A stretch of 59,690 bases of DNA, counting the filler, from Jimgerdemannia flammicorona (taxonomy: Eukaryota), in the NCBI GenBank assembly GCA_003990765.1. It is 2 parts of 2 records of this genome, joined end to end, with 100 filler letters (N's around TTAATTAATTAA, not from the genome) between each part and the next. Parts side by side here need not be neighbours in the genome. Positions count along the whole stretch, not along the records: positions 1 to 29,800 come from RBNJ01000470.1; 1 more part is not named here. One strand, given 5' to 3'. Within the stretch, counting starts at the first letter, position 1, and every line of letters starts with the position of its first letter. The notes below the pieces were generated by a model. It ran no database searches. It was not told where the DNA came from and was given only the letters and a program-made list of their open reading frames with translations. Positions 1 to 59,690 of this stretch are shown here, piece after piece. The translations under genes and the position numbers were made by a program.

Positions 1-36
<36 letters not shown>

Positions 37-38
<2 letters not shown>

Positions 39-930
39 ACTAACCCCTGCCACTCTAAAGAGAATGACAGGCAAAGAAAAAAACTCTTATCACAGTACCT
101 CATAGTGGATAGGGTCTGGTTCTCTCAGATGAGATGAGTAGAGGACTTATATATGAGGTGAGAGGAGACCCCCAATATCCCACTACTCAAGCCTGCAGGC
201 CTTGATTACATTGCTATATAAGCTCTCAGTTCTAGTTAAGTATAGCCAAGATGCCTGAAATGGGTAGCCTTGGGCCCCCCAACCCCCCCCTAATGACCAG
301 GGTCCAATCTGCCAAATCACCAAAAGAAGCTGAGAGTGTTACCTACTACCTAACTACTCAGCACTAATCAAAAGGTCCCACTAAAGCAGCACTTACCTCA
401 ATCCTGACAACTGCCCCCAGCCTGGTACCCTACTGGTTTACTGTTATTATCCTTCCTCCTATCTATGATGGCCATCTCTTCTCCTATCCTGACAATATCC
501 AAAAAAACAGTTACCTATACCAGAACTGTACTTGCCGGGAAGCTCACCAAAGTCAGAGGGTCCCACTATAGGCATTGAGGACCTGCAGGTAATCTATACT
601 AGGCACTTGACACCCAAGGTCAGCCAACTTCCTACACAGTCTGTGATGCACCAAGACAATACCTTGTTGATGATAGCAAAAGGAAGAAAGTGCCATACCA
701 AAATGAGTATACCCCAGATATAGCCAAAGGTATTAGAAACTGTGAAAAAGTAAAGAAGACACTGATCCAATACTAATAAAAGAACAACTCATCACCATTA
801 CCTCCCTCTCACTACTCTGCAACAAGTACAGCAAACCAATCTAAGGTAGAGGGAGTAATAATTATGGAAAGTAGACTTGGAAGATTGTCTACCAAATCAT
901 TGTGATCAGTAAGATAGCAGAGAAATATAA
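37..930 (-). mobile_element. Partial copy of a ~1.2-kb non-coding retroposon-like repeat (second copy at 49793-50979)
   Basis: Colinear similarity to 50095-50975 (e.g. ggatagggtctggttctctc...gaggtgagaggagac; aagctcaccaaag...gacctgcaggtaa). Both copies end at the same right boundary (..gcagagaaa/..gtagagaaa). Left end is cut by a poly(A) run at the window start. Confidence 0.75.
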
Positions 931-2977
931 ATAATTATAAAGAGTTATATGAGAATAATAAAAGTATCTTCTACTTTATATCTGATAATAATGTGAGATA
1001 TATACTACTTGCTATATTATATAATATATTTTGTAGAGAGATTATTTAATCTCTAACTCTGATTTTCAAATACTAATCACTATTCAAGTTATACTCTTGC
1101 CTTTTGATCTTTAGTTCTAGTTTATACTATACTATATTATTAAAAAAAATATAAATATAAAAGATATTATAATAAATATATTATCATGGGTTAATTTATA
1201 TATTGCTATTCAATTAACTAGATTTTATGAATAGTGGAATCACCTGTCTAGATCCATGTTGATGCATCCAATGTCTGAGGTTTTTATAAATTGATATTTT
1301 ATAATTTCATTAGCTAGCTTAATATGTCAAGACTAGTATAGTTATCTCACCAAAAAATATTTACTAGTTTCAATATCATTTGTTAAGATAATAAAAAAGA
1401 TTTAATATTTGTAATTAAGAGATCTATTCAATAGTTCATTTTTAGACTCAAGAGACCACTTTATATAGGAGAATTTCTTAACAAATATATTGTGAAAAGT
1501 CTGACTATAAAGATATATTTATAATTAATTATAATGAGATATTTGGCTAAGCAATATAAGTGAGATAGTAAGATGTATTATAACTAATAAGAGAGATAGC
1601 TGGGAGTAATAGTAAAGTTGTACTTATATGTTTTATAGAAGAACAGAGTTACTTCTATATTTCAACCATACCTATATTTAAACCAATTACCTATATATGT
1701 AACTATAATTCTGACTACTATAGAACTAATATCTGATCTCTATCCTTCTATCTCTCCAAACATAATCTCTATATTATAATATTTATCAGCTAGTATATAC
1801 ATATATATCCAAGTTCTGACCATCTCATAATTAACAAGTATGAGCTTAACAGCCTATACAATACTTATATCTAATACAATAATAATAGGCCTGAGGCTGA
1901 GTATAGTGAGTAAGATAGTCTAGATAGTAATACTAAATTAGAAGAGAATAGAATGAAGCAAAGAGTAACAATAAAACTAATAGCAATAATACTTATGACA
2001 GTACAAGCCAGATTGAGCAATTTGAAGACACTCCAGATGCTATTGAACATGGCAGAAGTTATAACAGTCTAGTAAATCAAGATGGTAAAAGAGATGAAGA
2101 TAAAAGCAGAGATGAGGATAATATTATTAAGTAAGAATAGTTTACATAAGATATGAATATGAGGGAAAAAGTACTTGAAATTAACAGTAAACCCACATCT
2201 AATAAATAACTCTCCTTCACTCATATTAAAACTATATATCTCATTCTTTATCTATATCCCTCCCCAATCCTTAAATATAAGAGTGTAATAGAGATATAGT
2301 AGCATATGCCCCTGAAGGCAAGCAATGGGAATTATATAACTAATAGTCTCTGTGGACACCTATTTCAATATGCTTTACAACTACTTCAGTATTCATTAGC
2401 AATCTTTTATAGATTTCTTTAATTAAAAAAAAAAAAAAAAAAAAAACTTTTTTTAACTGTATGGAATAGAGAGAATCTCAATCTATAAATTTGTACTAAT
2501 GAGAATTACTCAAAGAACATAGTCAAGAAACTTACTTAAATGGCAATAGTCTAAATATCAATATACATTGAGATCAGACCCCAAATACTCTAAATCTTTT
2601 AGTTGTTAGTTACTCTCAAAGTAAAAATTCAAACTAATCAATAGTAATCTTATCTATACTTTTTCTTGAGCTTGAGTAAAAGATTGACTAATTAATATAA
2701 AGATATTTATCTTAGTATTAAGCATATATATATACTAATTATGGAGTCATAGATAAGTAATGTAGAACAAAGAACTTATGAGTGAAATAATCTTTAAAAA
2801 AAAGAGATTATAAGAATATAGTCTTATAAATAAATATAAAGTAATAAATTATTCTAATATTATATATAGTTATGTTCTGAGTTTATTCAAATATAATATA
2901 ATTTATTTATTTTTTGTTTTTTGTTTTTTTTTTTATAGTCACTCAGACTTTGCCATTTATTACTAGTCTATATATAA

Positions 2978-5900
2978 TTACATTAACTCCTCCCACTATC
3001 CAATCTCTATAAGAGAACCTCCCCTCCCCTCTCACTCTTTCATACTTAAAAATTACCCTATCTCCCATAACCCCAACCCTCCCCCCACTCTGTCTGTATA
3101 TCTTTTCTACTAAATGACATTATTGACTATTCTGCAGTCTCTATCTACACTATTAATCTATAAAAGTATCCTCTATCAATTCTTCTCATTGTATTAGTCT
3201 TACCTCTAAGCCTAGACATCTTTCATCCTCAAATATATATATCCAGTAATCTGCCAACCCTACCCATACAGCCAGCACCCATCCTAAAGTAAGTCATTTC
3301 TTCTCAACCCCTCTCATCAGTCTATCTTATAGATCCTCCCACCAACTCCTCACAACATTCCCCCTCTATATGACACCCAATCTCTTCCCAACTACTATCT
3401 AAAAGTCACTGAGCACCTTATACTCCCCTAGCCAATGTTCAGACATCTATATAAAACCCCCTTCCTGTCTAACATTATAACACTCCTCATAGTCAAAGGT
3501 TCTCCCTTCTACTAGATGATCAGAGCAAAAGTTGAGCATGATATTTCTCTTCAACATATACTACCATACTACCCAGTACTTTAGTGACAGCTACTGCTGA
3601 ACCTTAGTACTCTAGTTCCAGATCCTATTCCAGTCCCACTCTTTGCCAATACTCACCAACTGTTATCTGCTGGGCCACAGATCCTGCCCCAATCTTCTCT
3701 GGTATTTAACCCTATCACTAATATCAAAGTTACTAAGGAGAGTGCTCCCCAGCAACACTCGGTCTCATCTCTATATTGCTGGACCCCAAGGCCTTTCTCC
3801 CTCATCTCCCTGCCAAAAAAAATGCCAATGTAGTGCACTCCACCAGTAACTCTCTACCAGAAGTCCTTAAATTATATATACCCATTGTTCTGAAGCCCAA
3901 CTAAGGACAAAAGATCTCCTGTAGATCCTCTTGGTGAGGACCTCATCTCCCAGACTTTCTTCAATAGAGGAATCTAGCTGCCTCCCTCCAGCTCAATAGC
4001 TCTCTTCAGCCACCATACTCTCAGGTAGTGTAATCTCTTCAGAAAGTCAACCAGCCCAAGTTCCCCTCTAGTTACTAGTAGGGACAGAATTTCTCAGTTA
4101 ATCTGACTTCTCCTCTCTGCCCAGATCCACCTCTTGGCTAGTTTCAGTAGTCTCTTCACCACCCAGGCTGAGAAGTCCAGATGATATATCAGATACTACA
4201 ACTTTGGCAGCCAGTAAGTATTCAAGATAGAAATATACTCTGCCAGAGACAAGTAGTGGCCTCCCCAGCTTTACAGGGCCTCTCCCCAGATAACTACTCA
4301 CTACTCCCATCAGAGTTTTGGAAGAATGGACCCATATACTGACAGATAGATGCCCAAGTACCTCACTGCCTCTCCAGCAGGGACAATTGTTCCAATGACC
4401 TCCCCCCCTACTAGGCCATTACTCAGTACTATTTTTTCACACTTGTATCAATTGAGCTTTATCCTAGAGTACACCTCATACCACTTCACAGTCTCTTTGA
4501 GCTCCTCAATATCAGCAATTGAACCCAGACTGACTACTATATTATTTGCAAAAGTACCAACTTTCCACTCAATGCTATAAATCGAAAGCCCTCCTATCTT
4601 CTGCCAAATTCTATCCATTAGAGGCTCTAAGAAGAGTGCATACAAAATGGGAGACAGTGGATCCCCCTGGGGAATACTCCTACCTAGAGGGAAAGCCACC
4701 CCTCTATGTCCATTACACATGATCACAGCTCTGCTTCCTTCCAGTAAGCTGACCATTACTACTCAGAACTGATGAGAGACTCCAATTCTATCTAGTATCT
4801 TTGCCAACCAGACCCTCCAAACATGGTCATATGCCTTCTCCTAATCCAAGAAGACCAGGCACCCATCCAATCCACAGGCCCATACCCCTTCAATAATACC
4901 ATATATCCAAGCTGTGCCATCTCAAATGAGTCAGCCTCTGACAAATCCCCACTGCTTCTCCCCTAAGATCTGTTGGACTATCTTCTGCAGCCTCACTACT
5001 ACTATCTTAGTAATCAACTTTCTGTCCATATCCAGTAGCATGATCAGCCTTCAGTTCCTCCAGTCCTCCCTCCTGCCCTTATTCTTATACAGCAGTGCCA
5101 CCAGCCCCAGATCCTGCTCCCCTATCCATCTTCTGGACTGCAGTACCAAGTCACAGAGTGCTCTCAGCTCTTCTAGTATACTGGAGATATCCACTATCTT
5201 CTTCCAGAAAGCTCAGGACAGGCCATCCTCCCCTGATGCTGTGCCCAACATAGTTGTGGTAAGAATCTGGTAAATCTTCTCCTCCTGCACTAGCATCACC
5301 AGATTGCTCAGCCCTTCTGCCTGAAGTGGGTGTCAATTCTCCAAGATAGTACCAATGGAGGCATCTTCTGCCCCACCCTCCTCCTTACTCTACAAGCCAC
5401 TCTACTGCTCCTTCAGTAACCTAAGAATGTCTTGTATACCATACATCAATGTCCCCTCAGAATTGGGAATCCCCTCCCACCTCTACTAAACCCTTCTTAT
5501 CTGAAGAGCTCTTATGAGAAACTTAGAGGGCCTCTCTCCTTCCTCCAGCCTCTGCCAACAAAGATGTACTGCCACACCCTGCATCTACACTTTCTCCTCC
5601 TCTTGCAGTACCTGTTGCAACTCCATGACCTCCTTTTATACCTGTAGTAATCTCCAATCCTCTACCCCCTCTAGGGCTACCAAACCTACCCAATCTTCCA
5701 ACAGCCTTATCAATCTAGCAGAGGCCCACACCCTCTTCTTCTTTCTCTGTCTCCCAGCTGCCACACCTGCCTCCCTCCAATAGACCCTAGCAGTCTTCTT
5801 CAGCCTCACTCACCTAATACTAACTGAGACACCTTTCCTTATCCACCCCTCCACTCTCTGCCTAATATTCTCAGCCCACCTGTCCCATAGTACCTTATCA

Positions 5901-6663
5901 TCCACCAGGGAGAAGTTGAGGCACCAATGTCCTGGTCTATTCCCACTTCTCTCAAAATGTCCCTGACTCAGTAGTCTCTAATAATCAGACCATAGACACC
6001 ATTCTGCCTCCAGAGACCCCCAAACATCCAGACCCCAGCAGTCTACAGTCAAAATCCAGTTGATCCTCATTCCTAGGCCACTCACTCAATGCATATATAT
6101 CCTTCTGTCACCTTATAGCTCTCTGCCAGCATCCACCAAAGCACTCAGCCTCTCTACCTCCTCCCATACCTCAAAACCTCCACTCCTCCCCTTCACTCCC
6201 TGCCCTCTATCAGTTCTATCTAACAGTGCATCTCTGACCATATTAAAGTCTCTACCAAGTATATTCACTACAGTCTCTGCCAGAGGCCCTTCCTCCCAGA
6301 GACCCTCCACCCACACTACTCATTCACCCCTTACCACAGGACAGTAGTAGAATCCAACTATAATCAGTTCCCACCCAGTATGAATCCACTCCCCCCAGAC
6401 CAGCCTGTCTCCCCAGTTTTGCACATCCTGTATCTCCCCTCTGCCTTTCCTGACCAGAATCTCAACTTTGCCTTTCCAAACTGCCTCCCCTCTTCATTTA
6501 TTTATCTATTCCAGTTTATCCAAATCATCCTTGTACCTGATATCCTACAAAAGAAAGAGATTGGCCTCCAATCTCTTCAGCTAAGCAAAAATGTTCCATC
6601 AATAAAACAAACCCTGGAGCCCATTCACATTTAAAGAGAAAATGTTGGTTGTACTATTTATAA
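2978..6663 (-). pseudogene. LINE ORF2 (APE endonuclease + reverse transcriptase), many premature stops
   Basis: SLNVNG near 6630, ILGRDFN (6113-6316), PQGDPLSPILYALFLEPL and FANNIVV (decayed FADD) in ORF 4448-4756. Confidence 0.85.
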
Positions 6664-6727
6664 GAAGTAAAATATAATAGTAAGTGCATTCTCTACTACT
6701 CCATGTTTATCTCCTTCTGAGCTAGGT

Positions 6728-8649
6728 TCAGATCATATTCTGCAACTTCCTCCTCCTCTTTAGTCCTCTTAGCCTCCAGTCTAACCAGAAGTTCAGTAAG
6801 CTTCCCATTCTCCTTCTCCTTGAATTCCTCATGATATTCCAGGCAGGCCTCCTGCCAGAGCTATAATCCATACCACTCTGCCTAACAGAAAGCAGCCCTC
6901 TCACCAGCAGCAGCTGCCAGCCCAGCCTCCCTCTCCTTATCAACCTCATATCCTTCCTTCTCTAGGAAAATTGCAAGGATCTCAGCCTTCAGTACCTCCA
7001 CCACTCCCTTGCTATACAGAACATATGTCCAATACTCATCACTTATCACTTGCAGATCCACCTCCTCCAACTCCTCTGCCACAAAGTTATTCATCATCCT
7101 ACACATCCACAGTAGATTTCCCACCTTCTTCCCCCTGGAAGTTGCCAGCCACCCTCCATCTAGTATCAAGATATCAGTCTCTGCACTCACAGCCTCATCC
7201 TATACCTCCTCTTGAATATCCACCAATTCATCCTTACCTACTGCCACTACTCACCCCCCTTTCACTATCTCAGGAACTTTAAAGTGTATGTATCCACTGG
7301 GCTCTCTGCATGGGCACATCCTCTGCCACCCTGTCTCTTGAAGCTAGACCCTATCAAATAAGAGGCATAGGGATCAGGGATAGCTCCCAGACCTCAAAGG
7401 TGCCATCTGTATAAGGATTACCTCTCTTTATCTTCTCTCTCTCTCCTACTTCCTTCTCTGCATTCTCTCTATCCTCACTGGTCCAGATACTCTCCTTGGC
7501 TCCCCTTATATTCTCAACATTATCAGTATCCATCTTTGCCCTGCTTTTCAGTTTCACCAACAGCTTCCTCTGCCTCTTACATCCTTGAGCTCTTTCCCAC
7601 CACTTCTTATCTATCTGAATTCTCTTTCTATTCACTACTTCCAAATGTGTCAACTTGATATACATCTTCCAGGCCTTAGCCTTCCACTCTACAGTACTAC
7701 TCAGCTCTTTCAATACCTCCAGCAGATCCTCTTCCTCCTCCTTGCTCCCCTTCACCCTTATCACTTTGTATAAGAAAGCCCCTCAGACCATTACTGAAGG
7801 CCGGTTCCTAGCCTTCCTGGTAGCTTCCTTCCCTACCAACTGAATATGAATATCAATATCTCTAGTCCTAAATGAGGTCTCCTCTCAGACCCAGAACTCA
7901 ACATTGACCACCTTGCTATACTCAGCCATGACCTCCACAACTCTCCTCCTTGTCTCCTCAGCAGTCATCATAGGCACTCTCTTAACCAGCAATTACACCA
8001 CCCTGGGGTCTCACCTCAAGCAATATGCCATCAGAACATACACCTCACTAACTATTAACCCCACCCTCAGAGTCTCCTCCAATGGTCCAGCCTCCTCAAA
8101 GCCAACCTCCACTCCTTCTAGTCTCTTCAGGAACTTCATGAACACTGCTCCAGCCACCTGCTTAGCAATTAGCCCTAGGACCATTTTCACTGTCACTGCT
8201 AAGTTCCAGAAGTACAAAGTGATGGTGAACTCTGAGATCAACTTCTTGAGTAACAGAGCTACTACCAGTTCTGTTACACTATCTGTCAAATCACTAGGCC
8301 TCATGCCTTTCTCACTGCTCAGTTCACCATCAGCAGTCTCATCTAGATTTTTTTCCTGATCACCTATTATACTCCCATCAGCAGTTACCCCCTCAGCCCC
8401 TATACCACCAGCTCCACTACTCTGGCCCCCCAGAGAGACTCCCCCTTGAGGCTGCTGCTCTGAAGTCTTTGTTGTCTCCTTACCCCTTCTAAGCCAGCCC
8501 TCTAGCCCAGCTCCCTGCTGACCTCCCTTTACCTTATCTGTAAAGCTCATCCTCTCTGTCCTCTGATCTCCAGTACTGCCCCCTCCCCTATCATATTCTC
8601 CTGCCAGCAGGCCCCTCATATCTCTCCCCAAGCCAGGGCCCCTCCCCAC
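6728..8649 (-). pseudogene. LINE ORF1, fragmented
   Basis: Minus-strand ORF fragments 8011-8649, 7354-7764 and 6882-7190 lie upstream of ORF2 and are homologous to 48011-48627 and 20551-21177. Confidence 0.7.
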
Positions 8650-9427
8650 ATACTGCCAGTCAAATATATTCAGACCACCCTACCCAGTATATATCTCAGA
8701 ATACTCATCAGTTACCATAATATTAGTAGCTTTTCTTCAGAAACTATGTATGTTGAAAGTATTGTCAAAAGGTTGTATAATCTGAATGTTACCAGAGAAA
8801 AAGGTGTGATATAATTTATTTATTATTAATATTTTTTATTAAGAGTTTTTTTTTTTTTTTTTTTTTTTATTTCAAAATGAAAGATAACTGCTTATTATAG
8901 CAGTATCTAGATTGAATTAGAATATAAATGATCTAAAAGTCAAAATAAGTAAAATATAAGAAAATATTCTATTTTATATTATAAATTACATTACATATAT
9001 AATATCTATATACTTGAATATATACAATAAGTATTCAAATATTTATTAGTTTTAATAATATCTATTCTTTACTAGTTTTGCATATAGTGAATGAAATCTA
9101 CAGTAGAATGACTTTGTATTGGTTCATTTTGAATAATATTAATATAACTATATAATAATTCAGTCTATTATAATAAGATATCACTAATATTGACAATACT
9201 TATAAACAGAAGTAATATTATAAGTAGTGTATAATCAAGAGAGAGTGAAATACCAATAAATGTAGACCAGAAATAGGGGACTTATATATATGCTAGATTT
9301 TTTTCTTTAATATATTCCATCAATCTAGTAGCTAAAAGACATAGAATTATCTAACTCTGATCAAATCCATAACTCTCTTTTAATTTTTATTTATGGTATT
9401 TTTATCAAACTACTACTCTAAGAGAAG

Positions 9428-9468
<41 letters not shown>

Positions 9469-11001
9469 CAGCAAGCTGACAGTTAGAGTGAATATATATA
9501 ATTATATTAGAAAGAAGTACAATCTGAGCATTCTTTCTCCAGTAATATTCAGATTACACAATCTTCTGGCAATACTTATAACTTTGTTTTTAGAGAAAAG
9601 ATACTAATAATATAATAACTGATAATATAAGAGAATTACTTATAAAAGTACCATTACATAGTTCTGAAGGGGTTTTCTGGAAGTTTTAGATATTCTGGAA
9701 GACTATTTTCTTTAGGTCAAGATCAATTTTATATGGAGTACATCCTCTACACTTATTGATTTCAAGATTATATTGATATTTCAACCAAAGTTCTTTTTTG
9801 AACTAGTTCTAGATGTTTAGGATTTTCTATATTTCAGGAAGTTTAAGAAACTAAAACTAGCTTAGTTGAATTGGTGTATCACTGCAGATAATACCTAATT
9901 AGGAAATTTCATAATATAGTTAGAAGTAGGACCTAACAGAGTGCAGATTTACTTAAGAGTAGTTTGTAGGTTATTAAATAGATTTATTTACTATTCATAA
10001 TATTGCTATACTAGAAGTGGTGTATGAAGGGATATTATGGAGAAGTGTTCAGGAGTTCTTATATTTGGATCTGTTCAAGTCTAAGTTTCTGAGGTTTGAA
10101 GAGAGAGTATTTATACTAATAGGAGACTATATGGACTAGGCTAAATATGGATATAGTACTTAGTATCTTACTGAGTCAGAATATAGTTACATAGTACAAG
10201 TGTGAACTGACATATCAAGAGATTGTCTGACTGTTGAGTCAGTATGCAGTTATATTATATAAGGCTAATCTAACTATACTAATAACTGCTAAGCTATCTA
10301 TAGATTTAGATGCTGTTTGAGTAATCTTTAATGATATCACTATTAATGATATTATCTCTGATAAAGTAGTTATCTAGAAAGAGTGATTCTTGGATTACTT
10401 CTCTCTATTTACTTAGATAATAATATATTGGGACCATATTACTATTCCACAGAATAGTATCATCTGTCTCATATGCTAAATATAGAGTTAGTAGATAAAG
10501 AAGGGATATATTATCATTGCTTTCATCAGATTCACTATCTGTATACCTTTTATAGATTGTAGTACTATATGTTGCTGGATTATAGTAAGCTGGGACTGTT
10601 CTTCATATTACTTATACTCAGATAGTAGAGTTGTTGGTTTGATCTTAAGGGTTCTCTGGAGGTACAGATTATATTCTCTAGTCTCTTTATTATAGTTGAA
10701 GTAGTTGAGTATGAATGTAGGTTAGTACTTGTACCAGTGATTGTTATCTCAATAGGTCTTGTATATGAACTATTGTAAGTTCATCAGTAAGATTGGTAGA
10801 GTGATCAGGGCTGGCAGAGATTCTTGGCTAGTGATTATATTAGTGTCAGAGATATTGTTATCTTCTACTTTATCATTATCAAACTAGATGATATTATAGA
10901 TATTCTTCATAGCATATCCAACTTGGGATATTTGTAGAATATGGTCATCAGAGTATAGAAAGGTTCTATCTGTAGTTTGAACATACTTGATATATTTATA
11001 G

Positions 11002-12570
11002 TATTATATAGTGGTCGCTGAGTCCTTCAAATATGTCAGATTCTCTTCAAGGTATATCTCTTAGACTAACTCAAGTTTGTTATAAGTAAGTTCTTATTGG
11101 AGTGCCTTTCCAAGATCTTATAGTCCTCAAACTTCTTATCTTTAAACTGTCTTATTATTTCTTTAGATTGCTTGCAAGGAATTATATATATTGTACTGAG
11201 TAGACTGACTTTATTTCAGAGGAAATAAGAGGAGTATTTATACAAAATATAATTCAATAGTTGCTAAGATATAAAGCTAAATATAAATTCCAATAACTAA
11301 AATAAAATGCCAGAATAGGGAAAAACTGCTAAGTTTCAGTGTTGGTACAGATGGTTGCACAGGGTCAGGATACTGGTATAATTTGGTAATATAGAAAAAT
11401 AGTACTGGAATAATTCAGTGTCATATCAGAATATCAGTAGTGGAACAGCTGTTACACAGGAAAAGAGTGCTGGCATAATTTGGTATAACCAAGAGACTTA
11501 GAGCAGAATATTCAAGACCATAGAAGCTTCATCCTTGTCAGAGGTCAGGATGTCTTTAAAGGAGATAAGATCTGTGAATGTCTCATCTATCTCATGGCAT
11601 AGATCATACATTTCGCATATATCATATGGGATGACATCATCACCAATGACATCATCACATTCAGTGGTAGTGGGAACAAGGAGGTCTGGAGCTCTCCAGT
11701 CTATGAGGTTTTCTTCTATGAAATAGGAGACAAATGTAGAGTCTTGAGGAGATCTAATCTAGATACTTGGGCCTTAGAATACTGAGATCAATCTTTATAG
11801 AAATTGGTCTGAGTTGTCCTGGAGGATAGGATGTCAGAAGTCTTCTATTTAATCACTATTGAGGGTGATAGTAGACTGGGCTTCTGTAGCCACTCTGGCT
11901 TCTAGTGCATTGATATGGTGGGCTGATAGGTCTCTGAAGTCTGAGACTCTAACATACTTCAAGTTGGGGATTGATCATAGTATATGCCTGAAGATCTGAT
12001 GAATCTTCTTAGCTATTCTTGCTTCACATATATCTATAGAAGTGGCATCTTGTAACTCTTGGAGACTGGCCTGTGGGAACTCTCAGCAGAGAAGGTTTTC
12101 TATCTTATACTTCTGCCACATTTAGAGGTATTCAGTAGCAATAGTGATTCTTGTTTCTATTTTATGACAGTAGAGAATATAATGATAAGGGTCACCAGTA
12201 CCCAGGTTGATACTAAGAGTCCTTCTTAAGCAGGTCCTCATGGCTCTTCTGATGTCTTGAAATATTCTTTCTTCAACTGAGGTACCTTGGTGATTCCTTG
12301 ACCTTGAGATTTGGTGAGCAGCAGGCATTTCATTTGTGATAAGTCTTTGAGCTATTTTGAGATTGATGGGCCTTATTGGTTGCTACTACTATAGTTCCTT
12401 GATCCTTCTTTTATATTTCTCAAGATACCTGTACTGTGGTCACAATAACTCACAGTTGGTCATTATTGCTCATCTTGTATGCTGTATGATCTTCTTGTGC
12501 TCTGATCTGGTGGCTTACAAGGAAAGGCTGTCTTCTGTGCTGATGTCATCATTCTGGGGTTACTGTTACA
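11002..12570 (-). repeat. 3' LTR of family A copy 1, containing a decayed LTR-ORF (11498-12328)
   Basis: Starts TGTAAC right after PPT AGGAGGAAGA on the minus strand; direct repeat of 18254-19821. Confidence 0.9.
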
Positions 12571-15500
12571 TCTTCCTCCTGAATAAGGATCTTCTTGAAT
12601 ATCCTTATTCATTAGTCCAGTCTTGAAAAATTTACTGATTCTATAATCTCTGGCAAGGGGTCAAAAAGTGGTATTTATAGGCTGGTGTCTTCTCTTTGTA
12701 TTTTGGTATGATGGTGAAGAGTTGCTCTCTTCATATAGAGCAAGAGCCTGATTCTGATCTTGATTAATCAGTTGATAGTTCAAACTCCTCTGGCTTTGAA
12801 AGTCTCATGAATGAGTAGTTGCTGATGCCATATCCCTTAGAGAATGGTCCAGACAGATAGTCTGCTAGTCATGGGATATGCTGTTATGATTTGTGGGCTA
12901 GAACCTCACAGGTAGTCATCATGTTTTACTTCTCTTATATAGGTTCATGGTACCTCTTGAGTCTATTTCTGTATACTGTGGTAGGCAGTATGGTCTCTGA
13001 GATTTTTCTAAGCCAGAAGGTAGTTCCCTTGATATCTTGCATATAGAAGGGTCCTTCTCATTTGGGCTCCAGTTTTCATAACCATGAGGCTTTTACCATA
13101 TTTTGATACAGTAGGACCTTTTTTCCAATTTGGATGGGTTCCAAGGTCTTGTAATTCTTTTCTGTATTCTTTCTTATCAGTGCTTATGACTTAATGATGT
13201 AATCTTCAGCCTTCTTTCTGATTTGGTGTAGTCTCTGGATTTCTGCATCAACTATCTCCAAGTTAGGTCTAGATTTGTAGCTAAGATTCCATCAGAATCT
13301 TCTTCTCCAAAGGGCAGTTCTTTTGGGGTAAAGTGTGTGCTCTGTGACCATATATCTCATAGGACAGAGAGGGTAGTTGGGAGGTAGTTATTCCAATTTT
13401 TATATGTCTCTGAGATCTTCACCAGGATATTCTTAAGGGTCTTGTTGGTCCTCTCTGTCTGTCTATTTCCTTAAGAGTAATATGCAGTGGTCTTGATGTG
13501 CTGAATCTTATATTTCTGATACATTATCTTATGGAATCTATTGATAAATTCTGTGCCATGGTCTGTGGTGATTTGCTTTAGTATCTTATAGTGGCAGATG
13601 ATTTCTCAGTGCAAGAAGTTAGCTATAGAGAGGGTATTGGCTTCTTATAATGCTCCTGCTTCTATCTATTTAGTAAAGAGGTCTATAATAACTATAATGT
13701 AGTAGTTTCCTGATAGTGTTACTGGTAGTGACCCAATGATATCTATTGTGATGTGGTGGAAGAGGATAGGTTCAATTCTTGATGATCCAGATACCTGGTC
13801 TTGCTGATCTTATTTCTGTTTTTGGTACTTATCATACTCTTTGATAAATTGGCACAGGTCTTCTATCATCTTGGGCCACCACATGGTTCTTCTTGCCTTG
13901 TCATATATATTGGTTCCTCCTAGGTGTCCTTGTTCATGTACTTCCTTCATTACTTGATACTTCTTGTATTTGGATATTATGAGCTTTCCTCCTTTTCTGA
14001 GTATAGTGTTGTCTAGTTCAAACAATTTCCAAGTCTGGTTGATGATGGTAATTGTCCAGAGTTCGAGGTGGTTGGGCATCTTCTACTGCCCAAGGTAGCT
14101 GATCAATCCATAGTATAACTTCTTATTTATATTGAATAGTCTTGATGGGAGTATTTTGGGGTATCCTTGAGAGTATATTAGCATTGGTATTGGTTTTTTC
14201 TGAGTAGTGCTTAATAGTATAGTTATACTCTTGCAGCCTATAGATCTATCTGGTATATATTTCTTTAGGGTTCAGAGTGTGGAATAGCCAGGCAAGAGCA
14301 GAATAGTCTGTTTGAATGGTAAAGTGTTTTCCAACTAGGTAGTAGTAGAACTTGTCTACTGTCCAAACTACTGCTAAGTATTTGAGCTTATATGACTTGT
14401 AGTTCTGTTCTGCTCCATAGGTATCTCAGCTTGTATAAGAGATAACATATTCATGTCCATCTTTCTTCTAAGCTAGGACTGCTCCAAGTTCTATAGTGCT
14501 TGCATCTGTCTGCAGGATGAACTCTAGGTTTCGATCTGATCTTCTGAGGATAGGTGCTTGAGTCAACCTGGTCTTGAGTTTATTGAAGGTTTTTTGGCAT
14601 TTCTTGGTCCATTTGAATTTGGTCTCCTTCTTCAGTAGCTCATAGATAGGTGCTATAATATTGGAGTATTCTTTGATGAATCTTCTGTAGTAGCTGGCCA
14701 GTCCAAGGAAGACATAGACTTCTGTGGTTGTTCTGAGTCTTGGGTAGGCTACAACAGCCTCAATCTTCATGGGGTCTGTATGGATTCTGGTCTGGTTGAT
14801 GAGGTGTCCTAGGTAGGTGATTTCTTGAGCTACAAACTTGCATTTCTTGGGCTTGATGTAGAGGCCATGCTCCTTGAGCTTCTTGAGAGCTAGCTGTATA
14901 TGATTCCTGTACAGTATTGCTGAAGATGATCACATTGTCAACATAGACAAAGAGCCATTTTCTGATCTCATTGCTGAAGACTCTATTCATCATTTACTAA
15001 AAACTTGCTGGGGCATTACACATTTTAAATAATATTCACAGGTAGATATAGGTGGCATTAGGTATAATGAAGGCTGATTTCTCACTGGTATCTTAAGTGA
15101 GATCAATCTGATGGAAGCCTGAGAACAGATCCAAGGTGGTATAGTATTTGGCTTCACTTCTAAGAGTGGTAAGAATTTCTTGAATATTTGGCAAGGGCTG
15201 CCTATCCTTCTTGGTAATTGTATTGAGCTTCCTGTAGTCAATACAGAGTCTTGGAGCAAACTCTCCAGGCTTACTTCCTTTCTTTAGGGCAAGGACAATG
15301 GGTGAAGCCCAGGGACTGATAGCTTGCTTGATGATTTCAGCTTCTTCCATTTCCTTGAGTTCTGCTTGCAGCCATTCTCTGTAGGCAGGTGGTATAGGTC
15401 TGGCTTTCTGATAGATGGGCTTGATATCACCAGTGTCAACTTTATAGTAGTACTTGGATTCTTGATTATAGATATCCCTGAAGTCTATAGCAAGTACTCT

Positions 15501-18253
15501 TTTATTCTAATGCAGGATCTTAAGAAGTTGTTCTTCCAGGGGAAAGTTTTCTCTAATGATATATGTATGCTTGTTCTGGTCCCTGTCTTTCTTATGCTTA
15601 AGTTCAGTAATCTTGGTAGTAATATAGACTCCTCTTCCAGTTGATCCAAAGCCTTGTTTTCCTCTCTTGGTCTTGATGAGTTCAATGGCTTCTATTATTT
15701 TGGGCTTCTTGATTTCGTGGATTAGTATCTGGCCAATCCTGTTACATATACTTCTTGACTTTGAATAGAGTGGTGGGGTTGTAATTCCTGACTATGAGAA
15801 AAATCTTACCAGTGTAATCAGGGTCAATTACTCCTCCTTCAACTGAGATTTTGCTTTTGGCCAGACTGCTCCTGGTTTTGATAATTCCAGCATAGTTCTC
15901 TGGCAGCTTGACTCCAATTCCAGTACCAAGTAGGGTGGTGGTCTGTGGTTCAAGGGTAGTATCTTGAATGCTGGCAAGGTCTATTTCTATGGCTCCTTCA
16001 GTCTTGTATTCTGGGATCTTAGCTTTAGGGTGAAACTTCTTAACCTTGAGGGTGATGTCTGATTCTTGTTTCTCCTCATCATTACTGTCAGCTTGAAGCT
16101 CTGGAGGCTGGTCATCTTCTTCAGCTTTCCTTTTTGCTTCAGCAGCTTCTTGTTCATACTTCTGTTGGCAGATTTTTCTGACTTCACTGATATAGGACCA
16201 GCAGTCATTCAGGTGTTCAGAGTAGTACATCCTAGTACCATGGGCATCTTTCTTGAGGAGCATAGCCATTGATGATCTTATTGTACCACTGCTTGTCTAT
16301 GAGCTTGGGTGTCTTGTTCTTTTCTTGTTCACTGAGTGCATGAAGACTTCTGTATCCTCCTCATTTCCTTTCTCTATATCTGATAGAACTCTTTTGTAGA
16401 CATTGATAGAGACTTATATCTTTCTTCCTCTATAGTTGATCTGCATCTTCTGGGCATTGAGATCAATGATGACCTTGGCCTTGTGAAGCCATTAATTGCT
16501 AATGAGAATGTCATAGTTAGTGGTGCTTATAACAATTACATCTACTGAGATAGTAGCTTCTCCTATCTTGATGGGGACTTCTTGGATTTTGCTAAGGAGA
16601 GTAGCTCATATACTATCTGCTGTGACATTGATCATCTTGGTGGACTCTTCAATGTCCCAGTCTAAGTGGTCAATTGTCTTCTTGCTCATGAGGCATCCTT
16701 CAGCACCAGTATCAATGATGGCATCAAAGATATAATCTTTGATCTGATATGGGGTATAGGCTGATATCTTATACTGGTCTTCAGATTCTTCACCTGAGTT
16801 TTCAGATTCTTCCTGTACATTGTGAGCTTCTACAATCTTGTACTCTTGATTCTTAGCAGTAGTTGCAAGTTCTACTCTTAACTGCTGTCTGAAGGCAGAG
16901 ACTTTGGCTAGCTGTCTAAAAGTAGCATTGACCTTCTGTTCCTTGAGGTCCTTGTAGATATCATACTAGTAGATCTTGGTCTTGTGCAGCTTCTGTTTCT
17001 TCTTGCTTTCACTTTCTCCTGAGACTAGAGTAGTGCCTTCAATGATTTGGCAGGTAGCTTCATCTAACTCCATATCTTGATCAATCTCCTCAGGTTGGAT
17101 CTTGCTTTAGATAATAACAGCTGGAGTCTTCTTTGGTCTTCCAACTGGTTTGCTATTGCTCTTCTTGTCATAGAGCTTGGACTGAGTTCTGGTACCTTCA
17201 GTAGAGGGTAGAATTTGAGCTCCTCATAGTATTCTTTATCATCAGTATTACCAATCTTCTCGATGACTACTGTATTGGTTTGTTTTCTGGTTCTGCTAGC
17301 ATTACTTGATTGGGCTTTGTGTCTTGTTTCAGTTATGCAATTCTTTGCATAGTGGCCTTCTTTATATCTGAAGCATGTGATATTGCATTCTTCTGTAGCA
17401 GCTACAAATCTCTGCACTGGTCTCCTGTTGGTACTTTGGACTTCTCTAATAATATTACCAAAGTGTACAGTCATCTCAGTGAACTGCTTGGCAAGTTTCT
17501 CCACTGGGTCAGCTTTGGCTGCCTTGGGAGTAGATGGGGATGGTTGTCTGTTTACAACTGTAGCAGATATGATACTAGTTGGCTTTAATGACTCCATCTT
17601 AATACCAGTTATTTTCTCTATTGAGTGTTTGGCAGAGTATCTGGCAGTCCAATATCTCTGTATAAAGACCACTTTCTGATCAAGGATTAGTACAGCTGGA
17701 GTAGACCAGATTGCTAGAGCAATTTCAGGGTGAACTTCTTTGAGGAAGGTTAATTCTGCTATTTATTTCTTGAGAGCATCATCATAGCTAGCCAAGATAA
17801 TCTGGTGATAGATTCAGGTATAGAATGAGTTGGGATCTTCACTAAGTCTCTGGCAGATAGTATTGAGTTGATCCTTGAGAGCTTGCTTAATCTCTTTAGT
17901 ATAGTATGTTATTCTGAGAAAGGCCTTCATATTGGCAAGTTTGGCTGCACTATTATCAGCAATAGTAGCTGTATTGAACTTATCTCTGACAGGTCCTCTG
18001 TGACTGGTAGAAGGGCCAATTGTGTATCCATACCAAGAGCTCATACAGTAGCGAATTGTTCAAAGTCTTCAATAAAGGTCAGAATTGACTCTTTAGTAGT
18101 ATATCTATAGAATGTGGGGGGATGTATTTCCATCTTATCTTGAATTCTTATAGGGGTGACTCTTGTAGTCAGGGTAGTTATTGTGGTGGTTGTTTGTTTT
18201 TCAGCTTAAAAGTGAGAGATTCATCTTGAATTACCAGCCAATGAGCACTAAGT

Positions 18254-19821
18254 TATCATATAGTAGTCGCTGAGTCCTTCAAATATATCAGATTCTCTTC
18301 AAGATATATCTCTTAGACTAACTCAAGTTTGTTATAAGCAAGTTCTTATTGGAGTGCCTTCTTAAGATCTTATAGTCTTCAAACTTCTTATCTTTAAATT
18401 GTCTTGTTATCTCTTTAGATTGCTTATAAGGAATTGTGTATATTGTACTGAGTAGACTGACTTTATTTTAGAGGAAATAAGAGAGGTATTTATATAAAAT
18501 ATAATTCAATGGTTGCTAAGATATAAAGCTAAATATAAATTCCAATAACTAAAATAAAATACCAGGACAGAGAAAACTGCTAAGTTCCAGTATCAGTACA
18601 GATAGTTGCATAGAGTCAAGATGCTGGTATAATTCAGTGATATAGGAAAATAGTGCTGGAATAATTCAGTATCACATCAGAATACTGGTAGTGAAACAGC
18701 TGTTATACAGAAAAAGAGTGCTGATATAATTCAGTATAACCAAGAGACTTAGAGTAGAATATTCAAAACCATAGGGGCTTCATCCTCGTCAGAGGTCAGG
18801 ATGTCTTTGAAGGAGATGAGATCCACAAATATCTTGTCTATCTTGTGGCATAGATTGTATGTTTCACATATGTTGTGCAGGATAACATCATTGCTGATAA
18901 TATCATCACATTTGGCAGTGGCAGGAACAAGGAGATCTGGAGCTCTCCAGTCTATGAGGTTCTCTTCCATGAAATAGGGGACAAATGTAGGGTTTTGAGG
19001 AGGTCTAACCTGGATACTTGGGCCTTGGAATACTGAGATCAATCCTTGCAAGAATTGGTCTGGGTTGTCCTAGAGAATGGGATACCAGAAGTCTTCTATT
19101 TTATCACTATTAAGGGTGATAGTGGACTGGGCTTCTATAGCCACCCTGGCTTCTAGTGTATTGATACAGTGGTCTGATAGGTCTCTGAAGTCTGAGACTC
19201 TAACATACTCTAAGTTGGGGATTGACTATGATGCATGCTTGAAGATCTGATGAATCTTCTTAGCTATCCTTACTTCATGTATATCTATGAGAGTGGTATC
19301 TTGTAACTCTTGGAAACTGGCCTGTGGGAACTCCTGGCAGAGGAGGTTTCCTATCTCATACTCCTGCCATATTTGGAGGCATTCAGTAGCAATGGTGATT
19401 CTTATTTCTATTTCACAGTGGTAGAGGATATAATGATAAAGGTCACTAGTATCCAGGTTAACACTAGGAGTCCTTCTTAAGTGGGTCCTTATGGCTCTTC
19501 TGATGTCTTGGAACATCCTTTCTTCAACTAAAGTGCCTTAGTGGTTTCTTGACCTTGAGGTTTGGTGAGCAGCAGACATTTCATTTGTGATAAGTCTTTG
19601 AGCTATTTTGGGATTGGTGGGTCTTGTTGGTTGCTGCTACTGCAGTTCCTTGATTCTTCTTTTATATTTCTCAAGATATCTATACTGTGGTCATAATAAC
19701 TTACAGTTGGTCATTATTGCTCATCTTGTATACTATATGATCTTCTTGTACTCTGATCTGGTGGCTTATAAGGAAATACTGTCTTCTGTGCTGATATCAT
19801 CATTCTGGGGTCACCATTATA
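18254..19821 (-). repeat. 5' LTR of family A copy 1, containing a decayed LTR-ORF (18749-19579)
   Basis: Followed on the minus strand by ACT + T(A/G)GTGCTCATTGGC PBS; ORF pieces 19226-19516 and 18749-19051. Confidence 0.9.
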
Positions 19822-20415
19822 GTAGTTAAGTTTTTATACCATATTGTCAATTTAGCTATAGGACAGAGTAGTAACCATTTCAGCAGTAGTAACTCAGAGA
19901 TAGGAAATAAAGGTGCTATACTCATAAAAGAGGTTTCAGTATTTGTGAGTGATAAGCTTCTAGTATTAAGATATCTGGATAATATCTATATCATAGTAGT
20001 GTTCAATCATATCTTCTAGGAGGTGACTAATCTAATAGTAGCTTGAGATTTGTACAATTTGGTGAGCTTTGCTGAGCATGTTCTGAGTATTCTATTAGGC
20101 TTCTATAAAGTAAAGAGATACTAGACTATGAATGTTCATGAGGGGCAGAGAAGGGGTAACTCAGTTGATTATAGTTCTCCATTTCAATATATCTGAGTAC
20201 TCAGTATATATATATTTGGTCTTGATTGGTAAGTTCGGTTTGTGTAAATATTGTATTCTGTGACTTTGAGTTGACTCAGCTTTGTGTTCTATAACTTCAG
20301 TTTGACTCAGCTTCATAATCTTATATGTGATTTCTGGATTTATTCTGAGGGTGATATGTGATTTCAGTGACTTAGAGGTTGTATGCTTATAGATGAATAT
20401 TCTGAAATATGTACT

Positions 20416-21417
20416 AGACAGGGTAACCCTAGTGTATTCAACTGACAGTATGTAGGGAGGAGTCATGGCTTGGAGAAAAGTATAAGGAGCTTACTAGCTG
20501 GTAGATATAGAAGGAGAGAAGGTAGTACTGGGGGATAGAGAATAGAGAGATTGAGCTTCACAGATAAGATGAAGAAAGGTCAATCAATGACAACAACTGG
20601 ACTAGAGGGCTGGCTGAGAAAGAGCAAGGAGACAGTGAGGGCTAGAGGTTCTGGGAGAGCAGCCCATGACAGCAAGGACAGTAGAGCTGAGAGAGTAGTG
20701 GCTGAGAGGAGTGAGACTGCTGATGGCAAGAAGACTGCTAATCTGGAAAAAAAATCCAGATATATATAATAGTTGATGGAGAATCTGGACAAAGGCCTAG
20801 AGATCTGGCAGATGGTATAACAGAACTAGTGATAGTACTATTACTCAAGAAATTGAGATCAGAATTCACTATTATATTATATTTCTGAGGCTTAACAGTA
20901 ATAGTGAAAATGATTCTGAGGCTTCTGGTCCAGGAGATAAAGGGGGCTGTCTCAGTGAAGTTTTTGAAGGGTCTGAAAGGGGTGGAGGTTGGCTTTAAGA
21001 AGGAAGAGATACTTAGAGATGATGGAGAAGGGAGTAGTAGTGGGGGGGGGTGGCAATCTCTATAGCCTAGTACTTGTACTGAGATTCCTGAGTGGTGCAG
21101 CTGACAGTACTGGATGTTCCTATGGTGTCAAAGAAAATGACCAGAGGGCTGATTGTAGAGGCCATCAAGAAGTATAGAGAGATTGTGGATATTGGGTTTA
21201 GAGTCTGAGAAGGTACTGACTTCTAGACTGAAGATGTAGACATTAGGGTATAGCTAGTGGATAAGGAGAATATAAGGAAGACAAGAGACTGGCTGGCAGT
21301 TCTTAAGTAGAGACCTGTGGAGAGATGCTGGAGGAGGAAGAGAACTTGCTGGAGGCCTTAGAGGACCTGGCTGGAGCTGTAGAGAGGAAGAGATTAGCCT
21401 GAAAGGAATATGAGGTC
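20416..21417 (+). mobile_element. 5' fragment of the same LINE family (ORF1 N-terminal part)
   Basis: SFTDKMKKG...GLEGWLR matches MSFTDKVKGG...GLEGWLR of copy 1 ORF1. Truncated at ~21417. Confidence 0.75.
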
Positions 21418-21872
21418 AATATAAGAGGATTACTTATTAGGATAACTATTATGTAATTCTGGAAGGGTTTTCTGAAAGTTCTGGATATTCTGGAAGACTG
21501 TTTTCTTAAGATTAAGATTAATTTCATATGGAGTATATTCTCTATACTTATTGATTTCAAGATTAGATTGATATCTCAACCAAAGTCCCCAGCGAAGCAT
21601 CACTAATGTCAGTGATGCTTATAAACAGAGCAACGCTATAAGTGGTGTGTGCAATCAAGAGAGTGCGAAACGCCAAGCAAACATGTGACCGGAGATGGCA
21701 GTCCTATATGCTAGTCAATGCATCCCACCAATCCAGCAGCCAAAAGGCACATCTTACCATAAACGGGTGAAACGGAATTATCAAACCAGGACAAATCGGA
21801 TAACTTCTTTTAATTTTTACCACATGGCACTATATACCCATTTGTATCGCCACCCAGCAAGCAGAAGACCAG

Positions 21873-21975
<103 letters not shown>

Positions 21976-23624
21976 TTCATCTCAGAAAATTTTTATTGCT
22001 TCACTGTCTCATTATTATATAAGTTGTTTAAAGCTCTGCACCAAGGCCAAATCAGTATATATATATTTTTTTAGATTTTAATTATTTATCTTTCCTTACC
22101 TACTGCCCAAAGCTTACTGAACAAGTATATAGATTTAAATGACAAGACTAAACATACCGCATTCTCAACCAGAGACACCCAGATAACTTACCTCCCTCTT
22201 GTACTTACCAATGGTCTAGTGGATCGTCAATCCAAAGGGAATCTGTTGTAACTTTTGTTGGGAATATGGAGTGGAGGAGAAGAGCAGCAGCGTTTATTGA
22301 TTGCTCGCGTTTTTACGCGTCGAGTGACGTAGTTACAAAGAATCACGTGTCTAAACCACATATAATCTAATAAGAATTTCAAGGGAACTTAGTAATACAG
22401 GAAAAAAAAAAAAAACGTACGTGGTTAGCCAACTGCATGTGAACTGTGCAAATGTGGTGTGTGTGAAAGAACGACGCCAAAGTGTGCAAAAATATAGAAC
22501 TTCATACCTCTACTGCTCCGCTCTTCGAGTCGAGTCAAGGCTCAGACGAGTTGAATTGATTAGAACCTGGCCAAAGAGGTTCAGGATGGAGAACAGGCCA
22601 ACGTGCTCTGTTTCTAGTTGTCATAGCGTGTATGTGTGCAGTGGGAATTTCATATGGTCGGAATGTGTCGTGGATTCGGCTTGTTCGACACAACGGGTCT
22701 CAGTGGCTTGGAAAGCTCGATCTTTGTAAGCAAAATAGTCTGAAGGGGTTTCTAAGTTGCCTTTAGTCATGGATCACATCAGATGCGACGATAATACCGA
22801 AACAACCATAAATGTGATATTCAAATTCCGTTTCATAGCACCGGTCACCTTGACTATCAGTCAGGCGAGATGTCCGAAAGATTTAGACGAGTATTGTTGA
22901 GTAAGAGTTAGCGCGGGAAGATTGAAACTTATGAGGTAAAAATGGCGCACTTAAATTATGGCTTTGCAGAGGGAGGGAATGCGAATAAATGTTGTTCAAA
23001 ACGGCCATTTGATGTGTCAGAAAATCCACAACATTAATATGATACTTTAGACGTATCATGTGGTGGGGCGCTTCCATTTTTTGATGCGTTGTCCATATTT
23101 TTGTTTCTTTGGAGGCTACTTCGGTCGCAGTTGTGAATTTTTTTTTTTGGGGGGGGGTACCGTGGCCAATAGCAAAGAAATGTTTCATCACCAACGACCC
23201 CGCGGAATGCCAAGAATGCCAAAGTGCCCATTCGCAGAAAAAAAAATGCTTTTATGGAACTCGGGCGAATTCGAGACTAACGCCTTTGTACGGTGTCGTC
23301 GTCAGCATCAGCGTTCATTATTCGGTCAATCAATCGTTCATTTATTCGTTTGTCGCCACGCCCAGTCAATCCACTCGTCCAATGCCGCCGACCACGAACG
23401 AAGCTCGCCACTGACCACGAACGCAGCTCGCTATCGACCACAAGTGCATCAAACGGCGCACGGCCTCCCGTTGCATTCGCGTCTTAATGTAATGCGGCGG
23501 CCACCTCTTCGACCGTGTGCTAAAAGTTGGACTGCATACTGTGAGCGAACAAGATGACCGGCTGGCAACCGCAGCACATCGAAATACCTCCCCTCTTTTT
23601 CCGCAACACTTCCTTCGTCACAAC

Positions 23625-23740
23625 TAGTGCTCCTAACGGATCGAATGGAATCAAATCGAATTGAGGTCCAATTCGATTCGAATTCGATTTGATTCGAACT
23701 CAATTCGAATCGATGATTCGAATTGATTCGATGTATACTA
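23625..23740. mobile_element. 116-bp hAT-type MITE
   Basis: Perfect 8-bp TSD GTCACAAC (23617-23624 and 23741-23748). Termini TAGTG.../...TACTA with internal TCGAAT/ATTCGA subterminal repeats. Left end TAGTGCTCC matches the terminus at 32406-32414. Confidence 0.88.
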
Positions 23741-24851
23741 GTCACAACCAACTGAAAGCGGGGACGGCGTTTAGTTGTTGTGTGGTTGTGTGTGGGATTA
23801 AAAAAAAGGAGTTTCAACGGCTTCTAGATAAGTCCCAGTTTGAAGGGGATAGATGACATCAAGGCGACGAGTTCATCGATGTCGAACGTATTCAAATGGT
23901 CCACGCGCTGAATACTACAAGCCATATCTTTGCAACATGTTGTGATATTTTTTTATAATAAAAAAAGGACGGGAAGAAGAATGATCACTATTGTGCGCTC
24001 GCATTCATCACTTTTCAGGTTTGACAGGTTATCTTGTGCAACGCTTTACTTAATTTACTAAATCCAAAACAAGCAACGCCAGTATTGATCAGATCTCTAT
24101 GGTGTATATAGCAACGAAAATGCAACCTGTGTGAGAGCATTCTTGGCTTTTATTAACGAGCTTCCAATCACTTTTTTACTACAGATTATTATGTGGAAAG
24201 GGATGTAAATTGACAAAAAGAATTTCATTGATTGCCAATTTGGGGAGTTCACGGCGATAGTTTTAGCAGCTGATGCATAAAGAAAGGCAGATGTTCGGGT
24301 GTCACTAGCTGCCAAACAGCACTGCCAAAGACAAAATGAAAGCCAAAGTATCGCGAACCACCATACAATGTCGCCAAAATCGAAATCGGAGTCCACTCCC
24401 TGAGAAAGTCAAAATCAAAACCATAATCATCAGACAAAGAATTCCCTATGTAAAGCGTCGAGATGAGACCGAAATCAATCCTGTATAATGAATTCCTTCA
24501 ATGCACGTAATCCTCGATGATTCAGATGGTCCAATTGTTCCCGTAAGGCAGTGAACTTGACCAACAATTTCTCTTTTGACATAGCACCGCCATTCGCCTT
24601 AACACTCGTTTACAAGACCCCCCACTAAGCTATAAAAATCTGAGATACCCAACAAAATTTTTACCATCCAAAATAAATAAATAAATACAATGGTGACATC
24701 GACAAATCTAGAATAACTGACAAAAATACTCTTCATGAGCTGGGGCACGAGCGTGATGGCTCAGATGCTTTGGTATCTTCTCTCCTCGCCGGCGCCAGAT
24801 ACCCACCGTTCATACGCATCCACTCCATCCTATTCAGCTCAAAAAAGAAGG

Positions 24852-24883
<32 letters not shown>

Positions 24884-24926
24884 AAATTTGCACACCCTCA
24901 ATATAAATTTGTACACCATCCCTCCT

Positions 24927-25232
24927 CTCACTCCCCTGATACACCACTTTCCCCAGTGTCTCCCTCACCAGCGTCCCCGTCCTCCCAACAATATTCATCC
25001 CCCTGATACGCTACCTTCTACCTTCCTCACCAGCGTTCCTGTCCTTCTGAACAACACTCACTCCCCTGATACGCCGCCTTCCTTGGTGTCCCCTTCACCA
25101 GCGTCCCCGTTCTCCCAACAACACTTATCCCTCCGATACGCCACCTTCCTTGGTGTCTCACTTCCCTGTGTCCCATCCTCCCAACAACACTCACCCCCTC
25201 GATACGCCGCCTTCCTCACCAACGTCCCTGCC
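24927..25232. repeat. Degenerate C-rich minisatellite, ~5 units of 63-67 bp
   Basis: Anchor GATAC recurs at 24938, 25005, 25068, 25135 and 25201, with shared caccagcgtcc and cccaacaacact segments. Confidence 0.8.
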
Positions 25233-26997
25233 AGATTTCATGAACTCAGATTCAGCCTCATGTCTCCCGGTGGAACCCACTGCTGAAGGGCGACCGGACC
25301 GTTGGACATACTGGACCTGGCACTAGCATGCGTGTCGTGCGAAAGGGTCGATGCCCATCCATGCATCGCCGTTGGAAGGAGTAGTTGCACGCCAGCCGCA
25401 AAGAGAAACTGTTCGTCCATCATCTCCATGGGTGAGGGGATTGTAAGAAGCGTGCAGTGTCGAGAGGCTCGGTCTGGAAGAAGCACCCCATGGCAGCCAC
25501 GCTTGCGCCTGAGATTGGAAGAGGTAAGTCAGGAATGAGTTCACTAGAATGATGTAAACGTAAAATCGTCAAAACACAAACCCCACCCTGGGCCGATAGT
25601 CCCTTCTCTCTTTTTCTGTTCACCCAGCACAACCGACCTCGCACTCCTCTCCCTATCTTTTGAAGTTCTCACCTATATTGCACCCCGTGTGCTTTTCCTC
25701 TTCAATTATTAGACATGACCTCTTGGAAAAATGCCCATCTTCTGGTTCTGTAAGAATCAAAGGTATGTGCATCCAAAACGAACAAGATCGGGCCTGGTCT
25801 CATCGGTCGCGAGTTTTCTCCCCAGCCACCTCAACCTCTTGTACAAAGCATCCATCAGAGTCAACTCCGCGTGGGCCAGATGCCAAGTACTCCCCCTTCC
25901 TAAATACAAAACCCAGAAGGACAAGGATAAATACTGTACATTACTGTCCAGTCAATGGATGTTTTCCACATCAAGTATATCTTGCAACTGATGATTCTTC
26001 GGGGTCTGTGGCAAAGGTAAAACGGAGGTATTTGCAAAGTAACAATTTATATGAGTTCTAGTACAAAAAGACGAGATTTTAAATTTTATCTAAACTTCTA
26101 CATAATTGTATTTTCGTATACCTTTTGTCTTGCGCCGCGTTGATGGTCGTTCACATCTGACAGACTAAAAGAACGAGAGTGACGACACATAAAAAGATAT
26201 GAGTTGCTGTGCGTACAGGTCACTAGATATGGAGACTGCTTCATTGCACAGGAGATATAAAAGCAATAGGAGGCCATATGTGCAGCAATAATAGAATGAA
26301 ACAACTCCCACATGTACCGATGTTATTGGTGAGCATTACACAAGAATGTGGAGTTAAGAAATGAGGCAATGTAATTTTGAGAGTATTGCCCTTCGAATCA
26401 TCTCCCCACAAAAGAGATATACTGTACTAAGGATGGGGCCTCCAAAAATTGGACACCCATGTCGCGGGTTCAACCTTCCTCCCTCTCCTCCCCTGTCGTG
26501 TCCAACTCCCGCGATTCCAACACGTCATCATTGAACGAGAACTTGCGACGACGAGAGGTCGCAGGCGCACCTGAGGTACCTGATGTACCGGATCACGCTA
26601 GGCTGCAGCAAGATGCTGGCAGGTATGCGCGAGGATGCGTTTTGATGCGGGAATGGAACAGTTGTGCTGGTTGTGACAATTGGAGCACGACGCGCGAGTC
26701 GGACAAAAGCAAAAGACCGCGGTGGGGACAATCATGTCTAGCGGCGAGCCTAGGTCGTCAACAAGAGTATATACAAGGTTGACGGTTGGGACAGTCATGA
26801 GTTCGGGGCTGTAAGTCAACGATACGGTAAGAGAATGTCTCCTAAGCCCTTTTAACTAACTTACCGACTCCCATTCACAGCAATAGGGTTCACAGTCGGC
26901 GATGTGGCGGTTTGGGGAGGTCAGAATGACAGTATAATTTCTTGATTCAGCCACACAGCCTCATCATTCCCGTCAAACAAGAACCATTACAAAAATC

Positions 26998-28344
26998 ATG
27001 TCCGACCCAACCCGTCTACAGCGCCTACTAGCCCGACTCAAGCCCTTCGAACACCTGCACAGTGCCCACCAAACTGAAATCTTGGCCTGGAAGAAAGATT
27101 TTTTGGAATATGACCAAGAACTTCGTGCTTGTCTTGACACCTTCGCCGTACCGCAGCTGGAGCCATACCTTGTCTGGATTCCACACGAAAAATTGGGTAA
27201 ATATTATGGTGGACTGAAACAACTTGCCAAAGGCGGGTTTGCCAAAGTTTACCAAGCGAATGTTTGGGCAAAGTCAGCATATTACAATGTGGCTGCTAAA
27301 GAATTGAAATTGTCGATGGTTGAAGAGGTGAGTTTCGGGTTGGTGTGATATATCCACTATTTTCCACACAATATTAATTACCGATAACCTTTATCCACTA
27401 ATAATTATAGTTAGTGCTGAATGTCTATTTGAGTCGCTGTGGAAATGACGCCAACAATGCCCCTACAATGGATATTGTCGCTGTGTCACGACACCCTGAA
27501 ACCAAAGAATATTTGATGATTATGCAATTTGCTGATATCGGCACTCTTGAGAAGCAGCCGTGCGACCAAGATGGTGATTGGTATACAGCTTTCACCTATG
27601 CTATAAAACTTTCCAGCCGCTTAGCCAGTCTCCACAATATGGGATTCTGCCATAAGGATCTCCACGCGGGAAACGTAGTATTCCACAAGTCTCATACCGC
27701 ACTCCTGATCGATGTCGGACTTAGTCAAGCTGTAGAAGATGTGAATTCCGAGAAAGGTGCCTACGGTCGGATTGCATACTTTCCTCCAGAGATCTTTAAG
27801 GGAGAACATTATACACAGAAATCAGACGTCTACTGCTTGGGAACCCTGTTGTGGCAGTTGATTGTCGGCGTTCCACCACAAGTCGACGCATCGGTAGCCA
27901 TCACCAGAAATCCTGATGGCCTTCGAGAGGAGTTAATCCCTAGTGCGCCAACAATGTTCAACGACATCATCCGAAGCTGCTGGCACATCAACCCCAACCA
28001 GCGACCGAGTGCTCTTGAAGTCCACCATCAATTGTTAGAATGTGCAGCTGGTTTAGTCAGCATTCCTTTTGTCTTGCGACCAAATATAGAAGATCAAATT
28101 TTAAGAGGGCTTGCAATTACATCTATACCTTTTTCACTCGAGATGCAATCGTTCATCGAGACAAGACGGGTCACCCATCAACAAGAGCTGGAATCTGCAA
28201 ACAGCGGCAACGTCTTCGAATTCATAGATGGACAGAGCACATGCAACACCGGGAGTAAATTTTACACACATTCACAACTCAAACAAATTACCAAAGAGCA
28301 CTCGCGATCGACCCTTATCACTCTTGTGCGACAACCAAATCAAG
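26998..28344 (+). CDS. Tyrosine-kinase-like (TKL) Ser/Thr protein kinase domain; exons 26998-27327 and 27411-28344; probably the N-terminal part of a kinase-LRR protein
   Basis: LAKGGFAKVY, VAAKEL, HKDLHAGN, LIDVGLS, YFPPE, SDVYCLG, CW...RPS motifs. Phase-0 GTGAGT...ACTAAT...TAG intron 27328-27410 joins the two ORFs in frame. Candidate donor G|GTTGGT at 28344/28345 (phase 1). Confidence 0.9.
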
Positions 28345-28645
28345 GTTGGTAGCATCACAGGTCATACAGTTATCCTTGTATATGATATTATATTTGTTAA
28401 CCAGCAGGCTTTTGTGTTCTTAACTTATGTCACAACGATTAGACTATGGTAGCATCAGAGGTAATGTTAGCAGGTCCCGAGATTGTTGACATTTGGTTTA
28501 TGCATATTAATTCTCGATTTGTGTTTAGAGAAGAGCATCCCGACGAATCACAACACATATATTATATCACATGAACTATTTTCTACTGTTCATATAATCA
28601 AAATCATGTTCTGTTTATGTTCGCTATATCTCTATTCATCTACAG

Positions 28646-29800
28646 AAAGCAGGACTGACAGCGAGGAGACCAGTATCCTAGTGAAGTTTCTGAAGCGAGA
28701 AGCGACCTTGCATGAGTTAAATCTCTCTGGTATGGTTGAACAGTGCGAACTATTGTTATGCAAAAATAAAAATACACACTCTGCTCATTTATATCATATT
28801 CAGGAAAGTGCAAGTACACGAGCGACAGAGCAACGCGCACTCTGATAGAATTTCTGAAGCAGAACACAAACGTGACCAAGCTCGATCTTAGCAGTGAGTC
28901 AGAAACATCCGAATTATTGTTTTTGTAGCTGTGGGATAGGAACAAGTTGTGATCCAGGTGTGTTCACATTCTTTCAATATATTCAGGAAACGGATTTGGC
29001 ATTCTGTTAGCCCGCGCCTTGGCAGAGTTTCTGAAGCAGAACACATCTTTGACCACCCTCAATTTTGAAGGTATATCAGAGTTACGTGAATCACTATTTT
29101 GAGCAATATGAGGGAACGGAGCTCACAATATCCGTGTGTTTTCTCATCTCCTTCTATTCATTTCTCAGTGAACAGCATCGGCCACGAGGGGGCACGCGAC
29201 CTTGACCTCGCTGCATCTCCGAGGTATGTCAGAAACCGGTGTGAAGAAAAATGGGGTGCGGCTGCGCAATGGAATCAAGCTCACGATGTGTGCGTGTTCG
29301 CTGATTCCCCTCCTGCTCATTTTCATTTCTCAGAGAACAGCATCGGCGACGAGGGGGCACGCGCCCTAGCCGAGTGTTTGAAGCAGAACACGACCTTGAC
29401 CTCGCTGGATCTCGGAGGTATGTCAGAAACTGGTGTGAAGCAAAATGGGGTGCGGCTGCGCAATGGAATCAAGCTCACGATGTGTGCGTGTTCGCTGATT
29501 CCCCTCCTGCTCATTTTCATTTCTCAGACAACGGCATCGGCCACGAGGGGGCACGCGCCCTAGCCGAGTGTTTGAAGCAGAACACGACCTTGACCTCGCT
29601 GGATCTCCGAGGTATGTCAGAAACTGGTGTGAAGCAAAATGGGGTGCGGCTGCGCAATGGAATCAAGCTCACGATGTGTGCGTGTTCGCTGATTCCCCTC
29701 CTGCTCATTTTCAGTTTCTCAGCGAACAGCATCGGCCACGAGGGGGCACGCGCCCTAGCCGAGTGTTTGAAGCAGAACACGACCTTGACCTCGCTGCATC
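28646..29800 (+). CDS. RNI-like (NLRC3-type, 28-aa) leucine-rich-repeat exons: 28646-28729, 28804-28893, 28987-29070, 29169-29223 (29-bp deletion), 29334-29417, 29528-29611, 29723-gap
   Basis: Each exon is flanked by CAG and GTATGT/GTATGG/GTGAGT/GTATAT. Intact exons are 84 nt (one 90 nt) and phase 1-1, translating to xN(S/G)IG(D/H)EGARALAECLKQNTTLTSL(D/H)L(G/R). Confidence 0.88.
29169..29800 (+). repeat. Tandem 194-bp exon+intron cassette (84-nt exon + 110-nt intron)
   Basis: Near-identical units start at 29169, 29334, 29528 and 29723; the array is truncated by the N gap. Confidence 0.92.
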
Positions 29801-29900
29801 NNNNNNNNNNNNNNNNNNNNNNNNNNNNNNNNNNNNNNNNNNNNTTAATTAATTAANNNNNNNNNNNNNNNNNNNNNNNNNNNNNNNNNNNNNNNNNNNN
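29801..29900. other. Assembly gap with artificial TTAATTAATTAA spacer (29845-29856)
   Basis: Ns flanking a palindromic 12-mer that gives stops in all six frames. Confidence 0.9.
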
Positions 29901-29914
29901 TTTTTTTTATAGGC

Positions 29915-31316
29915 CAATAGCATTATCTGCTATCTGAGATATCAGATCACAAAGTACCCACTTTACCCCCTGAGAAATGCTGTTTGGAGAAGAAAGTTCT
30001 CAAGAAACTCTATCATCTAATGGGGATACTGTATGGAAACATGTGGATGGAGAAATATGAAGACTACACCAAATTAGGAAGAAGGCTGAGGATTACATAA
30101 TGAAGGCACAGGCACTATAATGGAAAAATATGGAAAAGACCCACAAACCCCTGGAGATTATCAAGATAGGAGACAAAGTCCTAGTATATCAGAATATGGT
30201 AGAAGCCTCATAGTTATGAAAACTGGAGCCCAAGTGAGAAGGACCTTACCTTATGTAAGATATAAAAGGGACCACTTTTTGACTACAAAAACTCTCAGGC
30301 ACAATTATCCCTACTACCATCCATCAAAACTGACTCAAGAAGTATCATGACTAGTCAACAAAGTAATACTACTGCCCTCAGAATTACTAGTACTACTCAG
30401 TGAGTCATTGAAAGACAGTGGTGTTCTACTGAACCACCAATGATGGAAGAATCCTTTGACAGCATTCAGAGTATAGTATAAATACATCTGTCACAAATTT
30501 CATATTTCAAGGCCTACTAGAATCGAACTGAGTTCCAGGAATACTTCAAGTTGGGACAGCTACTGAATTCAACCCCAAAGATGGGAAAAGAAGACTAGAT
30601 CAGAGAATGTCAGCTCTCCTACACTCAGATCACAATTGTAAAAAAAGTGCACAAGTTATTTAAGGATGATGAGTTAGCCTTAGCCCATTTCCAAGGAGTA
30701 ACTCCAGGAGACTTTGAATATGTCAAGTAACAACATTAGAAGGACGTAATGATACAAATTGCACAATATAAGGAAATACAAATTGTAGAAGCCTGGGAAT
30801 TCAAGTAAATAGGATGCTCCTGAGATGAATCACCTATTTAGGAGGAAGATGTGATAGCTGATCTGAATTAGTAACATGAAACAGGGAAATTAGACATTTG
30901 ATCGCAGTACTTAAATCCAATTCCCAATATAGCTTAGCCTTATAAAAATAGCAGCCATATTCTGCAAAGTGCAGAAACTTTAATGTTTACAAAGATTTAA
31001 GAGATATTAGAATCTTCACAATCAGCAAAATCTTAGCAGATGTTAAAAGATTCAACATTTGTAAAATGAGTCATTACTTAGCCACCTTATAGCTAGCAAA
31101 ACTTGTATAAATAACCCAGTATCTTAGAGTAAATAAACCTCATATTGAAATAGTTCAAAAGTAAAGAGATAGCAAAGGAACTAGTAAGCCTGTGGGCAGA
31201 TACACTTCAAACTCACCCACCCCTGCATTCTAAGGACTCCAAGGAGTCAGAAAGATCAAGTATTTAAGATACAAAAATCCAACATACTTTCAAGACTAAG
31301 CATCCACTACATTATA
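29915..31316 (+). mobile_element. Gypsy family B remnant: integrase 3' end, PPT (30840-30849) and short ~470-bp LTR (30850-~31316)
   Basis: KLEPK*EGPY...DIKGTTF...LKKYH is homologous to family A integrase. Same PPT AGGAGGAAGA followed by TGTGA; LTR ends ...ccactacattata. Confidence 0.72.
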
Positions 31317-31439
31317 ATACATATTTGGTAATATCTATATATCAATAGTGAAGGATATTCAATTTGGTATATTCTATTTTAAAATAAATTAAATTAAAAT
31401 GAGATTAATTTAAAATATTAGAATTGATATTCAAAGTTA

Positions 31440-32414
31440 AATATTAGATCTTACTTATAGTGTAATTTTGATAATATTATGATTTCTTTAAAAGATCAGT
31501 TTAATTTCACTTTATTTAGTTTCAGCAGAAGGAATAATAATATCTAGTTTTAGAAGACAAAAAAGATCTCTCAACTCTAAATTCTCAACAACTGTAAAAG
31601 GCTGACTATTATGGATAATTCAATAAATAAACATATCTTGAAATAATTTCATAGAAAATCTGAGCTATTTAATATATCAAATAGTAATAAATTAATAAGA
31701 AACAAAAAACAAAAAACAAAAGAAGCAAATAAATAATATAAAAACTATATTTTTAAGAAAAAAAATTCTATTACTCTTACTTGGTGACTTTTGTGAAATT
31801 TGTTAAAATATATCTATAGATTTATTATAGAGCTAACAATAAACTTATATATCATTTTACAGTAATTATATTTGACTCTTCTGATGTCTCTATTCTCTGC
31901 ATACTCTTTTGTAAACTCTTTCCAAATCTAGAGTGTTCTTTTACTTTTCCTTTTCCTTTCTTAAACTGTTATATTGAGATTATACTTATTATAGTTATGC
32001 TTATTGAAGTTATATCTGACACTAAAGTTATTGTCATATATAGTATCTACTATAAGTGGTACTGTAGAAGACATGTCTGATATGCTTGATTGTGATATAC
32101 TTGATTGTATATATATGTTGTTATTGTGAGTTATATTGTATGTAAGTTTTGAATTACTATATTTAGTTTTGAATTGAACTTTGAATCAAATTTTGAATTT
32201 AATTCAAATTGTGACTTGATTTTATTTGATTCAATTCATAGTCAAGGGCCTTAAATAAGGTGAATCCAGTATAATAAAGATTATTAAATTTGGACTTTTT
32301 TATTGAGTAATTGAATTTTAAAAATTTAGATTCAATTGAAATTTGAATTAAATTAGACCTTAATTCAAATCTAATTAATTTAAATTGATTCAATTTAATT
32401 AATTGGGAGCACTA
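31440..32414 (-). mobile_element. Decayed hAT DNA transposon 5' end with BED zinc-finger remnant
   Basis: Minus-strand terminus TAGTGCTCCC at 32414, decayed subterminal repeats 32165-32405. 31795-31950 translates IWKEFTKE...VK(Y/C)NYCK...SSIINL...FH, resembling a BED finger. Left boundary uncertain. Confidence 0.65.
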
Positions 32415-33229
32415 AGTACTATTACAACTATTCACACTATCAATCTATATCTTTTAGTGATGGGGAGTAAATATGTATTATTAGATCTCTGCTAGTTATA
32501 CTAAGAAGAAATAAATATATCTTAGTATTTATAGAATATCTAACCAAATGACCCAAAGCTTTCTCAATATAAATTACTAATGTCTTGACCATTATTGACC
32601 TTCTCTATAGTCTCACACTCAGATATAGATCTTCAGAAGAAGTTATCTATAATTAAGATACATAAGTTATACTTAAATTTATAAGATCTACTTGAAATAA
32701 ACTACATAATACTACTCTTAAACCAATGGTATAATAATAGAACAAATGAACCAGACTATTAAGAAAGAACTTTTCTAAGTCAATTCTATCAACTGAGACC
32801 TCTGCTTACCTGAGATCTTATAGAAAATTCAGAACACTCCTGCTATCTCTACTAAACAAAAGCTATTCAAGTTGATGTTTGCTAAAAAAAAAAAAAAAAA
32901 AAAAAACCAGAATTGCTGATTATGAGAACCTCAGAGATCTTCTCAAAAAGGCAGAATAATTATATATTTAAGCCTAAGCTCTGATAATTAAGGTCAAAAA
33001 AATATAAAAGAAGTACTATATATCTAGAGTAAATAAATCTCAGATCAAAATAGTTTAAACAAAGAGATAAGAAACTAGTAAGCCTATAGACAAATATATT
33101 TCAAACTTATCCATCTCTATATTTAAGGAATTAAAGAAGATCAAGTATTCAAGATAAAGAAATCTGTCTCACTTCTACTAGTATATATCTACTATATTAT
33201 ATAGTATATAATATATGACCCTAAATAAT

Positions 33230-33625
33230 ATAAGCTTAAAGAAGAAACTCAGACTCTACTATATTAGACTATTTGAGATCTTAGAAAAATATAGACCTAT
33301 TATATATAAGCTAGATCTTCTAATATGTAACTTTTAAAAAAATTCACTTAATATTCTCTATATCTCAACTTTAACCATATACTCTAAATATCTTTAATAG
33401 AATAATTATACTACTCTCAGATCTGATTATATATTATAAATCAGAAATCAAAATATAAAGTTAATTAATCTTAAATTAAAAGAACTAATAATTTAGATAA
33501 GCTATTAAGCTCATCTAATACTATCTTATAAAATAGAAAATTTATCCTAAATATAATATTACTTAGAAAAAAGAAGATAATCTCTTACTAAATATAGAAG
33601 AGATAGTAATCTAATATAAATATAT
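33230..33625 (+). pseudogene. Heavily decayed chromovirus-type integrase C-terminus (GPF/GPY motif + chromodomain)
   Basis: Residual FEILEK...YKLDL...KIH.IF.ISQL and ..KYKV..L...IK*K...T*KKEDNL pattern, recognisable only after allowing C>T/G>A changes and frameshifts. Confidence 0.45.
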
Positions 33626-33826
33626 ATAATTTATATAATAAAATTTCTAATAGAATTTCTAGAGTAGTTATTATAATAGTGACTCTAGAATGATGACATC
33701 AGTACAGGAGACAGCCTTTCCTTGCAAGCCACCAGATCGGAGCACAAGAAGATCATATGGCATACAAGATGAGGAATGATGACCAACTGTGAGTCATTGT
33801 GACCACAGCACAAGTATCCTGAAGAA

Positions 33827-33833
33827 TATAAAA
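33827..33833 (+). promoter_or_regulatory. TATA box (TATAAAA) upstream of the LTR-internal ORF
   Basis: Present in all six family A LTRs, ~80 nt before an ATG in an A-rich context (AAACAAAATG). Confidence 0.55.
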
Positions 33834-33913
33834 GAAGGATCAAGAAACTGCAGTAGTAGCAACCAATAAGAACTACCAATCCCAAAATAGCTTAAAGACT
33901 TACTATAAACAAA

Positions 33914-34725
33914 ATGTCTGCTGCATGCCAAACCTCAAGGTCAAGAAATTACCAAGTATCTTGGTCGAGGAAAGGATGTTCCAAGACATCAGAAGAGCCA
34001 TGAGGACCCACTCAAGAAGGACTCCTAGTGTCAACCTGGGTACTGCAGACCCTTATCACTTCATTCTCTACTGCCATGAAATGGAAACAAGGATCACTAT
34101 TGCTACTGAATGCCTCCAAATGTGGCAGGAGTATGAAATAGGAAACCTTCTCTACTGGGAGTTCCCACAGGCCAGTACCCAAGAGCTACAAGATACCACT
34201 CCCATGGATATACACAAAACAAAGATAGCTAAGAAGATCCATCAGATCTTCAGGCATGTACCATGGTCAATCCCCAACTTGAAGTATGTTAGAGTCTCAG
34301 ACTTCAGAGACCTATCATCCTGCCATATCAATATACTAGAAGCCAAGGTGGCTATAGAAGCCTGGTCCACTATCACTCTCAACAGTGAAGAAGTAGAAGA
34401 CTTCTGGCACCCTATCCTTCAGGACATCCCAGACCAATTCCTGCAAGGATTGATCTCAGTATTCCGAGGCCCAAGCATCTGGGTTAGATCTCCCCAAGAC
34501 CCCATGTTTGTTCCTTATTTTGTGGAAGAGAACCTCATAGACTGGAGAGCTCCAGACCTTGTTTCCGATTTCCCCACCACAGCTAAACATGATGACATCA
34601 TTGGCGATGATGTCATCCTGTATGACATACGCGAAATGCATGACCTGTATGATGAATTCATGGATCTCATCTCCTTTAGTAATGATGATGATGAAGCCCC
34701 CATGGTCCTGAACTTTCTGCTCTAA
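33914..34725 (+). pseudogene. LTR-internal ORF of copy 2 5' LTR (1-bp deletion near 33956, otherwise open)
   Basis: Homologous over its whole length to the intact 278-aa ORF 56620-57456. Confidence 0.8.
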
Positions 34726-35136
34726 GTGCTTTGTTACACTGGATAATGCCAGCACCAGTATTCTCATGTAACACTAGATAATGCCAGCATCCTGAACCTG
34801 TACAACTATCAGTACCAACTCTGGAACTTAGTTGTTTTAGTTATTGGAATTTATATTTAGCTTTATATCTTAGCAACCATTGAATTATATTTTATATAAA
34901 TACCCCTCTTATTTCCTCTGAAATAAAGTTAGTCAACTCAGTGCAATATACACACTTTCTTGCAAATAATCTAAGAGATAACAAGACAGTTTAAAGATAA
35001 GAAGTTTGAGGACTATAAGACCTTGAGAAGGCACTCCAATAAGAACTTGCTTATAACGACTTGAGTTAGTCTAAGAGATATACCTTGAAGAGAATCTGGC
35101 ATATTTGAAGGACTCAGTGACCACTATGTGACAACT

Positions 35137-35153
35137 TGGTGCTCATTGGCTGG
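35137..35153 (+). promoter_or_regulatory. tRNA primer-binding site (TGGTGCTCATTGGCTGG), 3 nt after the LTR
   Basis: Starts TGG (complement of tRNA CCA); conserved at 53500 and ~18234-18250. tRNA species not assigned. Confidence 0.75.
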
Positions 35154-35253
35154 TGATTCAAGATGAATCCCTTACTTTTAAGCTGAAAAATGAATAACCC
35201 CCACAACAACTACTCTGACTACAAGAGTCACTCCTGCAAGAATTCAAGATAAG

Positions 35254-38200
35254 ATGGAAATGTATCCCCTTACATTCTATAGATATACTACTGAAGAGTC
35301 AATCCTGACCTTCATTGAAGACTTTGAACAATTTACTGCCATATGAGCCCTTGGTGTGGATGCTCAATTGGCCCTTCTACTAGTCAGCCTCAGTGGACCT
35401 GCCAGAGACAAGTTTAATGCAGCCACTATTGCTAGTGCTGATGCAGTCAAACTTACCAACATGAAGACCTTCCTCAGAACAACATATTATACTAAAGAGA
35501 TCAAGCAAGCTCTCAAGGATCAACTTAATACTATCTGCTAGGGACTTAGTGAAGATCCCAACTCATTCTATATCTGAATCTGCCACCAGATTGTCTTGGC
35601 TGGCTATGATGATGCCCTTAAGGAACAAATAGCAGATTCAACCTTCCTTAAAGGAGTTCACCTTGAAATTGCCTTAACAATCCAGTCTACCCCAGCTGCA
35701 CTGACCCTTGATCAGAAAGTGGTCTTTGCACAGAGATATTGGACTGCCAGACACCCTGCTGAACACTCAATAGAGAAAATAACTGGCATCAAGATGGAGC
35801 CATCAAAGCCAACTAGTATCTTACCTGCCACAGTTGTAAACAGACAACCAACCCCACCTATCCCCAAGACAGCCAAAGCTGATCCAGTGGAAGAACTCGC
35901 CAAGCAGTTTGCCGAGATGACTGCACACCTTGGTGATGTTATTAGAGAGGTCCGAAGCACTAACAGGAGACCAGTGCAGAGATTTGCAGCTACTACAGAA
36001 GAACACAATATCACATGCTTTAGATGCGGAGAAGAAGGCCACTATGCAAAGAGTTGCATGACTGAAATGAGATGCAAAGCCCAACCAAGCAATGCTAGCA
36101 GAACCAGAGAACAAACCAATGCAGTAGTTATTGAGGAGATTGGTGACACTGATGATGAAGAATACTACGAGGAGCTCGAATTCTACCCTGCTACTGAAGG
36201 TACCAGAACCCAGTCCAAGCCCTATGACAAGAAGAGCAACAGCAAGCCAGTTGGAAGACCAAAGAAGACTCCAGCTGTCACTATTCAAAGCAAGACCCAA
36301 CCCAAGGAGATTGATCAAGACATGGAGTTAGATGAAGCTACCTGCCAAATTATCGAAGGCACTACTCTAGTCTTAGAAGAAAGTGAGAGCAAGAAGGAAC
36401 AGAAGCTGTGCAAGACCAAGATCCACCAGTATGACATCTACAAGGACCTCAAGGAACAGAAGGTCAATGCCACTTTTGGACAGCTAGCTGAAGTCCCTGC
36501 CTTTAGATAGCAGTTGAGAGTAGGACTTGCAACTACTGCCAAGAATCAAGAGTACAAGATCATAGAAGCTCACAATGTACAAGAAGAATCTGAGAACTCA
36601 GGTGAAGAATCCGAAGACCAGCACAAGACATCAGCCTATACCCCCTGCCAGATTGAAGACTGTATCTTTGATGCCATCATTGATACTAGTGCTGGAGGAT
36701 ACCTCATGAGCAAGAAGGCAATTGAATGCCTAGGTTGGGACATTGAAGAGTCCACCAAGATGGTCTATATCACAGCAGATGGTACACAAGCTATCCCCCT
36801 TGGCAAAATCCGAGAAGTCCCCATCAAGATAGGAGGAGCTACCATCCCAGTAGACATGATTGTTACAAGCACCACCAACTATGACATCCTCATTGGCAAC
36901 CAATGGCTTCACAAGGCCAAGGCCATCATTGACCTCAATGCCCAGAAGATGCAGATCAACTACAGAGGAAGAAAGGTATGAGTTTCTATCAATGTCCACA
37001 AAGGAGTCCTGCCAGACATGGAGGAAAAAGATAAAGAAGACACAGAGGTCTTTATGCACTCAGTGAACAAGAATAAGAACAAGACATTCAAGCTCACAGA
37101 TGAGCAGTGGTATAACAAGATCATTGATGGGTATGCCCCTCAAGGAAGATGCCCCCATGGTACTAGAATGTACTGCTCTGAACACCTGAATGACTGCTGG
37201 TCCTGTATCAGTGAAGTCAGGAAAATCCACCAACAGAAACACAAGCAAGAAGCTGCTGAAGTAAAAAAGAAAGCTGAAGAAGATGACCACCCCCCAGAGC
37301 TTCAAGCTGACAGTGATGATGAGGAGGAACAAGAATCAGACATCACTCTCAAGGTTAAGAAGTTTCACCCTGAAGCCAAGATCCCAGAATACAAGACTGA
37401 AGGAGCCATAGGAATAGACCTTGCCAGCATCTAAGATGCTACCCTCAAACCACAGACCACCACCCTACTTGGCACTGGAATTGGAGTCAAGTTGCCAGAA
37501 AACCATGCTGGAATTATCAAGACCAGGAGCAGTCTGGCCAAAAGTGAAATCTCAGTTGAAGGAGGAGTAATTGACCCTAATTACACTGGTGAGATTTTTC
37601 TCATAGTCAGAAATCACAACCACACCACCCCCTTCAAAGTCAAGAAACATGACAGGATTGGCCAGATGCTAATTCATGAAATCAAAAAGTCCAAGATCAT
37701 AGAAGCCACTAAACTTATCAAGACCAAGAGAGGAGAATAAGGCTTTGGATCTACTGGAAGAGGAGCCTATGCCACCATCAAGATTACTAAACTTGAGCAT
37801 AGGAAAGACAAGGACCAGAACAAGTACACATATACCATTGGAGAAAACTTTCCCCTGGAGGAACAACTTCTCAAGATCCTGTACCAGAATGAAGGAGTAC
37901 TTGCTACAGACTTTAGGGATATCCACAATCAAGAACCCAAGTATTACCACGAAGTTGACACTGATGATACCAAGTCTATCTATCAGAAAGCCAGACCCAT
38001 ACCACCTGCCTACAGAGAGTGGCTGTGAGCCAAACTCAAGGAAATGGAAGAAGCCAGAATCATGAAGCAAGCTATCAGCCCCTGGGCCTCACCCATTGTC
38101 CTTGCCCTGAAGAAAGGAAGCAAGCCTGGAGAGTTTGTACCAAGACTCTGCATTGACTATAGAAAACTCAATGCCATCACCAAGAAGGATAGGCAGCTCT

Positions 38201-39279
38201 TGCCAAATATTCAAGAAATCCTTACCACCCTTGGAAGCAAAGCCAAATACTACACCACCTTGGATCTGTTCTCAGGCTTCCATCAGATCAGTCTCACTTA
38301 AGATGCTAGTGAGAAATCAACCTTCATCACACCTGATGCCACCTATATCTATCTGCGAATGCCATTTGGAATGTGCAATGCCCTAGCAAGTTTCCAGCAA
38401 ATAATGAACAGAGTCTTCAGCAATGAGATTGGAAAATGGCTCTTTGTCTATATTGATGATATGATCATCTTCAGCAATACTGCACGGGAACATATCAATC
38501 ACATACAGCTAGCCCTCAAGAGGCTCAAGGAGTATGACCTCTACATCAAGCCCAAGAAATACAAGTTTGTAGCTCAAGAAATCACCTACCTAGGACACCT
38601 TATCAACCAGACCAGAATCCATACAGACCCCATGAAGATCGAGGCTGTTGCAGCCTACCCAAGACCCAGAACAACCACAGAAGTCCATGCCTTCCTTGGA
38701 CTGGTCAGCTACTACAGAAGATTCATCAAAGGATACTCCAACATTGCAGCACCTATCTACGAACTACTGAAGAAGGAGACTAAATTCAAATAGACCAAGG
38801 AGTACCAAGAAATCTTCAATGAACTCAAGACTAGGTTGACCCAAGCATTCATCCTCAGAAGACCAGACTGGAACCTAGAATTCATCCTGCAGACAGACGC
38901 GAGTGCTATAGGACTTAGAGCAGTCCTAGCTCAGAAGAAAGATAAACATGAATATATCATCTCCTATGCAAGCTGAGATACCCGCAGAGCAGAACAGAAC
39001 TACGAGTCATACAAGCTTGAATACTTAGCAGTAGTTTGGACAGTAGACAAGTTCCACTACTACTTAGCCAGAAAACACTTCACTATTCAAATGGACCATT
39101 CCACTCTTGCCTGGCTATTCCACACTCTGAACCCCAAAGGAATATATGCCAGATGGATCTACAGGCTGCAAGAGTATGACTGTACTGTCAAGCACCACTC
39201 AGGAAAGACCAATACCAATGCCAATGCACTCTCAAGAACACCCTGAAACACTCCCATCAAGACTACTCAATATGAATAA
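35254..39279 (+). pseudogene. Single-frame gag-protease-dUTPase-RT-RNase H polyprotein with premature stops
   Basis: ORF pieces 35356, 35596, 36514, 37018, 37492, 38044 and 38359 are all in one frame. CFRCGEEGHYAKSC knuckle, AIIDT(S/G)A protease, dUTPase motifs, WASPIV/LCIDYRKLN/LDLFSGFHQ/MPFG/YIDD, LQTDAS, NANALSR. Confidence 0.92.
37345..37758 (+). pseudogene. dut: Trimeric dUTPase domain within pol, between protease and RT
   Basis: GAIGIDL, TRSSLA, GGVIDP(N/D)YTGEI, DRIGQM, RGE*GFGSTG (motifs 1-5). Also present in copies 1 and 3. Confidence 0.92.
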
Positions 39280-40798
39280 GGAGCTATACTATGGATTAAT
39301 CAGCTATCTTGGATAGTAGAAGATGCCCAACTACCTCAAACCCTGGATAATCACCATCATCAACTGGACTTAGAAATAGTTTGAATTAGACAACACTACA
39401 CTCAGAAAAGGAGGAAAGTTAGTAATATCTAAACATAAGAAGTATCAAGTAATGAAGGAAGTACATGAGCAAGAACACTTAGAAGGAACCAACACATATG
39501 ACAAGGTAAGAAGAACCATATGGTGGCCCAAGATGGAAGAAGACCTGTACCAATTTGTCAAAAAGTGTGACAAGTGCCAAAAACAGAAACAAGATCAGTA
39601 AGACCAGACACCCAGGTCATCAAGAATTGAGTCTATCCTCTTCCACCACATCATAATGGATATCATTAGACCACTACCAGTAACACTATCAGGAAACTGC
39701 TATATTATAGTTATTGTAGACCTCTTCACTAAATGGATAGAGGCAGGAGCATTACAAGAAGTCAATGCCCTCTCTATAGCTGACTTCCTATACTGAGAAA
39801 TCATCTGCTGCTATAAGACACCAAAGCAAATCACAACAGACCGTGGTACAGAATTTGTCAATAGATTCTATGAGATAACGTATCAGAAATACAAGATCCA
39901 GCACATCAAGACCACTGTGTACCACCCTCAAGGAAATGGACAGACAGAGAGAACCAACAAGACCCTCAAGAACATCCTAGCAAAGATCTCAGAGACATAT
40001 GAGAATTGGGATAACTATCTCCTGACTGCCCTCTCTGTTCTACGAGATATACAGTCACAGAGTACACATTTTACCCCAAGAGAGCTGCTCTTTGGAGAAG
40101 AAGATTCTGATGGAACCTCAGCCACAAATCTAGACCTAACTTAGAAATGGATTGATGCAGAAATCCAGAGACCACACCAAATCAGGAAGAAGGCTGAAGA
40201 TTACATCACCAAGTCACAAGCGCTGACAAGGAAGAATGCGGAAAAGAATCACAAGGTCCTAGAATCCATCTGAATCAGAGAAAAGGTTCTACTGTATTGA
40301 AATATGTTAGAAGCCTCATGGTCATGAAAACTGGAGCCCAAATGGGAAGGACCCTTCTATGTGCAAGATATCAAGGGAACTACCTTCTGGCTTAGAAAAA
40401 TCTCAGGGACCATACTGCCTACCACAGTACATAGGAACAGACTTAAGAAGTACCATGAACCTATACAAGAGAAGCAAAATGTGATGACCGCCTGTGAGAT
40501 TCTAGTCCGTGAATCATAACAGCATGTCCTGTGACCAGCAGGCTATCTGTCTGGACCATTCTCTAAGGGATACAACACTGCTAACTACTCATCTGTGAGA
40601 CTTTCACAGTCAGAGAAGTTCAAACCATCAACTGATTGATCAAGATCAGAATCAGGCCCTTGCTCTATATGAAGGGAGCAACCCTTCACTATTATGCCAA
40701 AATACAAAGGGAAGATGCCAGCCCATAAACACCAGTTTTTGACCCCTTGCCAGAGGTTATGGGATCAGCAAATTTTTCAGGACTGGACCAATGAATAA
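39272..40798 (+). pseudogene. Integrase in a separate (+1) reading frame, with premature stops; no chromodomain
   Basis: Starts MNKELYY. HHCC zinc finger, DII(G/R)PLP, ITTDRGTEF, YHPQGNGQTER, KWEGPF. Ends ...WTNE* just before the PPT. Confidence 0.88.
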
Positions 40799-40822
40799 GG
40801 ATACTCAGGAAGATTCTTATTC

Positions 40823-40832
40823 AGGAGGAAGA
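40823..40832 (+). promoter_or_regulatory. Polypurine tract AGGAGGAAGA
   Basis: Directly precedes TGTAAC of the 3' LTR; identical in copies 1 and 4 and in family B. Confidence 0.88.
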
Positions 40833-42294
40833 TGTAACAGTGACTCCAGAATAATGACATTAGTACAGGAGACAGCCTTTTCTTACAAGCCACCAGATTG
40901 GAGCACAAGAAGATCATACAGCATATGAGATGAGCAATGATGACCAACTGTGAGTCATTGTGACCACAGCACAAGCATCCTGAAGAATATAAAAGAATGA
41001 TCAAGGAACTGTAGTAGCAGCAACCAACAAGAACCACCAATCCCAAAATAGCTCAAAGACTTACCATAAACAAAATGCCTGCTGTATGCTAAACCTCAAG
41101 GTCAAGAAATCACCAAGGTATCTCAGTTGAGGAAAGGATGTTCCAAGACATCAGAAGAGCCATGAGGACCTACTCAAGAAGGACTCCTAGTGTCAACCTG
41201 GGTACTGCGGATCCTTATCACTTCATTCTCTACTGCCATGAAATGGAAACAAGGATCACTATTGCTACTGAATGCCTCCAAATGTGGCAGAAGTACGAAA
41301 TAGGAAACCTCCTCTGCCAGGAGTTCTCACAGACCAGTACCCAAGAGCTACAAGATGCCACTCCCATGGATATATATGAAATAAGGACAGCTAAGAAGAT
41401 CTATCAGATCTTTAGGCATGCATCATGGTCGATTCCCAACTTGGAGTATGTTAGAGTCTCAGACTTCAGAGACCTATCATCCCACCATATCAATGCACTA
41501 GAAGCCAGGGTGGCTACAGAAGCCCAGTCCACTATCACCCTCAACAGTGAAGAAGTAGAAGACTTCTGGCACTCTATCTTTCAGGACAATCCAGACCAAT
41601 TCCTGCAAGGATTGATCTCAGTATTCCAAGGTCCAAGCATCTGGGTTAGATCTCTCCAAGACCCCACATTTGTTCCTTATTTTGTAGAAGAGAACCTCAT
41701 AGACTGGAGAGCTCTAGACCTTGTTCCCAATTTCCCCACCACAGCTAAATGTGATGATGTCATCAGTGATGACATCATCCCACATGACATATGCAAAATG
41801 CATGACCTATATGATGAATTTGCAGATCTCATCTCCTTCAGTGATGAGATGATGAAGCCCTCATGGTCCTGAACTTTCTGCTCTAAGTTTTTTATTACAC
41901 TGGATAATGTCAGCACCAGTATTCTCATATAATACTGGATAATGCCAGCATTCTGAACCTGTACAACCATCAGTACTAACTCTGGAACTTAGTAGTTTTA
42001 GTTATTGGAATTTATATTTAGCTTTATATCTTAGCAACCATTGAATTATATTTTGTATAAATATTCCTCTTATTTCCTCTGAAATAAAGTCAGTCAATTC
42101 AGTACAATATACACACTTTCTTGCAAGCAATCTAAGAGATAACAAGACAGTTTAAAGATAAGAAGTTTGAGGACTATAAGACCTTGGGAAGGCACTCCAA
42201 TAAGAACTTGCTTATAATGACTTGAGTTAGTCTAAGAGATATACCTTGAAGAGAATCTGGTGTATTTGAAGAACTCAGTGATCACTATGTAATA
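40833..42294 (+). repeat. 3' LTR of family A copy 2, with LTR-ORF remnant (41075-41886)
   Basis: Direct repeat of 33672-35133, same length. Confidence 0.92.
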
Positions 42295-42927
42295 TTATAT
42301 ATATCTTCAATAAGATAAGTATAAATATTCTTAAATATTATATAGTATAATATAGCAGATATCTAATCTTAGAAGTATGGTGGATTTCTATATATTGAAA
42401 CTTGATCTTATTCTAACTCTTACAGAGTTCTCAAGGTGTAAAGATATAAGTTCAAAGTATATCTGGCTATAGGCTTACTAGTTCTCTTACTTTTTCTTTA
42501 CTTTGAACTATTTTGATCTGAGGTTTATTCACTCTAGATACTGGAGATATTTATATAAGTTCACTAGCTATAAGGTGGCTGAGGTATGACTATATTTCCT
42601 ATAAGTTACTTTTTATAAGTATGGATTCTTAATATCTGTGAAATTTTAAAAATTATCAAAATTCAATATCTATTAAATCTTGATATTTATAAAAATAACT
42701 ACTATTTATATAGCTATACTATTTTGGAGATTGGTTTAAGTACTATAATCAAATATCTATTCCTCTAATTTATATTTCTAATTCAGATCAATTATGTATT
42801 ATAACTTTCTCCTAAATAAATATTTTATCTCTAAAGTATCTTATTCACTTGAACTCCCAAACTTCTATAAGTTATATCTCTTTATACTATATATATAATT
42901 TGTATTATTATATTCTCTTAATAGTAT

Positions 42928-45900
42928 TTTTTTTTATTTTTTTTATTTTTTTATAGTTACTTAGACTTTACCATTTATTACTAGTCTATTAAATATAAAT
43001 ACAATACTCTCTCCCACTACCCAATCCCTCTAGGGGGGCCCCTCTCCATACTTAAATACTTGAACACTACCTTACCACCTACTACTCCAACCCTCTCTCT
43101 ACTCTGCCTACAAATTTTCTTTATCAAATGATATCTCTGACTACTCTGCAGACCCCATCCCAGCTACTAGCCTGTCAAGACATCCTCCATCAACCCTTTC
43201 TACTACAACAGCCTCTCTACTAACTTCAAGTACCTTCTTTCCTCAAAAACAAATAACCAGTGTCTCTCTAGCCCCACCTATACAGCCAATATCCAACCCA
43301 TAGTGAGTCACTTCTTTCCAACCCCCCCCACCAATCTATCTCTCAGATTCTCCCATATACCCTACTCCCTATCCCCCCTCCTTATAATACTCAGTCAATT
43401 TCCAACTGCTAACCAAAAGTTCCTAAGTACCTTGCATTCTCCCAGCCAATGTTTGGGTATCTGTACAAACTCCCCTTTTTATCCTACATTATAACACTCC
43501 TTACAGTCAAAGTTACCCCCCTCTACCAGGTAGCTTAAGCAAAAGTTGAGTATGATATTCCTCTATAGTATGCACTATTAAACCACCCAGTACTTAGGTG
43601 GTAGCCATCATTATATCTCTGTACTCCAGGCCTAGACCCCATTCCAGTTTCACTCCTCCCCAATACCTACTATCTATCAACCACTAGGCCAAACATTCTG
43701 TCCCAACCCTCTCTAGTACTTGACCCCATCACCAATATTAAAGTCAATTAGGAGAGTACCCCCCAATAGCACTCTATCTCACCTCCACATTGTCAGGCCC
43801 CAAGGCATCTCTCCTTTAGCCCCCTGCTAGTAAATCTCAATACAGTGCACCCCATCAACCACTCTCCACCAGAATCTCTTATACTATATGTGCTCACTGT
43901 TCTGAAGCCCAACCAAGAACAGTAGATCTCCTGTAGAGTCTCTTAGCAAGAACCTCATCTCCCAGACCTTCTTCATTAGAGGAATCCAGCTACCACTTCT
44001 CAGTTCTACTACTCTCATCAATCACTATACTCATAGATAATACAGCCTCTTTGGGAAGTCAACCAGCTCAAGACCTCCTCTATCCACTAGCAATGACAAG
44101 ATCTCCCAACTAATCTGACTCCTCCTTCCTGCCCAGATCCAACCTTTGGCCTGCTTCAACAACCTCTTTACTACCCAGGCAGAAAAGTCTAGATAATATG
44201 CCAAATACTATAGCTTTGGCAGCCAGTAGATATTCAAAATCAAAACATGCCCTGTCAAAGATAAGTAACAGCCTCCCCAACTCCACAGAGCCTCCCCCCA
44301 GATAGCTACTCACTGCTCTCACCAAGGTCATGGTAAAACTGATCCATATACTAAAAGATAGATGCTCAAGTACCTCACAGTCTCTCTAGCAGAAACAATC
44401 ATTCCAATGACATCTCCTCCCATCAGACCATTGCCCAACACCATTGTTTCACACTTGTACCAGTTGAGTTTAGCTCCAGAGTATACCTCATATCACTCTA
44501 CTGTTTTCTGGAGTTTCTCAACATCAGCAACTGATCTCAGGCCAACTATAATATTATCCACAAAGACCCCAACTTTCTATACAATTCTAAATACTGAGAG
44601 CCCCACTACCTTCTACTAAATCCTGTCCATCAAGAGCTCCAAGGATAAAGCATACAGAATAAGAGACAGTAGGTCTCTCTAGAGAATACCCCTACCCAGA
44701 GAAAATGCCACCCCTCAATACTTATTATATATGAGCACTGCTCTACTCTCTTCCAGTAGGTTAATTATTGCCACTTAGAATGGCTGAGAGACACCAATCC
44801 TATTCAGTACCTTTGCCAACCAGACCTACTAAATACAATCATACACCTTCTTCTGATCTAAGAAGACCAATCTCCCATCTAGTCTACAGACTTGTATCTT
44901 CAATAATATAGTACACCTAAGCCATACCATTCCTAATGAGCTGGCCCTCTATAAAACCTCTCTGCTCCTTATCCAAGACTTGCTGGGCCATCTTCTGCAG
45001 TCTTGCTACCACTACCTTAGTAACCAACTTTCTGTCTATATCCAGAAGCATGATAGGCTGCCAGTTCTTCCAGTTCTCTCTCCCACCCTTATTCTTATAA
45101 AGCAGTACCACCAGCCCCAAATCTTGCTCACCCACCCACCTCCCTGACTGTAGTACCAAGTTATACATCACTATCATCTCTCTCAGTATACCAGAGACTC
45201 CTAGTATCTTCTTTCAAAAGTCCTAGGACAGACCATCCTCTCCTAGTGCCATGTCTAATATAGTTACAGCAAGAATCTAACAAATCTCCTTCTCCTATTC
45301 TGGCACTACCAAGCTGCCCAACCCATCTACCTGCAGTGGGTACTAATTCTCCAAAGTATGTTCAATAGTAGCAGTATCAGCCCCACTCTCCTCCTCACTC
45401 TACAAACCACTCCATCTCTCTTTTAGTAAGTCTAGGATGTTCTGTAGACTATACACCATTAGCTCATCCAAATTCAGTACCCCCTCCTACCTCTGCCTCA
45501 CTTGTCTTGCTCAAAGGATCCTTGAAAGATACTTAGAGGGCCTCTCTCTCTCCTCTAGCCCCTGTCAGCATAATCATGCAGCCAAACTCTGTACCTGCAA
45601 TCTCTCCTCCTCTCTCAAAACCTGTTATAACTCAGTAATCTCCAGCTTCACCTACATCAATCTTCAGTCCTCCACCCCCTCCAGGGCCAAGAGATCTGTC
45701 CAATTTTTCAAAAGTCTATCTAGTCTAGCAGAAGCTTAAGACACCCTCTTTCTCCTCTGCCTACCAGCTACCTTGCTAGCCTCTCTTTAATAAACCCTCA
45801 CAGCCTCCTTCAACCTTACCCATCAGACACCAACTGGAACACTCTCTTGTATCCAACCCTCTACTCTCTATCTAATATCCTCAGCCTACTTGTCCCACAA

Positions 45901-48781
45901 TACCTTTTCAGCCAATAAAGAGAAATTGAGGTACTAATGTCTAGACCTATCCCTACTTCCCCCAAAATGACCCTGTCCCAACAGTCTCCAATGGTTAGAC
46001 CATAGATATCACTCAGCCTCCAGTGACTTCCAAACATCCAAACCAGCAGTTCACTGTCAGCACCCAGTCAATCCTCATTCTCAGGTCATTTGTCCAGTAT
46101 GTATATATTCTCCTATCTCTCCAGAATCCCCTTCCAGCATCCACTAGAGAGCCCAGCCTTTCCACATCCTCCCACACCTCCAGGCCCCTACTCCTACCCT
46201 CAGCCCTCTGCCCTCTATCAGTTCTATCTATCAGTACCTCCTGGATCATATTAAAGTCCTCTCCAAGAATATCTACTCTAGCCTCTGTAAGGGTTCCACT
46301 CTCTTGGAGTCTCTTCACCTATTCCACTTGCTCACCTTATACAGCAGGGTAGTAACAGAAACTCATCATAACTGGTTTCCACCTCAGTCAACTCTACTCT
46401 CCTCAAACCAGCCAGTCTCTCCAGCTCCTCATATCATATATCTCCCCTTTGTCTCACCAAACCAAAATCCTAACCTTGCTCTTCCAGACTGTCTCACCTC
46501 CCCATTTCTTCATCCAATCTAGTCTATCCAAGTTATTCATATCTGACATCCTGCAAAAGAAAGAGATCAGCCTCCAATCTCTTCAGCTAAGTAAAAAGTT
46601 CCATTGTCATACTGATTCCCAAAGCCCATTTATGTTCAAAGAAAAAATATTAGTTGTACTGTTTATAGAAAGTAATGTTAAAAGATAAGTACACTCTCTA
46701 TAGTTCCACATTCATCTCCTTCTGTGTCAAGTCCAAATCACATTCAATAGCCACCTCTTCCTCTTTAGCCCTCTTAGTCTCCAATTCCACCAGTAGTGCC
46801 ACTAGCTCCCCATCTTTCTTCTCCTCAAAGTCCTCATAATAATCCAAGCAAGCCTCCTACCAGAACTGCAATTCATGTCTCTCCACTCACCAGAGAGTGG
46901 CCTGCTCCTCAGCAATAACTACCAGCTCTACCTCCCTTACCTTGTTGATCTCATATCCTTTCTCTTCTAAGAAAACTACAAGCACCTCTACCTTCAGGGC
47001 CTCTACCACTCCATCTTCATACAAGATCTATGCCCATTGATCATTACTAAGTACCCTCAGGTCCACCTCACCCAACTTCTCAGCCACCAAGTTATTCATC
47101 ATCTGATACATCCACTGTAGGTTTCCCATCTTCTTGCTATCCAGGGTTACCAGTCTCCCCTCTCCCAGCATCAAAGTATCAGCCTCCACACTTGCAGTCT
47201 CATCTCACTTCTCTTCAGAGATATCCACCAGTTCATCCTTACCCACTGCCACCACTTGACCCTCTTTCACCACCTCAGAGACTCCAAAGTATACTTTCTG
47301 AGTCTCTTGTATAGGCAAATTCTCTGCCATCCTGCCCCTCAAGGCTGGATCCCTTCTGATAAGAGAAGGAGTATCCTTTCAGACTTCAAACATACAATTC
47401 ACATATGGGTTACTCAGTGTCTTCCTGGCCTCTTCTGGGCTCTCCTCTATACTCTCTCCTCTCTCACTGGCCCAGATACTTACTTTGGCACCCCTGTATT
47501 CTCAATGCCCCCAGAATCCCTCTTTGTCTTCTCTTCCAGATTTATCAGCAACTTCCTCTGCCTCTTGCACTCTTGAGATCTCTTCTACAGCCCCTTATCA
47601 ATGCAGACATATATCCCATCCACTATCTCCAAGTGTGTCAACTCTATATATATCTTCCAAGCCTTCACCCTCTGCTCTACTGCACTATTCAGCTCCTCTA
47701 GTATCTCCAACAAATCCTCCTTCTCCTCCTCACTCTCCTTCACTCTTATCACCTTACATATAAAGGCCCTCCACACCATCACTGATAGCTAATTACAAAT
47801 CTTCTTGGTAGCCTCTCTCCTAGTCAGTGGAATCTGAATATCAATATTCTCTGTCCTGAATTAGGTCCCTTCTCAGACCCAAACCCCAACATTGACCACC
47901 TCTTTATACTCAATCATAACCTTCTCAACTCTTCTCCTCATCTCTATAGTAGTCACCATGGGTATGCCTTTTATCAGAAGTTATATCACTCTAGAGTCTT
48001 ATCTCAAATATTACATCATTGGGATACACACCTCCCCAACAGTCAGCCCTGTCTTCAGTATAGCCTCCAATGGCCCAGCCTCCTCAAAACCCACCTCCAC
48101 CTCTTCTAAATTTCTCAGGAACTTTACAGATACTGTATCATCCATCTGCTTAGCAATCAGCCCCAAGACTATCTTTGCCATTACTGCTAAGCTCTGGAAG
48201 TACAAAGTGACTGCAAACTCCAAGATTGACTTCTTGAGTAACAGGGCCACTACTAGACCCATTATACTATCTATCAGATCCCCTATCTAGCTGGGCCCTA
48301 TCTTTCCAGTCCCACCATCAGCAGTCACATCTGGTTTTTTTTTCAGATTGTCAGTTACTACTCCATCAGCAGTTATATCTCCAGCCACTACATCACTGGC
48401 CCTTCCACCAGATATCCCCCTCCCAGCCCCTCAGCAGCAGCCTTCCTCTTGCCCCTCTGCAGCCATCCATCCAGTCTAGCTGCTAGACCCCCCTGCCTGA
48501 CCTTCTCAGTAAAGCTCATCTGATTCCCCCCTGGCAGCACCTTGCCTCCTCCTCCACTACTGCTGATCTCCCTTCTATCTACCAAAATGCTCAGTATCTC
48601 CAACTCTACTCTCTGACCCCTCCCCACATACTACCAGCCAAATGCATGGGACCACCCTGCCTAGTACACTCTATAGAACTCTGATTCAAGAACATATTCT
48701 TAAAATACTTCTCTAAAGAATAGTGTAAAAGTAGTTGATATATATTTATATAATATGAGATATATTAGAGAGAGTTACTTG
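42928..48781 (-). mobile_element. Full-length decayed LINE, copy 2
   Basis: T-tail at 42927-42952, 13-bp TSD ctcttaatagtat (42915-42927) / ctctcaatagtat (48782-48794). ILGEDFN, RIDWVL, LLYKNKG...WQPIMLLDIDRK motifs. Confidence 0.9.
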
Positions 48782-49792
48782 CTCTCAATAGTATCTCTTA
48801 ATATATCTAAAGTCTTCTGGAACTACTTCTCAGAAATGAGCTAAAGCTGGCTTATTATCTTTAAACAACTTGTACACTCTTTTAGTAATAGTGATATAGG
48901 CATAAGAGAGCTAATACTCTCTAATCAAGTCTTCTTTTCTCATTTCTACTTATAAATTCAGTAGCTATCCTAACTTGAAGTATTCTTGAAACTTGGTCTA
49001 GTTCTGGTAGATCTTGAAGTATGAGATTTATGATAAATATATCTATACTATACTTTGGATACTATTGAAGAATTCTTCTATTATAGGTAGCTCAATAGTA
49101 CACTATTATCTTTCTATAGCTCATTAGATAGTACTAGTAATCTTGAGGGCTATAGCAGTACTCTATTGAAGAGCCATGATACTTCTTGAGTCAGTTTTGG
49201 TGAATGGTAGTAGAGATGATTGTGTCTGAGAATTTTTGTAACCAAAAGGAACTTATATAAGATAAGATTCTTTCTACTTAGGTTCTAATTTTTGTAATCA
49301 TAAGGCTTCTACTATATTCCAATATACTAGAACTTTATCTTCTATTTTGATAATCTCCAGTGGCTTGTAAATCTTTTCTCCATTATTCTACTATAGAGCT
49401 TATATCTCAATTATATAATTTTTAGCTTTCTTTCTGATTTAGTATAGTCTCCATATCTCTATATCTATATACTTTCATATAATATCTCTATTAGATAATG
49501 GAATTCCTTAAGGACTTTTTTCTCTCTACAGCATTTCTTGTGGAGTAAAATAAGTACTTTGTGATTATATATTCTAGAGAGTAGATAATACTATTAGCAG
49601 ATAGTGGTCTCAAATTTGTAGTTGTTACAGATCTTAAAAATAATATTCTTAAGAGTCTTATTAGTTCTTTCTGCTTGTCCATTTTCTTAAAAGTAGTAGA
49701 CTATAGTCTGAATATACTAAATCTTATATTTCTTATAAAGAACCTCAAAGAACTAGTTCACAAATTCTATTCTTCTATCTGTTGTTACTTGT

Positions 49793-50979
49793 TTATTTTT
49801 TATTTTTTTTTAACAGACTCAGAGTCCTATAAATTTTTATTGGAAGAGAACTTAGACTATATAGGCCAAAACTCTCTCCCACTATCTACTGAGTACTATA
49901 CCCCCATTAAACCTAGGTTAGCTATTGTCCAGCAGCTCAACTATACTAGGCATAGTAGGGCAAAGTAGCCTATATCTCATTCTGTATACTATACTCTTCC
50001 TACCACTAGAGAGTAAACAACTATATATCTACAACTGAATATATACACCCAAAACCCCCAATATATATACAAGACCATATCTGAGCTAATTCACATAGCT
50101 CTTGCTATCCTAAGAGAAGCAATAGGTAAAGAAAAATCCTCCTCAAAGTACAGAACAGTAGATAGGATCTGGTTCTCTCTGATAAATAAGTAGAGAACTT
50201 ATATGTGAGGTGAGAGGAGACTTTCAATATTCCACTACTCAAGCTTATAGATCTTGATCATATTGTCATATTAGTTCCTAGTTCTAGTTGAGTATACTAA
50301 GATGTCTAATCCAGATAGCCTCAAATCCCCTGACCACTCCCAATAACTAGAGCCCAATCTTATATATCACCAAAAGTAGTCAAAAGTAATATCTACTATC
50401 TAACCACTCTATACTAATCAGAAGGCCCTACTGATATAGTACTCACTCCAGCCCTGATAACTATCCCTAGTCTGGCACTCCACTGATCTACTGTAATCAC
50501 TCTTCTTCTTATCTGTAATGATCATCTCTCCTCCTATCCTGATCTCATCTAAAAAACAGTCACCTATACCAGTATCACACTTATCAGAAAGCTCACCAAA
50601 GCTTAGAGGGCCCTACCATAGATACTAAGGACCTGCAGGTAACCTATATTAGCACTTGATACCCAAAGTTAGCCAATATCCTATATAGTCTATAATATAT
50701 CAAGATGACATCTTATTGATGATAGCAAAAAGAAGAAGAAGTCATACTAAAACAGATATACTCTAGAGACAGCCAGAGGTACCAGAAACTGTAAAAAAGT
50801 GGAGAAAGTACCAATCTGATACTAATAAAGAGGCAACTCATCACCATTACCTCTCTCTCACTATGCTCTTATAGATATAGCAAACTAATCTAAAGTAGAG
50901 AGGGTAAAAGTAGAGAAAAGGGAACTTAGAAGATTACCTATCAATCTTGTAACTGATATGGTAGTAGAGAAAAGAGCTG
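49793..50979 (-). mobile_element. ~1.19-kb poly(A)-tailed retroposon without recognisable coding capacity
   Basis: T-tail at 49793-49811. ~17-bp TSD tatctgttgttacttgt (49776-49792) / tgtctgttgttatttat (50980-50996) duplicates the ITTDR codons of family B integrase. Second copy at 37-930. Confidence 0.75.
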
Positions 50980-51695
50980 TGTCTGTTGTTATTTATACTG
51001 AAGTCTTAAATCAACAAATAATTTTCTTATAAAAGAAATTAGTAATTGATTATATATTGACTTCTTTGAGTAGTCCTACTTCTATCTATTTTATAAAAAG
51101 GTTTATAATAATAATAATGTATTGGTTATCAGTTAAAGTTAATGATAGAGGGCCAATTACATCTATTATAATGTGAGCAAATAGTATTAGTTCTATATAT
51201 ACTGATTCTGGAGTCTGATTTTACTGATCTTATTTTTGTTTTTGGTATTTATTATAGGTCTTGATAAATTATCTAATATCTTTCTCTATTTCTGGCTACT
51301 ATATTGTTCTTTTAGCTTTCTTGTAAATATTTATTCCTTTTAGATAGCTGAGTTTATATACTGACTTTATTGTTATTCTTTCTTATACTCAAGTATGACT
51401 AGTATTTTTTTTTTCTTTAAAGTTTCTCTATTAGTTTTGAATTGTTTCCATATTCTACTAATAATTATTTATGTTCATTCTTTCAGATATTGAGACATCT
51501 TTTACTATTCTAGATAGGTGATAATTCTATAGTAAAGCTCTTTATTCATAGTTGGTTTACTGGTTGGAAGTTCTTTAGTATATCTATGAAAGAGTATCAG
51601 ATTCTTCTTGAGTAGTATACAATAGTTACATTATAGGCCTATAACTTCATAATCTATTTGACATAGATTTCTTTAGGTTATTCAGTAGTTAGTAG

Positions 51696-54600
51696 TGTAA
51701 CAGTGATCTCAGAGTGATAATATCAGCACAAGAGACAGTCTTTTCTTGCAAGCCACCAGATCAGAATACAAGAAGATCATATGGCATAACTCAGGCTATA
51801 AGATAAGTAATGATGACCAACTGTGAGTTATTGTGACCACAGTTCAGGTATCTTGAGAAATATAAAAGAAGGATTAAGGAACTATAATAGTAGAAACTCA
51901 ACAAAACCCACCAATCCCAAAATAGCTCAAAGACTTACTATAAATAAAATGTCTGCTGCTCACCAAACCTCAAGGTCAAGGAATCACCAAGGTACCTTAG
52001 TTAAAGAAAGAATATTCCAAGACATCAGAAGAGCCATGAGGACTCATATAAGAAGGACTCTTAGCCTTAACCTGGATACTGCAGATCCTTATCACTTTAT
52101 CCTCTACTATTGTAAGATAGAAACAAGGATCACCATTGCTACTAAATGCCTCCAAATATGGCAGAAGTACAAAATAAGAAACCTTCTCTGCTGGAAGTTC
52201 CCACAGATCAGTCTCTAAGAGTTACAAGATACTACTCTCATGGATATATAAGAAGTAAGGATAGCTAAGAAGATTTATCAGATCTTCAGGCATATATTAT
52301 AGTTGATCTCTAACTTAGAGTATGATAGAGTCTCAGATTTCAGAGATCTGTCAGTCTACCATATTAATGCACTAGAAGCCAGGGTGGCTATAGAAGCCTA
52401 GTCTACTATCACTCTCAATAGTGATGAAGTATAAGACTTCTGACATTCCATCCTCCAGAACAACCCAGATCAATTTCTGCAAGGATTGATCTCAGTATTC
52501 CAAGGCCCAAGTATTTAGGTTAGACCTCCCCAAGACCCCACATTTATTCTCTATTTTGTAGAAGAGAACCTCATAGACTGGAGAGCCCCAGATCTTCTTG
52601 TTCCCACTGCTACCAAATGTGATGACATCATCAGTAATGATGTCATCTCATATGACATGCATAAAGCATACAAAATATATAATCTATGTGATAAGATCGA
52701 AATATTCATAGACCTCATCTCCTTTGAGGACAGTAATGATGAGGATGAAGCCCCCATAGTCCTAAACATTTTGCTCTAAGTCCCTTAGTTATACTGAATT
52801 ATACCAGTATCCTTTTCCTATATAATAGCTGTTCCTTCACTGACATTCTGACCTTGTGACTCAGAATTATTTTAGCACTATTTTCCTATATCACCAAAAT
52901 TATACCAGCATCCTGAATCTATACAACCATCTGTGCTGATCTTGAAGCTTAGCAGTTTTCTATATTCCAGCATTTTATTGGTTATTGGAATTTATATTTA
53001 GCTTTATATCTTAGCAACTATTGAATTATATTTTGTATAAATACCCTTCTTATTTCCTCTAAAATAAAGTCAGTCAAGTTTACTTATATACAATCTCTTG
53101 CAAGCAATCTAAGAGATATCAAGACAGTTTAAAGATAAGAAGTTTGAGAATTATAAGACCTTGGGAAGGTACTCTAATAAGAACTTGCTTATAAAAAACT
53201 TATAGTTAGTCTAAAAGATACACCTTGAAGAGAATCTGATATATTTGAAGGACTCAATACCCACTATATAACAATATATATAATATAGTCCTCTCAGTCA
53301 AGTTTACTTACATATACTTCCTTGCAAGCAATCTAAAGAGATAATAAGATAGTTTAAAGATAAGAAGTTTGAAGACTATAAGATCTTAGAAAGGCACTCC
53401 AATAAGAACTTACTTATAATAAACTTGAGTTAGTCTAAGAGATACACCTTGAAGAGAATCTGAGTATTTGAAGGACTCAGCAACCACTATGTGACAACTT
53501 GGTGCCCATTAGCTGGTGATTCAAGATGAATCTCTCACTTTCAAGCTGAAAAACAAACAACTACCACAATAACTACTTTGACTATAAGAGTCATCCTTAT
53601 AAGAATTCAAGACAAGATAGAAATGCATCCCTCCACATTCTATAGATATACTACTGAAGAGTTAATCCTGACCTTCATTGAAGACTTTGAACAATTTGCC
53701 GCCATATGAGCCCTCAATGTGAATGTACAATTGGCCCTTCTATCAGTCAGCCTCAGAGGACCTGCTAGAGAAAAGTTCAATGCAGCCATTATTGCTGATG
53801 CTAGTGCAGCCAAACTTGCCAACATGAAGACCTTTCTCACAATAACATACTATACTGAAGAGATTAAGCAAGCTCTCAATAATTAACTCAATACTATCTG
53901 CCAGAGACTCAGTGAAGATCCCAACTCATTCTATATCTAAATCTGCCATCAGATTATCTTGACTAGCTATGATGACCACTTCAAGGAACAAATAGTGGAT
54001 TCAACCTTTCTCAAAGAAGTTCACCCTGAAATTGCCCTAGTAATCTGATCTACCCCAGCTACACTGACCCTTGATCAGAAAGTGGTCTTTGTACATAGAT
54101 ATTGGACTGCCAGACACCCCACTGAATACTCAATGGAGAAAATAACTAGCATCAAGATAGAGCCATCAAAGCCAACTAGTATCATACCCACTACAGTTGT
54201 AAACAGACAACCATCTCCTCCTACCCCCAAGGCAACTAAAGTTGACCCTGTGGAGGAACTTGCCAAGCAGTTCACTAAGATAACTGCATACCTTGGTGAT
54301 GTTGTTAGAGAAGTCTGAAGCACCAACAAGAGACCAGTACAGAGATTTGCAGCTACTACAGAAAAATGCAATATCACATGCTTTAGATATAGAGAAGAGG
54401 GCCACTATGCAAAGAGTGCATGACTGAAATAAGATACAAAGCCCAACCAAGCAATGCTAGCAGAACCAGAGAACAAATCAATACAGTAGTCATTGAGGAG
54501 ATTGGTGATACTGATGATGAAGAATACTATGAGGAGCTCGAATTCTACCCTACTACTGAAGGTACCAGAACCTGGTCCAAGCCCTATGACAAGAAGAGCA

Positions 54601-56172
54601 ACAGCAAGCTAGTTGGAAGACCAAAGAAGACCCCAGCTATCACTATCCAAAATAAGACCCAACTCAAGGAGATTGATCAAGACATGGAGTTAGAGAAGGC
54701 TGTCTACCAAATTATTGAAGATACTACTCCAGTCTCAGAAGAAAGTGAAAGTAAGAAGGAACAGAAGCTGTGCAAGACTAAGATTCACCAGTATGATATC
54801 TACAAGGACCTCAAGGAACAAAAGGTCAATGCTACTTTTGGACAACTAGCTGAAGTCTCTGCCTTCAGACAGCAGTTGAGAGTAAGACTTGTAACTACTA
54901 TTAAGAATCAAGAGTATAAGATTGTAGAAGCTCACAATATATAAGAAGAATCTGAAGACCAGTACAAAACATCAGCCTACACCCCATGTCAGATTAAAGA
55001 TTGTGTCTTTGATACCATTATTGATACTAATGCTGGAGGATGCCTCTTGAGTAAGAAGGCAATTGACTACCTAGGCTGGAACATTGAAGAGTCCACCAAG
55101 ATGGTCTATGTCACAGTAGATAGTACACAAGCTACCCTCCTTGGCAAAATCTGAGAAGTCTCCATCAAGATAGGAGGAGCTACCATCCCAGTAGATGTGA
55201 TTGTTACAAGCACCACCAACTATAACATCCTCATTGGCAACTAATGGCTTCACAAGACCAAGACTATCATTGACCTTAATGTCCAAAAGATGCAGATCAA
55301 CTATAGAAGAAGAAAGGTATGAGTCTCTATCAATGTCTACAAAGGAGTTCTATCAGACATGGAGAAAGGAGATAAAGAGGACACAGAAGTCTTCATGCAC
55401 TCAGTGAACAAGAATAAGAACAAGACATCCAAGCTCACAGATAAGCAGTGGTATAACAAGATCATTGATAGCTATGCCCCTCAAGAAAGATGCCCCCATA
55501 GTACTAGGATGTACTGCTCTGAACACCTGAATGACTGCTGGTTCTGTATCAGTGAAGTCAGAAAAATCTGCCAACAGAAGTATGAGTAAGAAGCTGCTGA
55601 AGTAAAAAGGAAAGCTGAAGAAGAAGACCAGCCTCTGGAGCTGCAAGCTGACAGTAATGATGAGGAGGAACAAGAACCAGACATCACCCTCAAGGTCAAG
55701 AAGTTTTACTCTAAAGCCAAGATCCCAGAATATAAGACTGAAGGAGCCATAGGAATGGACTTTGCCAGCATTCAAGATACTACCCTCAAACCACAGACCA
55801 CCACCCTACTTAGCACTGGAATTGGAGTCAAGTTACCAGGGAACTATGCTGGAATTATCAAGACCAGGAGTAGTCTTGCCAAAAGCAAAATCTCAGTTAA
55901 AGGAGGAGTAATTGACCCTGATTACACTGGCAAGATCTTCCTTATAGTCAGGAATTACAACTCCACCACCCCATTCGAAGTTAAGAAGTATAACAAGATT
56001 GACCAGATGCTGATCTATGAAATCAAGAAGTCCAAGATCACTGAAGCCATCAAACTCATCAAGACCAAGAGAGGAGAATAAGGCTTTGGATCTACTAGAA
56101 GAGGAGCCTATGCCACCACTAAGATTACCAAACTTGAGCACAAGAAAGATAAGAATCAGAATAAGTACATAT
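51696..56172 (+). mobile_element. Family A copy 3 (5' LTR with duplicated 3' end, PBS, gag-protease-dUTPase), interrupted by copy 4
   Basis: Starts TGTAACAGTG at 51696. LTR-ORF remnant 51949-52779, LTR ends at 53273 and again at 53496, PBS at 53500. Homology stops at ...gtacatat 56172. Confidence 0.9.
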
Positions 56173-59100
56173 TGTCACGTAGTGGTCGCTGAGTCCTTCA
56201 AATATGCCAGATTCTCTTCAAGGTGTATCTCTTAGACTAACTCAAGTTGTTATAAGCAAGTTCCTATTGGAGTGCCTTCCCAAGGTCTTATAGTCCTCAA
56301 ACTTCTTATCTTTAACTGTCTTGTTATCTCTTAGATTGCTTGCAAGGAAGTGTGTGTATTGTACTGAGAAGACTGACTTTATTTCAGAGGAAATAAGGGA
56401 GGTATTTATACAAAATATAATTTAATGGTTGCTAAGATATAAAGCTAAATATAAATTCCAATAACTAAAACTACTGAGTTCCAGGGCTGGCATTATTTAG
56501 TACCACATCAAAATACCGGTGCTGGAACAATTTCGCATCACCTCAGAATACCGGTGCTGGCATTATCCAGTGTTATATGAGAATACTAGTACTGGTATTA
56601 TCCAGTGTAACAAAGAACTTTAGAGCAGAAAGTTCAGGACCATGGGGGCTTCATCATCATCATCATCACTGAAGGAGATGAGATCTGCGAATTCGTCATG
56701 TAGGTCATGCGTCTCGCGTACTTTGTCATTTTCGCATGCCTCGATGTTGCGCAGGATGATGTCATCGATGACGTCATCACGTTCGGGTGTGGCGGGAAAA
56801 TTGGGAACAAGGTCTGGAGCTCTCCAGTCTATGAGGTTCTCCTCCACAAAATAGGGGACAAATGTGGGGTCTTGGGGGGATCTAACCCGGATGCTTGGGC
56901 CTTGGAATACTGAGATCAATCCTTGCAGGAATTGGTCTGAGTTGTCCTGAAGGATAGGGTGCCAGAAGTCTTCTACTTCTTCACTGTTGAGGGTGATAGT
57001 GGACTGGGCTTCTGTAGCCACCCTGGCTTCTAGTGCATTGATGCGGCGAGATGACAGGTCTCTGAAATCTGAGACTCTAACATACTCCAGGTTGGGAATC
57101 GACCATGGTGCATGCCTGAAGATCTGATGGATCTTCTTAGCTGTCCTCATTTCACGTATATCCATGGGAGTGGCATCTTGTAGCTCTTGGGTGCTGGCCT
57201 GTGGGAACTTCCGGTAGAGGAGGTTTCCTATTTCGTACTCCTGCCACATTTGGAGGCATTCAGTGGCGATGGTGATCCTTGTTTCCATTTCATAGCGGTA
57301 GAGGATGAAGTGATAGGGGTCTGCAGTACCCAGGTGGATACTAGGAGTCCTTCTTGAGCGGGTCTCCATGGCTCTTCTGATGTCTTGAAACATCCTTTCC
57401 TCGACCGAGATACCTTGATGATTCCTTGACCTTGAGGTTTGGCAGGCAGCAGGCATTTTGTTTGTGGTAAGTCTTTGAGCTATTTTGGGATTGGGGTTCT
57501 TGTTGGCTGCTGCTACTGCGGTTCCTTGGTCCTTCTTTTATATTCTTCAGGATGCTTGTGCTGTGGTCACAATGACTCACAGTTGGTCATCGTTGCTCAT
57601 CTTGCATGCCATATGATCTTCTTGTACTCTGATCTGGTGGCTTGTAAAGAAAGGCTGTCTCCTGTGCTGATGTCATCATTCTGGGGTCACCATTACATCT
57701 TCCTCCTGAATAAGGATCTTCCTGAGTGTCCTTATTCATTGGTCCAGTCCTGAAAAATTTGCTGATCCCATAACCTCTGGCAAGGAGTCGAAAACTGGTG
57801 TTTATGGGCTGGCGTCTTCCTTTTGTATTTTGGTGTGATGGTGAAGGGTCGCTCTCTTCATATAGAGCAAGGGCCTGATTCTGATCCTGACCAATCAGTT
57901 GATGGTTCGAACTCCTCTGACTGCGAAAGTCTCATGGATAAGTAGTTGCCAGTGCCGTATCCCTTAGAGAATGGTCCAGACAGATAGCCTGCTGGTCACG
58001 GGACATGCTGTTATGATTCGCAGACTAGAACCTCACGGGCGGTCATCACATTTTGCTTCTCTTGTATAGGTTCGTGGTACTTCTTGAGTCTGTTCCTATG
58101 TACCATGGTAGGCAGTATGGTCCCTGAGATTTTTCTAAGCCAGAAGGTAGTTCCCTTGATATCTTGCACGTAGAAGGGTTCTTCCCATTTGGGCTCCAGT
58201 TTTCATGACCATGAGGCTTCTACCATATTTCGATACAGCAGAACCTTTTCTCCAATTCGGATGGGTTCTAGGGCCTTGTGATTCTTTTCCGCATTCTTCC
58301 TTGTCAGGGCTTATAACTTGGTGATGTAATCTTCAGCCTTCTTCCTGATTTGGTGTAGTCTCCGGATCTCTGCATCAATCCATCTCCAGGTTAGGTCTAG
58401 ATTTGTGGCTGAGGTTCCATCAGAATCTTCTTCTCCAAAGAGCAGCTCTCTTGGGGTAAAATGTGTGCTCTGTGACCGTATGTCTCGTAGGACAGAGAGG
58501 GCAGTTGGGAGATAATTATCCCAATTCTCATATGTCTCTGAGATCTTTGCTAGGATGTTCTTGAGGGTCTTGTTGGTTCTTTCTGTCTGTCCATTTCCTT
58601 GAGGGTGGTATGCGGTGGTCTTGATGTGCTGGATCTTGTATTTCTGGTACATTATCTCATAGAATCCATTGACAAATTCTGTGCCATGGTCTGTTGTAAT
58701 TTGCTTTGGTGTCTTGTAGCGGCAGATGATTTCTCGGTGTAGGAAATCGGCTATAGAGAGGGCATTGGCTTCTTGTAATGCTCCTGCCTCTATCCATTTG
58801 GTGAAGAGGTCTACAATAACTATAATATAGCGGTTTCCTGATAGGGTTACTGGTAGTGGTCCAATGATATCCATTGCAATGTGGTGGAAGGGGATAGGCT
58901 CAATTCTTGATGATCCGGGTGCCTGGTCTTGCTGATCTTATTTCTGTTTTTGGCACTTGTCACACCCTTTGACAAATTGGCGCAGGTCTTCTTCCATTTT
59001 GGGCCACCACATGATTCTTCTTGCCTTGTCGTATGTGTTGGTTCCTCCTAAGTGTCCTTGCTCGTATACTTCCTTCATTACTTGATACTTCTTGTGTTCG

Positions 59101-59690
59101 GGTATTACTAGCTTTCCTCCTTTTCTGAGTGTAGTGTTGTCTAATTCAAACTGTTTCCAAGTCCGGTTGATGATGGTGATTGTCCAGGGTTCGAGGTGGT
59201 TGGGCATCTTCCGCTGCCCAAGGTAGCTGATTAATCCATAGTATAGCTCCTTATTCATGTTGAATAGTCTTGATGGGGATGTTTCGGGGTGTCCTTGAGA
59301 GTGCATCGGCATTGGTATTGGTCTTTCCTGAGCGGTGCTTGACAGTACAGTCATATTCTTGCAGTCTGTAGATCCATCTGGCATATATTCCTTTGGGGTT
59401 CAGAGTGTGGAATAGCCAGGCAAGAGCAGAATGGTCTGTCTGAATAGTGAAGTATTTTCCAGCTAGGTAGTAGTGGAACTTGTCTACTGCCCAAACTACT
59501 GCTAAGCATTTAAGCTTGCATGACTCGTAGTTCTGTTCTGCTCCACGGGTACCTCAGCTTGCGTAGGAGATGACATATTCATGTCCATCTTTCTTCTGAG
59601 CTAGGACTGCTCCAAGTCCTATAGCACTTGCATCCGTCTGCAGGATGAATTCTAGGTTCCAGTCTGGTCTTCTGAGGATGGGCACTTGGG
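56173..59690 (-). mobile_element. Family A copy 4 (least mutated): 3' LTR 56173-57697, PPT 57698-57707, integrase and RNase H; runs off the window
   Basis: Intact TG...CA termini (TGTAATGGTG...CACTACGTGACA) and many CpGs retained. Integrase ORFs 58311-58874 and 58938-59384. Confidence 0.93.
56620..57456 (-). CDS. Intact 278-aa orphan protein encoded entirely inside the LTR; acidic C-terminus; function unknown
   Basis: Open ATG-to-TAA frame within LTR 56173-57697, with TATAAAA at 57536-57542. Homologues in the five other family A LTRs share start, C-terminal region and mostly frame-preserving length. Confidence 0.85.
   Translation of the reverse strand: MPAACQTSRSRNHQGISVEERMFQDIRRAMETRSRRTPSIHLGTADPYHFILYRYEMETRITIATECLQMWQEYEIGNLLYRKFPQASTQELQDATPMDIREMRTAKKIHQIFRHAPWSIPNLEYVRVSDFRDLSSRRINALEARVATEAQSTITLNSEEVEDFWHPILQDNSDQFLQGLISVFQGPSIRVRSPQDPTFVPYFVEENLIDWRAPDLVPNFPATPERDDVIDDIILRNIEACENDKVRETHDLHDEFADLISFSDDDDDEAPMVLNFLL

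What the first reader, a model, noticed from the sequence alone, without database searches (positions are those of the whole stretch)
26998..29800. Non-RD kinase joined to a one-repeat-per-exon LRR array: candidate variable immune receptor
Seen: the kinase exon ends at a phase-1 donor (CAA G|GTTGGT, 28344) and every intact downstream LRR exon is phase 1-1. Kinase and LRRs can therefore splice into one frame, and any LRR exon can be skipped, duplicated or swapped without a frameshift. The catalytic loop is HKD (non-RD) and DFG is DVG. Known: non-RD kinases are associated with innate-immune receptors in plants and animals; described fungal NLRs use WD40/ANK/TPR rather than LRR sensors; exon-per-repeat LRR shuffling is described in brown-algal (Ectocarpus) ROCO genes. 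Inference: a cytosolic kinase-LRR sensor with modular specificity (no signal peptide or TM segment apparent), sitting in a TE-dense region.
Basis: partly seen in the sequence, partly recalled or inferred. Interest (0 to 1): 0.85.

Follow-up and report, generated by a model that had tools for sequence, protein, structure and literature searches.

The report
Fungal kinase gene with modular LRR exons
This is a soil-fungus gene that joins a protein kinase to a string of leucine-rich repeats, each on its own small interchangeable exon, a build that could let a binding surface change quickly, although what it senses is unknown.

Summary
A two-exon TKL-like kinase (26998-27327, 27411-28344) ends at a phase-1 donor. 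Seven RNI-type (Pfam LRR_6) one-repeat exons follow. The five complete ones (84/90 nt) are phase 1-1, one is a 55-nt deletion derivative that shifts the frame, and the last is cut at 29800. The last units form a 194-bp exon+intron tandem array (96% alike) that runs into an artificial contig-join spacer, not a sized gap.

Kinase and LRRs are very probably one gene. An annotated 769-aa Endogone protein (58% identical) is collinear with every exon. An independent soil contig repeats the phase-1 donor followed by 54/84/90/84-nt phase 1-1 LRR exons.

RNA-library contigs show precise LRR-LRR exon junctions. The 28344-to-28646 junction itself was not seen.

HKD and DVG are real. DVG is invariant in the family, but the R position is merely unconstrained (7 of 32 relatives keep HRD). 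The kinase resembles MLK/ABL-type kinases, not IRAK/RLK.

It is not an NLR, a ROCO or a receptor kinase. An immune-receptor role is a reasonable but untested hypothesis. This copy may be decaying: it has a weak donor, a frameshifting exon and a truncated 3' end.

I found no published description of the family. I file it as a new variant of a known kind, of moderate interest.

The parts
26998..27327 (+). Exon 1: N-terminal about 70-residue region, then the start of the kinase N-lobe (glycine-loop-like KGGFAKV, VAAK lysine)
   Evidence: ATG, phase-0 donor GAG|GTGAGT. 45% identical to residues 4-106 of Endogone P0016. The same exon lies upstream of the kinase in L001, L002 and L005. No Pfam match on its own.
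27328..27410 (+). Intron 1 (83 nt, GTGAGT...TATAG)
   Evidence: An RNA-library contig (X4 record 22, 1 mismatch) starts to match at 27409 with 18 unmatched letters before it, as a spliced exon 1-exon 2 junction would (table 8). This reading is an inference.
27411..28344 (+). Exon 2: rest of the kinase domain (HKDLHAGN, DVG, PPE) plus a conserved post-kinase region of about 100 residues. It ends at the phase-1 donor CAAG|GTTGGT.
   Evidence: Pfam PK_Tyr_Ser-Thr 1.4e-25 and Pkinase 2.7e-21. 57% identical to P0016 residues 113-412. Family alignment A1. Phase.
28345..28645 (+). Intron 2 (301 nt), the longest intron, with a weak donor GTTGGT. The junction across it is not directly shown.
   Evidence: A phase-1 donor stands at the homologous place in L001, L002 and L004. 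No listed joint.
28646..28729 (+). LRR exon 1 (84 nt, phase 1-1), degenerate first repeat
   Evidence: Aligns with the LRR part of P0016. No Pfam match alone.
28804..28893 (+). LRR exon 2 (90 nt, phase 1-1)
   Evidence: Aligns with P0016 residues 493-519. L004 has a 90-nt exon at the corresponding rank.
28987..29070 (+). LRR exon 3 (84 nt, phase 1-1)
   Evidence: 75% identical over 20 residues to a P0016 repeat.
29169..29223 (+). Truncated LRR exon (55 nt): an 84-nt unit lacking 29 internal nt. It shifts the frame if spliced in.
   Evidence: Its 5' 30 nt and 3' 25 nt match the full units.
29334..29417 (+). LRR exon (84 nt, phase 1-1), member of the 194-bp tandem array
   Evidence: Pfam LRR_6 3e-06.
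29528..29611 (+). LRR exon (84 nt, phase 1-1), member of the 194-bp tandem array
   Evidence: Pfam LRR_6 1.3e-04, 22.2 bits, just under the 23.4 cut-off.
29723..29800 (+). LRR exon cut after 78 nt by the contig end
29197..29800 (+). Tandem array of 194-bp exon+intron cassettes (3.1 copies present, 96% alike)
   Evidence: The self-match 29194-29605 vs 29388-29800 is 96.6%. A 33-nt exon core occurs 3 times, against 0 expected.
29801..29900 (.). Artificial spacer (44 N + TTAATTAATTAA + 44 N) that joins two contigs. Not part of the gene; it marks where the gene is cut.

Best explanation
The locus is one gene of a family so far named only from Endogonaceae (Mucoromycotina fungi). It encodes a soluble cytoplasmic protein with three parts:
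- an N-terminal TKL-like protein kinase with a short leader;
- a conserved helical post-kinase region;
- a C-terminal solenoid of ribonuclease-inhibitor-type leucine-rich repeats.

Shown:
- The exon structure.
- Homology to, and collinearity with, a full-length Endogone protein.
- Conservation of the catalytic residues: VAAK lysine, HxD aspartate, the Asn of the catalytic loop, and the DVG aspartate.
- Every complete repeat lies on its own phase 1-1 exon.
- The distal repeats are a young tandem duplication of a 194-bp exon+intron cassette.

Inferred:
- The kinase is active.
- The LRR solenoid is the partner-binding or ligand-binding and regulatory module. Its binding surface is remodelled by unequal crossing-over of cassettes, and possibly by exon skipping, both of which stay in frame.
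- Binding changes kinase output.

Whether the ligand is non-self (immunity, allorecognition, symbiont sensing) or an endogenous partner is open. I put non-self sensing at about one in four. This particular copy lies at a contig end among retrotransposons. It has a weak donor and one frameshifting exon, so it may be a decaying member of a birth-and-death family.
For: One gene:
- P0016 (Endogone sp. FLAS-F59071, 769 aa; Pfam kinase plus LRR_6 at 1.3e-33) is 58% identical over 99% of exon 2.
- tblastn places its residues 4-106, 113-412 and its LRR part in order on exon 1, exon 2 and the LRR exons.
- A phase-1 GT donor ends the kinase exon in 4 of 4 loci that reach that point: window, L001, L002, L004. 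L003 and L005 end earlier.
- Six of the seven metagenome ORFs that reach that column in alignment A1 stop one residue after the homologous Gly or Ile-Gly.
- In L004 the donor is followed by phase 1-1 exons of 54, 84, 90 and 84 nt that encode LRRs.

Splicing:
- Contigs of an RNA library (X3 records 20 and 21; flanks with 0-5 mismatches) join one LRR exon to the next with the spacing of a spliced 84-nt period (table 8).
- X1 and X2 give many such joints, for example 28893 to 29335 (table 5).
- Kinase-exon contigs 99% identical to the window occur in RNA libraries X3 (record 17) and X4 (record 22).

Catalytic motifs:
- IDVG is invariant in 14 of 14 sequences. H81, D83, H85, G87 and N88 are at least 90% conserved.
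- The VAAK-type lysine is visible in the window, P0016, L001, L002 and L005.

Soluble.

Young, diversifying array:
- The units are 96% alike, introns included.
- 6 of 84 exon sites vary and all 6 are nonsynonymous, against 3 of 111 intron sites.
- The varying residues sit in the LxxLxLxxN strand and the loop after it. By general LRR knowledge these are the exposed concave-face positions.

Large family:
- 1149 (X1) and 766 (X2) contigs match the 2.9-kb stretch at 90% or more. 646 and 430 of them fit two places.
- Different letters sit exactly at exon-exon junctions (12 rows shown, 124 more not shown, table 5c).
Against: - The junction 28344 to 28646 is not among the 15 joints shown (67 more were not shown).
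- X4 record 27, from an RNA library and with 5-7 mismatches per about 85 nt, covers 28262-28344 and 28579-28666 in one contig with 175 letters between. This is an unspliced or genomic form of a relative. X2 record 16 also crosses the acceptor at 28645/28646.
- Donor GTTGGT departs from the GTAAGT/GTATGT of relatives.
- The 55-nt exon breaks the frame unless it is skipped.
- The 3' end and the stop codon are missing.
- Only 1 of 164 fetched kinase relatives (P0016) carries LRRs. Most of these are single-exon ORF calls on short contigs, which could not show a fusion.
- 13 of the longer relatives (373-517 aa; 10 of them DVG-type) are kinase-only by Pfam.
- L003 and L004 carry a stop and a frame change in the kinase, so part of the family is dead.
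- The excess of exon over intron variation rests on 9 sites and is not statistically significant.
- No experiment bears on activity, ligand or function.
Confidence: 0.6

Rival explanations
1. This copy is a pseudogene, or a gene in decay: a recently dead member of a kinase-LRR family that turns over by birth and death, stranded among retrotransposons. Its family membership and architecture are real, but it makes no functional fused protein.
For: - Weak donor GTTGGT at the critical kinase-LRR junction, a 55-nt frameshifting exon, and no 3' end.
- 2 of 5 metagenome relatives (L003, L004) have a stop and a frame change in the kinase.
- Degraded LTR retroelements flank the gene.
Against: - Both kinase exons are open with all catalytic motifs.
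- All five complete LRR exons keep AG/GT sites and an open frame.
- Skipping the 55-nt exon restores the frame.
- Near-identical (99%) kinase-exon contigs occur in RNA libraries X3 and X4.
- The missing 3' end is an assembly limit, not a lesion.
Confidence: 0.3
2. There are two products. The kinase ends at the TAG at 28350-28352 (or in a short alternative exon), and the LRR exons are transcribed separately from a start inside 28345-28645. An in-frame ATG lies about 40 nt upstream of 28646.
For: - Unspliced contigs cross the region in X4 (record 27) and X2 (record 16).
- The reading frame of LRR exon 1 is open upstream to 28471 and contains a Met (ORF 28471-28845).
- Kinase-only relatives exist.
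Against: - A GT donor in phase 1 is kept at exactly this place in 4 of 4 loci, and the next exons are in the matching phase.
- The Endogone model reads through as one 769-aa protein that is collinear with the window.
- RNA libraries routinely hold pre-mRNA and DNA, as the tool itself warns.
Confidence: 0.12
3. The protein is an ordinary signalling scaffold, not a variable receptor. The RNI-type LRR binds a fixed endogenous partner, as in RanGAP-like or ribonuclease-inhibitor-like proteins. The tandem cassettes are neutral repeat instability.
For: - RNI-type arrays like that of P0016 occur with many unrelated domains (NACHT, F-box, MYND, Roc, kinase) and in proteins that sources name 'RanGAP'.
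- The repeats of P0016 itself are diverged from one another, so they show no high internal conservation.
- The variation statistics are weak.
Against: - Every one of the 6 variable exon sites changes a residue, and they cluster at the strand-loop boundary.
- Hundreds of variant contigs have differing letters exactly at exon junctions.
- Pseudogenes in the family suggest turnover.
Confidence: 0.35
4. The kinase-LRR adjacency is an assembly artefact: a chimeric contig end in a collapsed repeat.
For: - The contig ends inside a 96%-identical tandem array.
- The 29-nt deletion might be an assembly error.
Against: - The same adjacency is found in the Endogone protein and in metagenome contig L004.
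- LRR exons 1-3 are unique sequence that is contiguous with the kinase.
- The cassette copies differ at defined sites.
Confidence: 0.03

Closest known systems
Endogone sp. FLAS-F59071 hypothetical protein BC937DRAFT_86469 (P0016, 769 aa)
   Same: Same leader, the same kinase with HxDLHxGN and DVG, the same post-kinase region and a C-terminal LRR_6 array. 58% identical over the kinase exon and collinear with all the window's exons.
   Different: It has about 11 mutually diverged repeats and an acidic, Asn-rich linker that the window lacks. It has HED rather than HKD. It is an uncharacterised database entry, and its exon structure could not be seen here.
Ectocarpus ROCO and LRR-kinase candidate receptors (Zambounis et al. 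2012, PMC3341825; Teng et al. 2024, PMC11378527)
   Same: One LRR per exon, exon lengths divisible by three, exon duplication and shuffling, family turnover with pseudogenes, and a proposed variable binding surface (passages; abstract).
   Different: The brown-algal exons are 72 nt (24 residues) of the plant-like LRR type, joined to Roc-COR GTPase. Here the exons are 84/90 nt of RNI type, in phase 1-1, behind a kinase with no Roc or COR. No reverse-strand LRR relics turned up in the introns: the 33-nt exon core and P0016 by tblastn matched the LRR region on the + strand only.
RNI-type LRR arrays of animal NLRC3/NOD-like receptors and ribonuclease inhibitor
   Same: The same Pfam family (LRR_6) and a 28-residue period. 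NLRC3 proteins are among the matches to the LRR part of P0016. Symmetric-phase LRR exons in those genes are recalled, not tested here.
   Different: No NACHT or NB-ARC module, and a kinase instead. One repeat per exon rather than the two-repeat exon unit that I recall for RI and NLRs.
Fungal NLRs with highly internally conserved WD40/ANK/TPR repeats
   Same: Near-identical tandem repeats with variation at exposed positions, and birth-and-death dynamics (passages of PMC13449251).
   Different: Those are STAND NTPases with intronless repeat arrays of other repeat types. According to the same passages, LRRs are typical of mammalian and plant NLRs, and other repeat types dominate elsewhere.
Non-RD kinases of innate immunity (IRAK and RLK/Pelle, e.g. 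EFR, XA21)
   Same: Arg is absent before the catalytic Asp in this copy. The association of non-RD kinases with immunity is stated in PMC8463890 (start of the abstract in the listing).
   Different: The closest solved kinases are MLK1, ABL, MLK4, DLK, FAK and CTR1. No IRAK or RLK stands among the 60 chains listed in either search. The R position varies freely in the family and is R in 7 of 32.
Protist LRR_6-kinase fusions (e.g. Skeletonema marinoi P0221; P0194, P0246, P0255, P0265, P0271)
   Same: An RNI-type LRR array and a protein kinase in one soluble protein.
   Different: By reading the sequences, the LRRs are N-terminal to the kinase in 6 of 6, the reverse of the order here. Their kinases were not compared with this one.

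Membership tests
Eukaryotic protein kinase superfamily (Pfam PF07714/PF00069) | Significant match to the kinase domain profile | tested here: met
   PK_Tyr_Ser-Thr 1.4e-25 (90.5 bits, cut-off 23.1); Pkinase 2.7e-21.
Eukaryotic protein kinase superfamily (Pfam PF07714/PF00069) | Catalytic residues: VAIK Lys, HxD Asp, catalytic-loop Asn, DFG Asp | tested here: met
   VAAK at residue 98, HKD at 191, HKDLHAGN, and DVG at 211 of the spliced model. These are conserved in the family. Activity itself was not tested.
Endogonaceae-type kinase-LRR_6 family (type: P0016) | Collinear leader, DVG-type kinase, post-kinase region and C-terminal LRR_6 array | tested here: met
TKL group (MLK/Raf-like) | Kinase domain closest to TKL members | tested here: inconclusive
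   The profile search against PDB is led by MLK1 (1.2e-19). ABL, MLK4, DLK, FAK and CTR1 all lie within about three orders of magnitude. No tree with reference kinomes was built.
IRAK / RLK-Pelle kinases | Kinase domain closest to IRAK/Pelle/RLK | tested here: not met
   None is among the 60 chains listed in either PDB search, which matched 1174 and 685 distinct sequences at their thresholds.
Non-RD kinase class | No Arg before the catalytic Asp | tested here: met
   HKD in the window. As a family trait it is not fixed: R in 3 of 13 and 7 of 32.
RNI-like LRR (Pfam LRR_6, PF13516) | Match to the repeat profile; 28-residue period | tested here: met
   3e-06 (27.3 bits against a 23.4 cut-off) on 29336-29416. 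22.2 bits on 29530-29610. Four other exons gave no match alone. P0016 scores 1.3e-33. The period is 84 nt.
ROCO / LRRK proteins | Roc GTPase plus COR domain | tested here: not met
   No Roc or COR match in the window's exons or in P0016. The missing 3' end of the window could not be examined.
NLR / STAND receptors | Central NACHT or NB-ARC NTPase | tested here: not met
   None in the window's exons or in full-length P0016.
LRR receptor kinases (plant, oomycete type) | Signal peptide, extracellular N-terminal LRRs, one membrane helix, C-terminal kinase | tested here: not met
   The kinase is N-terminal. The best 19-residue hydropathy mean is 1.35 in the window model and 1.36 in P0016, and the N-termini are hydrophilic. 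No dedicated signal-peptide predictor was on hand.
Exon-per-repeat shuffling receptors (Ectocarpus type) | Each repeat on one symmetric exon, with evidence of exon duplication | tested here: met
   Five complete phase 1-1 exons and a 194-bp cassette array. The same structure is found in L004. Alternative splicing and positive selection were not testable with the data on hand.

The most novel reading that the evidence does not exclude
Endogonaceae-type fungi carry a large, expressed, hypervariable family of intracellular LRR receptors in which a TKL kinase takes the place of the NACHT/NB-ARC switch. Specificity would be diversified by unequal exchange of 194-bp exon+intron cassettes and by in-frame exon skipping. 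This would be the first LRR-based non-self sensor family in the kingdom Fungi, evolved convergently with brown-algal ROCOs and with animal and plant NLRs.
Probability: 0.15. Interest if true: 0.85.

Novelty: new variant of a known kind. Interest (0 to 1): 0.6.

Why it matters
Fungi are held to lack LRR-based pattern receptors. The survey of Soanes and Talbot (PMC2939053, passages) found only a handful of fungal LRR+kinase proteins, which it ascribed to bacterial transfer. Fungal NLRs use other repeat types (PMC13449251, passages).

This is a fungal, intron-rich kinase-LRR family. Its repeats are packaged one per symmetric exon, and its arrays are still duplicating. It would therefore be a third, independent instance of a modular LRR sensor architecture. 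It occurs in a lineage of mycorrhizal and soil fungi that live with bacteria and plants.

It also gives a concrete, testable system. Copy number, site-wise selection and splice isoforms of the LRR exons can be measured as soon as long-read genome and cDNA data of such a fungus are at hand.

If the LRR turns out to bind a fixed partner, the finding is an ordinary lineage-specific domain fusion.

Tried and rejected
- No whole genome is held for the window. Paralogues that share the cassette could therefore not be counted in the genome.
- The first scan of metagenome contigs with the single protein found no relative. The second, with alignment A1, gave 5 short loci.
- Sequencing runs: no run holds half of the words, and the best shares are 0.19, 0.15 and 0.10. 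From these I draw no habitat or strain.
- In one search, run X1 has no cover over 28355-28645 while both flanks are covered. Depths (for example 137,568 over 29325-29421) are sums over many contigs and are not copy numbers.
- Joints not at exon borders (for example 29053 to 29535) were set aside as switches between similar repeats.
- A repeat HMM built from P0016 found LRRs in none of the other 163 fetched kinase relatives. Most of these are unspliced ORF calls on short contigs, so this does not show that the fusion is absent.
- P0232 seemed to share a 4229-bp contig length with P0002, but it is an unrelated LRR protein.
- The AlphaFold2 model of exon 2 with 14 sequences was poor (mean pLDDT 60.2, catalytic and activation segments under 50). 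I ran no fold search on it and draw nothing from it except a confident C-lobe and two post-kinase helices.
- Earlier findings of this scan: nothing by place, by sequence or by words.
- Literature: no paper describing this family turned up. PMC12574304 (a Mucoromycotina root-endophyte genome) mentions no LRR or NLR, and its four uses of 'kinase' are unrelated.
- The Endogonaceae genome paper that I recall (Chang et al. 2019) was not found or read. Its supplements may hold family counts.
- The upstream 9 kb holds no recognisable gene: no Pfam match for the three longest ORFs there.
Full report
**What is in the sequence**

The region is eukaryotic and has introns. From the ATG at 26998, a 330-nt exon runs to a GAG|GTGAGT donor in phase 0. 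After an 83-nt intron, a 934-nt exon (27411-28344) ends at CAAG|GTTGGT in phase 1. If it is not spliced there, the frame stops two codons later, at 28350-28352.

Seven short exons follow a 301-nt interval. All are bounded by AG and GT.
- 28646-28729 (84 nt)
- 28804-28893 (90 nt)
- 28987-29070 (84 nt)
- 29169-29223 (55 nt)
- 29334-29417 (84 nt)
- 29528-29611 (84 nt)
- 29723-29800 (78 nt, cut by the N run)

The five complete ones begin with two bases that finish a codon and end with one base that starts the next, which is phase 1-1. The 55-nt exon is an 84-nt unit that has lost 29 internal bases, and it shifts the frame if included.

Introns in the array are 74-111 nt. The last three are 110, 110 and 111 nt and nearly identical to one another. 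Tandem Repeats Finder reports a 194-bp period, 3.1 copies and 96% matches at 29197-29800.

**The 'gap'**

Positions 29801-29900 are 44 N, TTAATTAATTAA, 44 N, and this is the only N stretch in the window. A six-frame-stop linker of this kind is what is put between contigs when they are concatenated. That reading is my inference.

It follows that the gene sits at the end of a contig that broke inside the tandem array. The DNA from 29901 onward need not be its neighbour.

**Domains**

- Exon 2 matches PK_Tyr_Ser-Thr (1.4e-25) and Pkinase (2.7e-21).
- The exon 29336-29416 matches LRR_6 (3e-06, above the curated cut-off). 29530-29610 falls just below the cut-off.
- The other four LRR exons are too short or too diverged to score alone.
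- In the spliced model the kinase carries VAAK, HKD (HKDLHAGN), DVG and PPE.
- Neither the model nor its Endogone relative has a hydrophobic stretch fit for a membrane helix. The best 19-residue means are 1.35 and 1.36, and both N-termini are hydrophilic.

**Is it one gene?**

The strongest evidence is comparative. Among proteins of 549-2000 residues, the only strong match to exon 2 is a 769-aa hypothetical protein of Endogone sp. FLAS-F59071 (P0016: E 1.9e-105, 58% identity, 99% coverage). Its Pfam content is kinase plus LRR_6 (1.3e-33).

By tblastn, its residues 4-106 lie on exon 1 and residues 113-412 on exon 2, and its repeats lie on the LRR exons, in order.

Twelve shorter metagenome ORFs (46-66% identical to exon 2) form an alignment with it (A1). 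Six of the seven that reach the end of the exon stop one residue after a Gly or Ile-Gly at the homologous column. That is what an unspliced G|GT donor gives.

Five metagenome contigs were recovered with that alignment. Three reach the end of the kinase exon, and all three have a phase-1 donor at the same place:
- L004: ACAG|GTAAGT
- L002: CTAG|GTATGT
- L001: TTAA|GTAAGT

In L004 the donor is followed by phase 1-1 exons of 54, 84, 90 and 84 nt that encode LRRs. The 90-nt exon and the 84-nt exon after it correspond to the window's second and third LRR exons. L001 has a 42-nt phase 1-1 exon before its contig ends.

A conserved donor whose phase matches the next exons in independent relatives is hard to explain unless they are spliced together. 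I put the fusion at about 85%.

**RNA data**

Four runs were laid at 90% likeness or more. All are kept as contigs, so depths mean little.

Useful rows:
- In a root metatranscriptome (X3), record 17 covers 27524-27812 with 2 mismatches.
- X3 records 21 and 20 each join the 3' part of one 84-nt LRR exon to the 5' part of the next. The number of letters between (5 and 12) is exactly what a spliced 84-nt period requires, and the flanks have 0-5 mismatches.
- In X4 (also an RNA library), record 22 matches from 27409 with 18 unmatched letters before it. This fits a spliced exon 1-exon 2 junction, because both exon 1 and the intron end in AG. That reading is an inference.
- X1 and X2 (one coded organism; 'RNA?' is a guess) give 1149 and 766 matching contigs, of which 646 and 430 fit two places. 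They also give many exon-to-exon joints, such as 28893 to 29335 and 29413 back to 29335.
- The letters that differ sit exactly at the junctions (12 rows shown, 124 not shown).

Against the fusion:
- The 28344-to-28646 joint is not among the 15 joints shown (67 not shown).
- X4 record 27 holds 28262-28344 and 28579-28666 with 175 letters between. This is an unspliced or genomic form of a relative about 93% identical.
- X2 record 16 crosses the acceptor.

I therefore cannot exclude that intron-less arrays also exist as DNA.

**What kind of kinase?**

Single-sequence and profile searches of the PDB are led by MLK1, ABL1, MLK4, DLK, FAK1 and CTR1, at 1e-19 to 1e-16. No IRAK or plant RLK stands among the 60 chains listed in either search. 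The ESM Atlas puts it nearest to clusters of Mucoromycota kinases.

I examined 164 relatives fetched by sequence. In 145 of them a catalytic-loop-to-DxG pattern could be read.
- 88 of 145 have His where Ser/Thr kinases have the catalytic-loop Lys (DLHxxN).
- 32 of 145 have DVG.
- 80 of 145 have HRD.
- Within the 32 DVG proteins the residue before the Asp is K, E, S, Q, N, G, C, T, H or R, and it is R in 7.
- In the close family it is R in 3 of 13, while IDVG is invariant in 14 of 14.

So DVG and DLHxGN are the family's signature. 'Non-RD' is better described as loss of constraint at that site. The catalytic residues proper are kept, so I expect an active kinase. That is an inference.

**The LRR part**

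The repeats are of the ribonuclease-inhibitor type with a 28-residue period. The LRR part of P0016 finds similar arrays joined to NACHT, F-box, MYND, Roc and kinase domains in many eukaryotes and some bacteria. These include NLRC3 proteins and a MYND-LRR protein of Jimgerdemannia. The array as such is a widespread module.

Six protist proteins combine it with a kinase. By reading their sequences, the LRRs come first in all six. The order seen here, kinase first, was found only in P0016, the window and L004.

The three full or nearly full cassette exons differ at 6 of 84 sites. All 6 change the residue: first codon E/D/A, S/G, D/H, D/H, G/R. The three introns differ at 3 of 111 sites.

The changed residues lie in LxxL-x-L-x-x-N and just after it. 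In LRR proteins generally these are exposed positions of the concave face. That is established knowledge, not tested here. The numbers are too small for significance, but the pattern agrees with the junction-centred variation among the X1 and X2 contigs.

**Context**

The left contig holds a degraded LTR retroelement at about 11.0-19.8 kb. It has RT, RNase H and dUTPase remnants and 1.5-kb LTRs that are 87% alike. A second element lies at 2.9-8.4 kb. Related copies fill the right contig. Between 19.8 kb and the gene I found no recognisable gene. The window holds only one kinase-LRR gene.

**How it most likely works**

I propose a soluble kinase whose C-terminal RNI-type solenoid binds a protein or other ligand and thereby governs kinase output. 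One repeat per symmetric exon, and cassette duplication that carries the intron along, let the array grow, shrink or skip units without losing the frame.

The steps from 'binds' onward are inference.

Two of five metagenome relatives have broken kinase frames, and this copy has its own defects. The family therefore looks like a birth-and-death family.

**Comparison and novelty**

It is not any of the following:
- A ROCO protein: no Roc-COR.
- An NLR: no NACHT or NB-ARC.
- A receptor kinase: no membrane helix, and the kinase is N-terminal.

It works most like the exon-per-LRR candidate receptors of brown algae (PMC3341825, passages; PMC11378527, abstract). It differs from them in repeat type, exon size, phase and signalling domain.

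Soanes and Talbot found only four chytrid and five ascomycete LRR+kinase proteins, intron-less and bacterial-like (PMC2939053, passages).

My searches found no description of this family. One member is in GenBank as a hypothetical protein.

I file it as a new variant of a known kind, with interest 0.6. An immune role remains a hypothesis.

Noticed in passing
window 29801-29900: The only N stretch is 44 N + TTAATTAATTAA + 44 N, a six-frame-stop linker. The window is probably two contigs joined artificially, so linkage across it should not be assumed.
   Followed up: partly
window 11000-19800 (-), 33670-42290 (+), 51680-59680: Three copies (83-91% alike) of a degraded LTR retrotransposon of about 7-8.6 kb, with zinc knuckle, aspartic protease, RT, RNase H, integrase and an unusual dUTPase domain. 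LTR pairs of about 1.5 kb are 87% and 91% alike.
   Followed up: partly
window 2908-8387 and 42925-48375: Two copies (73% alike) of a 5.5-kb element with a very strong negative GC skew (-0.33 to -0.55) and no Pfam match in its longest ORFs.
   Followed up: no
L003:946-1483 and L004:2-800: Two of the five metagenome relatives of the kinase carry an in-frame stop and a frame change. They are pseudogenes or low-quality contigs, which hints at turnover in the family.
   Followed up: no
proteins P0165-P0168, P0176-P0188: Metagenome proteins of about 900-1050 aa combine NACHT (PF05729) with an RNI-type LRR array 37-41% identical to that of the Endogone kinase-LRR protein. Their organisms are unknown. 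If they are fungal, they would be NACHT-LRR proteins of a kind not expected in fungi.
   Followed up: no
family-wide, e.g. window 27639-27662: The catalytic loop reads HxDLHxGN. A His replaces the Lys of Ser/Thr kinases in 88 of 145 relatives examined. This looks like a signature of a large Mucoromycota kinase expansion.
   Followed up: partly
window 21900-22000: A long poly-T / poly-Phe low-complexity tract lies in the TE-rich stretch upstream of the gene.
   Followed up: no

Follow-up and report, generated by a model that had tools for sequence, protein, structure and literature searches.

Near-identical exon-intron cassettes encoding leucine-rich repeats at the assembled 3' end of a kinase gene of Jimgerdemannia flammicorona: a putative diversifying sensor surface

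Background

A tandem array in which the introns are nearly identical, while the exons between them differ at a handful of codons, raises the question of how such an array arose and whether the codons that differ are those that would face a ligand. An array of this kind lies in the window analysed here, a stretch of 59,690 nucleotides from Jimgerdemannia flammicorona that consists of two parts of the genome assembly joined by an artificial spacer. An earlier note on this DNA had described the units as leucine-rich repeat (LRR) cassettes and proposed that they were homogenised, with variation concentrated in ligand-facing codons and selection for new specificity. The explanation that we favour, and that on balance appears probable, is that recently duplicated or homogenised LRR cassettes borne on a cytoplasmic kinase form a diversifying sensor surface that would regulate the kinase. 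Its parts differ in strength: the recent local duplication or homogenisation of whole exon-plus-intron cassettes is well supported, and diversifying selection on the cassette units is plausible. It counts against this explanation that only three intact or near-intact units are present and that the array ends the contig.

Organisation of the cassette array

Between 29197 and 29800 Tandem Repeats Finder detected 3.1 copies of a repeat with a period of 194 and 96% matches. Over 29169-29800 of the window the 194-bp unit consists of an 84-nt phase-1 exon followed by an intron of 110 or 111 nt, and the cassette exon encodes one 28-residue LRR of the RNI/NLR type (Pfam LRR_6), which bears out the description of the units as exon-plus-intron cassettes that each specify one RNI-type repeat. 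All of the units are on the + strand. The first exon, c1 (29169-29223), was placed by alignment of the units and is 55 nt long; it lacks 29 nt beyond column 30 and is shifted in frame as a result. Cassette intron 1 (29224-29333; 110 nt, GT..AG) has two substitutions relative to intron 2 and leads to exon c2 (29334-29417; 84 nt), which was likewise defined by alignment, encodes (E)NSIGDEGARALAECLKQNTTLTSLDLG and reaches the LRR_6 gathering score with 27.3 bits against a cut-off of 23.4 (E=3e-6). Cassette intron 2 (29418-29527; 110 nt, GT..AG) separates it from exon c3 (29528-29611; 84 nt), aligned in the same way and encoding (D)NGIGHEGARALAECLKQNTTLTSLDLR, for which the LRR_6 score of 22.2 bits (E=1.3e-4) is just under the curated cut-off. 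After cassette intron 3 (29612-29722; 111 nt, GT..AG), which carries an extra G at 29714, only the first 78 nt of exon c4 (29723-29800) are present before it is cut by the contig end. What follows at 29801-29900 is an artificial spacer of 44 N, TTAATTAATTAA and 44 N, with stops in all six frames, so the array is the end of the assembled contig and the adjacency of any DNA beyond it is unsupported. No further cassette copies were found elsewhere in the window.

The proteins encoded by c2, c3 and c4 are 92-96% identical in pairwise comparison, and the assembly includes only some 80 intact residues up to the end of the contig. The LRR exons are all of phase 1-1; at LRR position 8 the codon takes one base from the end of an exon and two from the beginning of the exon after it. 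An 84-nt exon of phase 1-1 means that the gain, loss or skipping of a unit amounts to exactly 28 codons and is frame-neutral. A function for the conserved intron core was considered and rejected, as cassette intron 2 had no match in Rfam and its predicted fold is not unusual (z=-0.56).

The kinase-LRR gene

The cassettes form the last assembled part of a + strand gene that begins with an ATG at 26998 and encodes a kinase followed by three diverged LRR exons. Evidence for splicing came from contigs of the public runs X1, X2 and X3, aligned to 26998-29417 at an identity of at least 90%; X3 is a root metatranscriptome on record, while the RNA type of X1 and X2 is a guess. The gene is represented in these runs only in part (word shares 0.00-0.19), and the shares and the uncovered parts were excluded as evidence. 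GT..AG joints were seen at intron 1 and between LRR exons 3, 4 and 5.

Exon 1 (26998-27327; 330 nt, phase 0) runs from the start codon through the N-terminal region into the kinase, of which it encodes the KGGFAKV glycine loop and the lysine motif VAAKELK. Intron 1 (27328-27410; 83 nt, GT..AG) corresponds to a joint that skips 83 nt in an X2 contig. Exon 2 (27411-28344), which ends in phase 1, holds the catalytic core of the kinase and a linker, with the motifs HKDLHAGN, DVG and FPPE. It matches PF07714 (E=1.4e-25) and PF00069 (E=2.7e-21) in Pfam, and its nearest solved relatives are FAK, ABL and MAP3K12. The presence of all five motifs leads to the prediction that the kinase is catalytically competent, and by these motifs it looks so. 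In the 313-residue translated frame the Pfam kinase match extends as far as residue 208, and the remaining residues of exon 2, about 100 in number, have no Pfam match. The diverged LRR units follow as exon 3 (28646-28729; 84 nt), delimited by splice motifs and by a GT..AG joint in X2 that skips 74 nt to 28804, exon 4 (28804-28893; 90 nt), with a joint to about 28988 in both X1 and X2, and exon 5 (28987-29070; 84 nt), located by tblastn and splice motifs and 61.5% identical to cassette c2 at the protein level in the tblastn comparison. The gene is surrounded by degenerate LTR retroelements.

Two familiar classes were tried for this gene and rejected. No NACHT, NB-ARC, Roc or COR domain was found by Pfam in exons 1 and 2, which a 301-nt gap (28345-28645) separates from the first LRR exon, and assignment to the NOD-like receptors or STAND proteins was set aside given that Pfam finds only kinase families in these two exons. 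A plant-type LRR receptor kinase was dismissed on its reversed domain order and on a maximal 19-residue Kyte-Doolittle mean of 1.35, there being no hydrophobic segment that would qualify as a membrane span. Protein database searches with the kinase exon returned no relative of more than 66% identity. The best named relative is a hypothetical protein of 769 aa from Endogone sp. FLAS-F59071 (P0001), which is 58% identical over 99% of the kinase exon and has the same order of a kinase and then LRR_6 repeats. This single named hit, the short GT..AG introns and the pieces of the gene in root-metatranscriptome and soil-metagenome runs suit a fungus of the Mucoromycota, probably one related to the Endogonales.

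Differences between the units

Over 331 nt the three cassette introns differ by one indel and by two substitutions, which lie in the first intron at columns 14 and 24. The earlier note had given all three a length of 110 nt; the few differences were recovered, but the third intron is 111 nt long. The near-identity spans non-coding intron and therefore reflects recent duplication or homogenisation at the level of the DNA and not constraint on the protein. The array would be the product either of ongoing concerted evolution or of a single recent burst of tandem duplication.

The exons vary at columns 1, 2, 6, 15, 75 and 81, which corresponds to at least seven events in 301 nt, and all of the changes between units are non-synonymous. 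With the repeat numbered as L1-x-x-L4-x-L6-x-x-N9-x-I11-G12, the variable residues are at positions 5 (D/H), 7 (G/R), 8 (V/E/D/A), 10 (S/G) and 13 (D/H), the full set of replacements that had been reported beforehand. The most variable of these codons is, as had been noticed, the one interrupted by the phase-1 intron, where GTG, GAG, GAC and GCG specify V, E, D and A. The helix-coding core had been called invariant and is so: EGARALAECLKQNTTLTSL is identical in c2, c3 and c4, and across these three units LRR positions 14-28 and 1-4 do not vary.

A very recent neutral tandem duplication, in which the differences are unselected mutations or conversion imports from paralogous cassettes, is an alternative that we regard as rather unlikely. 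It is favoured by the weakness of the contrast between exon and intron, which does not reach significance: variable columns number 6 of 84 in the exon and 2 of 110 in the intron (Fisher p=0.079, rising to 0.18 with the indel included), 7 of 9 substitution events fall in the exon (binomial p=0.069), and the probability that all seven exon events are non-synonymous is p=0.14. Several differences, moreover, have only two states (H/D twice, R/G and S/G), as if copied from existing variants, and internal conservation is, as P0001 shows, not a necessary trait of arrays in this family. Against neutrality stands the placement of the changes, with all six variable columns (p=0.020) and all five variable codons (p=0.031) inside LRR positions 1-15, the half of the repeat that forms strand and loop; synonymous changes are absent, and C/G alternatives at the first codon position account for three of the six variable exon columns. 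On the neutral account the placement in strand and loop would reflect purifying selection on the helix core only. All of the variation also falls within the eight consensus-free x positions (2, 3, 5, 7, 8, 10, 13 and 14), with p=3.3e-4 for columns and 5.7e-4 for codons, a position set that was chosen post hoc. Within the window alone, positional clustering is the sole feature that exceeds chance. The claim that variation is concentrated in the ligand-facing codons thus stands for the clustering (p=0.02-0.03) and falls short for the excess of exon over intron differences (p=0.07-0.18); the duplication or homogenisation of units is upheld by the near-identical introns, while selection, with an exon excess short of significance, is plausible.

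Structural placement of the variable positions

In the RNI-like LRR fold the exposed residues of strand and loop line the concave ligand-binding face. The related Endogone protein P0001 was modelled without an alignment, and the resulting model is of low quality in the kinase and of moderate quality in the LRR part (pLDDT 60-77). In the LRR part strands and helices alternate with a period of 28, a strand running from repeat position 3 to 9 and a helix from 13 to 25, and this part of the model matches NLRP14, NLRP3, NOD2 and ribonuclease inhibitor (Foldseek E 1e-9 to 1e-7). Of the variable positions of the window array that had been assigned to the binding surface, 5, 7 and 8 map to the beta-strand of the model, whereas 10 belongs to the next loop and 13 opens the helix. 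On the basis of this model positions 5, 7, 8, 10 and 13 are likely to lie on the predicted binding face.

Related cassettes and comparator arrays

Searches for the cassette at other loci yielded few homologues. A 40-residue read-through query around c2 gave nine protein matches, of which only P0030 is a homologous cassette, and a 36-residue query translated from the intron gave three, of which only P0034 is relevant; P0032 and P0033 were rejected as cassette homologues, being unrelated repeats. P0030 is a read-through ORF of the form intron-exon-intron and P0034 one of the form intron-exon-intron-exon. The homology of their introns to those of the window is recognisable, with substitutions and indels, and three contigs of soil DNA show four or five differences from the window in 64 nt. 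From the divergence of the P0030 and P0034 introns and of the soil contigs it follows that introns are far more alike within the array (at most 2 differences in 110) than between loci. P0034 also differs at repeat positions 22, 27 and 2 and, judged from this sequence, variation across loci would extend beyond the predicted binding face.

A second line of comparison is provided by P0022-P0024, NACHT-LRR_6 proteins from ENA assemblies with arrays of near-identical 28-residue units that are 65-68% identical to the window unit. Over 40 units from these proteins the entropy was 3.19 bits at position 8, 2.03 at position 7, 1.77 at position 5, 1.26 at position 10 and 1.19 at position 9, and did not exceed 0.99 bits at the other positions. 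The most variable comparator positions coincide with the variable positions of the window. This match between the variable codons and the peaks in comparator arrays, which is repeated in the related transcripts described below, is a further argument against a purely neutral origin of the differences.

Evidence from public reads and contigs

The public runs also speak to the splicing and tandem arrangement of such cassettes. In 32 contigs (19 from X1, 12 from X2 and one from X3) the end of the cassette exon is joined back to its start, and the aligned length plus the intervening letters came to 84 nt in 12 of 12 cases among the matches listed (140 in total). These 84-nt joins are a spliced or intron-less tandem form, and the contigs that carry them may derive from paralogues or from related or sister species. 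The letters replaced at the joins are those of codons 7 and 8, for which nine pairs were recorded (WD, YN, SW, GW, GV, GE, GG, FH and ES); the listing of joints is selective, since alignments break where mismatches are dense. The depth of the intron bins is a few per cent of that of the flanking exon bins, which fits RNA. The summed depth over 29348-29417 is about 3e5, compared with 1e2-2e3 on the kinase bins, and while this is not a copy number it hints at a very abundant cassette motif. When public metagenome contigs were searched with a degenerate pattern for GARALAECLKQNTTLT and with a 23-nt pattern for the intron core, neither gave a match.

The same abundance bears on the quality of the assembly. 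A collapsed or mis-threaded repeat, in which reads of many loci were mixed together and the copy number is as unreliable as the 29-nt deletion and the unit differences, is a quite improbable explanation, even though the array ends the contig and some differences may on that account be consensus errors in a collapsed repeat. What speaks for it is that the contig stops within the fourth unit, immediately before the artificial spacer, that c1 is frameshifted, and that the cassette core recurs in a large number of contigs (1108 aligned in X1 and 750 in X2) with a high summed depth. It is opposed by the threading of three successive units with distinct variants, by the length of the invariant stretches, which at about 59 and 86 nt are below common read lengths, and by a soil-DNA contig that reproduces 29349-29406 exactly. 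Even with wrong phasing, the variants would be real cassette variants at the same positions.

The damaged first cassette has consequences for the gene as a whole: if c1 is retained in the mRNA and its deletion is no assembly error, the locus may be a pseudogene. That the locus is merely a decaying pseudogene among retrotransposons, its frame lost and its differences a result of relaxed constraint, would agree with the frameshifting 29-nt deletion in c1 and the degenerate LTR retroelements in which the gene is embedded, but is very improbable given that the kinase motifs are intact and exons 1 and 2 open, that c2, c3 and c4 are free of stops and frameshifts, that decay predicts intron and synonymous changes at least as numerous as non-synonymous ones and the contrary is seen, that skipping of c1 preserves the frame because all cassettes are of phase 1-1, and that a near-identical piece of the kinase exon (289 nt with 2 differences) occurs in the root metatranscriptome.

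Proposed mechanism and significance

Taken as a recently duplicated or homogenised sensor on a kinase, the array would be the assembled 3' end of a gene for a cytoplasmic TK/TKL-like kinase with a C-terminal LRR domain of the RNI/NLR type. Its last units have arisen by the recent tandem duplication of whole exon-plus-intron cassettes or through their local homogenisation by unequal crossing-over or conversion, and the near-identical introns supply homology for mispairing. The array would then be a sensor surface under diversification, on which the binding of a ligand to the LRRs may regulate the N-terminal kinase. Candidate ligands, which are a matter of speculation, could be non-self molecules from plant hosts, endobacteria, viruses or conspecific hyphae. 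A wider proposal, which we put forward only tentatively as a possibility, is that fungi of the Endogonales type possess a large expressed family of kinase-LRR (perhaps also other LRR) genes with interchangeable cassettes and hypervariable beta-strand codons, diversified by crossing-over between identical introns and possibly by frame-neutral skipping of cassettes.

Were this wider proposal true, receptors for intracellular recognition built on LRRs and lacking a NOD domain would exist as a repertoire in a kingdom said to be without LRR immune receptors. Internally conserved LRR cassettes on a kinase, in a fungus from roots and soil that is probably one of the Mucoromycota, would bring to the principle of the hypervariable repeat sensor in fungi a repeat type and an effector that are both new to it. 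Symmetric exon-intron cassettes would offer a tractable case of a binding surface that grows and varies. Cassette arrays also break short-read assemblies and are therefore under-counted.

Comparison with known systems

The combination of LRR and kinase in one polypeptide recalls the plant LRR receptor kinases and the LRRK/ROCO kinases. Plant and oomycete LRR receptor kinases have an extracellular LRR of plant type, a transmembrane helix and a C-terminal kinase. The gene in the window differs from the plant proteins in that its kinase is N-terminal, its LRR is of the RNI type and no hydrophobic segment was found, and from the ROCO kinases in that Pfam found neither Roc nor COR in exons 1 and 2. 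The excerpted text of a 2010 survey of fungal genes with LRR and kinase (PMC2939053) lists four from chytrids and five intronless ones from ascomycetes, the latter thought to be derived from bacteria, and according to the same excerpts LRR_6 was not scanned for. In the open-access literature no description of an LRR-kinase or of internally conserved LRRs was found for Endogonaceae, Jimgerdemannia, Mucoromycota, Rhizophagus or Gigaspora.

With the animal NOD-like receptors (NLRC3-like, NOD2 and NLRP3) and ribonuclease inhibitor the array shares the 28-residue repeat of RNI type, LxxLxLxxNxIGxxGA; unlike the animal receptors, the window gene has a kinase as its effector and NACHT was not found. 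Zebrafish NLR-B30.2 genes, as portrayed in extracts of PMC4852459, have one exon per LRR, and some groups have extensively duplicated LRRs, which those extracts call 'not particularly variable'.

Nearer to hand is the Endogone protein P0001, which like the window gene has an N-terminal region, a TK/TKL-like kinase, a linker and LRR_6 repeats, although among the three units listed its LRRs look well diverged, unlike those of the window array. P0022-P0024, for their part, differ from the window gene in having NACHT and lacking a kinase.

In terms of process the parallel is with the internally conserved (HIC) repeats of the fungal NOD-like receptors, in which WD40, ANK and TPR repeats of this kind are described, among them the HET-E/HET-D/nwd family of Podospora, in the excerpted text of Dyrka et al. 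2014 (PMC4986451). That excerpt defines them by more than 85% identity between repeats over a total of at least 100 residues, positive selection at a few sites per repeat and polymorphic repeat numbers being further marks of the class, and reports LRRs as absent from fungal NLRs, with WD40, ANK and TPR as the repeats observed; a survey of fungal immune-type receptors likewise found no LRRs (PMC12881547). The window array departs from the HIC proteins, as far as these are characterised in the excerpt, in that the repeat is an LRR, the partner is a kinase and neither NACHT nor NB-ARC was found, and also in that there is one exon per repeat, the intron is duplicated too and selection is only plausible. 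It resembles them in having a near-identical C-terminal tandem superstructure on a signalling protein, with few variable surface positions. Reshuffling by unequal crossing-over or conversion together with positive selection is what the excerpt proposes for the HIC repeats, and a similar process is proposed here for the LRR cassettes.

Contig junction and repeats

The spacer at 29801-29900 is artificial (44 N + TTAATTAATTAA + 44 N) and carries stop codons in all six frames. The window therefore consists of two joined contigs, and the sequence from 29901 to 59690 need not neighbour the LRR gene.

Copies of an LTR retroelement of ~8.9 kb were found at 10992-19824 (minus strand), 33669-42304 (plus strand) and 53316-59688, with a mutual likeness of 84-90%. 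Direct repeats of ~1.56 kb (11002-12563 versus 18254-19814) are 87% alike. Pfam searches identified aspartyl protease, RVT_1, RNase H, integrase and dUTPase (15742-16296) domains, and the reading frames are disrupted. The LTR regions also contain a recurring open frame of 260-305 residues, at 33832-34725, 41093-41872, 56620-57537 (minus strand) and 51817-52218; searches with two of the copies found no Pfam family. A 5.5-kb repeat is present once on each contig (2908-8408 and 42925-48396, 71% identity). Its plus strand is C-rich, with a GC skew of -0.3 to -0.5, and it contains long open frames rich in proline and serine, for which a search of a single frame (8011-8679) returned no Pfam match.

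The kinase-LRR gene

The kinase-LRR gene is preceded, at a distance of some 1.8 kb, by a 66-nt tandem repeat (25027-25216, 2.8 copies, 80% matches). Within the gene, the first cassette exon, c1 (29169-29223), has a 29-nt gap flanked by short direct repeats (CACG...CACG), a pattern that suggests slippage or a microhomology deletion, or else an assembly error. Among assembled contigs from two public runs, X1 and X2 (RNA type guessed), one contig in each continues from where LRR exon 4 ends straight into a cassette-exon start (28893 to 29335). This joint omits LRR exon 5 (28987-29070) together with c1, and represents either a paralogue with another unit order or frame-neutral exon skipping.

Comparison with NACHT-LRR_6 proteins

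Three comparators from outside the window (P0022-P0024) are proteins combining NACHT with LRR_6, encoded on large ENA contigs. Each contains 12-16 near-identical LRRs of 28 residues, in which variation is focused at positions 5 and 7-10 of the unit, and these arrays form a striking parallel to the cassette LRRs of the window.

Follow-up and report, generated by a model that had tools for sequence, protein, structure and literature searches.

In LTR retrotransposons and retroviruses, fusion to Gag-Pol normally brings integrase into the particle and sets its amount. Foamy viruses make Pol apart from Gag and package the enzyme without fusion to Gag, and the whole of their Pol, integrase included, comes from spliced RNA. 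In canonical Ty3/gypsy elements (Metaviridae), integrase occupies the C-terminal part of Pol, a position that is the usual state of these elements and not the basis of their classification. The GyDB survey records integrase after the protease, after RNase H, truncated and antisense (REM1), lost, or upstream of gag (PVCV), and its consulted sections contain no separate sense integrase frame coupled to the RNase H stop (PMC2774666). A dUTPase between protease and reverse transcriptase (RT), as in the locus studied here, is described for PosPlaTy3-5 of Postia; this element and those of Phanerochaete and Tuber are described, unlike ours, as one gag-pol ORF or gag plus pol, with no separate integrase in the consulted sections (PMC2864245). 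The consulted parts of PMC10508981, PMC6431247, PMC13468544, and PMC5941688 have no bearing on a split integrase. In the open literature, searched without subscription journals, Repbase, or supplements, we found no description of a separate, stop-coupled integrase in LTR retrotransposons.

Reinitiation after a long ORF is described for start and stop codons that lie within ~20 nt of each other and out of frame, and its TURBS type ignores the Kozak context (PMC10275272, in excerpt). TURBS are defined by a motif in an upstream loop that is complementary to the apex of 18S helix 26 (ES7) (PMC11921876, in excerpt); the calicivirus and influenza B examples resemble the elements described below in having start and stop ≤20 nt apart and out of frame (PMC10275272, in excerpt). 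Fungal stop/restart is represented by HvV190S (Victorivirus), with an AUGA overlap, and the hypovirus CHV1, with UAAUG (PMC6631646 and PMC10275272, both in excerpt). Both viruses have fungal hosts, as the split elements probably do, and the same overlaps are found among the latter; RNA structure lies directly upstream in the viruses and is predicted there in split lineages of the AUGA/UAAUG type. The viruses are dsRNA and ssRNA agents that couple capsid to RdRp, and HvV190S has a pseudoknot of the H type, whereas the stem-loops predicted for split lineages are simple and are absent from the class studied here. SART1 is a retrotransposon with UAAUG start-stop coupling, but it is a non-LTR element in which ORF1 is coupled to ORF2, a downstream structure is needed, and no integrase is present (PMC10275272, in excerpt). 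The stop-coupled integrase frame described below is a clade-wide Ty3/gypsy organization, for which the coupling precedent among retrotransposons is the non-LTR element SART1.

The window, by which we mean the whole stretch of 59,690 nucleotides of Jimgerdemannia flammicorona DNA (filler included; GCA_003990765.1) that was analyzed, contains a complete but dead LTR element, copy 2 (33672-42294), with 1.46-kb LTRs (Table 1). LTRs with TG...CA ends, a polypurine tract, a CCHC gag, the order PR-RT-RH-IN, and H2C2 plus rve domains are shared with canonical Ty3/gypsy elements, from which it differs in carrying integrase outside Pol. The earlier note had described gag through RNase H as one frame, and copy 2 bears this out despite its internal stops. 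Pfam searches of this ORF1 frame, with X at stops, returned zf-CCHC, aspartyl protease, a dUTPase that the earlier note does not mention, RVT_1, and RNase H, and those of the +1 frame from 39272 returned H2C2 and rve; no chromodomain, which at the integrase C-terminus marks the chromovirus branch, was matched in the integrase of the window or of the relative L072, nor in the listed integrase relatives. The dUTPase (PF00692) is also found in most of the closest gag-pol relatives without integrase, and PF00293 is listed in its place in P0318. A TGG-containing stretch, a candidate tRNA primer-binding site, follows the 5' LTR. The LTR of the family to which copy 2 belongs (family A) contains an open frame of 297-305 codons with an acidic end and without a Pfam match, which is largely open in several young copies; a long ORF within an LTR is unusual.

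Table 1. Features of the window discussed in the text
Feature	Position	Strand	Remarks
5' LTR, copy 2	33672..35133	+	self-BLAST; TG...CA ends decayed
ORF1 frame gag-CCHC-protease-dUTPase-RT-RNase H, copy 2	35254..39279	+	from ATG 35254; stop TAA 39277-39279; 12 internal stops, dead copy
dUTPase, between protease and RT	37372..37758	+	Pfam PF00692, E=1.4e-26
G-poor stretch before integrase ATG	39227..39271	+	3 G in 45 nt; predicted unstructured in class relatives
ATG-AA-TAA start/stop overlap, copy 2	39272..39279	+	ATGAATAA; ATG 5 nt before stop; integrase in +1
Separate integrase frame, copy 2	39272..40519	+	10 internal stops
Integrase domains, copy 2	H2C2 39431-39592, rve 39647-39928	+	preceded by N-terminal helical extension
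Second ATGAATAA, just before polypurine tract	40791..40798	+	present in 28/29 matched family-A copies
Polypurine tract, copy 2	40824..40832	+	
3' LTR, copy 2	40833..42294	+	self-BLAST, ends
Junction, copy 4	59251..59258	-	ATGAATAA, same as copy 2
CCC-CGA, RNase H frame, copy 4	59284..59289	-	11 codons before stop; only candidate +1 slip site
Junction, copy 1	14123..14130	-	ATAAATAA; stop kept, ATA in place of ATG
Junction, heavily decayed family-B copy	51542..51549	-	ATGAATAA, same as copy 2
Open frame within family-A LTR	33832-34725	+	
Open frame within family-A LTR	56620-57537	-	
Host gene, Tyr/Ser-Thr kinase-domain frame	27411-28352	+	
Host gene, leucine-rich-repeat frame	29305-29856	+	
Another repeat, two 5.5-kb copies	2908-8408 and 42925-48396		71% identical; strong negative GC skew

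At each junction, the RNase H frame ends at the TAA as ...YE* or ...HE*, and integrase, beginning MNKELYY, starts in the overlapping +1 frame. The placement of ATGAATAA in copy 2, copy 4, and family B, its decayed form ATAAATAA in copy 1, and the frame relation had all been put forward in the earlier note; inspection and translation of the sequence confirmed them. By itself the octamer is only mildly enriched in the window (10 matches versus 5.3 expected, with 10 reached in 4 of 100 shuffles), and its fixed place is the evidence. Other occurrences were rejected as junctions: the one at 35190 is missing from copy 1, and those at 7087, 46533, and 47092 lie in unrelated sequence. Contigs from one sequencing run cover the element across 56100-59690 with differences that are mostly transitions; they show no joint or indel at the junction and are uninformative on expression. 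The LTRs of copy 2 are 91.6% identical, with transitions making up 116 of 122 differences, differences between copies are nearly all transitions as well, and CpG stands at 0.22 of expectation in the window. This pattern is consistent with methylation-driven decay, which would make LTR divergence a poor clock.

Elsewhere in the 231-Mb assembly, all 43 family-A copies read keep the TAA, with ATG in 39, ATA in 4, and none fused, the first 29 of them having come from a junction-spanning query. A junction-blind control with an integrase-only query gave 20 loci, and the 18 with a readable junction were all split, some of them being copies in which no stop interrupts the integrase frame. For family B, the 19 of 30 loci that fit the strict pattern were read; all 19 have TAA, with ATG in 12 and ATA in 7 at the integrase start. 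The earlier note was right about the junction and frame relation of family B but overstated its divergence, as young A and B copies share 75% DNA identity in integrase; because of this identity, family B is to be regarded as a sibling of family A and not as an independent origin. A third family of this genome carries an ATGA overlap in 17/19 loci. The fourth, a gypsy family represented by L200 (G000:C3096) and L201, is fused in a single frame, indicating that the decay of this genome does not itself create the split; it lies near the split group in the RT-RNase H tree and offers a useful outgroup.

Searches with the integrase retrieved 214 proteins, the full-length ones stand-alone and ~410-450 aa long; the one named relative, a Rhizophagus protein, has 34% identity and suggests a fungal host. 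In an alignment of 60 full-length relatives chosen from 120 listed (40-49% identity), the catalytic motifs and the first Met are invariant, although Met invariance alone is weak, as gene callers favor Met starts. The 88 longer proteins included no close fused relative: the best fused one has 34% identity over most of the query, and one has 40% over 44% of it. A metagenome scan, of which 79 loci were kept and to which five viral loci were added, supplied 23 fused elements and 25 split ones with a readable integrase start. Read as stop-to-stop frames, the first position of integrase is ATG in 25/25 split junctions, and L063 and L073 provide two further split junctions; of 53 fused relatives submitted for comparison, 31 could be aligned, and a single one of these has Met at the integrase-start column. 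In several metagenome relatives, gag-pol runs unbroken for 1,500-1,800 codons and the integrase frame comes after it. On the L073 contig, two RNase H/integrase junctions ~7.8 kb apart enclose integrase, ORF3, and a 1,791-codon gag-pol, as tandem copies.

The junction count leaves out seven loci that were labeled split but had a late HMM start: in the tree, L112, L113, L135, and L136 group with fused elements, L115 belongs to the same family as the fused L109, and L108 and L143 are truncated or permuted. Viral contigs yielded distant elements only, the five closest being fused in four cases and truncated or permuted in one.

In the integrase tree, a quick search on subsampled rows with a midpoint root, split and stand-alone integrases form one branch of 59 rows (SH-aLRT 100) with no fused member. 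The RT-RNase H tree (FastTree) has a split branch of 35 rows with support 99, and the only row labeled fused within it, P0303, extends just 17 residues beyond the RNase H motif. Judged by both phylogenies, the split elements, which bear a dUTPase, are one clade, in which we found no fused member. Its RT and integrase are related to gypsy, as fused gypsy-type proteins are neighbors in both trees, which were built without named reference clades. A neighboring group, represented by proteins only, has Pol without integrase or integrase as a stand-alone protein. The Rhizophagus protein P0120 belongs to a second group of stand-alone integrases. Four gag-pol proteins of the sister group (P0320, P0321, P0322, and P0328) carry acidic tails of 260-330 aa after RNase H, in which Pfam found no integrase match.

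We then compared the position of the ATG with that of the stop, after merging near-copies at 70% N-terminal identity into 21 lineages, which share ancestry and are not 21 independent events. L074 and L076, with spacers of 92 and 86 nt, were left out: an earlier in-frame TGA ends their frame, and the next stop overlaps the ATG. All 21 lineages have their ATG between -8 and +5 nt of the stop, at offsets of -1 (7 lineages), +2 (5), -5 (3), -8 (3), -7 (2), and +5 (1), which places all of them within the ~20-nt, out-of-frame spacing of coupled reinitiation. The ATG follows the RNase H end motif at distances of 32-119 nt (r = 0.985 over the 21 lineages). Permutation gave a mean of 4.8/21 and a maximum of 14 in 100,000. 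AUGA (7/21) and UAAUG, including UGAUG (5/21), are the commonest of the overlaps and are absent from the family of the window, whose AUG-NN-stop geometry is like one of RHDV. Integrase is in the -1 frame in 15 lineages and in +1 in 6, and both frames occur within one branch of support 100. Among the +1 lineages, many have an integrase frame that stays open well before the ATG, for 47 codons in family A, and contains AUGs in frame. In L090 the integrase frame closes six codons before the ATG, and in L103 one codon before it.

The other end of integrase behaves differently. In relatives of the element, an ORF3 of 110-250 aa follows integrase (L062:5795-6253, L072:6467-7156, and others), with its ATG embedded in the terminal Y-H codons of integrase; it is degenerate in family A, and neither Pfam nor the protein atlas gave a match, or a usable one in the latter case. 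Across the 12 loci with a pattern match, the ORF3 ATG holds a fixed place in integrase, and the stop of integrase varies in position, 14-131 nt farther downstream; the ORF listing gives a wider integrase/ORF3 range, from -1 (L102) to about -400 (L069). This loose junction shows that overlap is tolerated and argues that the tight coupling of RNase H and integrase is not mere compaction. The second ATGAATAA of copy 2 aligns by eye with the ORF3 stop of L062; this copy of the octamer and its counterparts (40791/57732/12605) are likely to be the old stop of the degenerate ORF3 and not a second coupled junction.

No universal cis element was found across the lineages. Unlike the calicivirus and influenza B TURBS, the split clade has neither UGGGA, which occurs in only 1/21 lineages, nor an excess of complementarity to the helix-26 (ES7) apex, for which the Watson-Crick run was 4.7 versus 4.6 in controls when the host 18S was used for all lineages; a TURBS identity is not supported. 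The planned folding scan of 60 nt upstream was not significant (mean z -0.64, P=0.115). A post hoc contrast, amounting to 2 changes on the tree of which 1 is forced, separates two classes. In the 13 lineages with an offset of -1 or more, the 45-nt pre-junction window averages -11.5 kcal/mol versus -4.7 in 174 controls, and 5/13 have z below -1.5 versus 6% of controls; stem-loops are predicted upstream in these AUGA/UAAUG-type lineages, often just before the stop. The 8 lineages with offsets of -5 to -8, the class of the window, are G-poor (0.10 versus 0.22) and unstructured. Within the UAAUG subclade, 6/14 pairs of the stem-loop change on both sides over six sequences, some changes altering encoded residues, with five of the six covarying pairs resting on L069 and the stem-loop drawn from the same sequences. 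For the family-A junction, RNAalifold on five relatives returned a weak downstream helix with an unfavorable covariation term and no convincing conserved structure.

The earlier note had proposed three routes to integrase, namely termination-reinitiation, a +1 frameshift, and a separate transcript, and the comparative data favor the first of these, disfavor the second, and leave the third unlikely. Because the AUG stays near the stop but out of frame and shows no preference for a Kozak context, integrase is probably translated as a separate frame from the full-length RNA via coupled termination-reinitiation. A spliced or subgenomic RNA, read by scanning and with its 5' end or acceptor just upstream of the AUG, would account for the invariant Met and for both frames, may be needed for the uncoupled ORF3 of the same elements, and has a parallel in the spliced pol RNA known from foamy viruses. 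Such an RNA does not predict that the stop tracks the AUG in every lineage; position -3 relative to the integrase ATG is variable (A7 C7 G4 T3), and a branch site plus YAG within 100 nt of the ATG occurs in 2/21 lineages versus 15/155 control windows, so that acceptors are not enriched and we regard this source as unlikely. Ribosomes might also enter internally at the AUG, landing on the upstream stem-loop whether or not the upstream frame is translated; the covarying stem-loop of one subclade and the weak Kozak context speak for this. Entry of this kind needs no stop beside the AUG, and 8/21 lineages lack upstream structure, which makes it very improbable.

Programmed frameshifting would yield a normal RNase H-integrase fusion at low level, by a +1 shift at CCC-CGA in families A and B and their kin and by a -1 shift in others. 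A CCC-CGA site with perfect +1 re-pairing occurs in four +1 loci, L061, L062, L066, and L068, whose +1 frame is open upstream, and XXXYYYZ-like heptamers exist in 5/15 of the -1 lineages. This reading appears improbable, as it leaves the invariant Met without a reason, demands opposite shift directions among close kin, and lacks a candidate site in 10/15 of the -1 lineages, in L086 and L087, and in the young family-B element L186; moreover, L103 offers a single open codon before its ATG, the -1 lineages conserve Pro-Arg at this place through other codons, and the hairpin covers or precedes the heptamers instead of following them. That the split is instead a mutation that inactivates the element and was multiplied as it was copied, fused elements providing integrase in trans, might be suggested by the death of all window copies and by the fused gypsy family in the same genome, but unbroken split elements occur in many lineages, the overlaps take six different geometries, the longer proteins hold no close fused relative, and the free integrases keep their catalytic motifs, leaving this explanation with next to no probability. 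The earlier note had pointed to young copies with an in-frame RNase H-integrase fusion as the sign of such a mutation; none was found, the junctions reached through integrase alone are all split, and unbroken relatives are split too. The alignment of junctions that it had called for, over genomic copies and relatives, likewise upheld the split. Together, these comparisons of sequence confirmed that the split is a real and conserved organization, to all appearances functional, and not decay.

Under coupled termination-reinitiation, ribosomes would translate Gag-PR-dUTPase-RT-RNase H and then terminate; a minority would stay bound to the RNA and begin again at the neighboring AUG, which in family A would involve a 2-nt backward shift of the P-site. 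In the AUGA/UAAUG lineages the predicted upstream stem-loop would be the cis signal, and in lineages like that of the window the G-poor, open RNA is predicted to permit a backward slide; from the place of termination, the ribosome would move forward in the one class and backward in the other. Integrase would then be a free protein, produced in a fraction of the amount of Gag-Pol and needing no protease to release it from RNase H, and it would have to enter the particle, or find the cDNA, through non-covalent contacts. The elements would thus resemble foamy viruses in packaging an enzyme unfused to Gag and differ from them in that the whole Pol comes from spliced RNA there. More tentatively, and with some doubt, an old and widespread gypsy clade may combine TURBS-independent reinitiation, in two interchangeable cis solutions (a stem-loop for forward restart and G-poor RNA for the backward move), with an integrase route that is not known from LTR elements.

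Annotation pipelines will misread such elements, either as broken copies or as "transposases" that stand alone. With more than 20 natural variants of one stop/restart junction in six geometries, the clade lends itself to the study of TURBS-free, fungal-type reinitiation after a long ORF. The success of a clade without a Gag-Pol-integrase fusion implies that integrase is packaged by a different route and controlled at a different point.

Follow-up and report, generated by a model that had tools for sequence, protein, structure and literature searches.

A probable protein-coding accessory gene within the LTRs of a dUTPase-bearing Ty3/Gypsy family of Jimgerdemannia flammicorona

Retrotransposon LTRs are usually regarded as control regions without coding content, and they are masked in annotation pipelines. 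To our knowledge, complete genes inside LTRs are otherwise known mainly from a few retroviruses. In MMTV, an infectious mouse retrovirus, the superantigen gene sag is located in the U3 of the betaretrovirus LTR and its product is a type II membrane glycoprotein. The lentiviral nef and foamy-virus bel/bet frames extend into the 3' LTR.

LTR retrotransposons can also carry additional ORFs (aORFs), and the accessible portions of the published accounts list Ogre ORF1, the antisense ORFs of Grande, RIRE2 and Retand, Boty, and CERV of Cer1 (PMC7264820, PMC10309623). According to the same portions, aORF proteins are orphan, family-specific and conserved across family copies, with roles mostly unknown, and CERV is able to serve in the export of genomic RNA (PMC7264820, PMC10309623). 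Fungal Ty3/Gypsy elements bearing a dUTPase are likewise on record, for example PosPlaTy3-5 of Postia placenta in the accessible part of its description (PMC2864245).

Here we analyse a 59,690-nt stretch of DNA (the window, in whose coordinates all positions are given) from Jimgerdemannia flammicorona, assembly GCA_003990765.1, in which a single Ty3/Gypsy family has left six full LTRs of 1.46-1.58 kb and an LTR fragment of 188 bp. Our overall reading, which we consider rather probable, is that a real protein-coding accessory gene lies inside the LTR of this dUTPase-bearing family, with the U3 layout proposed below. The literature searched, mostly outside subscription journals, yielded no LTR retrotransposon with a protein gene inside its LTR and no match to a described LTR-encoded family; what it returned for LTR-encoded proteins was retroviral (MMTV and others) or irrelevant. 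If the reading is right, the length of an LTR can conceal coding capacity, every insertion carries two copies of the gene, recombination to a solo LTR need not lose it, and accessory genes of the retroviral style could have an origin in fungal Ty3/Gypsy elements separate from that in retroviruses. The orphan proteins would also be a concrete family of candidates for roles in activating transposons or in escaping repeat-directed mutation and silencing. The host is most likely a soil fungus of the Mucoromycota type, and its likely fungal group has repeat-rich genomes.

The LTRs and the frame they carry

A blastn comparison of positions 56173-57697 with the window returned six full-length matches at 76-100% identity, here called LTRs A to F, and the fragment at 53309-53496. 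Their limits are set by TG..CA ends, polypurine tracts (PPT), primer-binding sites (PBS) and 4-bp target duplications. The tract aggaggaaga stands immediately 5' of TG in LTRs A, B and E, and the PBS, TGGTGC(C/T)CATT..., begins 3 nt past the CA end in LTRs C and D and in the fragment; in contigs from soil sequencing runs, too, this PBS follows the LTR end. The first-pass annotation had drawn its limits from these landmarks, and they are refined here for the six LTRs; the PPT before LTR F is decayed. Within the window there is no clean solo LTR.

The family has the domain order gag-PR-dUTPase-RT-RH-IN, seen best in the element on the plus strand bounded by LTR C (33672-35133, the 5' LTR, with the PBS 3 nt beyond its end) and LTR B (40833-42294, the 3' LTR), with the target duplication TTAT/TTAT. 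Its internal region (35134-40832) encodes a gag with a CCHC knuckle, protease, dUTPase, RT, RNase H and integrase; between 35578 and 40141 the Pfam matches are, in order, zf-CCHC, aspartyl protease, dUTPase, RVT_1, RT_RNaseH, Integrase_H2C2 and rve, and none of the 19 ORF pieces scanned in this region matched a chromodomain. TG..CA direct repeats with target duplications, a PBS and PPT, and a PR-RT-RH-IN order with integrase after RT identify the family as Ty3/Gypsy (Metaviridae). On the minus strand, LTR D (18254-19821, 5') and LTR E (11002-12570, 3') bound a second element, with the target duplication CTAC/CTAT. LTR F (51696-53273, plus strand) has a decayed PPT-like stretch at its left, where the family's internal region is absent. 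A further copy on the plus strand (53309-56172) consists of the 188-bp 3'-end piece of an LTR (53309-53496), the PBS and gag-PR-dUTPase (internal positions 1-2698), and is truncated where the oppositely oriented A element adjoins. LTR A (56173-57697, minus strand, 1525 bp, TG..CA) is the 3' LTR of that element, which leaves the window at its right end. It is the least decayed copy, with 32 CpG, and is adjoined at its TG by the PPT aggaggaaga (57698-57707, minus strand); the element's internal region (57698-59680, minus strand) is 92% identical to C-B internal positions 3717-5699 and covers both the zinc-binding and the core domain of integrase.

Each of the six full LTRs contains a sense-oriented frame of 271-278 codons with both ends inside the LTR limits. 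In LTR A this ORF is intact (56620-57456, minus strand; 837 nt, 278 codons plus TAA) and occupies LTR positions 242-1078 of 1525; the aligned span falls inside the LTR limits in all six copies. The 831-nt spans, ATG to TAA, reported earlier for E (11498-12328), D (18749-19579) and F (51949-52779) were verified along with the 837-nt intact copy. The claim that every LTR carries a complete gene stands as to the presence of the frame and needs qualifying as to its integrity, with only A open and the other five closed by transition-made stops or 1-nt deletions. Specifically, the B frame is stopped at codon 6 (CAA>TAA) and is short by a net 1 nt near its end, the C frame has a 1-nt deletion near its start, and D, E and F contain 3, 8 and 7 internal stops, respectively. 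No paralogue of the ORF occurs outside the LTRs in the window.

The distribution of these lesions bears on their age. Neither the stop in B nor the frameshift in B or in C recurs in the partner LTR. D and E have 11 stops between them; codon 118 alone is struck in both, by different changes (TAG versus TGA). In neither of the two paired elements, then, is any lesion identical in both LTRs, so the C-B and D-E elements most likely each carried an open frame at insertion, and on this comparison the breaks in the ORF all date from after insertion. Since the B and C ORFs are 812 nt each with one private frame-breaking loss each, their length before insertion is taken as 813 nt; the four lengths, 837 (A), 831 (D/E), 831 (F) and 813 (B/C, inferred), are all multiples of 3. 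Changes after insertion are C>T or G>A in 196 of 262 cases, mostly at CpA and CpC, and CpG is almost absent from the old copies, in line with the earlier view of a genome that heavily mutates its repeats.

Candidate signals and the layout of the LTR

Upstream of the ORF in LTR A, a TATA-like box, TATAAAAG (57535-57542, minus strand), starts 86 nt before the ATG and is a candidate promoter; the leader between it and the ORF start has no other ATG. Farther upstream, and likewise before the ORF, stand TGACATCA and a TGAGTCA heptamer (57573-57579, minus strand), which we take to be an AP-1/Gcn4-like motif, and which is intact in A, B and C and decayed by transitions in D, E and F. On the 3' side of the stop, the most conserved part of the LTR is an AT-rich block (56370-56478, minus strand) with TATATA-like runs, a candidate poly(A) signal and/or second promoter. 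The block also includes TATAAATA (56403-56410, minus strand), 27 nt before an AATAAA (56378-56383, minus strand). The TATA-like and AATAAA signals proposed at the outset are thus both found. The promoter-like and poly(A)-like motifs occupy aligned columns in all six copies, although AT-rich motifs decay little under C>T mutation and their conservation is accordingly little proof.

Two observations on the same region stand apart. Joints at 56464-56622 that might have been taken for splicing were rejected as such and represent subfamily length differences in the repeat region 3' of the stop. In one sequencing run (X11), classed as RNA only by guess, the LTR was covered and most bins of the internal region were not, a difference that carries no information on expression, since the depth of contigs cannot rank parts of a stretch; contigs of this run cross both LTR ends into unrelated sequence.

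The ORF is probably an LTR-resident accessory gene with its own promoter-ORF-poly(A) cassette. It lies in the sense orientation between TG and CA, and therefore reverse transcription puts a copy at both ends of a new insertion. As to where the cassette sits, we lean towards U3, with TGAGTCA/TATAAAAG as promoter and the AT-rich TATATA...AATAAA block as 3'-end signal. In that arrangement the promoter would drive the ORF through an AUG-free leader to the ATG 86 nt on, and the transcript would use the AT-rich block of the LTR for its 3' end. Genomic RNA would start just beyond the cassette, at or after TATAAATA, whereby gag would retain a short leader, and the ORF would also be carried at the 3' end of the genomic RNA, like sag in MMTV.

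The same gene could be arranged differently, a possibility that we rate as appreciable but clearly the less likely. The upstream TATAAAAG would then be the sole LTR promoter, U3 would be about 190 bp long, and the ORF would lie in an R of about 1.1 kb, hence at both ends of each genomic RNA; short transcripts ending at the poly(A) signal of the 5' LTR would serve as the mRNA of the gene and read-through transcripts as genomic RNA. This is the arrangement implied by the first-pass annotation, and it accords with a single TATA-like box, accompanied by TGACATCA and TGAGTCA, before the ORF and a single EE/AATAAA-type signal after it. The TATATA-type efficiency element is a yeast 3'-end signal, and TATAAATA, 27 nt before AATAAA, could be part of a fungal element of this type. 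In such a layout, however, gag would follow a leader of about 1.4 kb and an upstream ORF of 278 codons whose start context is good, and its translation by cap-dependent scanning would be very inefficient. An R of about 1.1 kb is also unusual, as is a poly(A) site 1.1 kb from the cap that transcripts have to pass over.

Coding constraint, relatives and origin

Coding constraint on the LTR-borne ORF, as first proposed from its indels, is supported by several properties of the alignment. Gap blocks are multiples of 3 in 10 of 12 cases inside the ORF versus 3 of 18 elsewhere in the LTR (Fisher p = 5e-4), and the two exceptions within the ORF each occur in a single LTR of the C/B pair. Among the window copies no frameshift is common to a whole subfamily. 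The contrast noted earlier between frame-keeping indels in the ORF tail and 1-nt indels in the leader is evident as well. Between elements, the inferred pre-insertion states differ by 28 synonymous and 25 non-synonymous changes, versus 47 and 90 in post-insertion decay (odds ratio 0.47, p = 0.021), giving a non-synonymous to synonymous ratio about half that of this neutral control; in the other two frames the odds ratio turns round, to 2.2 and 2.1. Differences at codon positions 1/2/3 number 12/10/31 between elements against 53/32/52 in decay (binomial p = 2e-4; Fisher p = 0.014). These selection tests draw on two element pairs and 53 between-element differences, and the reconstruction of the states before insertion is blurred where CpG sites have decayed in parallel in the paired LTRs. 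At the nucleotide level the ORF is not the better conserved part, its divergence between elements being 7.0% versus 7.2% and 6.2% in the non-coding LTR parts. None of 2000 dinucleotide-preserving shuffles of LTR A reached a 278-codon ORF (mean 80, maximum 217), and GC by codon position (0.56/0.38/0.57) resembles that of integrase and kinase ORFs, not that of the flanking LTR parts. Judged by these patterns, the active lineages retained the frame under purifying selection and the inserted copies decay by C>T and G>A.

The predicted product has 278 aa (~32.5 kDa) and comprises a basic N-terminus (residues 1-45, pI 11.5), a predicted helical core (residues 46-215) and an acidic tail (residues 216-278, pI 4.05) with a DLISF motif and a C-terminal PMVLNFLL. 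Its maximum 19-residue Kyte-Doolittle mean is 0.43, the usual threshold being 1.6. The window protein matched no Pfam family at E ≤ 0.01 and no PDB sequence at E ≤ 10; among 10 family members the sole Pfam match at E ≤ 1 was ATG5_HBR, in 2 of them (best E 0.088). AF2 models reached a mean pLDDT of 33.9 with 8 sequences and 53.0 with 10 sequences. With this weak model, Foldseek on PDB gave a best E of 1.2 and no DNA-binding fold was recognised, and the VIA wide fold search gave a best Z of 4.0, under the level common for helical models; these outcomes do not mark the fold as new. In the ESM Atlas the best score was 0.83, a lead only, with one Mucoromycota cluster row at 0.81. By these searches the LTR-borne protein is an orphan, as the first reading of the locus had held.

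Distant relatives do exist, at E ≤ 1e-3: a search of 5.8 billion clusters gave 12 proteins and one of 1.84 billion gave 5 representatives, all metagenome-derived and none with a Pfam domain. At 19-45% identity they begin with the same MPx and retain motifs of the core, EYEI, HQxFRH and F.GPxI among them, and two of the relatives (P0010 and P0012) also keep the tail motifs DLIxF and PxVLNF; being found as called ORFs, they are biased to intact copies. None of 1130 longer candidates was a longer fused form, which is weak evidence. A distant cluster with 6 members, at ≥90% identity, suggests several copies. The metagenome contig locus L001, considered as a related locus, was judged spurious, stops surrounding the short match in translation, and scans of viral contigs and genome contigs gave no related loci.

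As to origin, the ORF is extra to the gene set of the element, because a gag with its CCHC knuckle is already encoded internally, followed by PR-dUTPase-RT-RH-IN. A duplicate of gag was rejected, no similarity being seen to two gag pieces of the element (blastp E 0.12 and 0.22), a comparison that a far-diverged duplicate could escape. A captured host gene or gene piece, carried along as a passenger that does nothing for the element, would explain an orphan without a TE-like domain and a GC3 of 0.57, which slightly exceeds the 0.46-0.51 of the element's integrase ORFs, but we regard it as improbable. A useless passenger in an LTR should decay in the active lineage. The ORF is present in all six LTRs, in subfamilies about 7% apart before decay, with its frame kept by 3n indels; its relatives, moreover, are few, none comes from a named genome source, the six-member distant cluster hints at multiple copies, and the window holds no paralogue outside the LTRs. 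Least credible of all is a relic or chance frame conserved as a by-product of constraint on LTR regulatory DNA, which the five broken copies and the LTR-like nucleotide divergence of the ORF would suit but which is opposed by the shuffles, the 3n indels, the frame-specific synonymous and third-position excess, the motifs and start kept in distant homologues, and the post-insertion age of every break.

Possible role and comparison with known systems

For the accessory gene that we favour, a role as a nuclear regulator that acts in trans on behalf of the family is a tentative suggestion drawn from the basic N-terminus, the helical core and the acidic, disordered tail with its short hydrophobic motifs. 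The product might transactivate the LTR, relieve silencing or handle element RNA. Motifs for SUMO interaction, LC3 interaction, nuclear export or dileucine sorting were considered as readings of the tail and dropped. More speculative still, and in our estimate unlikely as a whole, is the idea that each LTR, solo LTRs included, would be an autonomous gene (promoter, orphan ORF and terminator) whose product is a family-specific trans-acting factor, either a transactivator or a silencing antagonist. If that were true, the few intact elements would be supported by helpers dispersed as a reservoir of solo LTRs and dead elements, and an early-diverging fungus would have a retrovirus-like regulatory layer, an accessory-gene strategy not found in the literature searched.

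With dUTPase-bearing fungal elements the present family shares a dUTPase between protease and RT, which is among the arrangements on record for them, and it differs from elements of the PosPlaTy3-5 type in its LTR-resident ORF, unmentioned in the accessible part of their description (PMC2864245). Like the aORFs of other LTR retrotransposons, the fungal ORF recurs across family copies, in 6 of 6 full LTRs, with conservation of the coding type; it lies inside the LTR, unlike the aORFs placed internally in the accessible parts of their accounts. It resembles nef and bel/bet as an accessory frame. Those frames start in the internal region and overlap U3, whereas both the start and the stop of the fungal ORF fall within the LTR (242 and 1078 of 1525).

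The closest parallel is with MMTV sag, and it concerns the arrangement and not the protein. Unlike Sag, the fungal protein has no hydrophobic segment that would serve as a membrane anchor (maximum mean 0.43) and no Pfam match that would place it in the Sag family; its element is a fungal Ty3/Gypsy without env, and sag lies in U3 whereas the fungal ORF is placed only within the LTR. Like sag, it is a complete sense ORF within the LTR and so stands at both ends of the integrated element, its sequence would also be present at the 3' end of the genomic RNA, and its product would be an accessory protein, dispensable for the core gag-pol chemistry.

The Gypsy family and its copies

A blastn search with 56173-57697 as the query recovered six full-length LTR copies (76-100% identity) and one fragment, at 53309-53496, from the window. 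Limits were set from the flanks and a six-way alignment, which placed LTR A at 56173-57697 (-), B at 40833-42294 (+), C at 33672-35133 (+), D at 18254-19821 (-), E at 11002-12570 (-) and F at 51696-53273 (+). The pairs C/B and D/E each enclose ~5.7 kb of internal sequence. Decay to TA has altered the 5' ends of C and D (TG in the other four LTRs) and the 3' ends of B, D and E (CA in A, C and F). The PPT, aggaggaaga, directly adjoins A, B and E, the PBS, TGGTGC(C/T)CATT..., lies 3 nt past the end of C, D and the fragment, and the target duplications are TTAT/TTAT and CTAC/CTAT. The Pfam order of the internal region is zf-CCHC (gag), aspartyl protease, dUTPase, RVT_1, RNase H, integrase zinc-binding domain and integrase core; a scan of 19 ORF pieces from the C-B internal region revealed no chromodomain. 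The PPT, PBS, target duplications and domain order therefore identify a Ty3/Gypsy family in which a dUTPase sits between PR and RT; some fungal elements are described with this arrangement (PMC2864245). This dUTPase domain (Pfam E 3.7e-19 and 1.3e-23) was seen in the regions 35134-40832, 12571-18253 and 53497-56172. The LTR end is joined to the same PBS in 10 contigs of a soil DNA run, and LTR words were found mostly in soil metagenome runs.

A minus-strand element extending beyond the window has LTR A as its 3' LTR. At 56173/56172 this element adjoins, in opposite orientation, a further family copy at 53497-56172 (positions 1-2698 along the C-B internal region); the junction is the dUTPase-RT boundary (internal position 2698) of that copy, which the A element appears to have interrupted. 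To the left of LTR F lies a decayed PPT-like stretch with none of the family's internal region; to its right come 35 nt, the 188-bp fragment matching the LTR 3' end, and then the PBS and gag of another copy. The stretch 51696-53496 may be a tandem or recombined arrangement, and no clean solo LTR was found within the window. Two 44-base N runs, read as assembly gaps or masking, occupy 29801-29844 and 29857-29900, and beside them 29936-30350 weakly resembles (72% identity) the integrase portion of the family's internal sequence and probably represents a relic of another Gypsy element. Additionally, a protein kinase domain of Tyr/Ser-Thr type (Pfam E 1.4e-25) is encoded by a 313-codon open stretch at 27411-28352 (+). 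Mucoromycota kinases form its nearest Atlas clusters (score 0.99), the chief pointer, alongside the soil metagenome runs, to a Mucoromycota-type soil fungus as the candidate host.

The LTR-borne reading frame and its evolution

The first-pass annotation had observed an orphan reading frame inside all six LTRs, and our analysis confirms this. In A the ORF has 278 codons (56620-57456, -), runs in the element sense and occupies LTR positions 242-1078 of 1525. This is the only open copy: B carries CAA>TAA at codon 6 and a net 1-nt loss close to the end, C a 1-nt deletion close to the start, and D, E and F have three, eight and seven internal stops. No ORF of this length arose in 2000 dinucleotide-preserving shuffles of LTR A (mean 80, maximum 217). 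Its GC content by codon position (0.56/0.38/0.57) resembles that of the window's integrase and kinase ORFs, unlike the flanking parts of the LTR. A separate gag is present in the element's internal region; comparison of the ORF with two pieces of this gag revealed no similarity (E 0.12 and 0.22), and within the window the ORF's family had no match outside the six LTRs.

Because an element inserts with two identical LTRs, changes that separate the members of a pair represent neutral decay, whereas those separating one pair from another originated in active lineages. Pair divergence is 7-15%, varying by LTR region. Within pairs C/B and D/E, C>T and G>A account for 196 of the 262 changes, with C>T mainly in CpA (61) and CpC (39) contexts. 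The decay of inserted copies thus has a RIP-like spectrum, with CpG nearly all lost (observed/expected 0.41 in A and 0.02-0.13 in the other copies).

B's stop and the frameshifts of B and C are each private to one LTR, and D and E, with 11 stops between them, share a hit at codon 118 alone, via different changes; both paired elements therefore most likely carried an open frame when inserted. The ORF spans 837 nt in A and 831 nt, ATG to TAA, in D, E and F, as the first-pass annotation had correctly given for these three, and all are multiples of 3; B and C, at 812 nt with one private frame-breaking loss apiece, imply 813 nt, also a multiple of 3, at insertion. Gap blocks, which are not strictly independent events, are multiples of 3 in 10 of 12 cases in the ORF versus 3 of 18 elsewhere in the LTR (p=5e-4); of the two exceptions in the ORF, each occurs in a single LTR of the C/B pair. 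Furthermore, the inferred pre-insertion states differ by 28 synonymous and 25 non-synonymous changes, against 47 and 90 within pairs (odds ratio 0.47, p=0.021; 2.2 and 2.1 in the other two frames), and between-element changes fall at codon positions 1/2/3 as 12/10/31, against 53/32/52 for decay (p=2e-4 versus one third, p=0.014 versus decay); these substitution tests rest on a small sample, two element pairs, with inferred states blurred by parallel CpG loss. Counting against selection, between-element nucleotide divergence is the same across the LTR (ORF 7.0%, leader 7.2%, 3' part 6.2%). On balance, we consider it highly probable that the ORF is a real, selected, LTR-resident gene. That much of the first-pass interpretation stands; its self-contained expression cassette is, from the sequence, plausible.

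The protein and its relatives

The predicted protein (~32.5 kDa, pI 4.7) has a basic segment (residues 1-45, pI 11.5), a central part predicted to be helical (46-215) and an acidic tail (216-278, pI 4.05) of low model confidence that carries the short motifs DLISF and, C-terminally, PMVLNFLL; it contains no hydrophobic anchor. It matched no Pfam family, PDB sequences gave no match at E<=10, and Atlas scores stayed below 0.9. AF2 with a wider alignment reached at best a mean pLDDT of 53 and a pTM of 0.48, and fold searches with this weak model gave a best Foldseek E of 1.2 and a best Z of 4.0 in a wide structural search. Such blank homology and fold searches are no evidence that the fold is new.

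A profile search of 1.84 billion representatives recovered 5 proteins, and word-seeded searches of 5.8 billion clusters recovered 5 and then 12. Their sources are all metagenomic, with contigs measuring 0.6-4.8 kb; the proteins are unnamed or labelled 'hypothetical protein', and none carries a Pfam domain. Close relatives (59-93% identity) match the window copies; the distant ones (P0009-P0013, P0015 and P0016; 19-45% identity) have in common an MPx start and the core motifs EYEI, HQxFRH, LQD and F.GPxI, with the tail motifs DLIxF and PxVLNF also retained in P0010 and P0012. A chance frame would be hard to reconcile with this depth of the family, although a search of called ORFs favours intact copies. 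Viral and prokaryote collections yielded no relatives, and no longer, fused form turned up. A match to a single metagenome locus was rejected as spurious.

Proposed layout and comparison with known elements

Upstream of the ATG lie TGACATCA, TGAGTCA and the TATA-like box TATAAAAG (57535-57542, -), which starts 86 nt ahead of the ATG; no further ATG occurs in the leader, and the start codon has an A-rich context. Downstream of the stop comes a repeat-rich stretch, variable between subfamilies, and beyond it the best-conserved LTR block, AT-rich with TATATA-like runs, TATAAATA (56403-56410, -) and, 27 nt further, AATAAA, with ~205 nt left to the LTR end. The stretch right after the stop (56480-56619, -) carries short repeats, roughly ACTGGATAATGCCAGCAC..., whose number differs between subfamilies, and most non-3n indels of the LTR fall there.

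We lean towards a layout, suggested by these motifs, in which the ORF would be a U3 cassette using the LTR's own 3'-end signal, with genomic RNA starting after TATAAATA, which would leave Gag a short leader. A single upstream promoter, with the ORF within an R region of ~1.1 kb, is a less likely alternative, under which the genomic RNA would have a long upstream ORF in front of gag. Judged by its charge layout and position, the protein might, quite tentatively, be a trans-acting regulator serving transactivation, silencing relief or RNA handling, the last shown for CERV of Cer1 (PMC10309623).

A full-text search covering few subscription journals found no LTR retrotransposon with a protein gene in its LTR, nor did passages of PMC10787394, PMC6431247, PMC1560396 and bioRxiv 10.64898/2026.05.04.722472 describe one. 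The present gene lies inside the LTR of a fungal Ty3/Gypsy element, whereas additional ORFs of LTR retrotransposons are placed in the internal region by a review (PMC7264820). We regard it as an LTR-retroelement accessory gene that sits in the LTR instead of the internal region. Among retroviruses, a complete gene inside the LTR is represented by MMTV sag, in U3; nef and the foamy-virus bel frames overlap the LTR only.
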